A stretch of 64,000 nt of DNA from Octopus sinensis (taxonomy: Eukaryota): the NCBI RefSeq assembly GCF_006345805.1, contig NC_043007.1:17918001-17982000 (forward strand), read 5' to 3'. The position numbers and the translations under genes are program-made. How positions within the stretch are numbered: position 1 is the first letter of the stretch; each line of letters starts with the position of its first letter. This document shows positions 1 through 64,000 of this stretch, in pieces. The notes beneath the pieces are model-generated. The model was not told the DNA's origin, did no database searches, and was given only the letters and a program-made list of their open reading frames with translations.

Positions 1-254
1 GCATCAGAAGCAACTACTACGGCAACAACTGTGAATATAAAGATTGGCGGAATATCTGTAAGAATTACGGTAATGACTATTGATGTATGAATAGGAACAA
101 CGCTACCAATGAAACAGAAGTAGCACTAACTGCACTAACATTACGACTGCAACAACAGCTATACCAACTGCACTATCACTAACGACAAAAGCAGCAGCAG
201 TAGCAGTAGCAGCAGCAGCAAAAAGAACAACAACATCAACAATAATATTATTAT

Positions 255-674
255 ATATTTCTTTACTACCCACAAGGGGCTAAACATAGAAGGGACAAAC
301 AAGGACAGACAAACGGATTAAGTCGATTACATCGACCCCAGTGCGTAACTGGTACTTTATTTATCGACCCCGAAAGGATAAAAAAGGCAAAATCGACCTC
401 GGCGGAATTTGAACTCAGAACGTAACGACAGACGAAATACCTATTTCTTTATTACCCACTAGGGGCTAAACATAGAGTGGACAAACAAGGACAGACAAAC
501 GGATTAAGTCGATTATATCGACCCCAGTGCGAAACTGGTACTTTATTTATCGACCCCGAAAGGATGAAAGGCAAAGTCGACCTCGGCGGAATTTGAACTC
601 AGAACGTAACGACAGACGAAATACCGCTAAGCATTTCTCCCGGCGCGCTAACGTTTCTGCCAGCTCGCCGCCCT
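255..674 (-). mobile_element. tRNA-derived SINE family 1, dimer (full + 5'-truncated unit)
   Basis: Reverse complement of the repeat taaggcggcgagctggcag...ccttgtgggtagtaaagaaat found >25 times in the window; flanked by ~20-bp direct repeat tcaacaataatattattata (ending 254 and 694); internal junction gacgaaatacc|tatttcttt near 435-450. Confidence 0.85.
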
Positions 675-694
675 TCAACAATAATATTATTATA

Positions 695-1801
695 ATGTCG
701 TATTCTGAGGTATCCCGGATTATCGAATTACAAGAGGAACAAGCTCAAACCAATATTCGTTTATCTAATGTAGAAGCAAAGCTTGATCAAGTTCTTCAAC
801 GTCTTAACCCTATTCAGCAAGTTCGACTGACGGCATTAGAGGGCAAGCTGGATCGTGTTCTAGTACACTTGAGCCCCATTCAGCAGCTCCGCCTCTCTTC
901 TCTGGAATCTAAGTTAGACCAGGTTTTCCGACATATCGTTAGACAAAGTATTGATCGAGTGCAATATCGACGAGACTCAATCACTGACTCAATATGTACT
1001 GAAGCTACTACCTCAACAAGTAGAACTATTCAACAGAGTAGTGGCCAGCTTTCAACAGGAACCAACAGAACTCCGATAAAATCTCGGACCACTTGTTATG
1101 ATCGTTCCGCCGTTAATCAAATAAAATATGAATGGCTGTTAAACAACCAAACAAATTCTTCTCCGGTCCCTACACGTCTGGACTCGCGGCCATCAACACC
1201 GATCGAGTCATCGAATATTCAGGCACAAGAAGAAAGCCAATCCGGACACAACAGTATGGCGTTGTACGGCTCGGAAATCAGCCAACCCAACTCACCTTCT
1301 CCGAGTCATGGCAGTCGGCCTTCGTCAAGTTTGTCAGTTCAGTTTTGCCAGAAGTCGAGTCTTAACCGAAATCAGACAATTCATTACGGTTCATCTGTTC
1401 AGCATGGAAGTGGTCAGGGATCCCCACAAACCCAGGAGAAAGCAGTGCATCAGTTCGCCAATATCCAAACTTTATCGACGTATGTAAAGCAAAAATTAGA
1501 TTCCAGATATCTGTCTGGTCGTGACCGACAAGAGCTTCGTATTTTGCTTCAGCTTTCAAACTTTGAAAATGTGTTAAGCAATGCTTTGAGAAAAGATGTC
1601 TTGAACAGATTACAAATGTTTAGCGCAGTGGTAACGCATGGATGGTCAGCTGCTTCGAGGATCTCTGCAAGGCAGTCAATCATACTTCAGGATATGACTA
1701 GACGTATGCAGGAAATACAAGTATCCCGTGGAAGTAACCGATTTAAAATATCACGTTTTCATAAACTTGCTCCGAAATCATCTCGAAAGAAAAAAGCTTG
1801 A
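695..1801 (+). CDS. Orphan 368-aa protein: N-terminal triple coiled-coil repeat, S/Q/P-rich disordered middle, helical C-terminal domain, basic C-terminus
   Basis: Uninterrupted 1107-bp ORF from first ATG after the SINE TSD (the track's 527 start lies inside the antisense SINE). Repeats RLSNVEAKLDQVL / RLTALEGKLDRVL / RLSSLESKLDQVF at 22-aa spacing; ends KSSRKKKA; AATAAA at 1939-1944. Confidence 0.65.
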   Translation: MSYSEVSRIIELQEEQAQTNIRLSNVEAKLDQVLQRLNPIQQVRLTALEGKLDRVLVHLSPIQQLRLSSLESKLDQVFRHIVRQSIDRVQYRRDSITDSICTEATTSTSRTIQQSSGQLSTGTNRTPIKSRTTCYDRSAVNQIKYEWLLNNQTNSSPVPTRLDSRPSTPIESSNIQAQEESQSGHNSMALYGSEISQPNSPSPSHGSRPSSSLSVQFCQKSSLNRNQTIHYGSSVQHGSGQGSPQTQEKAVHQFANIQTLSTYVKQKLDSRYLSGRDRQELRILLQLSNFENVLSNALRKDVLNRLQMFSAVVTHGWSAASRISARQSIILQDMTRRMQEIQVSRGSNRFKISRFHKLAPKSSRKKKA

Positions 1802-2474
1802 GAATTATGACATCAACGTTGTCATTAAGCTTTGTTCACAAGTCGGGGCTTGACTGAAATTGTGTGAAATGTGTGAAATTATTCTAAATGGTAAATAAGT
1901 GTGAGAAAACTTGAAGAAGAAAACAACAACGTATGAACAATAAATTCAGTAGGTCATCTCTAAAAACAAACCCTCCCAGTTTATCAAGAAAATAAGGTTG
2001 AAACCGCCAATAGGTATGACTACTATTAATTTCCTTTGCTGGAATGTACAACTATTATATCACAGAGTCATCTGTATGAATGGTTGCTGTCATTTCCGTT
2101 ACTGGAATGCACATCCTATAATATTACAAAAATAGACGAAATCGCTATCATATGGATTTAAATAAGGCGTAGTTGCTTCCAACCAGGAATTTAAATGTTG
2201 CTGATCATTCAATTTATGGAGCTCTTTGATGTCTCATTGTGTTTATTCCTCATAAAAATGGTAATTTCTTAAAAACACATTCCATAACAATATTTGTTGT
2301 TTATTATACAAAAGGAAACAATAAGAGGAAGGCATTCCAAACACAGAAGAACAAAACAAAGACAAATAAAATATCTGGTAAATAGGTAATATAAACGTAC
2401 AGTGGTACGCATACACGTGTACAAGTACACGCAATACAGATTATTAATTATTATTATTATTATTATTTTATATA

Positions 2475-3023
2475 TTGGGTTGTCCGGAAAGTTCGTGCCG
2501 ATTATTAAAGGAAAGAAAAAGGTCAATAAATACTTGCCATTATCAACCAAATATGAACCATTTTGTTGCACAACGCGTCTCCATCTTTCCTTTAACTTGA
2601 AAATACCTTCTTCCCAGAATTGAGATGGTTTCATGGCAAAGAATTCATCTTTTTACATCATCCAAGGAATTGAAATTTTTACCATTAAGACTATTCTGCA
2701 GAGACCTGAATAAACGGAAATCCGAAGGAGCAATATCTGGTGAATATGGAGGGTGGGGTAACACATCCCAGCCGAGCTGCAGCAATTTTTGCCTGGTTCC
2801 CAAAGCATCAAGTGCCGAAAATGAACTTTCTTATCTTCCATTTTAAAGGGTTACAGAATTAACACAGGTTATAGGAACATAAACCTTCTTCCACGAAAAG
2901 ATAGCTTAAACTGTGCTCTAAATGGAGGTGTAGTCGAATCCTATTTTATAGACTTAACCATGTTCTAAAATAAGTCGAAAGGTAAGCTGCTATAAATCGG
3001 CACGAACTTTCCAGACGACCCAA
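2475..3023 (-). mobile_element. Internally deleted mariner element
   Basis: TIRs ttgggttgtccggaaagttcgtgccgatt / aatcggcacgaactttccagacgacccaa flanked by TA; minus strand encodes mariner C-terminal motifs PHPPYSPDIAPSDFRLF and FWEEGIFKLKERWRRVVQQNGSY. Confidence 0.9.
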
Positions 3024-3139
3024 TATTTTTTATTGTTCGTACAATCTTCTAGAATGTTTCCCTTTATGTTCTTTGTATTTATGTTTAGTAAAATAAAGAT
3101 TGATGTGGCATATGTTTTAGATCCAAATATGTATGTATG

Positions 3140-3500
3140 TTTTTTATTCGTTTCAGTCATCAGACTGCATCCATGCTGAGGCGCTACCCTGAAGAGTTTT
3201 GGCCGAAGAAACTGACCCCAATATTTATTTTTGTTCTAAATTGAGACTTATTCTATCAGTTACTTTATTGCCAAACCGCTAAGATACTGGGACGTAAATA
3301 AATCAACACCGGTTGTCAGGCGGTGGTGGGGAAGAAATACAAATATACATACATACATACATACATACACATATACACGACGGGTTTTTTTCCGTTTCAG
3401 TTTACCAATTCTACTCACTTTGGTCGTCCAGGGGTTATAATAGGTGCCAGGCAGTGGGACTGAACCTGGCACCATGTGCAATCTTCTTACCCCACAGCCA
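3140..3500 (-). mobile_element. SINE family 2 (CORE-like), degraded copy
   Basis: Matches the family-2 copies at 13693 and 55398 (gtttcagtcat..gactgc..ccatgctg; gggactgaacc..accatgtg). Confidence 0.7.
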
Positions 3501-3514
3501 ATATATATGTATAT

Positions 3515-3752
3515 ATAGGTTGGCCAAAAGTCACCCGACAGTAAATCAAAATTCCATAAATACTTAATATTCAATTTCATTTATTCATTCTAATTATGAA
3601 TGTTTAATAATTGGTGTAAGTTAAAATCACTGGTTTTTAATTCAATATTTGTCTATATTTATTAGCGAAATCTCATATAAAATAATTTTCGTTTTAATCT
3701 TTGAATTAAATGGGTTTTGATTTACTGTCAGGCAACATTTGGCCAACCCTGT
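3515..3752. mobile_element. Tc1/mariner-like MITE
   Basis: Imperfect TIRs ggttggccaaaagtcacccgacagta / tactgtcaggcaacatttggccaaccctg with TA-rich flanks and AT-rich interior. Confidence 0.55.
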
Positions 3753-3763
3753 ATGTATATATA

Positions 3764-4154
3764 TCTCTCTATATATAAAGCTGAAGTTGTCTGTGTATGG
3801 CAGGTTTGGTAGCCTTCAACTAACACTATCTCCTCCGAGACCCTGCGGCACAAGTTGACCAAAATTAAGAGTATGATAGAAGGAGGCTTGCTCTTCCTTC
3901 CGTAGAAGAAAAAATTCAAATCGGACCATGTTAACACTAAAAATTATTTACATCAAAAAGGTGCTTTTTTTCTATGAAAATCCCTATTTTTTACAATTTT
4001 TTGACTGCTGTGTCGCCATTTGTCGGGGTATTTCAACCAGAAAAATGTTCACTTAAAGAGAATAACAAGCTACATAATGCAAAATTTTTATTTTTCATAA
4101 TTCCAATTCTAAAGGGTCGAAACAAACCCGAGCAACGCCGGGCGATACTGCTAG
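3764..4154 (+). mobile_element. Non-autonomous Helitron-type element
   Basis: Begins TC after A, ends with hairpin cccgagcaacgccggg then CTAG before T; no TSD. Confidence 0.8.
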
Positions 4155-4186
<32 letters not shown>

Positions 4187-4414
4187 TGTATGTATGTATG
4201 TATGTATGTATGTATGTATGTATGTATGCATGCATGCATGTATGTATGCATGTATATATATAGCATGCAAGAATAATTTCGAATATGTTCTAAGGTAAGA
4301 GTTAAATAGATAATTTTTTTTTTATACTCTAGACAAAAGCAAGCAAATTGCATGTCAAGCGGACAGAAATAGAAGAATTGACTTGACTTAGTTTCGAATC
4401 TTGTTAGCTTCTTT

Positions 4415-4665
4415 TCACAATCTACGTTGAATCGCTAGCTTTTGCACGCATTTTTTTTCTCTCCTTGTTTCTCTCCGTGTTTCTTTTCTGTGTATCTTTC
4501 TGTTGAAGAGCGTAGGCTCGAAACGTAAAAGACTTGTTTTATTTATATTCCTGAGCGCCATACTAATACAATTGTTTGTTTGTACTCCACCTGCCTTCGT
4601 CTTTTGTTTATTTTCATAAAGCTTCCCGTTACATATATGTACATATATATCCACATACATATATT
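4415..4665 (+). mobile_element. Penelope-type pLTR-like repeat with mutated minimal hammerhead ribozyme
   Basis: tcttt-CTGTTGAA-gagc gtag gctc-GAAAC-GTA-aaaga (~4495-4542): stem I 5 bp, stem II 4 bp, palindromic stem III ACGT; core A6 changed to U. Confidence 0.5.
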
Positions 4666-5100
4666 TCTTCAGCCTTATGAAGAAATATACAGCTTACAGT
4701 TGCTTTGTCACTAAATGTAGTGATTTCAATCAGTCATTTAGATTGATTTGTATAAAAGTGGTTTTGCTGGTCGCAGATTAAAATTTTATCAGTTCCGCTC
4801 AGTGACCACGGTTCTTGTCAGCGCTGGATTAACCATTATGCATTATGTTTAGGGTATCAAAGGAATGATGGACAACACAGAAATGGTATATGGTTCACGG
4901 CACAAAAGAAATCACTTTAAATTGTTAGAATAATATTCGAAATTGTTTGTATGATCGGAAATATAAATTCGAAGTGTTCATTGTTTCATAGTGAGGATTT
5001 GATGAAAGACTTTGCAATGAAAAAAAAGTAGGAGAATTGTTTTTTTATATATATAAATAAAGTGGAAGTGCAAAAAGATAAATATTATTTTGCATCTTAC

Positions 5101-5320
5101 TAAGGCGACGAGCTGGCAGAGTGGTTAGCACGCAGGGCGAAATGCGGAGCCGTATTTCGTCTGCCTTTACGTTCTGAGTTCAAATTCCACCGAGGTCGAC
5201 TTTGCCTTTCATCCTTTCGGGGTCGATTAAATAAGAACCAGTTACACACTGGGGTCGATGCAATCGACTTAATCCGTTTGCCCCCTCTGCGTTTAGCCCC
5301 TTGTGGGCAGTAAAGAAATA
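5101..5320 (+). mobile_element. SINE family 1
   Basis: taaggcgacgagctggcag...ccttgtgggcagtaaagaaata. Confidence 0.85.
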
Positions 5321-7054
<1,734 letters not shown>

Positions 7055-7086
7055 TTTTCTTTATTTGGCACCCGGGCCTTAATATA

Positions 7087-7320
7087 TGTTTCTTTACTAC
7101 CCACAAGGGGCTAAACACAGAGGGGACAAACAAGGACAGACAAACGGATTAAGTCGATTACATCGACCCCAGTGCGTAACTGGTACTTACTTAATTGACC
7201 CTGAAAGGATGAAAGGCAAAGTCAACCTCGGCGGAATTTGAACTCAGAACGTAGCGGCAGACGAAATACCGCTAAGCATTTCGCCCGGCACGCTAACGAT
7301 TCCGACAGCTCGCCGCCTTA
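7087..7320 (-). mobile_element. SINE family 1 inserted in the 3' tail of unit B
   Basis: Full copy flanked by (cc)ttaatat on both sides; empty-site equivalent cccgggccttaatatagaggggg at 8747-8769. Confidence 0.85.
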
Positions 7321-7817
7321 ATATAGAAGGGAGAGTACAAGGACAGACAGAACATCACAGTGGGGACAAAAAACATAAAACGAATAAAACATAAAGATGT
7401 ATATAAAAATGATAAATTACTGATAACGGAATGGCTGCAGTGAACCCCACTCTCAAGCAATACCTATTTCTTTACTACCCACAAGGGGCTAAACACAGAG
7501 GGGACAAACGGATTAAGTCGATTATATCGACCCCAGTGCGCAACAGATTATACACTGAAACAATCGTTCCTACACTCTCTTTTTTCTTTTTGTATCCTTT
7601 TTCTTTTTTTTAATCTTTTTTTAAAAAAGTCTATTTTCCTCTTTTTTTATATAAAAATTTTACTTACTTGCTTTTTCAAACGTCCGTTAATGGTTTCAAG
7701 CCTTCAAACTCCACGACTGTTGGCAGTTTGTCGAATCCAATCTCTACCCCCAACGGGTCTATGCTGTTTCCAAACAGTTCTTTTAATTTTTCAAATCTCT
7801 CTTTATAATAATTCCTT

Positions 7818-8220
7818 TAAGGCGGCGAGCTGGCAGAAACGTTAGCGCGCCGGGCGAAATGCTTAGCGGTATTTCGTCTGTCGTTACGTTCTGAGTTCAA
7901 ATTCCGCCGAGGTCAACTTTGCCTTTCATCCTTTCGGAGTCGATAAATTAAGTACCAGTTACGCACTGGGGTCGATGTAATCGACTTAATCTCTTTGTCC
8001 TCGTTTGTCCCCTCTATGTTTAGCCCCTTGTGGGTAATAAAGAAATAGAAATAGATATTTCGTCCGTCGTTACGTCCTGAGTTCAAATTCTTCCGAGGTC
8101 GACTTTGCCTGTCATCCTTTACCAGTTTCGCACTGGGGTCGATGTAATCGACTTAATCCCTTTGTCTGTCCTTGTTTGTCCCCTCTATGTTTAGCCCCAT
8201 GTGGGCAGTAAAGAAATATA
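7818..8220 (+). mobile_element. SINE family 1 dimer inserted in unit B ORF1
   Basis: Flanked by direct repeat tataataattccttta (~7803-7818 and ~8219-8234); removing it restores the ORF1 reading KTKGIII-KRD. Confidence 0.85.
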
Positions 8221-8785
8221 TAATAATTCCTTTAGTCTTTTCCCAGTATTTTTCTGGGGGCAGCCTTACTCTTATTACTGATTTATACTTTATAATCTTT
8301 TCTCTATTGCTGTACTTTTGGTATACGTGACCATATGCCACTTGTATTTTTCCTTTTCACCTCCGCTTCCTTCGGCTCCGGACATGAGCTGTCCAGGCGT
8401 ATAAAAAGAAATCGATAACGAATTCGACTTCCACATCCTGTTGTAATGATGTTTCTGCCTCTGTGCCTTCTTCCATTATTAATTCTGTTGGTGTCTCGCA
8501 GCTGTTTCTCGGCACACTGGTGTGGATTATGGCATCTTCTTCGTTGCCAAACCTTACTTCCACTATGCCGTACTTCCTTCCACCTGTATATAATGTGATC
8601 AATATTTTTTGTTTTCGAGGCATTTCTCTATTGCCTCTATCGGGGAGACCTTCAACAATTATAAATAACAATTCGAATTCATGTTAAAGAAATCACTACC
8701 AACACCGAAAAGATACTGACACACGACTCCTTTTCTTTATTTGACACCCGGGCCTTAATATAGAGGGGGCAGCAGAAGGACAGAA

Positions 8786-11061
8786 TTTCTTTATTTGACA
8801 CCACGGCCACAATACAGAGGGGGACACTACAAAGACAGACACAACACCACAATGGGGATATAAAACGTAAAACGAATGAGAATGAAATGTTATATAAAAA
8901 TGAAATGTCTGTATGGGCCCCATTCCCATTTGAACGTTTATACACACTATTTACAATCGTTCTATTTTTCTATTGTTTTTTTCTTAATCGTCTCTTTTTT
9001 CATTTTTTTTTCATTGAAACCCTTACTTTTTCCTTTTTTTTTTCTTTCAACAAAACAATTTTACTTACTCATTTTTTGCCATTTTAATCTCTCTATATAT
9101 AAACGGCAGTTTGTCTGTGCGTTTTCTGTGTGTCTGTTTTCTCGTACCCTCACTCTGACCACGGCTTTCAACCGATTCTGATGAAACTTGACACACACAT
9201 AGCCCAATGTCATAATTCAAAACTAACGCAGCGAAAATTTTGAAAAGTTCCCCCAGTTATGAAAAAAATCGATAAATTCGACATGGGGTCGAGAATCAGA
9301 AACCCAAACCACAGACCGTCTAGGGGACGCAAATCCACCTTTTTTAACTCTCAAAAAAAATTTACCATCATTTTTTTTCCATTTTTTTGCTATTTTTTGG
9401 CTATAACTCTCTAAAAATGCTTTATAGTTATTTCCCTTACAAACCTGAGCAACGCCGGGCGATACTGCTAGTACCTCATATAAGGCTCCACGTCTCTGAG
9501 TTCAACTACGGGTGGCAGTTCATGGAACTCCACCAACACTCCGGGCGGGTCAATCTTGTTTCCGCACATGTCTACTAGTCTATTGTATGTGTCTTTGTCG
9601 ACCACAGTGGCCTTTATATTTTCTGAATATATATCCGTGGGTAACTTCACTCTTATGATATGCTGAAATTTTACAATTTTCTTTCCACCCCTTTGTTCTT
9701 TGCATATGTTACGAAGTTCCATTTAGCTTTTGCCTCTTCTTGGTTTTCTCTTTTCTACTTCTATTTCTGGTACCTTTTCCTTTTCTATGTCCACTCTGAA
9801 CAATTTCTCCATTTCACCCTCATACAGTTGCACTCCTGAATCTTTCTCCTTCGCTGAATTAACCGGCGTCTTCAGCACAGTATCCTCCTTCTGTAACTCA
9901 TTCTCGCACACTTTTCCAAATACTTTTTCACTTTCTTTCTCCTCCGCCATTTTGTCTTCCTTCCTTCTGGTCGCAGCTTTCATTTCCACCTTTTTCTGGT
10001 CACCTAGCGGCGTGCTCACTCTTCCACTTCTCCTTTTTCTTTCTACCACCATGAATCCCTCCTCCGTTGTTTTTTCTTCCATCTCCACCTGTACTACCTG
10101 TTCCGTACTTTCCTGTTTCTTCTTCTGTTCTCTCTGTGGGCACCTCGCCTTCATGTGGCCTTTCTCCCCACATTCAAAACATACAGGCGGCCTGCCCTCT
10201 ACCTTCACTCTTAATCTCAAGTCGTCGGGCAGCACTATCTCTTCAGTAATCCGATTTAAATATTCTATTGTTGCCTGGATAGTGAGCTCGATCCCGTATC
10301 CCCAGTATTTGATTCTATTAGTCCTTGTGGCCTTCAGTATCTTGGCCTCATCCTTCATGTTGAACATTATGGCTGTCATTGGCCATGTTTCTTTTAGTTC
10401 TGGGGGTACTTTGTCTACTCGCACTCTGGCCACACGTTTGCCACAGTACAACGGCAAAAGTACCCACTCCTCCGATCTTATTGGTTCTGTTGCGTGCTTG
10501 ATTGCCTCTTTCTCTGTCGCAAAGCGCACCTCCACGGTGGCATACTTCCTTCCTCTTGTTATATATATGTCGTTAGATTTTTAATGCTTTTCAAAACCTT
10601 TTCAATTTCTTCCACTGTCGCAATCTCCATCTTTCTCGTTGCTATTTTCATTGTTTTAAATATAACTGTTCGTCTCGTTACATTGTTTGTCAGTTCTGCA
10701 GGTGAGGTCGATTTCAACGTCTCTCCATCTTTCTCCAGTAACTTTTCACATTCCTTCATTTTCTTTGGTTCTACTTTAATTTCAGTTATTTCCAACGTTT
10801 CCTCTTCTGATCCTTTTCCAGTTGCGGTCGCCCGCTGGCGCTTTCTCCGTTTTCCCTCTCAATAGGAAAAAAATAAAACAACAATTAACAATATCAACAA
10901 TCGAACAGCAATAAACGAACAAATATATAACGCTCCCACTTACGAGAAAACACTCCGTTTTCAACAACACAACTCCAAAAAGGGAATTCAACCTGCAAAC
11001 AACGTCAACTACCCTCAAAGAAACCACTACCAACACCCAAAAAATACTGACACATGACTCC
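8786..11061 (-). mobile_element. ORF1-only Tx1-like element (unit A; HAL1-like half-LINE)
   Basis: 5' end ggagtcatgtgtcagta; ORF1 in three frames (10559-10795, 9723-10535, 9468-9722) with gag-type knuckle CFECGEKGHMKARC; after the stop ~300 bp of 3' UTR ending gtggtgtcaaataaagaaa; no endonuclease or RT. Confidence 0.75.
9088..9471 (+). mobile_element. Non-autonomous Helitron-type element inserted in the last codon of unit A ORF1
   Basis: A|TC...hairpin...CTAG|T; excising it gives minus-strand ATG AGG TAT TAA (M-R-Y-stop), confirming insertion between A and T with no TSD. Confidence 0.85.
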
Positions 11062-11139
11062 CTGCACTGGTTGACGTCGTCTTACTTTATAGTGAGACTT
11101 GTCCACTTGTCCCGTGGGAGGGCTGTATCATTTCCACTA

Positions 11140-11192
<53 letters not shown>

Positions 11193-11194
11193 AA

Positions 11195-11385
11195 GTTAAT
11201 CCAAACATGAAAACACAACAACACGAGGACGTGGAACAAATATAGTATTATTGGACGCTCAGGAAGGAAGGGAAGAAGGAGGATTTAACGTTTCAAGCGG
11301 AGCTCTTCGTCGGAAACATAGGAAAAGGAAAGATCCAGAGAAGGGAAGACAGAGAAAAAAAAATCGCCAACGGCACACACGCAAT
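11195..11385 (-). mobile_element. Penelope-type pLTR-like repeat with degenerate hammerhead
   Basis: Minus strand ttt-CCGACGAA-gagc tcc gctt-GAAAC-GTT-aaa; same repeat at 28070-28282. Confidence 0.55.
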
Positions 11386-11417
11386 ATATATATATATATA
11401 TTATATATATATATATA

Positions 11418-12624
11418 CGAGGGGGAGTCAAAATAATTATCTGCACTTTCGCCATAACATATCTTTATTATTGTCACACTACTTTCTGAGCATGCATGCT
11501 TATAGTTGGTACTATTGTAGCCAGGTGATCGAAGTTTGAGCCTGATTGCGCCATTTTTCTTTCTGGTTTTACAGTGTAAGCATGGCCGCTCCAGTAGCAA
11601 CGTGAACCAAAGAAGAACGAAAAGCAGTGATCCGAGATCCCTGGTCGGAAGGTGTGTCAGGTGCTGAAATTAATCGGAGGCTTTTAGCACAGTGGGGAAC
11701 GCCTGTCAATCTCCGTCACTGACGAGAAGATTCAGCAAAGTCGAGAGATGTTAATGGTGAACCGGCGGGTTATCACCGATGAGGTAGCTCGTCCTCTGCT
11801 GATTAGTCATGGTTCTGCCCATCATATCATCCATGATGAGCTCGGTTTCCATAAAGTCTGTGCAAGACGGGTGCCAAGAGAGCTTACATCAAAGCAGAAG
11901 CGCAAACGTCTTGAGGTCTGACAACGTTTACTCGATCGCGACAATAATGAGGGCAAGGAATTTTTGAGCAGAATTGTCACAGGAGATGAACCGTGGGTCC
12001 ATAATTATGAGGCAGAATCCAAAATACAGAGTATGAAGTGGAAACTTCCTGGCTTGCCAGCGACGAAGAAATTCAAGACTCAGTCTTTTGTGGGAAAGGT
12101 GATCCTACCCCTATTTTTAGGACCCAAAAGGGCCTATACTGGAAGACTATCTGGAAAAGGGGTGTACGATCCACAGTGCAAGATACAGTGCTTTGTTTGC
12201 CAACAAACTGAAGTCAGAAATTCGCACCAAGAGCCGAAGCCTATTGTTGAAGAAAGTTTTGTTGTTGCATGACAATGCACGCCCACACACGGTCGCCCTG
12301 ACCGTTGAAACCGTTAACCAATTGGATTTTGAGGTGCTGGAACACACTGCCTACAGCCCAGATTCCGCCCCTTCCGACTATCATATCTAAGGACTACTCA
12401 AAGATGCTTTACGAGGTCGTCGGTTTCCTACGGATGAAGATGTGAAGGAAGCAATGCATAAATGGTTTCACGACCATCCGAAAACCTTTTTCTTGGAGGG
12501 AGTATGCAAGCTTATGGACCGCTGGACTAAAAGGAAGGAGACTGTATAGAAAAATGACGTACTTGTTTATTCCCTGCTTTTATGTTGAAAAAACAAAAGT
12601 GTGTATAACTTTTGACTCTCACTC
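11418..12624 (+). mobile_element. Degenerate mariner (DD34D-type) transposon, ~1.2 kb
   Basis: Imperfect TIRs cgagggggagtcaaaataat / ataactttgactctcactca with TA flanks; transposase motifs SRIVTGDEPWVHNY, LLLHDNARPHT, YSPDSAPSDYH, broken by stops and frameshifts. Confidence 0.9.
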
Positions 12625-12854
12625 ATACATATACATATATAACCTTGATAATCATTTCTTTTGCCCTCGGTTTTGTTTTCTCCTGCGATAAAATTATGAT
12701 AAACTGCAACACCACAAGTAACAATTAAAAACTATAAATAAACATTTAATATAAAACAAATATTCCCAATGCAAGCTACTCGTTAACAAAAGATTCTTCT
12801 TATTAATTAATGCATACAAGTGAACACAATATTTTTATACTTTACAGAAGCCAA

Positions 12855-13102
12855 GTGGAGGCGCGTGGCTTAGTGGTTAGGGTGTCAGCATCATGATCGT
12901 AAGATTGTGGTTTCGACTCCTGGACCGGGCGATGCGTTGTGTTCTTGAGCAAAACACTTCATTTCACGTTTCTCCAGTTCACTCAGCTGGCAAAAATGAG
13001 TAACGCTGCGATGGACTGGCGTCCCGTCCAGCTGGGGGAAACATACGCCATAGAAACCGGGAAACCGGGCCCATGAGCCTGGCTAGGCTTTAAAAGGGCG
13101 CA
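12855..13102 (+). mobile_element. tRNA-derived SINE family 5
   Basis: A-box-like tggcttagtggttag and B-box-like gtttcgactcc; CORE-like ttgtgttcttgagcaaaacactt; tail cgtcccgtccag..gaaaccgggaaaccggg. Confidence 0.7.
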
Positions 13103-13692
13103 TTTATTTTTTTACAAAAGCCAAACTTTCTGCTTTCAAAAGTAAATAAATAAATAAATAAATAAATAAACTAAAATGAAATAAAAGATAACATCCTGAC
13201 ACGACATCTTACGGATATTCATAACATTAAGAGGCCATAACTCATAACAGTATGAGGCCTTCACATTCCTACTGCAAATCTTGATGAAGCCTGCTCGATG
13301 AGGTTGACCGGGGCGGGTTTGGGGTTGCGGATGGGAGCTAAACAAAAATACTAACGAAACCCTAAAATTGAAATATTTTGAAAGAAAATAAAGAACTACT
13401 CACATATTTTCCACATTATGAATGTTTTTTCATGAATTTCAAACTGTAATGAGATTCCGTATCTGTTATCTTTTACTTGCCTCAGTCATTGGACTACAGA
13501 TATGCTGGGACACCGCCTTGAAGGGTTTAGCTCAGACATGGGCAAACTTTTGCGATAAACAGGCCACATCAGAAATGGCACTATTTAGAAATTCAAAGTA
13601 ATTTTTCGTTAGGCGTACCATCTAGAAAGTCCCCCACACCTCAGTATCCCCAGTATCAATTTTTTAAAGTTCGATATTTATTCTGTCGGAAT

Positions 13693-14098
13693 AGGCATAG
13701 GAGAGTGGCTGTGTGGTAAGTAGCTTGCTTACCAACCTCATGGTTCCGGGTTCAGCCCAACTGCGTGAAACCTTGGGCAATTGTCTTCTACTATAGCTTC
13801 GGGCCGACCAAAGCCTTGAGTGGATTTGGTAGATGAAAACTGAAAGAAGCCCGTCGTATATATGTGTATGTATATATATGTGTGTGTGTGTTTGTATGTC
13901 TGTGTTTGTCCCCCCAACATCGCTTGACAACCGATGCTGGTGAGCTTACATCCCCGTAACTTAGCGGTTCGGCAAAATAGACCGATAAAATAAGTACTGG
14001 GCTTACACAGAATAAGTCCTGGGATCGATTTGCTCGACTAAAGGCGGTGCTTCAGCATGGCCACAGTCAAATGACTGAAACAAGTAAAAGAGAGAGTA
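13693..14098 (+). mobile_element. SINE family 2 (tRNA head, CORE-like ccttgggcaa, internal microsatellite, aaagag tail)
   Basis: Near-identical copies elsewhere in the window (24222, 29515, 30268, 55398, 56825). Confidence 0.85.
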
Positions 14099-14414
14099 TC
14101 TTTTACTGACCATTAAGTAATGAGGACAGAAACGAACCAGTACCGGTTGTCAAGCGATAGTGATGGTACAAACGCGCGCGCGCACACACATCCACGCACA
14201 TAGAAATATATGACGGGCTTCCGCACAGTTTCTATCTATTCACTCATAAGGCATTGGTCAACCCGGAACTATAGTAGAAAACATTTGCCCAGGAGTCCAA
14301 TGCTACGGGACTGAACTCTGAACTCGAAGCCACGTGGTTGTAAAGCGAGCTTCATCACCACACAGCTATGTCTGCGCCTAGCCAAGTCTGGGGTTATATA
14401 TTATTTTACTGAAT

Positions 14415-14648
14415 AAGGTGACGAGCTGGCAGAAACGGTAGCACGCCGGGCGAAATGCGTAGCTGTATTTCGTCTGCCGTTACGTTCTGAGTTCAAATTC
14501 CGCCGAGGTCGACTTTGCCGTTCATCCTTTCAGGGTCGATAAATTAAGTACCGGTTACGCACTGGGGTCGATGTAATCGACTTAATCTGTTTGTCTGTCC
14601 TTGTTTGTCCCCTCTGTGTTTAGCCCCTTGTGGATAGTAAAGAAATAT
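14415..14648 (+). mobile_element. SINE family 1
   Basis: Full copy with imperfect TSD tat..ttttactgaat. Confidence 0.85.
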
Positions 14649-14899
14649 ATATTTTTTTTACTGAATGTTGTAACTTGTCCCATTTTACATAATTCTTCGC
14701 TTTCTCTCTCTCTCCCCCTCTCTCCCCTCTTCCTCTCTCTTTCCCTCTTTCCTTCTCCATTATGAGTATTGACTTCTAAATTTTGTACAAGACCACCACC
14801 TTTCTTGGTGGGTAGAGGGTATCACTGATTATAGAAGCTTCAGTACTTGACTGGTACTTTATTTTATCGACTCTAAGAACATGAAAGCAAAGTTGTACT

Positions 14900-16460
14900 T
14901 TGAACTCTTTCATCAAACCGACCGTTACTGGTTTGAAGATATACTCTGCTCAAGGCATCTGCAACAATCAGTTCTACGGGGTCTGGAGGTAACTTGAAGA
15001 TCATACTTCTGTAGACGCAGCAACATTCTCTGCAACCTCTGAGGAGCTCTACAAAAGGGTCTCTGAAATATGATTTCAAGGGTCTTGTGATCAGTTTCTA
15101 TTTGAACTGTTTTCCCGTCTCACATCCATGTAGGATCCCTAGCATCTTTTTCTCAGTCTGCGCGTACTTATTTTGTGCACTTGATTTGTCAGTGACTTCG
15201 AAGCGAACGCTACAAGCCTGTCAGCTTGCATCAACACTGCTCGGCCCTTCGGAGCTTGTATCCACTGATAACGTTACTGGCTTTGTAACATCAAAGTACT
15301 GTAGTACCTATATTTTTACTACCCACATGGGGCCAAACACAGAGAGGACAAACAAGGACAGACAAACGGATTAAGTCGATTATATCGACTCCAGTGCGTA
15401 ACTGGTACTTAATTTATCGACCCCGAAAGGATGAAAGGTAAAGTCGACCTCGGTGGAATTTGAACTCAGAACGTAGCGGCAGACGAAATACCTATTTCTT
15501 TACTACCCACAAGGAGCTAAACACAGAGGGGATAAACAAGGACAGACAAACGGATTAAGTCGATTATATCGACTCCAGTGCGTAACTGGTACTTATTTAA
15601 TCGACCCCGAAAGGATGAAAGGCAAAGTCGACCTCGGCGGAATTTGAACTCAGAACGTAGTGGCAGACGAAATACGGCTATGCATTTCACCCGGTGTGCT
15701 AACGCTTCTGCCAGCTCGCCGCCTTGAGTACTGTAGGACCGTAGTCTCTGTCACTCTTTGTTTCAAATTCTTTAAACATGTTTGCTACTCTTCTTCCCAG
15801 TGCCATGCAATGCCCTTCGGCAATATAACTCTCGTAGAGCTGCAGTTCCATTGGAGAGATTTGGCATGAACTTTCTCAGATACTGTACTATATCGAGGAA
15901 TATCATCAGATCTGTTTTGTTTTCAGGCTCCGGCATTTCTCGGATAGCTTTCACCTTTTCAAAATCTGGCTCCAGTCACTTATCAGTGAGATGCCATACA
16001 TATACGACCTCCGTCACTCCCAGCTTGCATTTCTTCATATTCAGTTTCAGGCCACTTGCCGTTCTGTTCAGAACGGCATGCAATCTTTCATCATGTTTCT
16101 TGACATCTGTATCCCGCACCAAAGTGTCATCGACAATAGATTCTGTGCCTGATAAGCCTTCTAGGATCTGTGACATTGTTCTCTGAAATACCTCCGACGC
16201 TGACTTCACTCCGAATGATAGTCGTGCGAATCAGTATCTACTGAACGGGGTATTGAAGGTACACAACTTGGAACTGCTTCCATCAAGTTGCATCTGCCAA
16301 AATACACACTCTGCGTCAAGAACGGTGAACAGCTCGGCACCTGACATTCTTGACATAATTTCCTCAGCAGTTCTCTTGGGATAATGTTCCCTTTTTATAG
16401 CACAATTCAGATATTTTGGGTCTATACAGATCTTAATCTTATTTGGTTTCACTACTGTCA
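14900..16460 (-). mobile_element. Ty3/Gypsy pol relic (RT + RNase H), interrupted by a SINE-1 dimer at 15308-15725
   Basis: VVKPNKIKICIDPKYLNCAIKREHYP, LFTVLDAECVFWQ, LCTFNTPFSRY, KSASEVFQRTMSQILEGL..IVDDTLV, GLKLNMKKCKLG, FLDIVQYLRKFMPNLS; multiple stops and frameshifts; no LTRs seen. Confidence 0.9.
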
Positions 16461-16528
16461 GATATATATTTACGAGCGTAAATATATATCTGATGTACAT
16501 TGGCTCCCATAGTTTGCACAAATGAGCT

Positions 16529-16921
16529 TGGAAGCACTCCGTCGGTTACGACGACGAGGGTTCCGGTTGATCCGAATCAACGGAACAACCTGCTCGTGAA
16601 ATTAACGTGTAAGTGGCTGAGCACTCCACAGACACGTGTACCCTTAACGTAGTTCTCGGGGATATTCAGCGTGACACAGAGAGTGACAAGGCCGGCCCTT
16701 TGAAATACAGGCACAACAGAAACAGGAAGTAAGAGTGAGAGAAAGTTGTGGTGAAAGAGTACAGCAGGGATCGCCACCATCCCCTGCCGGAGCCTCGTGG
16801 AGCTTTAGGTGTTTTCGCTCAATAAACACTCACAACGCCCGGTCTGGGAATCGAAACCGCGATCCTATGACCGCGAGTCCGCTGCCCTAACCACTGGGCC
16901 ACTGTGCCATTGCGCCTCCAC
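16529..16921 (-). mobile_element. tRNA-derived SINE family 3 (~380 bp)
   Basis: Head gtggaggcgcaatggc..cagtggttagggcagcggactcgcgg, tail ccgacggagtgcttcca; TSD acaaatgagct. Confidence 0.85.
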
Positions 16922-17448
16922 ACAAATGAGCTTACCTATCTCACAAATGAAATAACCTGGGTCAGCCTAACTCTTTATCTTCAGAAACAACAATCCCAGT
17001 TTAGATCTGCCAAATTTAGATTTATGAGGTTCGTTGCAGCTATTTTAAGTTTCCTTTGTTATTAATTTTCTTCATATATATCTCAGTTTCATTAAAATAA
17101 AATCAAAACATACTGTTCTCAACTAATATACAATGTGCTAAGAATATAATTAAATGCATCAATCTTCGCTGTCCTAATTTTATTAATTGAAATAAAAGCA
17201 ACCGGATGGGATGAGATTTTGGGTGTGGGAAACAATTAGTTGAGACACTATAGTAACAGCAGAGCACATTGTGTTTTTCTCAGTATATTTAGGTCCGTCT
17301 CGGCCCTCGTCAAACGCATCATATGGTTTACCTCGTGAATGATAACAAAAAAAAAACAAAAAAATAAATAAATGAAGAATGAATGAGGTGCAGCAAATTT
17401 CTGTGTATGTACATACATTCGTGTATATATATAACTCGCTCAGAGATT

Positions 17449-17522
<74 letters not shown>

Positions 17523-17528
17523 TGTGTG

Positions 17529-17566
<38 letters not shown>

Positions 17567-17765
17567 TGTGTGTGTTTTGTCCCCTAACATCGCTTGACAA
17601 CCGATGATGGCGTGTTTACGTCCCCGTAACCTAGCGGTTCGGCAAAAGAGGACCCATAGAATAAGTACTAGGCTTACAAAGAATAAGTCCTGGGGTCAAT
17701 CTGCTCGACTGAAGGCGTTGCTCCAGCATGGCCACAGTCAAATGACTGAAACAAGTAAAAGGGTA

Positions 17766-17821
<56 letters not shown>

Positions 17822-17976
17822 CAAAATGAGAAAATGGAGAAACATACCTAAATCAATCATCAACTATCAGATAATACCCAATCAATACTTTATTAAACTA
17901 TTACATAACAGCAATGACATTATACATAATATATTACAAATATAACTAGACATAGAAATAGAAATAGAAAATACAA

Positions 17977-18108
17977 TTACATTGTAGCTGACAGCTGTTT
18001 CGGCCGTGAAGACAGGTATGTCCCATTTAACCTATTAGCCATATAAAGCAGGTATAAATGAGACATTAACAAGAATGTCTCACGGCCTCTTCAGAGAATT
18101 TAATGTAA
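17977..18108 (-). ncRNA. Type I hammerhead ribozyme with intact catalytic core, in a solo Penelope-like pLTR
   Basis: CUGAAGA (18094-18088), stem II ggccgtga/tcacggcc (8 bp perfect, extendable to 12), GAAA (18001-17998), palindromic stem III ACAGCUGU, cleavage triplet GUC (17992-17990), stem I CU/AG plus distal uuacauu/aauguaa; AATAAA downstream on the minus strand. Confidence 0.7.
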
Positions 18109-18437
18109 GTATGAAAAAAATTTACATATAAATATAAAAATGTGTGCATAGACACTCATAATTCTACACATATATATATACACAATAATACAATATAAAC
18201 AATATATATCAATATACATTAACAAACACAATAATGTTCCATAATGAACTCATAGTTCTATAACCAACATCAAGGAAATACATGTACACTCACATTTAAA
18301 TTTAAAGCAGGCATATATATTTAACAGTCCAGTCTATTAAAATGTATAACCACACAAAAAGTCAATAAAATTAATATTAATATTAATAATAATAATAATA
18401 ATAATAATAACAAGCATGATTGTACCATGTAAAGCAA

Positions 18438-18511
18438 GCGGACATCCACATATATACTCAACAAGTCGAATTCATGAATTCGACTTATTGAGTATATATG
18501 TGGATGTCCGC
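18438..18511. repeat. 74-bp loopless palindrome
   Basis: gcggacatccacatatatactcaacaagtcgaattca|tgaattcgacttattgagtatatatgtggatgtccgc: 37-bp arms, one mismatch. Confidence 0.95.
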
Positions 18512-18555
18512 ACAAACTTTTTTTTTACGAAAGTTAAGTTGAAGGGAAATTATTT

Positions 18556-18840
18556 GGATCTTTTCGGTTTGAACGGCAGTTTTTTTCTAGCGGTGTCATA
18601 TGAAATTGTCACCCATAATTATGACCCTAGTATCGATCTATTGCATTTCAATCTGTTTTAGGGTTAGGGTTAGTTAGGGTTAGGGTTAGGGGTGGAGGGA
18701 AGGGTATCTTTTTTTCTTCACAAATGTAAATAAACCCAATGTGTTTCTTAAACTAGGGACATATTCATACGGCACAGAATGCTTTTTAACTCAATAGACG
18801 TCACTGATTGGCTGAAATTGCAGAAATTGCAGAAATTTTT
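18556..18840. mobile_element. Truncated GGATC-TIR MITE with (TTAGGG)-like tract
   Basis: Starts ggatcttttcggtttgaacggcagtttt as at 31148 and 62649; TAGGGT repeats at ~18658-18692; second TIR missing, replaced by LINE sequence. Confidence 0.8.
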
Positions 18841-18849
18841 AAAACATAC

Positions 18850-21800
18850 TGTTGAAAAGAAAGAAAAATCGAGCGAGTAAGCGAGGAGAAGGTAGAAAAA
18901 TGTCTAAAGCCCATCTGGCAGGATATAACATATCTAGCCAGAGGGGAAAAAATTCAGTACAATCGAGGTACACCAAAAAGACATTGGAATTGCACAATTG
19001 CACTCGGTAAAATCCTTGGAAACAGAAGACGTGATTTTAATACAAATATACATGAGGACATCCAAAATACGAATACCAAAGATCCCACCTCAAGTCGACC
19101 CTATGTGGTTGGTGGCGGCAGTCCTGGCAGAAAGAGTAGATGAGGTAATAATACTTCAGGTTACCGTTTCAGAAAAGGCAAATTGGACCGGCCACACGGT
19201 ACACCTGTTAATTCAAACAGAATAGGCTGTATTAGAACAGCTTCCAGAAAAAATAGAAGTTGGGGAGGAGTTCCTCAACGTTTTTGGTGAGGGGCGTAAA
19301 CCTCGAGGTTTTCAGTGTGGCCAGCTGGGCCATATGAAAAAAATACTGTAAAGAAGGCGAGGAGGAATCTGAAGATGAGGAGGAAGAGAAAGAAAAACAA
19401 ACAGAAGAAAAAAAGTTACTAGCAAAAGAAAAATGGAAAATGAAAACCAACCTAAACAAGTAGAACCAGGATCAAAAAGAAAAAAAAACAGCAAAAAGAG
19501 TCCAACCAAAAATAACAAAGAAAGAAGTAGCGGGCAGAGGGATTGTGGCACTTCATAGTAAAAATGATGATTTAATGAGAGAGATGAAAACAAAAAAATT
19601 AACCACCAGGATAGCAGAACTGTCAGACAAAAATTATGAAGTATATATCTTGCAAACAACTTGCACATGCAAGTGCTACCAGTTAAAAGCTCCGTAGACC
19701 GGAAGCTAGATAAAAAGACTCATAACATTTTATTAAATACTTATAGAAAGTCTGTATCGGTAACGAGACTGGATTTTAACCAATCTATTTTCCAAGATTT
19801 GCCACCTCCGACCCTGTGTCAAGAAAAGGTGGAGGTGCAGGTAAGTTATGTATATTCACATTGGTTGTGTAAATGTCCGTGGCCTGATATCTAGCTGGAA
19901 GCAAGGACGCTTCCTAAATGACATCAGGTCAAGAAAATTGGGTGTGGTTGTTGCAACGGAAACTCGGGTAAAAGGGCCAAGAGATCTGCTCCGCCTCCTG
20001 AACGACTATGAGAAATACGTTTCTCCAAGCCGGGCGGGAGGTTGGGGTGGGGTGTTGGTCCTTCTAAAAAGAAACCGGGTAGCCGAGAAAACGTTGTTTT
20101 TTTTCTGACCCAGAAGGCAGGTTGGTCGTTCTTGACCTGGCATTCAGTTGTGGCAAGATAATCAGGCTAGTTGCTATTTATGCACCCAACATTACGGGCC
20201 CGCAAAGTGAATATTTTCGTGACCTGGGCAAGTTCCTGGCCACATCAGACTCGCTAGTATTGATAGGAGACACACACACAGATTGTCTTGGCTCGAACAT
20301 GAACAGAAAATGTAACCCGGGCTTACGGGATCAGCTAGGTCACTTTCAGCTAGCAGATCCATATAGGTTGGAACACCCGAACACTCCACAGTGGACGTGG
20401 TCAAATAGTGACGGGTCTTCCAAAACATATCTAGATAGGATTTTAATTAGAGAAACAGATAAGTCCATAGCCGAGTGTCCACAGTTTTTTCTAGTCAGCT
20501 ACAGTGACCACAAGATGGTTACCTGTAAACTGACAGTAGATAAATTGCATAGTCAGGGATCTGGCTACTGGAAATTCAATACGTCCCTTTTGGCGATTGA
20601 GGAGTACTGAAAGCGGATCGAGATGTTAATACAGAGGGCATTAACAGGTACCATCATTAATAACAAATGGTGGTACGCCCTAAGAAGAGCCATCAAATAT
20701 GAGTCTATTAGGTTTAGCATAAGTTTAGCTAAGAAGGGACGCAGAATAGGAGATGGTCTAGTTAAGGAACTAGAAGCCTGGAGGACTGGTAATGCGGACC
20801 AAGCGAGGGTGAAAAGACAGGAGTTAAACCAGCATATTGAAGCCTAACACATGGGAAGTATTGCCAGAGCTAAGTTACGTGCGATGGGAAGTGAAGGAAT
20901 CAAGGCCGCTGGATGGACCCGAGTGGTGAAAGCTCGGCAAAGAAATAGTACCAGTATTCGGTTTTTGACGAGTCAAAATGATGTCTTGGTAAACGAACCT
21001 GAGAAAATGTGTAAGGCCTTTCGGGAGTACTTCGCCCGTGAGGACTTTCTTGCCGGGCTGCCGTGTCTCTCGGGGTCGAATGCGGAATTTTGCGAAGGGC
21101 CAATCACGCCTGTGGAGGTGATGGAGGCTTTGGCCGACTGTAAAGCGGGTAAGTCGCCGGGACTTGATGGTCTTCCGTACGAGCTGTATAAATGTCTGCC
21201 AAACTTGTTCGGGCATCTATTAGCTGACGTGTACGTGAACTGGCAACAGAATGGGTTTATCCCCAGATCTGTGCGTCGGAAAGGACCTGGATAAGGGGGA
21301 TGTTATAGAGAATTTCAGGCCCATCACTGTTAAACGCAGAAGTGAAGATTTTGGCTACGGTCTTAGCAAAAAGGTTGACGCGTGTTGCGAATGGTATAGT
21401 CGGGGAGGCATAGACATGTGTCATTCCAGGCAGAACCATTCATGATAATCTCTTCCTTATACGCTATACCATAGAGAGGGTTGGTAATAAATCTGGCAAA
21501 GGTGGGGCATTGGTACATTTGGACCAGTCTAAGGCTTTTGATAGGGTTGACCATCGATACCTGGCGACTGTGCTTGCGCGGTTCGGCCTGGGCCTTAGCT
21601 TCCTCAGGTGGTTCATCGCTCTGTATCACAGCATTGACTCGATAGTTTTCTTTCAAAGTGGTTCTGCATCAGACGGTCGGTTCGTCCAGGAAGTCCGCTC
21701 TCACCACTTTTGTATGTTATGGTTCTCGAGCCCCTACTGCGATGGTTGAGTGGCATCCCGAGAGAACCAGGTCTAGAGGAATTTGTTACAGCTTACGCGG

Positions 21801-23427
21801 ATGATATCACTATCAGCATAACCTCAGTAGCACGCCTACGTGAAGTGGGTAAGACTATTGAAGCTTACGAGGAAGTGGCATGAGCTAAGATTAACCGGGA
21901 AAAGTCGGCACCTGGGTTGGCAAGTCGATGCCTTCAGACAGCATTGTTGGGTGCTGGACGGAGGGACCGGCTAAGTTGTTGTGAGTTTGGTTCGGACCAG
22001 GCCTCCAGATAGAGAAGAACTGGACGGAGGTATTGAGCAGGGTGGCTGCAGAAGTCAAGACCTGGTCTAGGCGGTGGCTAATCCTGAAAGGGAGGACGGA
22101 GGTGGCCAATGTGTTTATCGCATCGGTCATTACCTACCGCCTGATCGTTGTGCCATGTCCGGATTCGTGGGTGATCAGGTTGGAGAGACAGCTCTTTCGC
22201 TTTTTGTGGGAGGGCAGTTCGCCACTTGTGAAACGCTCTGTCTGCTGTCAAAAGCCTTTAAAGGGAGGTTTAGGGATGCTTTAGTTAACGATGCGCAGGC
22301 ATGCTTTGAGGTTGAGGCAGCTCTGGATTCTCCTGGATAGTGAACGGGTGTGGTCTCCACTGGCCAGACATATGTTCCCTGAGTTCAAAAGTTTTTGCGA
22401 AGAGGAAGCCTGGTGTTCTCGTAGACCGAGATCGAGTGAATGGTATAAAGAGTGCCGTAAGGCCCTCTTACTATTCCGGCGCTCGGGCAACGCCAGCGGT
22501 GGGGGTCCTACACGTTTTTTATATAGTGTGTTGGTAGAGTCTGAATGTGACGATGGCCTGGGAGCGACTTTAGGTCTCTGGTTTATTCAACTAAACAGCC
22601 TGTTTCATCGTACATTCGGGTTGAGAACGTTGAACAATTTCCAAAAGTCCTTGACCTGGCAATGTTACAGGGGTGCCTTGCCCGTTTGGGATAAACTCGC
22701 AAGACATGGAAAGTCTCACTCTCCGACCTGTTATAAAAATTGACCCACCGGAATCCTTAACAAACGAAGGTAAGAATTGTTTTCTCACTGTTGTTGCAAT
22801 AGCGAAAGAGGCAGAATGGAAGACTAGAGCAGAGGCGCAATGGCCCAGTGGTTAGGGCAGCGGACTCGCGGTCATAGGATCGCGGTTTCGATTCCCAAAA
22901 CGTGGAGTGCTCTGCCACTTACACGTTAATTTCACGAGCAGGCTGTTCCGTTGATCGGATCAACCGGAACCCTCGTCATAACCGACGGAGTGCTTCCAAA
23001 AAAAAATGGAAGACTAGGATAAAAGGGATTAAGAACTTTATCTCTGGCCACGAGTTAAGACTGTATTCCACTTTCCATTTGGAAAGGAAAATGTGGCTGG
23101 AGAAGAGATGCCTGTCGAAGAGTGTGTTCAAAAAAAGAAGGAAACGTGTTGCACGAGTGCAGTGCGTGTAAGGAACCATGTGAATAGGCTACAGAAGAAA
23201 GACAAGAGATGAAAGAAGTACCAGCGATAGATCGGAGCTTATGGGGTCGGAGCATGGCCTGATCATCGTTACATTTGTATCATATTTGTATTGTGTATGT
23301 CATTCGATTTTTATATATTTTATATAATTTTTATATTCATATTTATGTAATATCACGACGTGTTACTGATCCCAATCAGTTATTTTGTCCCATTCTTTGT
23401 GTAGCACCTTGTGGATAATAAACAAAT
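18850..23427 (+). mobile_element. Decayed near-full-length Tx1/L1-clade LINE (ORF1 knuckle; ORF2 APE endonuclease + RT; 3' UTR)
   Basis: ORF1 FGEGRKPRGFQCGQLGHMKKYC; APE motifs IGCVNVRGL, VVATET, VAIYAPN, YLDRILI, SDHKMV, GYWKFNTSLL; RT KSPGLDGLPYELY, NFRPIT, HLDQSKAFDRVDH, AYADDIT; C-terminal FQKSLTWQCYRGALPV; ORF2 stop at 23171; many frameshifts; SINE-3 insert at ~22825-22998 with TSD aatggaagactag. Confidence 0.9.
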
Positions 23428-23428
23428 T

Positions 23429-23790
23429 GGTATTTCGTCTGTCTTTACGTTCTGAGCTTAAATTCCGCCGAGGTCGACTTAGCCTTTCATCCTTTCGGGG
23501 TTGATTAAATAAGTACCAGTTACGCACTGGGGTCAATGTAATCGACTTAATCCCTTTGTCTGTCCTTGTTTGTCCCCTCTATGTTTAGCCCCTTGTGGGC
23601 AATAAGAAATAAGAAACGTTAGCACACCGGGCGAAATGCTTAGCGGTATTTCGTCTGCCGCTACGTTCTGAGTTCAAATTCCGCCGAAGTCGACTTTGCC
23701 TTTCATCCTTTCGGTGTCGATGTAATCGACTTAATCCCTTTGTCTGTCCTTGTTTGTCCCCTCTATGTTTAGTCCCTTGTGGGCAGTAAA
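23429..23790 (+). mobile_element. Cluster of truncated SINE family 1 units directly after the LINE 3' end
   Basis: Begins ggtatttcgtctg, the same truncation point as in SINE-SINE dimers. Confidence 0.85.
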
Positions 23791-24221
23791 TAAACATTTG
23801 AATTAACCACATTGAAATGTGTGCCTGAAAAGAAATTCCATGAAGCATATTTTAGTGAGTTTAATATATACGCTCAGAGAGTAGCTTCTATGATGAAATT
23901 TAGCCCTAAGCAGTCTTCAGTGTATACTGACTTGATTGTTTGTCATGTAATATAAAACACGTTTAGTAGCCATATGCTTTTTAAGATTAGTCAACTTCAT
24001 AGAAACCTCACCCTGAAGATGGAATTAAACCTGTTTATCCACTTCTTCCCACTCATTTCCTTCATCTGCTTTTTACTCTATCATCCCAATTTTTAAATTA
24101 AAAAAACAAACAACCTTGTGTTCCAGCATGGCCGCAGCTTAAAAGCTGAAACGCTTTAAAGAATTAAAGGATTGATTTTAGCTTCTTTCTCAAAAATCGT
24201 TTGTCTCAAAAGCTTATTCTT

Positions 24222-24610
24222 GTTTATACTTGTTTCAGTTATTTTTCACTGCGGCCATGTTGGAGCACCGCCTTTTGTCGAACAAATCGTCCCCAGGACT
24301 TATTCTTTGTAAGCCTGGTACTTATTCTATCGGTGTCTTTAGCAGAACTGTTAAGTTTCGGGGACGTAAACACACCACAGCCGGTTGTCAAGCGATGGCG
24401 CGTGGGGATGGGGTCAAACACAGACACACAAATATATATATATATATACGACGGGCTTCTTTCAGCTTCCGTCTACCAAATCCACTCAAGGCTTTGGTCG
24501 GCCCGAAGCTGTAATAGAAGACACTTTCCCAAGGTGCGACGCAGTGGGACTGAACCAGGAACCACGTGGTTGGGAAGCAAGCTTCTTACCACACAGCCAC
24601 GCCTACGCCT
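24222..24610 (-). mobile_element. SINE family 2
   Basis: Reverse complement of the 13693 copy. Confidence 0.8.
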
Positions 24611-24945
24611 ATAGCAAATTATTTTTACATGTTCATTTAATTTAAGGGATTTCATAGACTCCTTTCTGTGGAAAGAATTTTTATCCTTCATACTTAGCGA
24701 AAAGTCCTGTTCTTATGCTGCTTGAGTTTTGGTTTGCCCCAAATTAACTCTGTATAATTTTCTATTGCATAATATAATTTGTACCTATACCTGCTGGTAC
24801 ATATTATATATGCATGGTATTTTTGTAGACAGCTCAGTTGCGATGTGTCAACACTAGCAGCAATTTCTTTGCAGTGTGGTATCGATCTATGGACTTTTAG
24901 GTTAAGGGCCCAGTACGCTTCCATTGCATCAATCAGCTCAAAGAA

Positions 24946-27066
24946 ATAGGTATTTCATCTGCTGTTACGTTGAGTTCAAATTCCGCCGAAGTCGACTTTG
25001 CCTTTCATCCTTTCGGGGTCGACACAAATATATAATTCATAATTTCTTATATTTAGGCGGCGAGCTGGCAGGAACGTTAGCACGCCGGGCGAAATGCTTA
25101 GCGGTATTTCGTCTTCCGTTACGTTCTGAGGTCAAATTCCGCCGAGGTCGACTTTGCCTTTCATCCTTTCGGGGTTGATAAATTAAGTACCAGTTACGCA
25201 CTGGGGTCGATGTAATCGACTTAATACCTATGTCTGTCCTTGTTTGTCCCCTCTGTGTTTAGCCCCTTGTGGGTAATAAAGAAATAGGTATTTCGTCTTC
25301 CGTTACGTTCTGAGGTCAAATTCCGCCGAGGTCGACTTTGCCTTTCATCCTTTCGGGGTCGATAAATTAAGTACCAGTTACGCACTTGGATCGATATAAT
25401 CGACTTAATCCGTTTGTCTGTCCTTGTTTGTCCTCTCTGTGTTTAGCCCCTTGTGGGTAGTAAAGAAATAGGTATTCGTCTGCCGCTATGTTCTGAGTTC
25501 AAATTCCGCCGAGGTCGACTTTGCCTTTCATCCTTTCGAGGTCGATAAATAAGTACCAATTACGCACTTGGATCGATATAATCGACTTAATCCGTTTGTC
25601 TGTCCTGTTTGTCCTCTCTGTGTTTAGCCCCTTGTGGGTAGTAAAGAAATAGGTATTCGTCTGCCGCTATGTTCTGAGTTCAAATTCCGCCGAAGTCGAC
25701 TTTGCCTTCATCCTTTCGGGGTCGACACAAATATATAATCATAATTTCTTATATTTAGGCGGCGAGCTGGCAGGAACGTTAGCACGCCGGGCGAAATGCT
25801 TAGCGGTATTTCGTCTTCCTTTACGTTCTGAGGTCAAATTCCGCCGAGGTCGACTTTGCCTTTCATCCTTTCGGGGTTGATAAATTAAGTACCAGTTACG
25901 CACTGGGGTCGATATAATCGACTTTATACCTATGTCTGTCCTTGTTTGTCCCCTCTGTGTTTAGCCCCTTGTGGGTAATAAAGAAATAGGTATTTCGTCT
26001 TCCGTTACGTTCTGAGGTCAAATTCCGCCGAGGTCGACTTTGCCTTTCATCCTTTCGGGGTCGATAAATTAAGTACCAGTTACGCACTTGGATCGATATA
26101 ATCGACTTAATCCGTTTGTCTGTCCTTGTTTGTCCTCTCTGTGTTTAGCCCCTTGTGGGTAGTAAAGAAATAGGTATTTCGTCTGCCGCTATGTTCTGAG
26201 TTCAAATTCCGCCGAGGTCGACTTTGCCTTTCATCCTTTCGAGGTCGATAAATTAAGTACCAATTACGCACTTGGATCGATATAATCGACTTAATCCGTT
26301 TGTCTGTCCTTGTTTGTCCTCTCTGTGTTTAGCCCCTTGTGGGTAGTAAAGAAATAGGTATTTCGTCTGCCGCTATGTTCTGAGTTCAAATTCCGCCGAA
26401 GTCGACTTTGCCTTTCATCCTTTCGGGGTCGACACAAATATATAATTCATAATTTCTTATATTTAGGCGGCGAGCTGGCAGGAACGTTAGCACGCCGGGC
26501 GAAATGCTTAGCGGTATTTCGTCTTCCTTTACGTTCTGAGGTCAAATTCCGCCGAGGTCGACTTTGCCTTTCATCCTTTCGGGGTTGATAAATTAAGTAC
26601 CAGTTACGCACTGGGGTCGATGTAATCGACTTAATACCTATGTCTGTCCTTGTTTGTCCCCTCTGTGTTTAGCCCCTTGTGGGTAATAAAGAAATAGGTA
26701 TTTCGTCTTCCGTTACGTTCTGAGGTCAAATTCCGCCGAGGTCGACTTTGCCTTTCATCCTTTCGGGGTCGATAAATTAAGTACCAGTTACGCACTTGGA
26801 TCGATATAATCGACTTAATCCGTTTGTCTGTACATGTTTGTCCTCTCTGTGTTTAGCCCCTTGTGGGTAGTAAAGAAATAGGTATTTCGTCTGCCGCTAT
26901 GTTCTGAGTTCAAATTCCGCCGAGGTCGACTTTGCCTTTCATCCTTTCGAGGTCGATAAATTAAGTACCAATTACGCACTTGGATCGATATAATCGACTT
27001 AATCCGTTTGTCTGTCCTTGTTTGTGCTCTCTGTGTTTAGCTTCTTGTGGGTAGTAAAGAAATAGG
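24946..27066 (+). repeat. SINE-1-derived higher-order tandem array (~705 bp x 3)
   Basis: Spacer gacacaaatatataattcataatttcttatattt recurs at 25021, 25724 and 26431; each period = full SINE + two ~184-bp truncated units + partial unit, with diagnostic variants in the same order. Confidence 0.9.
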
Positions 27067-27133
27067 TACTCTGAAAGTCACATTTGACAAATCACATGTG
27101 TTGTAAATTTTTCTAGGTGTCTATTCATTTGCA

Positions 27134-27430
27134 GTGGAGGCACATGGCCTAGTGGTTAGAGCAACGGACTCGCGGTCGAGGGATCGCGGGTTCAAATCTC
27201 AGACCGGACGATGTGTGTGTTTATGAGCAAAACACCTAAGCTCCACGCGGCTCCGGCAGAAGGTAATGGTGAACTTCTGCTGACTCTTTCGCCACAACTT
27301 TCTGTCACTCTTTCATCCTGCATCTTGCAGCTCACCTGCGACGGACCGGCGTCCCGTCCAGGTGGGGAACCTATACGCCAAGAAAACCGGGAAACCGGCC
27401 CTACTAAGCCAGGCATGGCTCGAGAATGAC
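27134..27430 (+). mobile_element. tRNA-derived SINE family 4
   Basis: Head and body resemble family 3, tail resembles family 5; second copy at 52066-52357. Confidence 0.8.
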
Positions 27431-27514
27431 CAAAAAATTCATTTGCCATTTTCAGATCAGCCAGAAGCAAATCAATTCCATAAATGTTTCCCTAGTACAG
27501 TATAACAAGCAAGT

Positions 27515-27891
27515 GTGGAGGCGCAATGGCCCAGTGGTTAGGGCAGCGGTCGTAGGATCGCGGTTTCGATTCCCAGACCAGGCGTTGTGAGTGTTTATTG
27601 AGCGAAAACACCTAAAGCTCCACGAGGCTCCGGCAGGGGATGGTGGTGATCCCTGCTGTACTCTTTCACCACAACTTTCTCTCACTCTTACTTCCTGTGT
27701 CTGTTGCACCTGTATTTCAAAGGGCTGGCCTTGTCACTCTCTGTGTCACGCTGAATATCCCCGAGAACTACGTTAAGGGTACACGTGTCTGTGGAGTGCT
27801 CAGCCACTTACACGTTAATTTCACGAGCAGGCTGTTCCGTTGATTCGGATCCACCGGAACCCTCGTCGTCGTGACCGACGGAGTGCTTCCA
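27515..27891 (+). mobile_element. SINE family 3
   Basis: Full copy, TSD ataacaagcaa. Confidence 0.85.
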
Positions 27892-28069
27892 AAATAACAA
27901 GCAAACTCGTTAGTCAGGATATTATTTAAAAAGTTAAATACACTATTATATGCATCAAATAATTAAAAAAATATATATCGGATTGTGGAAGGAATGAAAA
28001 ATTCGTCATAAATAATATATCGGATTGTGGAAGGAATGAAAAATTCGTCATAAATAATATATATATATA

Positions 28070-28282
28070 TAGTTAATCCAAACATGAAAACACAAAGAGA
28101 AAACACAACAACGCAAGGACGTGGAACAAGTATGGTGTTATTAGACGCTCAGGAAAGGAAAGAAAGAAGGAGGGTTTCACGTTTCGAGCGGAGCTCTTCG
28201 TCAGAAGCATAGAAAAAGGAAAGCTCCAAGGAAGGGAAGACGGAGGGGAAAAATCGCCAACGATACACACGCGGTCACATAT
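28070..28282 (-). mobile_element. Penelope-type pLTR-like repeat with minimal hammerhead (non-canonical cleavage triplet)
   Basis: Minus strand CTGACGAA-gagc tcc gctc-GAAAC-GTG; homologous to 11195-11385. Confidence 0.55.
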
Positions 28283-28287
28283 TGAAT

Positions 28288-28333
<46 letters not shown>

Positions 28334-28350
28334 TATATATATATACATAC

Positions 28351-28505
<155 letters not shown>

Positions 28506-29514
28506 CATACATTCATACATACGTACATATATACGTATATGTGCATGCTTTATTCTAGGGAGGGTCATTATGCCAATAATAAACATACGCACTGGCTCTA
28601 TTTCACTTTTATTATTTTTAGTCATTATCAGCATTTCTTCTGGTTCTTTATGTTCTGAATCCAAGTTCCACCGAGGTCGACTTTACCTTTCATCTTTTCA
28701 AGGTTGATATCATACAATAAGTATTAGTCAAGCACTGGAGTCGATGTAATCGACTTACCCCCAACACCCAAAATTTCAGATCTTTGCGTCTATAGAAGAA
28801 AATGTTATTAGCGGTAATGAAATGCAGAGTTGGCAGAATTGTTAGCACGCTGGGCAAAACCTTTAACGGCATTTCGTCCGCTCTAGGTTCAAATTCCACC
28901 GAGGTCTACTTTGCATCTCATCCTTAACGGCATTTCGTCCGCTCTAGGTTCAAATTCCACCGAGGTCTACTTTGCATCTCATCCTTTCGGAGTTGAGGAC
29001 TAGGGTTAATGTAATCGACTTACACCGAAATTGCTGGCCTTGTGTCAAAATACGAAACCATTATTAGCGGTGACGTGCTAAAATCATTAGCACATCGGAA
29101 AAATTGCTTAGCTGTATTTCTTACTGATCTTTACATTCTGAGATGGAATTCCTTTCGTCTTATCAGGATCGATAAAAATAAGCACCAGCGAAATACTGGA
29201 GTCAATATAATCGACTTACTATTCTTCCATCAAAAGAGCTTGCCTTGTCAAAATTACAAAACATTATTATTAGTCGACCAGTCAACTAATCGGTCGCTTA
29301 AGCGTTCAGTTAACCAATCAAGTAGCTAGTTTCGTCAAAACTTTTTCGTTGCCATTGACGATTTTATCAATGACATCCTCTTCCTACCCAGGCCCATCGT
29401 TTATCCCCCCACGTTAGACTTGTGGTCAAAACTATTTTGACGATGGCCATCCATCCAATTTTTTGTTTGGCATTGTATACCACAGCTTACATTATCTGGT
29501 ATATTACTCTTTTA

Positions 29515-29742
29515 CTCTTTTACTTGTTTCAGTCACTTGACTGCGGCCATGCTGGAGCACCGCCTTTAGTCGAGCAACTCGACCCTGGGACTTATTCTTT
29601 ATAAGCCCAGTACTTATTCTATCGGTCTCTTTTGCCGACCCGCTAAGTTACGGGGACGTAAACACACCAGCATCGGTTGTCAAGCTATGTTGGGGGGATA
29701 AACACAGACATACAAACATACACGCACGCACACACACACACA

Positions 29743-29773
<31 letters not shown>

Positions 29774-29789
29774 CCACACACATATATAT

Positions 29790-29845
<56 letters not shown>

Positions 29846-30668
29846 CGCTTTGGTCGGCCTGAGGCTATAGTTGAAGACACTTGCCCAAGGTGCCACGCAG
29901 TGGGACTGAACCCGGAACCATGTGGTTGGTAAACAAGCTACTTACCACGCAGCCACTCCTTTTTTTTTTTTTTTTTTGATGATAGGTGTGATCTGATGCA
30001 TGGATATTTGGCTGCTGTTTCCAGCATGTAGAGCGACTACGCAGAGAGAAATCTTTGACTGCTCAGTAAAAACAGAAGGTGGGTTGACAAATGGAACCAA
30101 TGCATGTAGTTGACTGTGACTCTGAATGGAACAGGACATGGTTGTCCTTCAAGATCAAAATAATCGTGAGAATTTTCAATCCTTTTTTTAGAGGCTGCCG
30201 AACTGGTTTTAGCGGATAGGTGGAAGCTATAATGTTGAAAGAATATTATACTCTTTACTCTTTACTCTTTTGCTCTTTTACTTGTTTCAGTCAATTGACT
30301 GCGGCCATGCTGGAGCACCGCCTTTAGTCGAGCGACTCGACCCCAGGACTTATTCTTTGTAAGCCTAGTACTTATTCCATCGGTCTCTTTTGCCGAACCA
30401 CTAAGTAATGAGGATGTAAACATACCACATCGGTTGTCAAGCAATGCTAGGGGGACAAACACAGACACACACACACGCATATATATCTATATATATACAT
30501 ATATACGACAGGCTTCTTTCAGTTTCCGTCTACCAAATCCACTCACAAGTCTTTGGTCAGCCCGAGACTATAGTAGAAGACACTTGCCCAAGGTGCCCGC
30601 AGTGGGACTGAACCCGGAACCATGTGGCTAGTAAACAAGCTACTTACCACACAGCCACTCCTGTGCCT
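29515..30668 (-). mobile_element. Two SINE family 2 copies (29515-29960, 30268-30668) separated by a poly(T)-headed ~300-bp segment
   Basis: Both match the family-2 consensus seen in this window. Confidence 0.8.
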
Positions 30669-31147
30669 ATGCAGACATTCCAAGTATTTTTTTTTTTTTC
30701 ATGTCTCCTTGAAAGATCAGAAATCTTGTTCCAGAATTATTGCAATGGTAAGTAGCTATTCTATAAGTAAGTAAGTACCGTCTCGAGTTTTAGGACTCAT
30801 AGGGGCGGTTACCAAGTTTTCAGGGCATATACGTGTTACTTATTTACGGCTAAGTGGACTGGAGCAACGTGAAATGAAGTGTTTTGGTCAAGAACAGAAC
30901 ACACCACCAGTCTGGGAATCGAAACCCCTATCTCGCGATCGTTAGTGTAACACTCTAACCACTTGGCCACGCACCTGCACTAGTTATTCTATGGCTGATA
31001 GTTATTCTACATTTATTCTAGATTTAGTGGGAGACGAAGAAACTGGTTCTAATTTATCGTGATTATAATATACAGAAGTTTAGGTTGTTTTTGTGGACGT
31101 TCCTGCTGGTTTTGTAGCTATTGTAGTTGTTTTTATTGCCAGCTCAT

Positions 31148-31574
31148 GGATCTTTTCGGTTTGAACAGCAGTTTTTAACATAATTTCTAGGTAACTAAAA
31201 AATTTTTAACTTCGTATACTGGTAGAATGTGTTTATAAAACATCTTTTTCTCTTGGCTTTATTGAGAAAATTCTATAGTTTGTAACATATTTGTTGCTTT
31301 TTTTCTTCAATTTCTGCAATTTCAACCAATCACTGACGTCTATTGAGGTAAAAAAACATTCTGTACCGGATGAATATGTCCCTCGTTTAAGAAACAGATT
31401 GGGTTTATTTACATTTGTGAAGAAAAAAGATACCCCCCCCCCTAACCCTAACCCTAACTAATCCTAACCTTAAAACAGATTGAAATGCAATAGATCGATA
31501 CTAGGGTCATAATCATGGGTGATAATTTCATATGACACCGCTAGAAAAAACTGCCGTTCAAACCGAAAAGATCC
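31148..31574. mobile_element. MITE with GGATC...GATCC TIRs, 8-bp TSD, internal (CCCTAA)-like tract
   Basis: TIR ggatcttttcggtttgaac.gcagtttt; TSD cagctcat at 31140-31147 and 31575-31582. Confidence 0.9.
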
Positions 31575-31673
31575 CAGCTCATGATATTTCATTTATGACC
31601 ATCCTTGCTTTTGCGTAGCAGGGACTACATTATGCAATACTTTAGAGGTTATCCTTTACTTGTTTCAGATGGG

Positions 31674-32435
31674 GGATCTTTTCCTTTTGAACGGCAGTTT
31701 TCAACACAATTTCTAGTTAACTAAACACTTTTAAACTTCGTATACTGGTAGAATGTGTCAAAATAAAACATTTTTTTCTCTTGAGAAAATTGTAATTTGT
31801 AAGTTTAACGTAGTTTAATTTTTCGAATTTTAACCAATCGATGGCCTCTATTGAGCTAAAATCATTTGCTGTGTCTAAAACTGAGACAACATCCTGCCAC
31901 TGACCTTAACCCTACACTAACCCTAATCCTAACCCAACCCTAACACTAACCCTAACCCTAAATTTTAGCCTTTCGTTTTTTTTTTTTAATTGTTAAATTG
32001 ATTTAATTGTTACGTGTGTGTCAAAAATTATTCATTTTGTTTTTGTTTTGAGATACACGTGTATTGTTTAAACTATTTTCCATTGCTTAACAAAAAAAAA
32101 CGAAAGGCTAAAACGAAAGCAATGGAAAATAATTTAATAATTTAAACAATTAACAAACAAAATAATTCTATAATTTTATACACACGCTTTCCGAACGTAA
32201 ACATAACAGTGACAGGATGTTGTCTCAGTTTTAGACGCAGCAAATGATTTTAGCTAAATAGAGACCATCGATTGGTTAAAATTCGAAAAATTAAACTACG
32301 TTAAACTTACAAATTACAATTTTCTCAAGAGAAAAGAATGTTTTATTTTGACACATTCTACCAGTATACGAAGTTTAAAAGTGTTTAGTAAACTAGAAAT
32401 TGTGTTGAAAACTGCCGTTCAAAAGGAAAAGATCC
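31674..32435. mobile_element. Foldback version of the same MITE family (~220-bp inverted arms)
   Basis: TSD cagatggg at 31666-31673 and 32436-32443; long inverted arms; CCCTAA-like tract at ~31905-31960. Confidence 0.9.
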
Positions 32436-33034
32436 CAGATGGGTCACCGCCTTGAAGGGTTTAGTTAAACAAATCGACTCCAGGACTTGTGTTTTTTAAA
32501 GTATGGTGGGGCAAATACAAACACATACAGTTCTTTATACAACCTATTATGATCTTAATCAAGTAGACTTATGATGAAGGATATTCAAGTAAGGCTCGAC
32601 AATCCCATCTTTTATTCAGCTATATTGTATCCACAAATACTCTATTCAATGTGCCTTATTTTTTTAAAGATAGGATGTGATCCAAGGGAGAGTCGTTTAT
32701 GATTTCTAGCTTTACGAGTAGCAATGTAGAAGTTCTTTCGTTAGTTCGTAATTTTCTTTTTCATATTTAGTTGTATATAGTAGCACGTAATGTTCTTTAG
32801 CACCAGGTTCGCCCGGAATGATAAAAATAAATATAATTATATAAAATTCAAACTCTCTTCCTTCTGTGTGTCCCTTATTTTAATAACTTTACTACGTAAT
32901 ATCACGATAAAATGTTTCGACCAGTATAATCTTGGATATGAGGCTGGGGCCATGGAAAAGAGATTCAAGCAAATTTGACTCACGGAAACCTCAAAACAGA
33001 AGTATAGAAGAATTGTTTTTCATTGTTATAGCTA

Positions 33035-33418
33035 TCTCTCTATATATAAACGGCAGTTTGTCTGTCTGTGTGTATGTGTGTCTGTCAGGTTGTACCCTCA
33101 CCCTGACCATGGCTTTCAACCGATTCTGATGAAACTTGACACACACATAGCCCAATGTCATAATTCAAAACTAACGCAGCGAAAATTTTGAAAAGTTCCC
33201 CTATTTCTGAAAAAAATCGATAAATTCGACATGGGGTCGAGAATTAGAAACACAAACCACAGACTGTCTAGGGGACGCAACTCGACCTTTTTAACTCTCA
33301 AAAAAAAGTTTACCAAAATTTTTTTTCCATTTTTTTCTATTTTTTGGCTATAACTCTCTAAAAATGCTTTATAGTTATTTCCCTTACAAACCCGAGCAAC
33401 GCCGGGCGATACTGCTAG
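33035..33418 (+). mobile_element. Non-autonomous Helitron-type element (same subfamily as 9088)
   Basis: A|TC start, hairpin + CTAG|T end; body nearly collinear with 9088-9471. Confidence 0.85.
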
Positions 33419-33773
33419 TACTATACAAAACTTTGGGACATTTTCTGAACGGCAAAGAAAACGAAAAGGACGCGCTAGGAGCAAGATCGCAAAGGTCGAT
33501 GTGAAATAGATTCAGTTTGAAGGGGAAGTGTAAAGATAGAAAAGTAAGTAACAATGCAATTGAAAAGTATTGATAGTGGGATGGTAAAATGATTATAGAC
33601 AAGCGGACGAGTGGATATTTCACGGAATTAATAGTAAACTTATTGGGTTATTCCTAAAGAATTTAGCCTGTGTTGTGTCTGTATCAAAAGATAGTCGCTC
33701 ATCTGCTATTCATTGAAAAGTGAAGGAAATTGAAATACCGTGATTACTTAATGCACTTTATATATATACTTTA

Positions 33774-34171
33774 CTAGCAGTATCGCCCGGCGTTGCTCGG
33801 GTTTGTAAGGGAAATAACTATATAAGCATTTTTAGAGATGTAAAGTATAATAGCCATCTTAATATGGCTAACTACAAAGGGGGGGGTGTTACTGTAGCTT
33901 TTTACGTTCTGAGATTTAATAATACATTTTTAGAGAGTTACTTCCCTTATATATGCCAAAAATGGATTAAAAATGGGAAAAATTTATGGTAAATTTTTTT
34001 TTGAATCGTAGACTCATCGTAGACGCGCGCTAATACCCAGAAGGGCTCGATATGAATCACGACTATAAGATACCCGGTTTTGGTTAAACTGCACCGCAAA
34101 ATATGGGAGTAGTTAGGAATCTAAATCGTAGGAGACAGACACTCACACAACTTCACTTTTATATATAAAGA
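33774..34171 (-). mobile_element. Non-autonomous Helitron-type element (subfamily shared with 38138)
   Basis: Same 3' terminus as 33035, different 5' body. Confidence 0.85.
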
Positions 34172-34479
34172 TATACTTTATGCACAATTTTGTAGACTTA
34201 ACACACAGCACTCATAAAATAAATATTCACTCTTATTTTCCCATTTCTCCCCTTAAACAGAACAAATTGCATTTTCAAATTTACATGGACAGAATTTTAT
34301 ATCTAGAAAACAAAAATTTTATAACAAAAAAATTATCTTATATGTAAAATATAGGGGTCACATTTTCACGGGGGTAAACATTTAATGCAACGTGGCATAC
34401 TCTGAAAACCACATCGTTGGTAACTTATAAGGCAAGGCGATGTTTGAGAGCGAATACACATTTCAATTTGCGTACACCT

Positions 34480-34745
34480 TTCAGCCCAATACTTCTTTAC
34501 ATACTATGTTCTTCGTGTAAATTCTCCCTCTTCTTTTCCATTGTTTGTCAGTGTTGATAACTTTAACTCTCACATCAGATAATTTGTGAGCTCTTGCGAA
34601 TGCAACATATAGCTGACCAGGTTCAGGCACGAGCAGCCTCGCTTTATCAAATGTCTGCCGTTGTGATTTATTGATAGTCATTGCATATGACTACCAAACG
34701 GAAAACTGGGTTTTTTTCTAGTGAACGGCAAGTTTGGGATGCGCA
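34480..34745 (-). pseudogene. Helitron Rep/Hel (Pif1-type helicase) C-terminal fragment
   Basis: RIP..LPF..YAMTINKSQ..GQLYVAFAR..YTKNIVCKEVL matches helicase motifs V-VI and the typical Helitron helicase C-terminus; contains stop and deletions. Confidence 0.85.
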
Positions 34746-34819
34746 TGCGTTAAGTGATAGGTAATATAAAAACATAGTTCAATTTTTTAAAAAATACTTT
34801 TCGCTATACGTTCACCATC

Positions 34820-36050
34820 ATCACATTTCCTTATACCTCGACCGCATCCTGTCCCCCTTAGTCAAAGCCCTCCCTTCCCACATACATGATACCAACCACG
34901 CCCTCCGTCTCTTCAATTCCTTTTCCTTCCCTTCCAGCCCCTCACACCTCCTCTTCACCCTTGACATCAAATCCCTGTATACGGTAATTCCACAACGACG
35001 GTCTCCTAGCTATCCAACACTTCCTAGACCGTCGTCCCGACCCCACCCCTAGCATTCCCACCCTTCTCCGCCTGGCAGAGCTCGTCCTAACCCTCAACTG
35101 TTTCACGTTCGCCGGGGAAACGTACCAATAGATGTCTGGGGTCGCGATGGGAACGAGAATGGGCCCCAATTTCGCCAATCTCTTTGTTGGCTACATTGAG
35201 GCCCAAATATTCTCCCAATTCTCCGGGCCGACCCCAGAACTATACGGTCGTTACACAGACGACTGTATAGGCGCCACCTCCCTTTCCCGCGAACAACTCT
35301 GCCACTTCATCTCTTTCCTCTCTAACTTAACCCCTCTCTACAATTCACTTCCACCATATCCAATACTTCCGTTAACTTCCTTGATATCTCACTCAGCATC
35401 GACCACCCTTCCCACTCTCTCACCACCTCCGCCTTCTTCAAACCCACGGATTTCCACCCCTATCTCAACTTCTCCTCCTCCCATCCCTTCCACACCAAAC
35501 GGGCCATCCCCTACTCCCAGTTCCTCCGCCTCCGACGCTTGTGCAGCCAGGATTTCGAGACTCAGTCTCAATACCTGGCCCGCCTGTTCAGGCTTCGAGG
35601 ATACCCACCAACCCTGGTCTTGAACGCCCTCGCCCGCGCTCGTCGCATCGACCGCACCACAGCCCTTTCTCCTTCCACTCACCCACCCCCCAACCGCACA
35701 CCCTTTCCCCTCCTTTTCCACCCCTCTACTCTACCCCTTCGTCGGAAGATACTTCGTGCCTTCCGTCGTCTCCAGCTCGATTCCACGACCCACCCCATTT
35801 TCCCCAACCCACCCCTGTCCTCCTTCAAACGAGCCCGGAATCTACGCGACCTCCTGGGATGTTCGTCTACGGTCCAATTCTCCCGTCGCACGTCACTTCC
35901 GCTCGGGCAGCCATTCCCCCAATGACATCTCGGTGTTTGGTCTTGCCCCACACAACGGCTCTCCACAATCTAGGCTTCACTTGGAGCAACGGCTCATATT
36001 CCTTCTACAGACTCTAACCCCACACGGACTCAACACAGCCCCCTCCTCTT
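34820..36050 (+). mobile_element. Penelope-like element relic (RT + C-terminal part of GIY-YIG endonuclease)
   Basis: LFTLDIKSLYTVIP, GVAMGTRMGPNFANLF, YGRYTDDCIG, SSSHPFHTKRAIPYSQFLRLRRLCS, RGYP, SFKRARNLRDLL, PVARHF..EQRLIFLLQTLTPHGLN; frameshifted; the GIY-YIG N-terminal half appears deleted. Confidence 0.9.
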
Positions 36051-36139
36051 AGTGACTGCGCTCCACTTCTCCCTACTAGCATCTTTTATTTTTTATTTAT
36101 TATTTTTTATTTTTTATTTTATTTTTTATTTTTTATTTT

Positions 36140-37925
36140 TTATAATTGTCCTTAGGCAGTCACACACACACACATACTCACGTACCCACGAACACACCTA
36201 CCTCCAACACACCACACACACACAACGTACATGCACATGTACGCACACATACTTCCACACCTATACACACACCCACACACCCCCACGCGCACACACACAT
36301 ATGCACGTGCACACACACCAGGGACAATACTCACACAGATACGCACACTCCTATAAACACCTAGCTGAGACGCACAGATACACGCACGTAAGCGCACACA
36401 CGCACACAGGCACTCGCATGTATCTTACGCCCACACAACTCCAAACCCCCCCACACGCATACATTCACACACACACATACATACATACACACACATAATA
36501 TATACATAGATACATTCATACATACATACATACATACATACACACACGCATACATACATACATACATTCATACATACATACACACACACATACATACATA
36601 CATACATACATACATACATACACACATACATACACACGCATACATACATACATACACACATACATACATACACACACATACATACACACACACATACACA
36701 CATACATACACACACACATACACACACACATACACACATGCATACATACATACACACATACTTACATACACAGACGCATACATATACATACATACACATA
36801 CACACATACATACATACACGCATACATACACACATACATACATAGACATATATACATACACACACACATACATATACATACAGACACACACATGCACACA
36901 TACACGCATGCACACATACATACATACACATACATACACACACACATACACACACATAATACTATACACACATACACACACATACACACATACATACATA
37001 CATACACACACGCATACATATACATACATACATACACATGCACACACACACTTACACACATACACCCGTACATACATACACACACACTTACATACACACA
37101 CATACATACTTACACACATACACACATACATCCATACACACACGCATACATATACATACATACACATACACACACACATACACACATACATACATACACA
37201 TACATACATACACACGTACACACACACATACATAGATACATAGATACATACATATACAAACATACATATACATACATACACACACACATACACACACACA
37301 TACACACACACGCACGCACACATACATACATACACACACATACATACACACACATACATACATACACACACACACACTTACACACATACACACATACATA
37401 CACACACACACACATACATACATACATACATATATACATACATACACACACATACACACACATACACAGACACATACACACACATACATACATACATAAG
37501 CACATACATACACACACCTATACACACATACACACACACACATACACACATATATATATACATACATACACACACATACACACATACACGCATGCACACA
37601 TACATACATACATACACACACACATACATACACTACATACATAGATACATACATACATACACACACATACATATACATATATACGTACACATACGCACAT
37701 ACACACATACACGCATGCATAAATACATACATACACACATACATACATACATACACACACACACTTAAACACATACACACACACATACATACATACGTAC
37801 GTACATACATACATACACACATACATACACACACATACATACATACATACATACATACATACATACATACATACATACATACACACATACACACACACAT
37901 ACACACATACATACATACACACACG

Positions 37926-37964
<39 letters not shown>

Positions 37965-37985
37965 ATATATGTATATAACTATATA
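36140..37985. repeat. Giant compound (CA)n/(CATA)n microsatellite ending in a CA/TG foldback
   Basis: ~1.8 kb of mixed CA, TA and CATA units; strand switch at cacacgtgtgtg ~37924. Confidence 0.95.
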
Positions 37986-38004
37986 AACTGTGGTTTATAT
38001 ATAT

Positions 38005-38717
38005 TTATTTATTATGATGAGATGAGAAAATAGAGAGGTAATTAATAAATTATTATTTATTTATTTTAAAAATTGACAAACTTCCCTTACAGCTGTTTCA
38101 GTTCCAGACTTTCAGAAACTTAATTGAATACATTGAACTCGCAGTATCGCCCGGCGTTGCTCGGGTTTGTAAGGGAAATAACTATATAAGCATTTTTAGA
38201 GAGTTATAGCCAAAACATAGCAAAAAAATGCATCAAAAATGGAAAAAAAATCGTTGACTCATCGTAGACATTTTTAGAGAGTTACTTCCCTTATATAATA
38301 GCGAAAAAATGCATCAAAATGGAAAAAAATTATGGTAAATTTTTTTTTTAAATCGTATACTCATCGTAGACGCGCGCTAATACCCAGAAGGGCTCGATAT
38401 GAATCATGACTATAAGATACCCGGTTTTGGTTAAACTGCACCGCAAAATGTGGGAGTAGTTAGGAATCTAAATCGTAGGAGACAGACAGCACACAACCTC
38501 TCTTTTATATATAAAGATTTGAAAGTCGAATCGCTTCAAAGGTAGTTCAAAATACACAAATAGGTGTTCAATTCCTGCATGTTGAGTAAACGGCTGCAAA
38601 TCGTAACCTTAACCTCTGAAGATATTCGCAGCTGTAAGGGATTTTTGTCAATATTTTAATTAATAAATAATAATTTATTAATTACCTCTCTATTTTCTCA
38701 TCTTATCATAAATATAA
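38005..38717. repeat. ~90-bp inverted repeat pair (38005-38093 / 38629-38717) enclosing a Helitron-type element (38138-38517, -)
   Basis: atgagaaaatagagaggtaattaataaattattattta..cccttacagctg and its reverse complement; inner element has CTAG mutated to CTCG. Confidence 0.75.
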
Positions 38718-39820
38718 TTGCAGCGTGGAAGGTGTTTATAAGCCATTCAGAAAGCACACAAAGACCGTTAGATACACTTCAACATTTAAATTTAATTTGT
38801 CAAAATATTTTCGTTCAAGGACAGACAAACGGATTAAGTCGATTATATTGACCCCAGTGCGTAACTGGTACTTAATTTATCGACCCCGAAAGGATGAAAG
38901 GCAAAGTCGACCTCAGCGGAATTTGAACTCACAACGTTGCGCCAGACGAAATACCGCTAAGCATTTCGCCCGGCGTGCTAACGTTTCTGCCAGCTCGCCG
39001 CCTTACAGTGAAAAAATACTGTCTCTCTTGATATGTCAAAGTAATATTACAGATAAGAAAATCTTTCTTATTTTTTTTTTTTTTAAAAAAAGAAGAAACT
39101 ACCCAATGAAAGGGTTGCATTTCTATTTTGACATTTTCCTTTTGATTCTGTGTGTATGTATGTAGTAAAGGGTACACGTTTTGCTTCTTCACAGATGTAT
39201 TCTTTCATATGTATGAGTGTGTGCGTGCTTGTATGTGTGCGTGTGTACACGCGTGTGTGTGTGTGTGCGTTTATATGAAAATATTTGTGTGAGTTTCAAC
39301 GTCTGGTTACGTAAGCATGAGAAAAATTTGAGCCAAGAGCAATAAATATTTCTGGAAATATGACTTTTATTTTCCATTAAAAAAAATATATATTTGTTCG
39401 ACATTCTGCGAGTTACAGTAAAAGAGAAATAAATCATCCATGTATTATCAAAATACAATCAAACTAAGAAATACTTTTTTTTCCCACCTACCTCGTTTTC
39501 CTCATCTTACATCTATATTTGCTCCCATAAAAAAGGCTTTATTGTTACAAATGCTTTTTATATGGAGTAAAGATAGGAAGACATATTTCTATTCACTATT
39601 ATTAATCCATTGTGAAGTTCTGATAGCATTCTTAACTAAAAAGTGAAACCTATTAATATATTCATGGATTCAATCAAAACCGTCTGAATAGGCTTCCTGT
39701 TTCCCACACATATACAATGAATAATTAAGAATATTTTTATTTCACCGCATTCTGGTTCTAGTATGCCCCACCTATTGTTTTTTTTTTTTGTCGTAGTGTG
39801 AATTCAAGACGCATGAGTAC

Positions 39821-39930
39821 TATATAAACTTACGTCATGTGCGCCGCCTAACACTTACCGGATTGCTTACCGAGTTGACTACTGCTCTTGTACTTACCGG
39901 ATTGCTTACCGAGTTGACTACTGCTCTTGT
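39821..39930 (+). promoter_or_regulatory. Putative core promoter and 5' UTR of the Cys-repeat gene
   Basis: TATATAAA 39821-39828, TTACGTCA (CRE/ATF-like half site) 39830-39837, perfect 39-bp tandem duplication 39853-39891/39892-39930, ATG at 39975. Confidence 0.55.
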
Positions 39931-39974
39931 TCTTCAATTTGTCTCTCTATGTATAGCAAAACAACACATCTAAT

Positions 39975-42900
39975 ATGAAATCTGTAGTATATTTACTCAC
40001 TGTTGCTGTTATTTTTTTGCTTGAAGAGATTGATGGCAACCAAATTCAAAGCTCGAATTTAAGTTGTGCTCTAGTGCCTGGACGAAGTAATTCGACCTAT
40101 TATGAACCAGTTTGGGACTATATTTGGATTCGACGTAGTTGCATGTTTGGCAGAGTTTTCAGTGACCGCTATTGCTTATGCATACCAACACAACTCATGA
40201 GAAATACTCGTCTAAATACACCAAATACTTGCATATTTCGAGGTTCAAAGACTTACACCAGAAGAATTGATCCAAAAGATAGCTATTATCAAGAACGTGT
40301 AAAAACGAGAAAATGGGCACCGAAAACTTGTACAAGTGGATTAGTTTTCAGTCCGACACACTGCCGTTGCATTGAAGATAGTCGTGAAACGTGTCAATAT
40401 CCAGGCGGTATTACCAGAACACGTAAACGAGATACTGATGTGAATTATTTCCAACAGCTAACAAACAGCAACACATGGGAAAGAAAAAGGTGTTACAGTG
40501 GTGCTACCTTCAGTCTAACTAAATGTTATTGCACTTTCGGTGGTTCATCAGTCATTGTTACAACGCCTGAACCTGAAAATGATATTAAAATATGTAAACA
40601 TCCCAAGTATGGATATTTCCGTAAACGGGATTCAAACCCGCAGTTTTATTTTCAGATCAATAACAATAAAGCATGGGAGAAGAGAGCTTGCGCAGTCGGC
40701 GGCACATTCAACAGCGCCATCTGTGATTGTACTTATGTGAAACCAACAAGCGAATCGGAGACTACACCAAAGGTCGAACCTGAAATTCCTCAAAAGTTTT
40801 GTTGGGATGCACTTTCAAAAACACGACGAGGAACATTTAGAGATGAACGTTATTATTACGAACTGAAAGGCAATACATGGAAGGTGATAGCTTGTCAAAA
40901 TGGATATATTTTTTCTCACGACAGATGTTGTTGTGTTTTAAAATCACAAATAACGACCCCTAGAACAGAACCGACAGGTGAACCTGAAACGGAGCCGACA
41001 GGTGAACCTGAAACACCATTCGAAGTATGTCCGCATAAGCCTTCTCAGTCTATAAGAAGAGCCACTACAAACCCACAGATTTACGAGCAGAAGACCACAG
41101 GAGGCAAATGGGTGAAAATATCATGCGAAGCTGCAAATCAATTCAACGTCAAAAAATGTTGTTGTGTTCCGACAGGTACAACTGCACAACCGGAGGGAAC
41201 CACTAAATTTTCCCCAAAGTACTGTCTGGATAAATTGTCAAGTAAACGACGAGCAACATTTAGAAATGAACGTCATTATTACGAACTGACAGACAGTTTA
41301 TGGCGGCTGAAAGCTTGTAAAAATGGAAAAATTTTCTCTTACGAGGAGTGTTGCTGTGTTTTAAAATCAAAACAAACAACGAATCCTTGGACAGAACCGA
41401 CAAGTGAACCTAAAACTGAGCCGACAAGTAAACCCGAAACAGAACCAACAGGTGAACCTGAAACGGAGCCGACAGGTGAACCTGAAGCACAATTCGAAAT
41501 ATGCCCACATAAGTCTTCTCAGTCTATAAGAAGAGGCACTGCAAACCCACAGTTTTACGAGCAGATGAACAAGCAAGGCAAATGGGAGAGAAAATTATGT
41601 AACGGTGCAAGTCGATTCAACGCCAAAAAATGTTGTTGTGTTTCGCCAGGTGAACCCGAAACAGAACCGACAGGTGAACCTGAAACACCATTCGAAGTAT
41701 GTTGGCATAAGTCTTCTCACTCTAAAAGAAGAGCCACTGCAAACCCACAGATTTACGAGCAGAAGACCACAGGAAGCAAATGGGAGAGAAAATTATGTAA
41801 CGGTGCAAGTCGATTCAACGCCAAAAAATGTTGTTGTGTTTCGCCAGGTGAACCCGAAACAGAACCGACAGGTGAACCTGAAACGGAGCCGACAGGTGAA
41901 CCTGAAACACCATTCGAAGTATGTTGGCATAAGTCTTCTCAGTCTAAAAGAAGAGTCACTGCAAACCCACAGATTTACGAGCAGAAGACCACAGGAGGCA
42001 AATGGGAGAGAAAATTATGTAACGGTGCAAGTCGATTCAACGCCAAAAAATGTTGTTGTGTTTCGCCAGGTGAACCCGAAACAGAACCGACAGGTGAACC
42101 TGAAACGGAGCCGACTGGTGAACCTGAAACACCATTCGAAGTATGTTGGCATAAGTCTTCTCAGTCTAAAAGAAGAGTCACTGCAAACCCACAGATTTAC
42201 GAGCAGAAGACCACAGGAGGCAAATGGGAGAGAAAATTATGTAACGGTGCAAGTCGATTCAACGCCAAAAAATGTTGTTGTGTTTCGCCAGGTGAACCCG
42301 AAACAGAACCGACAGGTGAACCTGAAACACTATTCGAAGTATGTCAGCATAAGCCTTCTCAGTCTATAAGAAGAAGCACTACAAACCCACAGATTTACGA
42401 GCAGGTGAACAAGCAACGCAAATGGGAGAGAAAATTATGTAACGGTACAAGTCGATTCAACGCCAAAAAATGTTGTTGTGTTTCGCCAGGTGAACCCGAA
42501 ACAGAACCGACAGGTGAACCTGAAACGGAGCCGACAGGTGAACCTGAAACACCATTCGAAGTATGTTGGCATAAGTCTTCTCAGTCTAAAAGAAGAGTCA
42601 CTGCAAACCCACAGATTTACGAGCAGAAAACCACAGGAGGCAAATGGGAGAGAAAATTATGTAACGGTGCAAGTCGATTCAACGCCAAAAAATGTTGTTG
42701 TGTTTCGCCAGGTGAACCCGAAACAGAACCGACAGGTGAACCTGAAACACCATTCGAAGTATGTCCGCATAAGCCTTCTCAGTCTATAAGAAGAGGCACT
42801 AAAAACCCACAGATTTACGAGCAGGTGAACAAGCAACGCAAATGGGAGAGAAAATTATGTAACGGTACAAGTCGATTCAACGCCAAAAAATGTTGTTGTG

Positions 42901-44448
42901 TTTCGCCAGGTGAACCCGAAACAGAACCGACAGGTGAACCTGAAACACCATTCGAAGTATGTCCGCATAAGCCTTCTCAGTCTATAAGAAGAGGCACTAA
43001 AAACCCACAGATTTACGAGCAGATGAACAAGCAACGCAAATGGGAGAGAAAAATATGTAACGGTGCAAGTCGATTCAACGCCAAAAAATGTTGTTGTGTT
43101 TCGACAGGTGAACCCGAAACAGAACCGACAGGTGAACCTGAAACACCATTCGAAGTATGTCCGCATAAGCCTTCTCAGTCTATAAGAAGAGGCACTAAAA
43201 ACCCACAGATTTACGAGCAGATGAACAAGCAACGCAAATGGGAGAGAAAAATATGTAACGGTGCAAGTCGATTCAACGCCAAAAAATGTTGTGTGTTTCG
43301 CCAGGTGAACCGAAACAGAACCGACAGGAGAACCTGAAACACCATTCGAAGTATGTCCGCATAAGCCTTCTCAGTCTATAAGAAGAGGCACTAAAAACCC
43401 ACAGATTTACGAGCAGATGAACAAGCAACGCAAATGGGAGAGAAAAATATGTAACGGTGCAAGTCGATTCAACGCCAAAAAATGTTGTTGTGTTTCGACA
43501 GGTGAACCCGAAACAGAACCGGAAGGTAAACCCGAAGGAGAACCTGAAATTGCCGAAAAGATTTGTCATCATAAACCGTCAAAAATACAACGAAAAACAT
43601 TTAAAGTTGAACTTTTTTATTATGAAAAGACGGGCAATACATGGATGCTGAAGGTTTGTCAAAATGGATATATTTTCTCTTACGAGGAGTGTTGTTGTGC
43701 TTTAAAATCAAAACAAATAGCGAATCCTGAAACAGAACCGGAAGGCAAACCTGAGTCAGAACCGGAAGGTGAACCAGAGGGAGAACCGAAACCAGAAAAT
43801 GAAGTACAACACGCATATTGTATAGATGTGATATCTCGGGCTATAAGGAAAAATACAACGAACCCAAAGCAGTATAAGCAGTTGTCATCATCATTCAAAT
43901 GGGAAGTAAAATATTGTCCACATTCAAAACGATTCAGTTTTAAAATATGCTGTTGCGTTCCGGTAACACCTGGACAACCAGAGGGAGAGCCGGAGGGTAA
44001 ACCTGAAACAGAACCGGAAGGTAAACCTGAAACAGAACCTGAAACAGAACCGGAGGGTAAACCTGAAAAACCCTTTAAAATATGTCCGCATAAGCCTTCT
44101 GAGTCTATAAGAAGACCCACCACAAACCCACAGTTTTACGAGCAGATGACCATAAGAAACGAATGGGTAAACATGTCATGTGGAGATGCAAGTCGATTCG
44201 ACGTCGATCAATGTTCTTGTATTCCGACAGAGAAAACTACACCTACTACAACGCAACGATCATATGACACTGCACAAGCAAATATTACGTGTAAGGTCGG
44301 GAATGGACCTCTTCGGAAAACAGACTCGGACTTACGTCGTTATTCAGAAAAGGTAGCAGGAAGATGGGAAGATAGGATTTGCTACAGTGGTGGTATATTC
44401 AACAAACTAATTTGTGGTTGTGTTTATTTGAAAAAAATACATAAATAG
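39975..44448 (+). CDS. Secreted multi-module cysteine-rich protein (~1491 aa if two 1-bp deletions are corrected); 21 modules resembling a reduced chitin-binding type-2 fold with P/E/T linkers
   Basis: ORFs 39975-43337 and 43417-44448 are one gene: unit 16 has tgttgtgt instead of tgttgttgt and gaaccg instead of gaacccg. N-terminal signal peptide MKSVVYLLTVAVIFLLEEIDG; module pattern C-x~17-Y/F-x-Q/E-x5-7-W-x4-C-x2-(G/A)-x2-F-x4-C-x-C; no introns needed. Confidence 0.85.
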
Positions 44449-45355
44449 AAACCGATATTCCTGTGTCAACTTTGTACAGTCTGGATATATTCATAAATGC
44501 GGTAAGAACACATTGTTTTCATCAAAAGACAATATTTGGAGCATGGGGACATCATCCTGTCCAAATATACTGTTTTTCCATTATGTAAGGTTTGATTGTA
44601 CTTTCAACTAGAAAATATTACATCAAGTTTGGCCGTTGGTAGAATCTGGAAATAAGTGATCATCTATGTAAAAAAAAAACGTGTGTGTGTGTGTGTGTAG
44701 AATGAGCTTAAGGAACAGAACCAAAGATTGTTCAGATTCTTCTATTCGTATATAAAACAAAAACTTTTAAGGGGGCGAACAATATGCTATATTTGTATTT
44801 TTAGTCTTTCTTTATTTTACCGTAAAGTTCATTTCGTTTAGCGATTGATTGTTGTAGTAAATTAAATATTTTTCCATAATGGTTTCTGCTCCCTAATTGA
44901 AAAAATTGTTGAAGAGAAGCAATATCTGTGAAATGCAAAAAAAAAAAGTGTTATGTTACTGGAAAGCATCCAGAAGTTTTGTAACTCAAGAAAAATGTAT
45001 CTGTTAAATGCAAATTGCTGAGAGCTCATTAATGAGATGTACTTTATTTATTTACTTTTTTTTTTAATTGGTTTTTGGTAAATACTTCACATTTATACAA
45101 GTTGACTTTGGTTTTTACCGGAAATTTTTGACACGATTTTAAAATTAAATGGGGGTGGGATGAAAAACAAGCAGAAAAACATTTATATCCCCGACGTTTT
45201 GTTTATATTTATAAATTTCTTTTTAAGTTGTGTACCAATACGTGTATCATCACTCGTCTGTTTCGAACATGTTGCAAATTTTTGCGAGCAGATTTTCTTT
45301 TTGTTTGACCCATTAACGTTCATGTAAAATGAATAAATTTTGTTTTCCGTTTATA

Positions 45356-46815
<1,460 letters not shown>

Positions 46816-47102
46816 TTAGAAAAAAACCCACCTTTTATCAATTCAAAATGAACAATAGTTATTCTACCATTATATACGTTTTTATTATTCTTTTCGCAAT
46901 TTACTCAATCATTGATATTTTATTATTTTAATTTTAATATTCTATTATATGTAATTTTCTAGATGGTGTAATTTAATTTTGAATTGATAAGGGTGTTTTT
47001 TTTTTCTAATTTTATATATATATTGTGTGAAATTTGATTTAGTATTTCTAAATTGAATTTTTTTCCCTGTAAGTTTGGATGTATATTCCCTCAAATAATT
47101 AT

Positions 47103-47133
<31 letters not shown>

Positions 47134-47309
47134 GCGTGTGCGTATTTTATTCACGTCTACTTTTTTGTTTGTAATTTTTTTTTTCATTCCTAATTTCACT
47201 TACAATAACCATCTTTCTTCATAGACTATTTAAAATTTTAAATGTCTAAGTTACCCAAAATACGTTACTCTTCAAAAAATCAATTACAATTTCCGGGGCT
47301 TCGACGTAA

Positions 47310-47745
47310 TCTTTAATATGTGTATGTATATATATGTATGTGTATATATGAGTATATATATATGTATGTGTATATATGCGTATATATATATGTATGTGTA
47401 TATATGAGTATATATATATGTATGTGTATATATGAGTATATATATATATGTATGTGTATATATGAGTATATATATGTATGTGTATATATGAGTATATATA
47501 TATGTGTGTATATATGAGTATATATATATACGTGTGTATATATGAGTATATATATGTATGTGTATATATGAGTATATATATGTATGTGTATATATGAGTA
47601 TATATATGTATGTGTATATATGAGTATATATATGTATGTGTATATATGAGTATATATATGTATGTGTATATATGAGTATATATATATATGTGTGTGTATA
47701 TATCAGTATATATATATATGTATGTGTATATATGAGTATATATGT
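47310..47745. repeat. ~22-26-bp minisatellite tatatatgtatgtgtatatatgag
   Basis: Direct inspection. Confidence 0.9.
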
Positions 47746-48035
47746 AAAAAGAATTATCAGAATGGGATAAAAATCCAAGACTGTGAAAGATTTCAGGGCA
47801 TTTATAAAGAGGTCTTACATCTGTTTCCGGGGTATTTTATCTATCCCTTCATCGGAGACTGTGCGAGAAAATGGTTAAGCAATTCTGTAGAATAACTATT
47901 GCTTAACCATCTTCTCGCACAGTCTCCGATGGAGGGATATATTAAATATCCCGGAAACAGCTGTAAGACCTTCTCTTTATAAATGTTGTGAAATCTTTCT
48001 CAGCCTCGGATTTTTATCTCTTTCTGTTGACTTTT
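47746..48035. mobile_element. ~290-bp foldback/MITE-like element in TA microsatellite
   Basis: Arms ...ggagactgtgcgagaaaatggttaagcaat / attgcttaaccatcttctcgcacagtctcc... with ~14-nt loop; inverted similarity extends ~130 bp per side. Confidence 0.75.
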
Positions 48036-48041
48036 ATATAT

Positions 48042-48133
<92 letters not shown>

Positions 48134-48301
48134 TATATCTATATATATACGCATGCTATTATATGACCTACGTTGGACTCGCATAATCAGCGGACCCGGA
48201 GCTTAACTATAATCTGACCATAGTACTTACTCAGCATTTTTTGACACCTTTAGGTCTCCTTGACACTATTGCTTCTCATAATCTATACATGTGTACATGC
48301 G

Positions 48302-48337
<36 letters not shown>

Positions 48338-48340
48338 CAT

Positions 48341-48375
<35 letters not shown>

Positions 48376-49165
48376 CATATGTATTCATATATGCATGTAT
48401 TTATATATTTATGTATTATATATGTATGTATTATGTATGTATTTATATATGTATGTATTTATATATGTATGTATTTATAGATGTATGTGTACACGTATGT
48501 ATGCATTCATATATGTATGTATACACGCATGTATGCATTCATATATGTATGTATACACGCATGTATGTATTCATATATGTATGTATACACGTATGTATAT
48601 ACATACACATACATGAATATATAGGGATAGATCATCCAGCGGGGTACCGTAAGAGTTTTCAGGTATAGTCCAGATTCCGTTTAACCACCTGAAGTAGTAA
48701 GAAGTATCGGTTAAGTCGAACGATCCCATTGTGATTATTCTAATGGTTAAGTCCGGGTTTGTTAGATTATATTTGGCAATGTAAATTCAAAACAATTACA
48801 AAGAATACTGAGACTGATACATCTCCGAAGTTTTCTTTAAATTCGCTTCGGAACATGCTTGTGGAGAGACCCTGAATTAAGGTGCATTGCTGAATAATGT
48901 GGGTTGAATAATGTGAAATTGCATATATTCCGTGCAATAGAAACACGTGTCGATAATATTAACTAGTTATGCTGTACAATTAACCGTTAAATTGAACGAA
49001 AAATTTGAAGATGAACCATACATACATGCTCACATACATGCATCTGTGTGTATATATGTGTGTGTATATGTATAAATATATGTAGGTATATGTATATGTG
49101 TATGCATGTATATATTTTTGTATATATATATATATATATATGCTTGTATATGTAGTGCGTAATTT

Positions 49166-49207
<42 letters not shown>

Positions 49208-49623
49208 AATATATATATATACACTTTCGTCGTAATGTTATTAAATATATTTTTGTAAATCATATTTTATCTGTTTGCATATTTGTTAACCTAATTTATA
49301 ATTATATATAATGTATATATACATGTGTATTTGTGTTTATGTATATGCATACGTATATGTATATGCATGCGTATATATATGTATATGCACACGTATATGC
49401 GTATGTGTATTTGTATGTAAACGAATAAAATTTATTATAATTAATAAAAGACTTTTGTTTATTTTCTGTTGTTTTCTAAAGATAATTATACTTCGTTGAT
49501 ATATAATTGAATATAGGGATATTTGGTTGCCAGCGGTCCAAAAATTGAAGTTTGCCGAAAACTTTAAAATTTGGCATAATAATACACTAGCCCACACTGA
49601 ATTGCTGCAGTTATTGTATTTTG

Positions 49624-50044
49624 GGGTCTTTTCGGTTTGACCGGCAGTTTTTTAAAATAATTTCCACGCAACTAAACACTTTTAAACTTCGTATACTGGT
49701 AGAATGTGTTTATAAAACATCTTTTTCTCTTGGCTTTATTGAGAAAATTCTATGGTTTGTAAGATATTTGTTGCTGTTTTTCTTCAATTTCTGCAATTTC
49801 AACCAATCAATGACGTCTATTGAGGTGAAAACATTCTGTGCCGTATGAATATGTCCCTCGTTTAAGAAACAGATTGGGTTTATTTACATTTCTGAAGAAA
49901 AAAAAAAAGATACCCTTCCACCCACCCCTAACCCTAACCCTAAAACAGATTGAAATGCAATAGATGGATACTAGGGTCATAATTATGGGTGACAATTTCA
50001 TATGACACCGCTAGAAAAAACTGCCGTTCAAACCGAAAAGATCC
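49624..50044. mobile_element. GGATC-TIR telomere-repeat MITE
   Basis: Collinear with 31148-31574; cctaaccctaacccta tract ~49925-49942; no TSD recognisable. Confidence 0.85.
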
Positions 50045-50346
50045 GCGAAAAATACTTTCACGTCATTAATTAGCCTGTAAGAGTGTATCATTACACTGAA
50101 TATGAAATCAATTCGAACAGAAAATTGCCGCTGGCAACCAAACACACACAGACACACACACACACAGACAGACAGACAGACAGACACACACACACCACAC
50201 CACACACACACACACACAGACACGCACAGACACGCACACACACACACGCACATACACACACACACACACACGCACACACACACAGACACACAGTACAGAC
50301 ACACACACAGACACACCACACACACACACACACACCACGCACACAC

Positions 50347-50395
<49 letters not shown>

Positions 50396-50776
50396 TGAAG
50401 AATCATTTTAATCCATGCCAAGACTAACATACGTAACTGGATTCAGTTTTCCTTATTATTACCTATATGTTGCCTCATATTAGTCATCAAATAAACAGGT
50501 GCTTATTATACGAATGGAAAAGAGACATCAAAGAGTTATTTTTGTCGAATTTATTCTAATGTAAATGTTCCAACTAACCCAAAGTCCCACAAAAGCTGAG
50601 AAAATTTTACATTTTGTTTACTGCTGCTCCGGTTATAAGTAAATAAATTTTCTTACGTTGCTTACTGCTATTTAATGTTAATCATTTCGTTACCATATTT
50701 GTTAAAATACACTTCCTTTCATTTTTTTCCCCTAAGGATTTTGAAAATAATGAGGAATTTAATAAAATATCATTCA

Positions 50777-51156
50777 CTAGCACTATGACCCGGCGTTGCC
50801 AGGTCATAGCGCTAGTGCATGCATATACAGCTGCGTGCATGTGCACGTACACGCAAGTACTGTCCAAATCTCCAACCAATCACGTACAGCTAGCTGGCAT
50901 TCAATTGGCATATCAAGTTTCGGGCATTTTGATTGGGTTTTGGACAGAAAATTCACAAAAAAGTCACTTCTATTGATTATTTTTAATGGCTTTGTGGGGT
51001 GACTGGGGAAATGTAAAGATGTGCACGACCACCCTTGGACGGTTTTAAATTATCATAGAAAGTGCGAGCCTTCTAACTGAAAAGTTGTGGATTTGTATAA
51101 AGGACACACACACACACACACACACACAGAAATTTTGCCGTTTATATATATAGAGA
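50777..51156 (-). mobile_element. Non-autonomous Helitron-type element with extended terminal palindrome
   Basis: Minus strand A|TCTCTATATATATAAACGGC start; ends ...gcaacgccgggtcatagtgCTAG|T. Confidence 0.75.
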
Positions 51157-51679
51157 TTATCCGGCAGTTATTTGGAACACAAATTAATATGAAATTTCGA
51201 AGAAATGATTTAATTTAGACTGCTTTATAACTGGAAGTATGTATCTTTGACCCAGAATTGGTTAGGGACGGATTGGTATCAAAAGGGAATGAATAAAATT
51301 AAAAATAGATTATAGTTGATTAATATGCAATTTAGAGTTGGTTTATTTAAGTATATGTAGACTGGTGGTTCGACAAAAAAAGTCCGATAGAATAAGTGCC
51401 GACCTTAAAAATAAGTATAGGGGACGATTTTACTGCTCGACTAAACCCTTCAATGCGGTGTCTCAGCATAGGTGCAGCCCAATGACTGAAACAAGGAAAC
51501 GAAAAAAAAAAATTTTTTTAAATACAATGCTCTCAAGAAATGCATGAACTCAACACACGTCCCTCCATCTTGCCGAGACCTTAGCAATACACTGAGAGGT
51601 TAGGTTTTTGGAAACAATGCTCAAGCTAAATTTCGATGGCCGTCTAGAATCAAAGAAAGTGACTGCAAAAGTACGGGTC

Positions 51680-51726
<47 letters not shown>

Positions 51727-51784
51727 CACAGTGACCGACCAGGCTATCAGATGTTGCTACACATCGCTGGTCACAATGCGCTTC

Positions 51785-52357
51785 GCATTGTTTTAACCTT
51801 CAAATGACGCCACCCCGCTGGCTAAGCGAGCAGGCCAACAGAAGAAAGAGTGAGAGAAAGTTGTGGTGAAAGAGTACAACAGGGATCGCCGCCACCCCCT
51901 GCTGGAGCCTCGTAGAGCTTTAGGTGTTTTCGCTCAATAAACACTCACAACGCCCGGTCTTGGAATCGAAACCGCGATCCTACGACCGCGAGTCCGCTGC
52001 CACTTGCCATTGCGCTTCCACACACATACACACACACACACACACATATATATAATGTGTGTGTGTGTAGGCACATGGCCTAGTGGTTAGAGCAGCGGTC
52101 GAGGGATCGCGGGTTCGAATCTCAGACCGGGTGACGTGTGTATTTATGAGCGAAACACCTAAGCTCCACGCGGCTCTGGCAGAAGGTAATGGCGAACTTC
52201 TGCTGACTCTTTCGCCACAACTTTCTCTCACTCTTTCCTCCTGCATCTTGCAGCTCACCTGCAACAGACCGGAGTCCCGTCCAGGTGGGAAACCTATTCA
52301 CGAAGGAAACCGGGAAACCGGCCCTTATGAGCCAGGCATGGCTCGAGAATGAACAAA
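51785..52357. mobile_element. SINE-3 fragment (-) followed by SINE-4 (+, 52066-52357)
   Basis: Matches the 27515 and 27134 copies respectively. Confidence 0.8.
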
Positions 52358-53194
52358 CATATATTTATATATAATAACAAAATAAGAAATAAAACATATG
52401 CATATATACATACATCTATATATACAGGACACCATTAAAAAAAACATCGAACACAAGGAAAAACGAAAACATAAAAATAAAACCATGGAAACGAACTTTT
52501 TTCAAACAACGAAAAAACAGTACAAGACATACAACACAAGGAATATTCCACTTCTTCAACTGCCCCTACTTCATCTACTCCGTGTTTCGAAGGTAGTCCT
52601 GTACCCATATACGCATGTATATATACATGTAGATCTATCTATCTATCTATCTATCTATCTATAGGTAAGTTACAAGAGTTTTGCGCGCCCGCGAAATACC
52701 GGCTTATTTTAGCCTTTAGCATCGCGATTACGCTGCCAAATGTAATGGTTATTTATTCACCTTGTTTCGAATTGATCCTGCATTATATTACAGCTCCGAG
52801 ATGTTGATTTTTAGAATGACATTGTAGGGTAAGTATGAGACGTTGGATCTGTCTGGTTTAAAGATAAATCAGAGTATTTGGGCCTGGCATGGTCGGCTTA
52901 AATACCAAAGGGTTAAATCAAAGGTGTATAGAAATATTATAGAGCCAGTGATTCTATACGGGGCCAGTATAAGAGAGCTCTGTATTACATGGAAATGTAC
53001 ATTCTTTATTGAACCCTCAACTTCATCGGACTTGATTGCCATGAATCAAGACATACGAGAAAGATACAAGTAGCCTTGACCCCTGACGAGACGCTGGATA
53101 CCCGAATGCAATTGTACGGCTACGTACTCGGAGCGATAACAAATCTCTGATGAACTGCACTCCAGTCGAACTCCATAAGTATGTGGCCGTGTGA

Positions 53195-53416
53195 AACCAC
53201 AAGGGGCCAAACACAGAGTGGGCAAACAAGGACAGACAAAGGGATTAAGTCAATTATATCGACCCCAGTGCGCAACTGGTACTTATTTAATCGACCCCAA
53301 AAGGATGAGAGGTAAAGTAGACCCCGGCGGAATTTGAACTCAGAACGTAGCGGCAGACGAAATACTGCTAAGAATTTCGCCCGGCTTGCTAACGTTTCTG
53401 CCAGCTCGCCGCCTTA
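53195..53416 (-). mobile_element. SINE family 1
   Basis: Matches the family consensus. Confidence 0.8.
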
Positions 53417-53503
53417 AACCAGAGGATACCATATATCGCGTAGACTTGCAGATAAAATGCAAACGAACAGTCACAGCATTGAATGTATGTGTGTGTGATG
53501 TGT

Positions 53504-53544
<41 letters not shown>

Positions 53545-54137
53545 TGTGTGTGTAGAAACTGCATGAAATCTTCAACAGCATAATTTAGAAGTTGTATATA
53601 TAATTACTGATGATATACTCAAGGCCCACAGAGCTGCACTCGGTAGTGCAGTGAAAGTATGCGCTACTACTACTGCTAATGATAATGGTTTTAAATTTTG
53701 CCACAAGAGCAGTAATTTGGGGATGAGACGATTACATCGACCCCAATGTTCAAATGGTACTTATTTTATCGACTCCGAAAGAATGAAAGACAAAATCGAT
53801 CTCGGCGGAATTTGAACTCAGAACGTAAAGACGGACGAAATGCCGCGAAGCATTTTACCCGAAGTGCTAACGTTTCTGCCTGCTCTCCGCCTAATGATTC
53901 CCTTCTCGAGTCATACCAATTCATAAGGGGTCGGTTTTACGGTCTCATGGCATATATATTTCCCACCTGGATGGGACATCTCAGGATTACTCATTTTTGC
54001 CAGATGAGTGGACAGGAGCAACGTGAAATGAAGCGTTTTTACTTAAAAATACAACGTGTCACCCGGTCAAGGAATCGAAACCAAATCTTATGATCATGAG
54101 CCCAACACCCTAACCACTAAGCCACGCGCCTCTACAC

Positions 54138-54168
<31 letters not shown>

Positions 54169-54186
54169 GCCACCACCACCACCACC

Positions 54187-54218
<32 letters not shown>

Positions 54219-54231
54219 CAACAACAATAAT

Positions 54232-54775
54232 AATGCCCTGATGCTGTACCAAGCAGTGGCTCTCATGGCATCTGATCTTAACTGATTGGAAGTGTTATCA
54301 TGTACATTGTTTTGTCTTGGTATAAAAGATAGGCTACAGCAAATATTCTGCTCAATATCACAGATTTGTTTGTCAGTTGTTTGACCTTAACCAGTTGAGC
54401 AAGTCCCTTAGTGGCTGATGATATGTGCATCTCTGATCAAGAGCAGAAGTAGTGGAGGAGCATCATAGCCATGTGTTCTTAGAGGCTTGGATAATTCACC
54501 TTTGGAAACATGGGTGTTTTGTTCAACATCCTTAAACAATCCTTATTCAGGGACCTTTTGAGCAGGATGGGCTACTCGACCAGAAGAAAATTCTAACTGG
54601 GACCCACCTGCAAGGTCATGCACTATCTTGATATGAGATCACCATGTCGCGCACATATGGTTGTGATGCACGTGCCTAGTGTACCCTTATCAGACGGGTA
54701 ATCAGGATGGGTATACTGGGCTTCGTATATTTGTACCACAGTGTCACTTTGATTGCATGCACTGCTCTCTCACTC

Positions 54776-54778
<3 letters not shown>
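54232..54778 (+). mobile_element. 5'-truncated non-LTR retroposon 3' fragment with (AAT)n tail, inserted in a trinucleotide microsatellite (possibly R4/Dong-like)
   Basis: Unique-looking ~545 bp bounded by aataataat on the left and a long (AAT)n on the right; no protein motif to confirm the clade. Confidence 0.4.
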
Positions 54779-54825
<47 letters not shown>

Positions 54826-54945
54826 TGATGATGATGATGAACTTATAATTTGCACAAAGAGATTCTGTGAGATGGCTGATAACAGATTGTTATCCGCTCT
54901 CACAGAATTAACAAGAACTAGTAAGACCGAGCACTCTGAGAAGCA

Positions 54946-55025
54946 AAATGATGATGATGATGATGATGTTGACGATGATGATGATGATGATGACGATGAT
55001 GATGATGATGACGATGATGATGATA

Positions 55026-55062
<37 letters not shown>

Positions 55063-55072
55063 CGACGACGAC

Positions 55073-55110
<38 letters not shown>

Positions 55111-55178
55111 CGATGATGATGTTGACGATGATGATGATGATGATGACGATGATGATGATGATGACGATGATGATGATA

Positions 55179-55210
<32 letters not shown>

Positions 55211-55215
55211 AATTA
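54946..55215. repeat. (GAT)n microsatellite with internal duplication of a GTT/GAC/AAT variant pattern
   Basis: Pattern gttgac...gataat occurs twice. Confidence 0.95.
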
Positions 55216-55397
55216 TATAAATAAGTGGATAATGTCTTCTTTATTAACCACAAGGGTTGAAATGATCGAAGACAGTACAGGACGATACGGTGTACAATTA
55301 CATAAAAAAATATGTAAACAAGGAAAATAGCAAAAACAAAATAAGCAAAACATTCAAAGAAAGAAAAATTCCCCAAAAGCTGTGTGGCGACCTCTTT

Positions 55398-55803
55398 TTT
55401 TACTCTTTTACTTGTTTCAGTCATTTGACTGCGGCCATGCTGGAGCACCGCCTTTAGTCGAGCAAATCGACCCCGGGACTTATTCTTTGTAAGCCCAGTA
55501 CTTATTCTATCGGTCTCTTTTGCCGAAACGCTAAGTGACGGGGACGTAAACACACCAGCATCGGTTGTCAAGCAATGCTAGGGGGACAAACACAGACACA
55601 CAAACACATATACACACACATATATATATATACATATAATGACGGGCTTCTTTCAGTTTCCGTCTACCAAATCCACTCACAAGGCATTGGCCGGCCCGGG
55701 GCTATAGCAGAAGACACTTGCCCAAGATGCCACGCAGTGGGACTGAACCCGGAACCATGTGGCTGGTTAGCAAGCTACTTAACACACAGCCACTCCTGCG
55801 CCT
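55398..55803 (-). mobile_element. SINE family 2
   Basis: Full copy with aaagag-type tail. Confidence 0.85.
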
Positions 55804-56824
55804 CTATAGGCTACATGTCAAAACCTCACAAAATCCAGTCACCCTGACTACAAAGGTAAATGTCCTCTCTCGGTCGTCCCTCTGCAATATACAGACGTAG
55901 ACCTATTCACTCGGACCATGCTTGTCACTCTCATTTACCTTTCAAAAAATTTGCTGGTTAGGAACAATTCTCTCTCTTCCTCCATTTTAATTTTCAAGTG
56001 AAATTTGAACAAACTGATGACAGCTTGTGCAGTAGATCAACCCTTTTAATACGGTCTAACACAACCTTTTTCGCTACCACACAGATAGAAACTGCTTGCC
56101 CTTCACTGTCAAAGGAAGAGCGGGGAGGCAAAGGAAGGCGGCAGGAAGATCTCCACATCGGGCTGTCCTAGACGTGATAGTACTTGATCTGTCCTAGACG
56201 TGATAGTACTTGTCCGACATAAAACCACAAATCAGTAATGCTTGGGTACGAGACGAGTGCATTAACAACGGTCTCTTTACCCTATGCGAGTCTCAGAAAG
56301 ACTCGCCGAGTAGTACTGTCATATTTGTAGAATTTAACTTGATCCTGGCCCAAAAATCCCCCACAGTAGACCAGCCTGTTGAATTTCATCAACGTCTAGA
56401 GTTTTCCCGAGAACGCTTTTGCTCTCCACTGAACCTTTACAAAATGTAAATGTGGAACTTCCACCGACCGAATTGCCTTACTGGTAGAGGGCAATGATAG
56501 TAATAGTAAAGCAATTCTTTCTAATTTGTGTGCGATAGTAAGGGTTTCTGATTTAGGTTTCTGATTTAGGTACAAGGTCAACAATTTTGAAGGGAGGGGG
56601 TTAAACCTTAGTAATTTGGCTGGTACTTTATTTCATCGACCTCGAAAAGATGGAAGGCAAAATTAACCTCGGCGGAATTCGAAATCAGAACGTAAAGAGC
56701 CAGGGAGAAATACTACAAATTATTATTTTCCGATATTCTAACGATTCTGCCAGCTCAGTGATGACGGTAGTTTCTTTTGTTAGCCATAAGGCTCGTGTAT
56801 ACAGTACAATAAACGTTATATTGT

Positions 56825-56995
56825 ACTGCGCAGGAGTGGCTGTGTGGTAAGTAGCTTGTTTACCAACCATGGTTCCGGGTTCAGTCCCACTGCGTGGCAC
56901 CTTGGGCAAGTATCTTCTACTATAGCCTCGGGCCGACCAAAGCCTTGTGAGTGGATTTGGTAGATGGAAACTGAAAGAAGCCCGTCGTATATATA

Positions 56996-57028
<33 letters not shown>

Positions 57029-57340
57029 GTTAAAAGTTTTCAATATTTTCAAAAATAACCAAACAAAACACAATATATTTCAATAGAAATATGGTAACAA
57101 AAGAATTGGTGAAGATTTGATCTGGCGTCGTTCCTTTTGTGTGATTGTGTGTCTGTGTTTGTCCCCCTAGCATTGCTTGACAACCGATGCTGGTGTGTTT
57201 ATGTCCCCGTTACTTAGCGGTTCGGCAAAAGAGACAGATACTGGGCTTACAAAAGAATAAGTCCCGGGGTCGAGTTGCTCGATTAAAGGCGGTGCTCCAG
57301 TATGGCCGTAGTCAAATGACTGAAACAAGTAAAAGAGTAT
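56825..57340 (+). mobile_element. SINE family 2 with AT-rich internal insertion
   Basis: Head 56825-56990 and tail ~57150-57340 separated by (TA)n and ~140 bp of foreign sequence. Confidence 0.75.
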
Positions 57341-57469
57341 ATACATAGATATTATAACAGATATGGGGCTGGACAAACAAGGTTATATTAAAACGTGGTG
57401 CGGGCGAGGACGAAATATATATAGCTTTATAAACACACTAATTAAAACAGCATATCAGAGACACCCCTT

Positions 57470-57795
57470 CGGTCACGAATGACCATGGGATTGCACCTAG
57501 AAAGTTACCCTCCCAGGCACAAGTCAAGGCAAGGTTGTTTATGGAAGACCAGCAGTCGCCTATGCATACCGGCCTCCCCTCTCCATGCTACCAGTGTTAT
57601 CCAAGGGAAAGGCAAAGGGGCCGATACAGCTTGGCACCTGTGACATCACAACTCATTTCTACAGCTGAGTGAACTGGAGCAACGTGAAATAAAGTATCTT
57701 GCTCAAGGACACAACGCACAGCCAGGTCCGGGATTCGAACTCACACCCTCACGGTCGTAAGCTCGACACGCTAACCACTGAGCCATGCGTCTTCG
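57470..57795 (-). mobile_element. tRNA-derived SINE related to family 5 with a different tail
   Basis: Minus head ggctcagtggttagcgtgtcgagcttacgaccgtgagggtgtgagttcgaatcccgg; CORE-like ttgtgtccttgagcaagatacttt. Confidence 0.7.
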
Positions 57796-57827
57796 CAAAA
57801 GGCAGCAGATAATATTACGATATAAAA

Positions 57828-58037
57828 GGCGGCTCGCTGGCAGAAACGTTAGCACGCCGGGCGAAGTGCTGAGCGGTATTTCGCCTGCCAATACGATCTG
57901 AGTTCAAATTCCGCCGAGGTCGACTTTGCCTTTCATCCTTTTGGGGTCGATTAAATAAGTACCAGTTACGCACTGGGTCGATATAATCGACTTAATCTGT
58001 TTGTCTGTCCTTGTTTGTCCCCTCTGTGTGTAGCCCC
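57828..58037 (+). mobile_element. SINE family 1
   Basis: TSD taatattacgatataaaa. Confidence 0.85.
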
Positions 58038-58631
58038 TTGTGGGTAGTAAAGAAATAGATAATATTACGATATAAAACACATTAAACAAGATCAAATTCG
58101 GATACAAATACCACGGTAGGACAATCATCCATCATCGTTTTATATATGTGTGATCTATCCTTTTATTGTGTTAGATGGTGTAAGAGAATTCTAATCTACT
58201 CGGATTCAAACTCTTTTAAACGTTCATAGCATGCTGGCGAGCGTTGTACCAATAATCCATCTTTTACATGTTTGCTTCTGTCCCCTGTTACTCAAACCTT
58301 TTGCTCGAAAAGTCGCCAACACACTTGAAACTTGCACTGCACTATGCGTTCCTTGGCTCTTTACTATCCAGTCTCATTACCCTTCGATGTTGTATAGAAG
58401 TGGGTTGTCTCCTTACGCAATTTTCGCTCCCTCTTGTTTGAATTCTCTATTTTATGAACTCTCTTCTCCAAACCTGTCACCTGTTGTCTTCTTTGCCTTC
58501 CTTTTCCCTTCACTTCTCTTGCTCTTCACACATAAAATATTCAACTGGCTCTTGGCACCACAATTATGATAACAGTGCTTTCTTTCCTGTGCCGCCATCT
58601 TCATGCTTTTCGTTTCTACTCTTCAAGTAGG

Positions 58632-58972
58632 ACCGGACTCGCGGTTTCGATTCCCAGACCGGGCGTTGTGAGTGTTTATTGAGCGAAAACACCGAAAGCT
58701 CCACGAGGCTCCGGCAGGGGATGGTGGTGATCCCTGCTGTACTCTTTCACCACAACTTTCTCTCACTCTTACTTCCTGTTTCTGTTGTACCTGTATTTCA
58801 AGGGGCCGCCTTGTCACTCTCTGTGTCACGCTGAATATCCCCGAGAACTACGTTAAGGGTGCACGTGTCTGTGGAGTGCTCAGCCACTTACACGTTAATT
58901 TCACGAGCAGGCTGTTCCGTTGATTCGGATCAACCGGAACCCTCGTCGTCGTAACCGACGGAGTGCTTCCAT
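58632..58972 (+). mobile_element. SINE family 3, 5'-truncated
   Basis: TSD tcaagtaggac. Confidence 0.85.
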
Positions 58973-60993
58973 CCATCAAGTAGGACACAGCTCTGGCACT
59001 GTTCTGCGTCTTTCGGGACTATAACTTCTAAGTCCGTCCCAATCATTTTCGGCCACATATTGTCTCTCTTCATCTTTCCGCTGTCCACCTGACCACACTT
59101 CAACATAAGCTGACTTTAAAGCCAGAAGTCAATATCTTTACCGATGCCCCTGTATTTCTTTGTCCCAAGTGTTGGGCCACACTTGTATGACCAGAAGAGT
59201 GACTCACGATTTCAGCCTGTTTTGGGGATATTTTTCTGTCAACCAAACCACATAGTTAATCCCATATGTCCAACCACGCTCATTCGAGAGATTTTCTTCT
59301 CATGTGTCATGAAGCGCTCCGTCTATTTCTGGTTTTGGGGATAACTGAAAGCCTTCGCCATTTTTAAGAAAAGCACAAAGGAAATTTGCACTTCACCCGC
59401 TGTTGTACATGTTGCTCAAGAGCCTCGTGAGATGGTTTTCTTAAACAATTCTTTGTTCAAAGAAAATCCTCCATATTAGGACCATTCATTGGCTTGTCAC
59501 GTGAGCAAAGTAGCCCATTTACAATGTTTCCGCTTGATAGACAATTTTGTTCCTTTGGCACGGTGTTTGCGTGTGTACATTATTTTTGTTACTGCTATTA
59601 ACAGTGTCACTTTTGTGAGTCAATGTTAATAATATCCTTAGAAATGTTGCTTCCTTTTTTTTTCTATTTTTTTTTGGTTGAATTGCACATATTTTCACTT
59701 TCTTTTTATCTTTGGAAAACTTGTTTTCATTATTGTTTCGTTTTTGCTTTGTTTTTAAGAAGGCGTTCCCACTTTTTTTTAAGGGACACTATCGCATCAA
59801 AATTTCCGAAGAGAAAACGAAATTTCAAGAAAAGAAACCTTCTTCGTTTACTATGATACAATAGAATAAAACTTCATTCATTTGGAAATCTCTTTGCATA
59901 GTTATACAACGAAGAAAAGAAATGAGCGATTTTGAAATCAGTAAACAAAATTACCGAAGCTATCAGGAGCAAAAAAATATACATTTTGTTATGTCAAAAA
60001 ACAACAATAATAATCATAATGATGATGATGATGATGATTTCGTTATTTAATAACTAAAGGTTTACACAGAGACAAAGGATGATACAAGACAATATAATAC
60101 TGCATGATGTGATGAGGAGTTATATGAAGATATATATACAAAAGAATAACAAAAACAATGAAACGAACAAAAACCTCAAACAAGAAAAATTCCCAAGCGA
60201 AGTGAGACTTCCGAGTGTTATTGGTGGAAAACCCACAAACCCACGGTCACCCTGACCATTAGGGCAACTGCTCTTTCTTTATCCTCTTCTCTCACTCTAC
60301 AGTTGTTTGCCCGGAGCAGGCCCGTTCACTCAGACCATTCGTGCTGCATTCACCTACCTTTCAACAAACTTCCTGGAAGGAGACACTTCCCTCTCCACTC
60401 TCACTTTGTTTTTCAAGCGAAACGTAAAACAGGTGAGGGCTTGGTCAAAGAGGAAGGTGTCTGACTTCAGTATTTCCATCTTATCCACCACATGATGATA
60501 TGGAAAGACTACCAAACTGCCTGTCCTTCCCGGTTAAAAGAAGTTGGCGGGACGATCTTTACATAGAATCAGGTGATATTCAGATCCGTCCTACATGCGA
60601 CTGAGGGTGTTCTAGAGAGAACTATAAGTCAGCTATGCTCTGGCTCCGTACGAATGCGTGCAGAACAGTCCCGTCGCCACTGATCTTTGTACTGTGCTTC
60701 ATGCCACTGATACTGATTCTGAGGAAAGCAAAAGCTGGATATGTATTCAAAAGCCGTCAACCATGGGAATGGTGTCTTTTTTTTCTTCAGAAATGTAAAT
60801 AAACCCACATAGAAATTATTTTAAAAATCTGCCGGTCAAAGTGAAAAGAACCCGGCTACAGTACATTGGTGTTTGGAAGAAAACAAAGCATATTTATTTT
60901 GTTCTACCTTCATGTTTTGATTATGTTATTTTTAATCTAATAAAGACTTTTATATTGACGAAATGTGTTTGTTGTTGATTATAGTAAAATAAG

Positions 60994-61375
60994 GTGGAGG
61001 CGCAATGGCCCAGTGGTTAGGGCAGCGGACTCGCGGTCGTAGGATCGCGGTTTCGATTCCCAGACCGGGCGTTGTGAGTGTTTATTGAGCGAAAACACCT
61101 AAAACTCCACGAGGCTCCGGCAGGGATGGTGGTGATCCCTGCTGTACTCTTTCACCACAACTTTCTCTCATTCTTACTTCATGTTTCTGCTTACCTGTAT
61201 TTCAAAGGGCCGGCCTTGTCACACTCTGTTTCACGCTGAATATCCCCGAGAACTACGTTAAGGGTACACGTGTCTGTGGAGTGTTCAGCCACTTACACGT
61301 TAATTTCACGAGCAGGCTGTTCCGTTGATCGGATCAACTGGAACCCTCATCGTCGTAACCGACGGAGTGCTTCCA
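60994..61375 (+). mobile_element. SINE family 3
   Basis: TSD atagtaaaataa. Confidence 0.85.
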
Positions 61376-61569
61376 TAGTAAAATAAAATCATAACAATAA
61401 CAATACATCTCATAATTGTAAAATAGGTGATTTTGAAACTACATTCATGTCAGCAACAAAAACAGCTGGCTGCGGACCCATAGCTCTATAGGTATTTTAG
61501 ACACCGGTGCGCTTTATTTGTGTATAAAACCAACATTTTCGCCAAAAATTTGGCCCTGCGGCTTAAATA

Positions 61570-61788
61570 CCTATTTCTTTACTACCCACAAGGGGCTAAA
61601 CAAGGACAGACAAACAGATTAAGTCGATTACATCGACCCCAGAATGTAACTGGTACTTATTTAATCGACCCCGAAAGGATGAAAGGCAAAGTCGACCTCG
61701 GCGGAATTTGAACTCAGAACGTAGCGGCAGACGAAATACCGCTAAGCATTTTGCCCGGCGGGCTAACGATTCTGCCAGCTCGCCTGCG
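61570..61788 (-). mobile_element. SINE family 1
   Basis: TSD cctgcggcttaaata. Confidence 0.85.
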
Positions 61789-62648
61789 GCTTAAATATCG
61801 ATGTCGGGCAACGATAAATACATGTAAATAATATTTTTTTCCTTTCTGGTGTTGATTCTTCGATGTTTACTGGTTATTCCGATGCGAGAACCAAAAAAAA
61901 AAAAAATTGTGTAATATGCAACACAGGCAGTAAACAAAAAATAAAATAGAACAGAGTGGTGACATTTAGTAGAGTTGACCCTGAATTTGTTCCTCTTTGA
62001 TTACTATCGCAAACAGTAGTAGTTTTCTTCAACTGGATGCACGTCGATAATTGGTTAACATTACCCAAATGCAACAACTTTAACAAGAAATAACTTCTAA
62101 AATATGAAATTTTGTCAAAATTATAACCTTGTTCGAAGGTTATAATGGATACAGATCGTGTATCAATAGCTATCTTGATGGCGGTGGCCTCATGGAGCTG
62201 ACCATGGCAGCGATTATTCTTATATCTATAAGAATGCCATATTAATATGACGATAACAATTAATTTCCAGTAAACGCTGCCGTAATCTCTTTTATAGAGA
62301 CTTAGTAATTTTAATATTTCTATTATTTGTCAAAAACGTTCAAAGTAAATTGGGTTCTGCGTGAGAAATTACACCAGTATACGAAGTTTCAAATTATTTA
62401 CTCTTTTACTTGTTTCAGTGACCCCAGGACTTATTCATTGTAAGCCTAGTACTTACTCTATCGGTTTCCTTTGCCGAATTAAATCAGAGTAAGTAAAACA
62501 ATTTTGAAGTAAAATAAACATTTAATAGTCAAGGAAAATAAAAATAAGAAAATAAAAATAAGAAATATTAGGAAAATAAAAATAAGAAATAAGTGGAAAT
62601 TTTACCGGTGAGTGTGTTACATTATAAGGCACAAAAAGAAAATGACTC

Positions 62649-63057
62649 AGATCTTTTCGGTTTGAACGGCAGTTTTTTCTAGCGGTGTCATATAAAATTG
62701 TCACCCATAATTATGACCCTAGTATCGATCTATTGCATTTCAATCTCTTTTAGGGTTAGGGGTGGGGGGAAGGGTATCTTTTTTCTTCAGAAATGTAAAT
62801 AAACCCAATCTGTTTCTTAAACGAGGGACATTTTCATACGGCAGAGAATGTTTTCACCTCAACAGACGTCATTGATTGGTTGAAATTGCAGAAATTGAAG
62901 AAAAAAACAACAAATATCTTACAAACCATAGAATTTTCTCAATAAAACCAAGAGAAAAAGATGTTTTATAAACACATTCTACCAGTATACGAAGTTTAAA
63001 AGTGTTTAGTTACGTGGAAATTATTTTAAAAAACTGCCGTTCAAACCGAAAAGATCC
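62649..63057. mobile_element. GGATC-TIR telomere-repeat MITE
   Basis: TSD aatgactc at 62641-62648 and 63058-63065. Confidence 0.9.
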
Positions 63058-63499
63058 AATGACTCTCACCAGACACAACAGAATATGCTTCAACATACGA
63101 ACCCATATAAAGAATCTTGCAAACAAAATCCCAAAACGAGATTTAATAAACCAAAATGCATATACGTTTTAAACATCATTTACATTCATAGAACACTTTG
63201 CCATTTTCTGATCTACGCGTGTAGTTTGTCAAATGTGACCCTCGAAGTATCGGCAGGGTGAAGTATCACATTTCCTAGTGTTGCAGCATGTGTTGCACAG
63301 TTGATATATTTCGTACACTTGACACAGTCCAATGCACAGAAGTAAATAGATAACATATAACGGATGTTGTAATAGAAATAATGGGTACCACTTAAGAACA
63401 GTGGTCCCAGTGCGCGCACTCGCCTACTCGCGCATCCGCGCTAGCTTGTCGTGACTAGTCGATCCTACAACGACTACCTAGCAAAGTAAATAAAACACA

Positions 63500-64000
63500 G
63501 GATCTTTTCCTTTTGAATGGCACTTTATAACATAATTTCTAGGTAACTAAAAAGTTTTAAACTTCGTATACTGGAAGGATATGTTTATAAAACATCATTT
63601 TCTCTTGGTTTTATTGATAAAATTCTATAGTTTGTAAGATATTTCGTCTGAAATTTCGAGCATTTCGGCAATTTTAACCAATCGATTACCTCCATTGAGC
63701 TAAAATCATTTGCTGCGTCTAAAACTGAGACAACATCCTGTCACTAAGCCTAAACCTCACCCTAACCTTAACCCTAACCCTAAATTTTTTTTTCGTAATT
63801 GTTAAATTAACTTAATTGTTACGCGTGTAAAAAAAACGAAAGCAATGGAAAATAATTTAAACAATTAACAAACAAAATAATTCTATAATTTTGTTTGTTA
63901 ATTGTTCAAGTTATTTTCCATTGCTTTCGTTTTTTTTACACGCGTAACAATTAAGTTAATTTAACAATTACGAAAAAAAAATTTAGGGTTAGGGTTAGGG
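63500..64000. mobile_element. Fully palindromic foldback MITE, running off the window
   Basis: Starts ggatcttttccttttgaa; symmetry centre ~63883 with near-perfect arms to the window end (…ttagggttagggttaggg). Confidence 0.85.

What the first reader, a model, noticed from the sequence alone, without database searches (positions are those of the whole stretch)
39975..44448. Large intronless secreted protein of 21 novel cysteine modules: candidate cephalopod structural or chitin-binding biomaterial protein
Seen: signal peptide, then 21 modules of ~45 aa with conserved C...Y/F-x-Q/E...W-x4-C-x2-G/A-x2-F-x4-C-x-C. Terminal modules (1-4, 20-21) have 4 Cys (CxC) while central modules 5-19 have 5 (CCC), leaving an odd cysteine. 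Modules are K/R-rich and linkers are acidic (EPTGEPET or EPEGKPET), giving a block-charge architecture. No TM segment is evident. Established: the C-x2-G-x2-F-x4-C end matches chitin-binding type-2 (peritrophin-A/CBM14) domains, which normally have 6 Cys; peritrophins alternate such domains with P/T-rich linkers. Inference: a reduced 4-Cys CBM14-like fold, multivalent for chitin or another polysaccharide, cross-linked through the spare cysteines and possibly coacervating; plausible in beak, radula, sucker or gut cuticle, or egg/spermatophore coats.
Basis: partly seen in the sequence, partly recalled or inferred. Interest (0 to 1): 0.82.

Follow-up and report, generated by a model that had tools for sequence, protein, structure and literature searches.

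The report
Octopus 21-module chitin-binding-like secreted protein
This is a real but unstudied octopus gene for a large secreted protein made of 21 copies of a stripped-down version of a known chitin-binding fold, joined by acidic spacers. The fold is now well supported, but whether it binds chitin and where it acts are still unknown.

Summary
The 21-module architecture is real. The signal peptide, the four invariant Cys plus W/F/Y, the CxC ends versus CCC centre, the basic modules with acidic linkers, and the absence of a TM segment are all confirmed.

The reading frame is not continuous in this window. Two 1-nt gaps at about 43291 and 43311 split it into ORFs 39975-43337 and 43309-44448.

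The window is identical to Octopus sinensis LOC115217256 ("uncharacterized protein", at least 24 RefSeq isoforms that skip modules). O. vulgaris has an intact 20-21-module ORF.

- A profile search retrieves canonical CBM14 proteins.
- hhalign gives 93-96% probability.
- Two AlphaFold models (pLDDT 91) have CBM14 structures as top Foldseek hits.

The modules are not unique. They belong to a mollusc-wide 4-Cys family (cuttlefish, abalone, mussels, oysters) that Pfam mostly misses.

Chitin binding is unproven. The canonical Cys2/3/6 and the key exposed Trp are absent, and the closest structural relatives, Der p 23 and EHEP, do not bind chitin. Tissue, cross-linking and coacervation are untested.

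Verdict: a new variant of a known kind, of moderate interest.

The parts
39821..39828 (+). TATATAAA, a TATA-like box about 150 nt upstream of the ATG. It is consistent with a promoter directly in front of a single coding exon.
   Evidence: sequence only; not tested
39853..39934 (+). 39-nt unit repeated 2.1 times (97% identical) between the TATA-like box and the ATG. It lies in the presumed 5' leader.
39975..40064 (+). Start codon and N-terminal signal-peptide-like segment (MKSVVYLLTVAVIFLLEEIDG...). It is conserved in O. vulgaris and O. bimaculoides.
40065..40730 (+). Modules 1-4. They are diverged, end in CxC and have short non-repetitive linkers.
40800..41639 (+). Modules 5-8. They end in CCC and alternate between type B (RYYYEL...NGxIFS) and type A (NPQIYEQ...ASRFN). 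The EPTGEPET linkers begin here.
41700..43292 (+). Modules 9-16. These are young, near-identical tandem copies (periods 198/222/420 nt, 92-98% matches) of two subtypes (CWHKSS... and CPHKPS...). Module 16 is cut at its CCC by the first 1-nt gap.
43287..43314 (+). Frame-break zone. One T is missing from TGTTGTTGT (about 43291) and one C from GAACCCGAA (about 43311) relative to copies 14, 15 and 17, a net -2. ORF1 then runs out of frame to a stop at 43337.
43309..44448 (+). Second reading frame (+1 relative to the first). It holds modules 17-19 (CCC), modules 20-21 (CxC), EPEGKPET-type linkers and the TAG stop. The C-terminus ...VYLKKIHK is identical to the RefSeq protein.
42948..43106 (+). Module 15 with flanks, the sequence modelled by AlphaFold2. 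The model has pLDDT 91.2 and is a six-strand all-beta fold.
40380..40541 (+). Module 3 with flanks, the second modelled sequence. The model has pLDDT 90.8, and the top seven Foldseek PDB hits are all CBM14 structures.

Best explanation
The locus is the Octopus sinensis gene LOC115217256. It encodes a roughly 1,480-residue secreted protein in one genomic stretch.

Architecture: a signal peptide is followed by 21 small disulfide-bonded beta modules. These are divergent members of the CBM14 / peritrophin-A (chitin-binding type-2) fold. They are strung on extended, acidic Glu-Pro-Thr-rich linkers.

Shown here:
- the module count and pattern;
- homology to CBM14 at profile level and fold level;
- membership of a mollusc-wide 4-Cys module family;
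- the charge alternation;
- orthologues in three Octopus species with different copy numbers.

Inferred:
- The module keeps the canonical C4-C5 disulfide (C37-C50, with the F-to-Cys spacing of 7 as in canonical domains).
- It has lost canonical C2, C3 and C6, and ties the N-terminal Cys to a family-specific Cys two residues before C5 (C5-C48).
- The octopus-specific middle Cys of CCC (15 modules) is then unpaired and available for intermolecular disulfides or other thiol chemistry.
- Functionally the protein most likely acts like a peritrophin or invertebrate intestinal mucin. It would be a multivalent, protease-resistant extracellular matrix or mucus component whose many basic modules bind a polysaccharide scaffold, while the acidic linkers act as spacers. 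Chitin is the first candidate ligand.
- The site of action is one of the octopus's chitinous or mucous surfaces (gut cuticle, beak/radula, sucker lining, stylet sac, egg coat).
- The frame break in this window is most likely an assembly or polishing error in near-identical repeats.

Confidence by component: real gene and CBM14-fold homology about 0.9; chitin as ligand about 0.45; frame break as artefact about 0.75.
For: - Identity: all tested RefSeq isoforms map to the window with 0 mismatched residues. Orthologues are O. vulgaris CAI9729694 (1457 aa, 20 modules, continuous), CAI9729692 (1521 aa, 21 modules) and O. bimaculoides LOC106876448.
- Module conservation.
- CBM14 link, profile search: a 53-column module profile searched against 1.84e9 proteins returns canonical multi-CBM14 proteins P0023 (E 1.9e-9), P0024 (2.9e-9), P0036, P0044 and P0048. 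Pfam confirms them as CBM_14 with 78-241 bits.
- CBM14 link, family members: P0013, P0014, P0018 and P0019 exceed Pfam CBM_14's gathering score.
- CBM14 link, profile-profile: hhalign gives 93.3% (E 2.8e-7) and 95.9% (E 5.8e-9).
- Fold: AF2 pLDDT is 91.2 and 90.8. Foldseek top hits are Der p 23, the CHIT1 CBM14, Der f 23, Blo t 12, a fungal CBM14 protein and Aplysia EHEP, with probability up to 0.99 and TM up to 0.69.
- Family breadth: Sepia pharaonis has four genes on one contig, and the module also occurs in Haliotis, Mytilus, Ostrea, Crassostrea, Pinctada and Bradybaena. Some are labelled 'Chitin-binding type-2 domain-containing' by UniProt.
- Charge blocks and lack of a TM segment.
- Frame break as artefact: both gaps shorten short homopolymers inside 95-98% identical repeats, the downstream 1,140 nt stay open with five intact modules and the conserved C-terminus, and the sister species has an intact frame.
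Against: - The octopus proteins themselves give no Pfam CBM_14 hit even at E up to 10. There is only a recurrent sub-threshold hit to Baculo_VP91_N.
- Only 6 of 61 single modules reach CBM_14 at E<=0.01.
- All Foldseek E-values are above 0.3 because the domain is tiny.
- The six-Cys pattern with C1-C3, C2-C6 and C4-C5 pairing is not present.
- The exposed Trp two residues after C5, required for chitin binding by CHIT1 (PMC4844120), is absent in 21/21 modules. Only 3 modules have any aromatic residue there.
- Der p 23 and EHEP, both among the best structural matches, are reported not to bind chitin (10.1101/2023.06.04.543649).
- The disulfide map could not be read because model coordinates are not returned.
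- No transcript, tissue or proteomic evidence was obtainable. No Logan transcript contig for this gene appeared in the searches, and no paper mentions the gene ids.
Confidence: 0.55

Rival explanations
1. The fold is the same but the ligand is different. The modules are CBM14-fold scaffolds that no longer bind chitin. Instead they bind another partner such as dietary polyphenols or xenobiotics (as Aplysia EHEP does), haem, sulfated or acidic glycans, or microbial surfaces (tachycitin-like antimicrobial lectin activity). The protein would then be a protective mucus, digestive-fluid or egg-coat factor rather than a chitin-matrix protein.
For: - The canonical chitin-contacting Trp is missing and modules are strongly basic (pI 9-10).
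- EHEP is among the best structural hits with rmsd about 1 A over 38-39 columns.
- EHEP and Der p 23 lack chitin binding, and the PAD family is said to serve several biochemical functions (10.1101/2023.06.04.543649).
- Paralogous modules differ mainly by non-synonymous changes in two loops. This would fit a diversifying binding surface.
Against: - The conserved aromatic positions Y23, W32 and F43 and the C-x2-G-x2-F motif are exactly those kept in chitin-binding CBM14 domains.
- Critical chitin-binding residues are in any case not conserved among proven binders (same preprint).
- The tandem-module plus linker layout is that of chitin-binding peritrophins.
- The dN/dS counts are too small to be significant.
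Confidence: 0.28
2. The O. sinensis copy is truly frameshifted, either as a null or truncated allele or as a young pseudogene. It would give at most a 16-module protein with a short out-of-frame tail.
For: - Two independent 1-nt gaps break the frame in the reference sequence.
- Every RefSeq model has to jump over the site through a 370-nt 'intron'.
Against: - Both gaps are homopolymer contractions within near-identical repeats, a typical long-read consensus error.
- There are no further stops or indels in the remaining 1,140 nt.
- The C-terminal modules are conserved across three species.
- O. vulgaris has a continuous 20-21-module frame.
Confidence: 0.2
3. The protein is a polyprotein precursor. 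In this reading the cationic Cys-rich modules are released as about 5-kDa peptides (antimicrobial or signalling), and the acidic linkers are neutralising pro-spacers, as in multi-copy antimicrobial-peptide precursors.
For: - There is strict alternation of basic modules (+8 to +10) and acidic spacers (-6 to -9).
- Dibasic RR/KRR/KK motifs are present.
- Tachycitin shows that a free CBM14-fold peptide can be antimicrobial (cited in PMC4844120, PMC6128652).
Against: - The dibasic motifs lie inside the disulfide-bonded module, and R14 is a conserved scaffold residue.
- Central linkers (VSPGEPETEPTGEPETPFEV) contain no basic residue and no conserved processing site at the module borders.
- Relatives in other molluscs have non-basic modules and S/D-rich linkers.
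Confidence: 0.06
4. The modules are not CBM14 at all. They would be Sushi/CCP-like, as UniProt names one O. bimaculoides entry, or an unrelated convergent small disulfide fold.
For: - The UniRef name 'Sushi domain-containing protein' is attached to A0A0L8GJI0.
- Four Cys and one Trp per module resemble CCP superficially.
- The structural E-values are weak.
Against: - There is no Pfam Sushi hit at E up to 10.
- No CCP structure appears among the top 50 Foldseek hits in either search, while 7-9 CBM14 entries do.
- The Trp lies between Cys1 and Cys2, not between Cys3 and Cys4.
- Sequence profiles connect to CBM14 with E 1e-7 to 1e-9.
Confidence: 0.03

Closest known systems
Peritrophins / invertebrate intestinal mucins (arthropod multi-CBM14 proteins)
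   Same: Both have a signal peptide, many tandem peritrophin-A-fold modules, Pro/Thr-rich linkers that are probably extended and possibly glycosylated, and no membrane anchor. Profile-level homology of the module is shown.
   Different: The octopus modules have 4 (or 5) Cys instead of 6 and lack canonical C2, C3 and C6 and the C-terminal Trp. The linkers are strongly acidic Glu-Pro repeats rather than Ser/Thr mucin domains. The host is a mollusc, and neither gut expression nor chitin binding has been shown.
Der p 23 / Der f 23 (dust-mite CBM14-fold allergens with two disulfides)
   Same: Der p 23 is the best Foldseek match for module 15 (prob 0.96, TM 0.59/0.64). It is a reduced CBM14 fold held by two disulfides and precedes or follows Pro/Thr-rich sequence.
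   Different: Der p 23 is a single-domain protein whose two disulfides sit at the canonical positions (PMC4844120). The octopus module lacks the partner of the first one and must use a new Cys. Der p 23 is reported not to bind chitin (10.1101/2023.06.04.543649).
[quoted passage not shown]
   Same: It is the top structural match for module 3 (prob 0.99, TM 0.69). It shares the C-x2-G-x2-F motif, a cluster of Cys at the C-terminal strand and a positively charged surface (PMC4844120).
   Different: CHIT1 has six Cys (C420-C440, C450-C463, C460-C462) and the essential Trp465. It is a single module appended to a catalytic domain.
Aplysia kurodai EHEP (three peritrophin-A domains; 8IN3/8IN6)
   Same: It is a secreted molluscan protein of tandem CBM14-fold domains and gives low-rmsd structural matches (about 1 A over 38-39 columns).
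   Different: EHEP has three canonical 6-Cys domains packed into a triangle. It binds phlorotannin rather than chitin and has no long linkers.
Uncharacterised mollusc 4-Cys module proteins (e.g. Sepia pharaonis CAE1286147/151/153/155, Haliotis rubra LOC124280987, Mytilus trossulus LOC134696250, Crassostrea gigas LOC105322316)
   Same: They share the module signature C-x10-15-Y-x-[EQ]-x6-W-x4-C-x2-G-x2-[FY]-x5-C-x-C. They often occur in tandem with charged low-complexity linkers and a signal peptide. This is the true family of the octopus protein.
   Different: They have 1-11 modules rather than 20-21. All 62 modules examined end in CxC, never CCC. The cuttlefish linkers are Ser/Asp/Glu-rich rather than Glu-Pro-Thr, and their modules are not markedly basic. 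None has a described function.
Tachycitin (horseshoe-crab antimicrobial chitin-binding peptide, CBM14)
   Same: It is a small basic CBM14-fold unit with chitin-binding and antimicrobial activity. This is a possible functional analogue for highly basic modules (knowledge from PMC4844120 and PMC6128652).
   Different: It is a single 73-residue peptide with five disulfides. It was not among the top 50 Foldseek hits here.

Membership tests
CBM14 / peritrophin-A / chitin-binding type-2 domain (Pfam PF01607) | Sequence match to the Pfam CBM_14 model above its gathering score (22.1 bits) | tested here: not met
   There is no CBM_14 hit at E up to 10 for either window ORF or for the O. vulgaris and O. 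bimaculoides orthologues. Only 6 of 61 family modules hit at E<=0.01. Relatives P0013, P0014, P0018 and P0019 do pass as whole proteins.
CBM14 / peritrophin-A / chitin-binding type-2 domain (Pfam PF01607) | Detectable homology to canonical CBM14 domains at profile level | tested here: met
   The module profile retrieves Pfam-confirmed multi-CBM14 proteins at E 1.9e-9 to 8.8e-4 in 1.84e9 sequences. hhalign against 17 canonical domains gives 93.3% (E 2.8e-7) and 95.9% (E 5.8e-9).
CBM14 / peritrophin-A / chitin-binding type-2 domain (Pfam PF01607) | Small distorted beta-sandwich fold | tested here: met
   AF2 models have pLDDT 91.2 and 90.8 and are all-beta. CBM14 structures take ranks 1, 2, 4, 11, 15, 19 and 21 and ranks 1-7 and 11. 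The E-values (0.3-5) are not significant on their own.
CBM14 / peritrophin-A / chitin-binding type-2 domain (Pfam PF01607) | Six conserved Cys paired C1-C3, C2-C6, C4-C5 | tested here: not met
   Only four Cys are invariant (C5, C37, C48, C50). hhalign places non-Cys residues opposite canonical C2 and C3, and there is no C6. C37 and C50 match C4 and C5 by spacing, and C48 is family-specific. The actual pairing is not testable because no coordinates are returned.
CBM14 / peritrophin-A / chitin-binding type-2 domain (Pfam PF01607) | Conserved surface aromatic (Trp) two residues after C5, needed for chitin binding in CHIT1 | tested here: not met
   Position C50+2 is S, P, L or E in 18 modules, F or Y in 3, and never W. 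The requirement is taken from PMC4844120.
CBM14 / peritrophin-A / chitin-binding type-2 domain (Pfam PF01607) | Binds chitin | not testable with these tools
   This needs recombinant protein assays. Fold members without chitin binding exist (10.1101/2023.06.04.543649).
Peritrophin / invertebrate intestinal mucin architecture | Signal peptide, tandem CBM14-type modules, Pro/Thr-rich linkers, no anchor | tested here: met
Peritrophin / invertebrate intestinal mucin architecture | Expressed by gut epithelium and incorporated in a chitinous gut lining | not testable with these tools
   No expression data were reachable, and no literature on the gene exists.
Mollusc 4-Cys CBM14-like module family (uncurated) | Signature C-x10-15-Y-x-[EQ]-x6-W-x4-C-x2-G-x2-[FY]-x5-C-x-C with significant profile match | tested here: met
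   Cuttlefish, abalone, mussel and oyster proteins match at E 2e-56 to 1e-3 with 2-11 stretches each. In the 61-module alignment the four Cys are invariant and W is at least 90% conserved.
Sushi / CCP domain | About 60 aa, C1-C3/C2-C4, Trp between C3 and C4, match to PF00084 | tested here: not met
   There is no Pfam hit and no CCP structure among the Foldseek hits. The Trp position also differs.

The most novel reading that the evidence does not exclude
The module defines an undescribed, mollusc-wide branch of the CBM14 fold with a rewired disulfide, in which the N-terminal Cys is clamped to a C-terminal CxC. Octopuses would have amplified it to about 21 copies and added one free thiol per module, creating a charge-patterned, redox-cross-linkable polyampholyte. 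That protein would serve as a new class of cephalopod structural or adhesive matrix protein for a chitinous tissue (beak, sucker lining, stylet, gut cuticle or egg coat). Copy number would evolve rapidly between sister species and might be tuned by exitron-like splicing within the linkers.
Probability: 0.2. Interest if true: 0.7.

Novelty: new variant of a known kind. Interest (0 to 1): 0.45.

Why it matters
- Cephalopod chitin-based materials (beak, radula, sucker lining, pen or stylet, gut cuticle) are models for bio-inspired composites, but few of their chitin-organising proteins are known.
- This gene and its relatives show that molluscs carry a divergent peritrophin-A lineage that standard domain models mostly miss. 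Chitin-binding repertoires in mollusc genomes and shell or cuticle proteomes are therefore probably under-counted.
- The octopus protein offers an extreme, easily expressed repeat design: basic lectin-like beads, acidic Glu-Pro spacers and one spare Cys per bead. It could be used to test how valency, charge patterning and thiol cross-linking shape a polysaccharide matrix.
- It is also a caution that a CBM14 fold does not by itself predict chitin binding.

Tried and rejected
- Direct Pfam, PDB-sequence and literature look-ups of the octopus protein gave nothing specific.
- The look-up of encoding contigs could not locate the RefSeq or O. vulgaris proteins, so no orthologous DNA or gene models were available and no cross-species dN/dS could be computed.
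- Literature searches for cephalopod chitin-binding, cuttlebone, sucker or beak proteins led only to Pif/LamG3-type proteins, an oyster ChtBD2 protein (a different gene) and a calponin-derived peptide. None is related.
- Sushi/CCP was rejected (see the membership test).
- Profile hits to a Legionellales MAG protein (P0020), CXCXC-repeat proteins and a carboxypeptidase-regulatory-domain protein were judged spurious. They match only the YxQ..GG.W or C..C.C stretch and lack the module's Cys pattern.
- Weak Pfam hits (DicB, PriC, Trypan_PARP, NESP55) reflect repeat composition.
- Low-probability Foldseek matches to beta-propellers, Tudor domains, polymerases and a clostridial protease light chain (prob <=0.15) are noise and were not followed.
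- The Mueller et al. Der p 23 paper could not be opened. Its result is cited second-hand.
- Disulfide connectivity and surface exposure could not be read because the structure tool returns no coordinates.

Full report
**1. What is in the sequence**

- The ORF listing finds an ATG-initiated ORF at 39975-43337 (1120 aa) and a second ORF in another frame ending at 44448. That second frame is open from 43309.
- A loose regular expression, and independently an HMM scan of all six frames, find 21 modules. Sixteen are in the first frame and five in the second, and there are none elsewhere in the 64 kb.
- An alignment of 28 modules (17 distinct window modules plus 11 from O. bimaculoides) has invariant C5, W32, C37, F43, C48 and C50, and near-invariant R14 and Y23.
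- Modules 1-4 and 20-21 end in CxC. Modules 5-19 end in CCC.
- The N-terminus is a typical signal sequence and is the only hydrophobic stretch.
- Modules sum to +140 charge over 955 aa and linkers to -91 over 477 aa.
- A TATATAAA lies about 150 nt upstream of the ATG.
- The central copies are young tandem repeats with periods of 198/222/420 nt and 92-98% matches.

**2. The frame break**

- Aligning the ends of copies 14-17 shows that copy 16 lacks one T in TGTTGTTGT and, 19 nt later, one C in GAACCCGAA.
- The finding's 'single intronless ORF 39975-44448' is therefore not literally true in this window.
- I judge an assembly error about three times more likely than a real lesion, for these reasons:
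  - Both gaps shorten short homopolymers inside nearly identical repeats.
  - The downstream 1,140 nt remain open with five intact modules and a conserved C-terminus.
  - O. vulgaris has continuous 1457-aa (20-module) and 1521-aa (21-module) products.

**3. Identity of the locus**

- The protein search returns only Octopus proteins as close relatives.
- Five RefSeq isoforms of Octopus sinensis LOC115217256 ('uncharacterized protein', some named 'titin-like') map onto the window's two frames with no mismatched residue. The window is therefore that locus.
- All isoforms are shorter (805-999 aa) than the genomic reading frames. They delete whole module-plus-linker units of 174, 372 or 1458 nt, and 36-nt linker units. 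They also jump 370 nt across the frame break.
- The repeated linker DNA ...ACAG|GTGAACC... looks like both a splice donor and an acceptor. These models may reflect exitron splicing, repeat-length polymorphism or alignment artefacts, and I could not decide which.
- Orthologues are O. vulgaris CAI9729692-4 and O. bimaculoides LOC106876448 (11 modules in the model).
- No paper in the searchable library mentions any of these identifiers.

**4. What the module is**

- Direct Pfam scans of the octopus proteins give no CBM_14 hit even at E up to 10. There is only a recurrent sub-threshold match to positions 110-156 of Baculo_VP91_N, and canonical CBM14 proteins hit that same region.
- A profile of the 28 modules searched with HMMER against 1.84 billion representatives gave 41 hits at E<=1e-3. 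They fall into three groups:
  - The octopus orthologues.
  - Proteins built from the same 4-Cys module, C-x10-15-Y-x-[EQ]-x6-W-x4-C-x2-G-x2-[FY]-x5-C-x-C. These come from Sepia pharaonis (four genes on one 270-kb contig), Haliotis, Mytilus, Ostrea, Crassostrea, Pinctada and Bradybaena, and a few are labelled 'Chitin-binding type-2 domain-containing' by UniProt.
  - Canonical multi-domain peritrophin-A proteins, which Pfam confirms at 78-241 bits.
- Several 4-Cys family members exceed Pfam's CBM_14 gathering score through matches to the C-terminal half of the model. One abalone protein carries canonical CBM14 domains, TSP1 repeats and 4-Cys modules side by side.
- Profile-profile comparison with 17 canonical domains gives 93.3% (E 2.8e-7) for the octopus modules and 95.9% (E 5.8e-9) for a 61-module family alignment.
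- AlphaFold2 models of module 15 and module 3 are confident (pLDDT 91.2 and 90.8) six-strand beta structures.
- Foldseek against the PDB puts CBM14 structures on top both times: Der p 23, the CHIT1 chitin-binding domain, Der f 23, Blo t 12, a fungal CBM14 protein and Aplysia EHEP. Probabilities reach 0.99 and TM 0.69, but E-values are only 0.3-5 because the domain is so short.
- No Sushi/CCP structure or Pfam hit appears, which rejects the 'Sushi' label attached to one UniProt entry.

**5. How it differs from canonical CBM14**

- Canonical peritrophin-A domains have six Cys paired C1-C3, C2-C6 and C4-C5 (bioRxiv 10.1101/2023.06.04.543649).
- CHIT1 has C420-C440, C450-C463 and C460-C462, and needs the exposed Trp465 for chitin binding (PMC4844120).
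- In the hhalign alignments the octopus Y-x-Q region lies opposite canonical C2 and C3, which are not Cys here. C37 matches C4.
- The F-to-Cys spacing of 7 identifies C50 with C5. No C6 follows.
- I infer that C37-C50 is the retained core disulfide. The N-terminal Cys, having lost its partner C3, would pair with the family-specific C48. This inference is untested.
- The middle Cys of CCC is found only in octopus. All 62 modules from other molluscs have CxC. It is the odd Cys in 15 modules.
- The position equivalent to Trp465 is never Trp and is aromatic in only 3 of 21 modules.
- The same preprint states that EHEP and Der p 23 do not bind chitin, and that proven binders use non-conserved residues.
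- The fold assignment is therefore strong, but the chitin-binding function is only a plausible default.

**6. Mechanism proposed**

- The protein would be a secreted, beads-on-a-string matrix or mucus protein.
- About 21 rigid, basic, lectin-like modules give multivalent attachment to a polysaccharide scaffold. Chitin is the first candidate.
- Glu-Pro-Thr linkers act as extended, protease-resistant, possibly O-glycosylated acidic spacers. They are compositionally like trypanosome EP procyclin, hence the Trypan_PARP hits.
- The spare thiols allow covalent network formation.
- The alternation of basic and acidic blocks could promote self-association.
- All of this is inference from architecture by analogy with peritrophins and intestinal mucins. 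Tissue and ligand are unknown.

**7. Rivals**

- A CBM14 scaffold with a non-chitin ligand, or a soluble protective role (0.28).
- A genuinely frameshifted allele (0.2; not exclusive of the others).
- A polyprotein precursor of cationic peptides (0.06). This is disfavoured because the linkers lack processing sites and the dibasic motifs are inside the fold.
- A non-CBM14 fold (0.03).

**8. Evolutionary notes**

- Copy number and subtype order differ between O. sinensis (21) and O. vulgaris (20-21), and the O. bimaculoides model has 11.
- Old module pairs show dN/dS below 1: 0.20 for modules 2-3 and about 0.5-0.7 for pairs with module 19.
- Many younger pairs show dN/dS above 1, but these rest on only 1-5 synonymous differences. 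This is suggestive of loop diversification and is not significant.

**9. Context**

- The gene sits alone among degraded non-LTR retrotransposon fragments, a SINE-like 190-bp element with more than 20 copies in the window, and long microsatellites.

**10. Verdict**

- The fold inference is right.
- The claim of a wholly novel module is overstated, and the functional story is untested.
- This is a new, strongly amplified variant within an uncurated molluscan branch of a well-known domain family, and it is of moderate interest.

Noticed in passing
window 41373-43515 (examples: 41688-41861, 42132-42503, 43146-43515): RefSeq isoforms of LOC115217256 remove exact module-plus-linker units, and the repeated linker DNA ACAG|GTGAACC resembles both splice sites. 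Some removed pieces are only 36 nt, too short for ordinary introns. Many of the 24+ isoforms may therefore be repeat-polymorphism or alignment artefacts rather than real splicing.
   Followed up: partly
window 41028-44220 (modules 6-20): Pairwise dN/dS between younger paralogous modules is often above 1 (for example 4.5 for modules 6-9 and 3.9 for 9-12). The changes cluster in two loops that distinguish the 'CWHKSS...QKTTGGK' and 'CPHKPS...QMNKQRK' subtypes. The counts are too small for significance.
   Followed up: partly
window 38816-39005, and more than 20 other sites (e.g. 486-672, 15537-15725, 25055-25242, 61601-61784): A dispersed SINE-like element of about 190 bp, 87-95% identical between copies. 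One copy lies about 1 kb upstream of the gene. It creates spurious shared 'ORF' N-termini at 527 and 38725.
   Followed up: partly
window 39853-39934: A 39-nt unit is duplicated 2.1 times (97% identical) between the TATA-like box and the start codon, in the presumed 5' leader. Its significance is unknown.
   Followed up: no
window 36000-38000 and 45350-47000: Kilobase-scale microsatellite blocks flank the gene. One is CA/TG-rich (GC skew -0.74) and the other TA-rich (GC 19-26%).
   Followed up: no
window 9723-10535 (-), 20122-22743 (+), 6065-6409 (+): Degraded retroelement pieces are present: zf-CCHC Gag-like ORFs and an Exo_endo_phos endonuclease fragment of a non-LTR retrotransposon. No other host gene was recognised in the window.
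   Followed up: partly
O. vulgaris protein P0068 (CAI9729692.1): The only O. vulgaris model that contains all 21 modules has an alternative N-terminus (MVSSYSI...) that lacks the signal peptide. This is probably a mis-modelled first exon.
   Followed up: no
Sepia pharaonis proteins P0013/P0054, P0015, P0018, P0067 (CAE1286147, 153, 155, 151): Four 4-Cys-module genes sit on one 270-kb cuttlefish contig. Their linkers are Ser/Asp/Glu-rich, reminiscent of acidic biomineral matrix proteins, so they are candidates for cuttlebone matrix components. This was not examined further.
   Followed up: no
protein P0020 (MFI4918195.1, Legionellales MAG): A bacterial repeat protein scored E 6e-12 against the module profile through a recurrent 'LLYQSINGGSW' stretch. 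It lacks the Cys pattern and was judged a chance, composition-driven match.
   Followed up: yes
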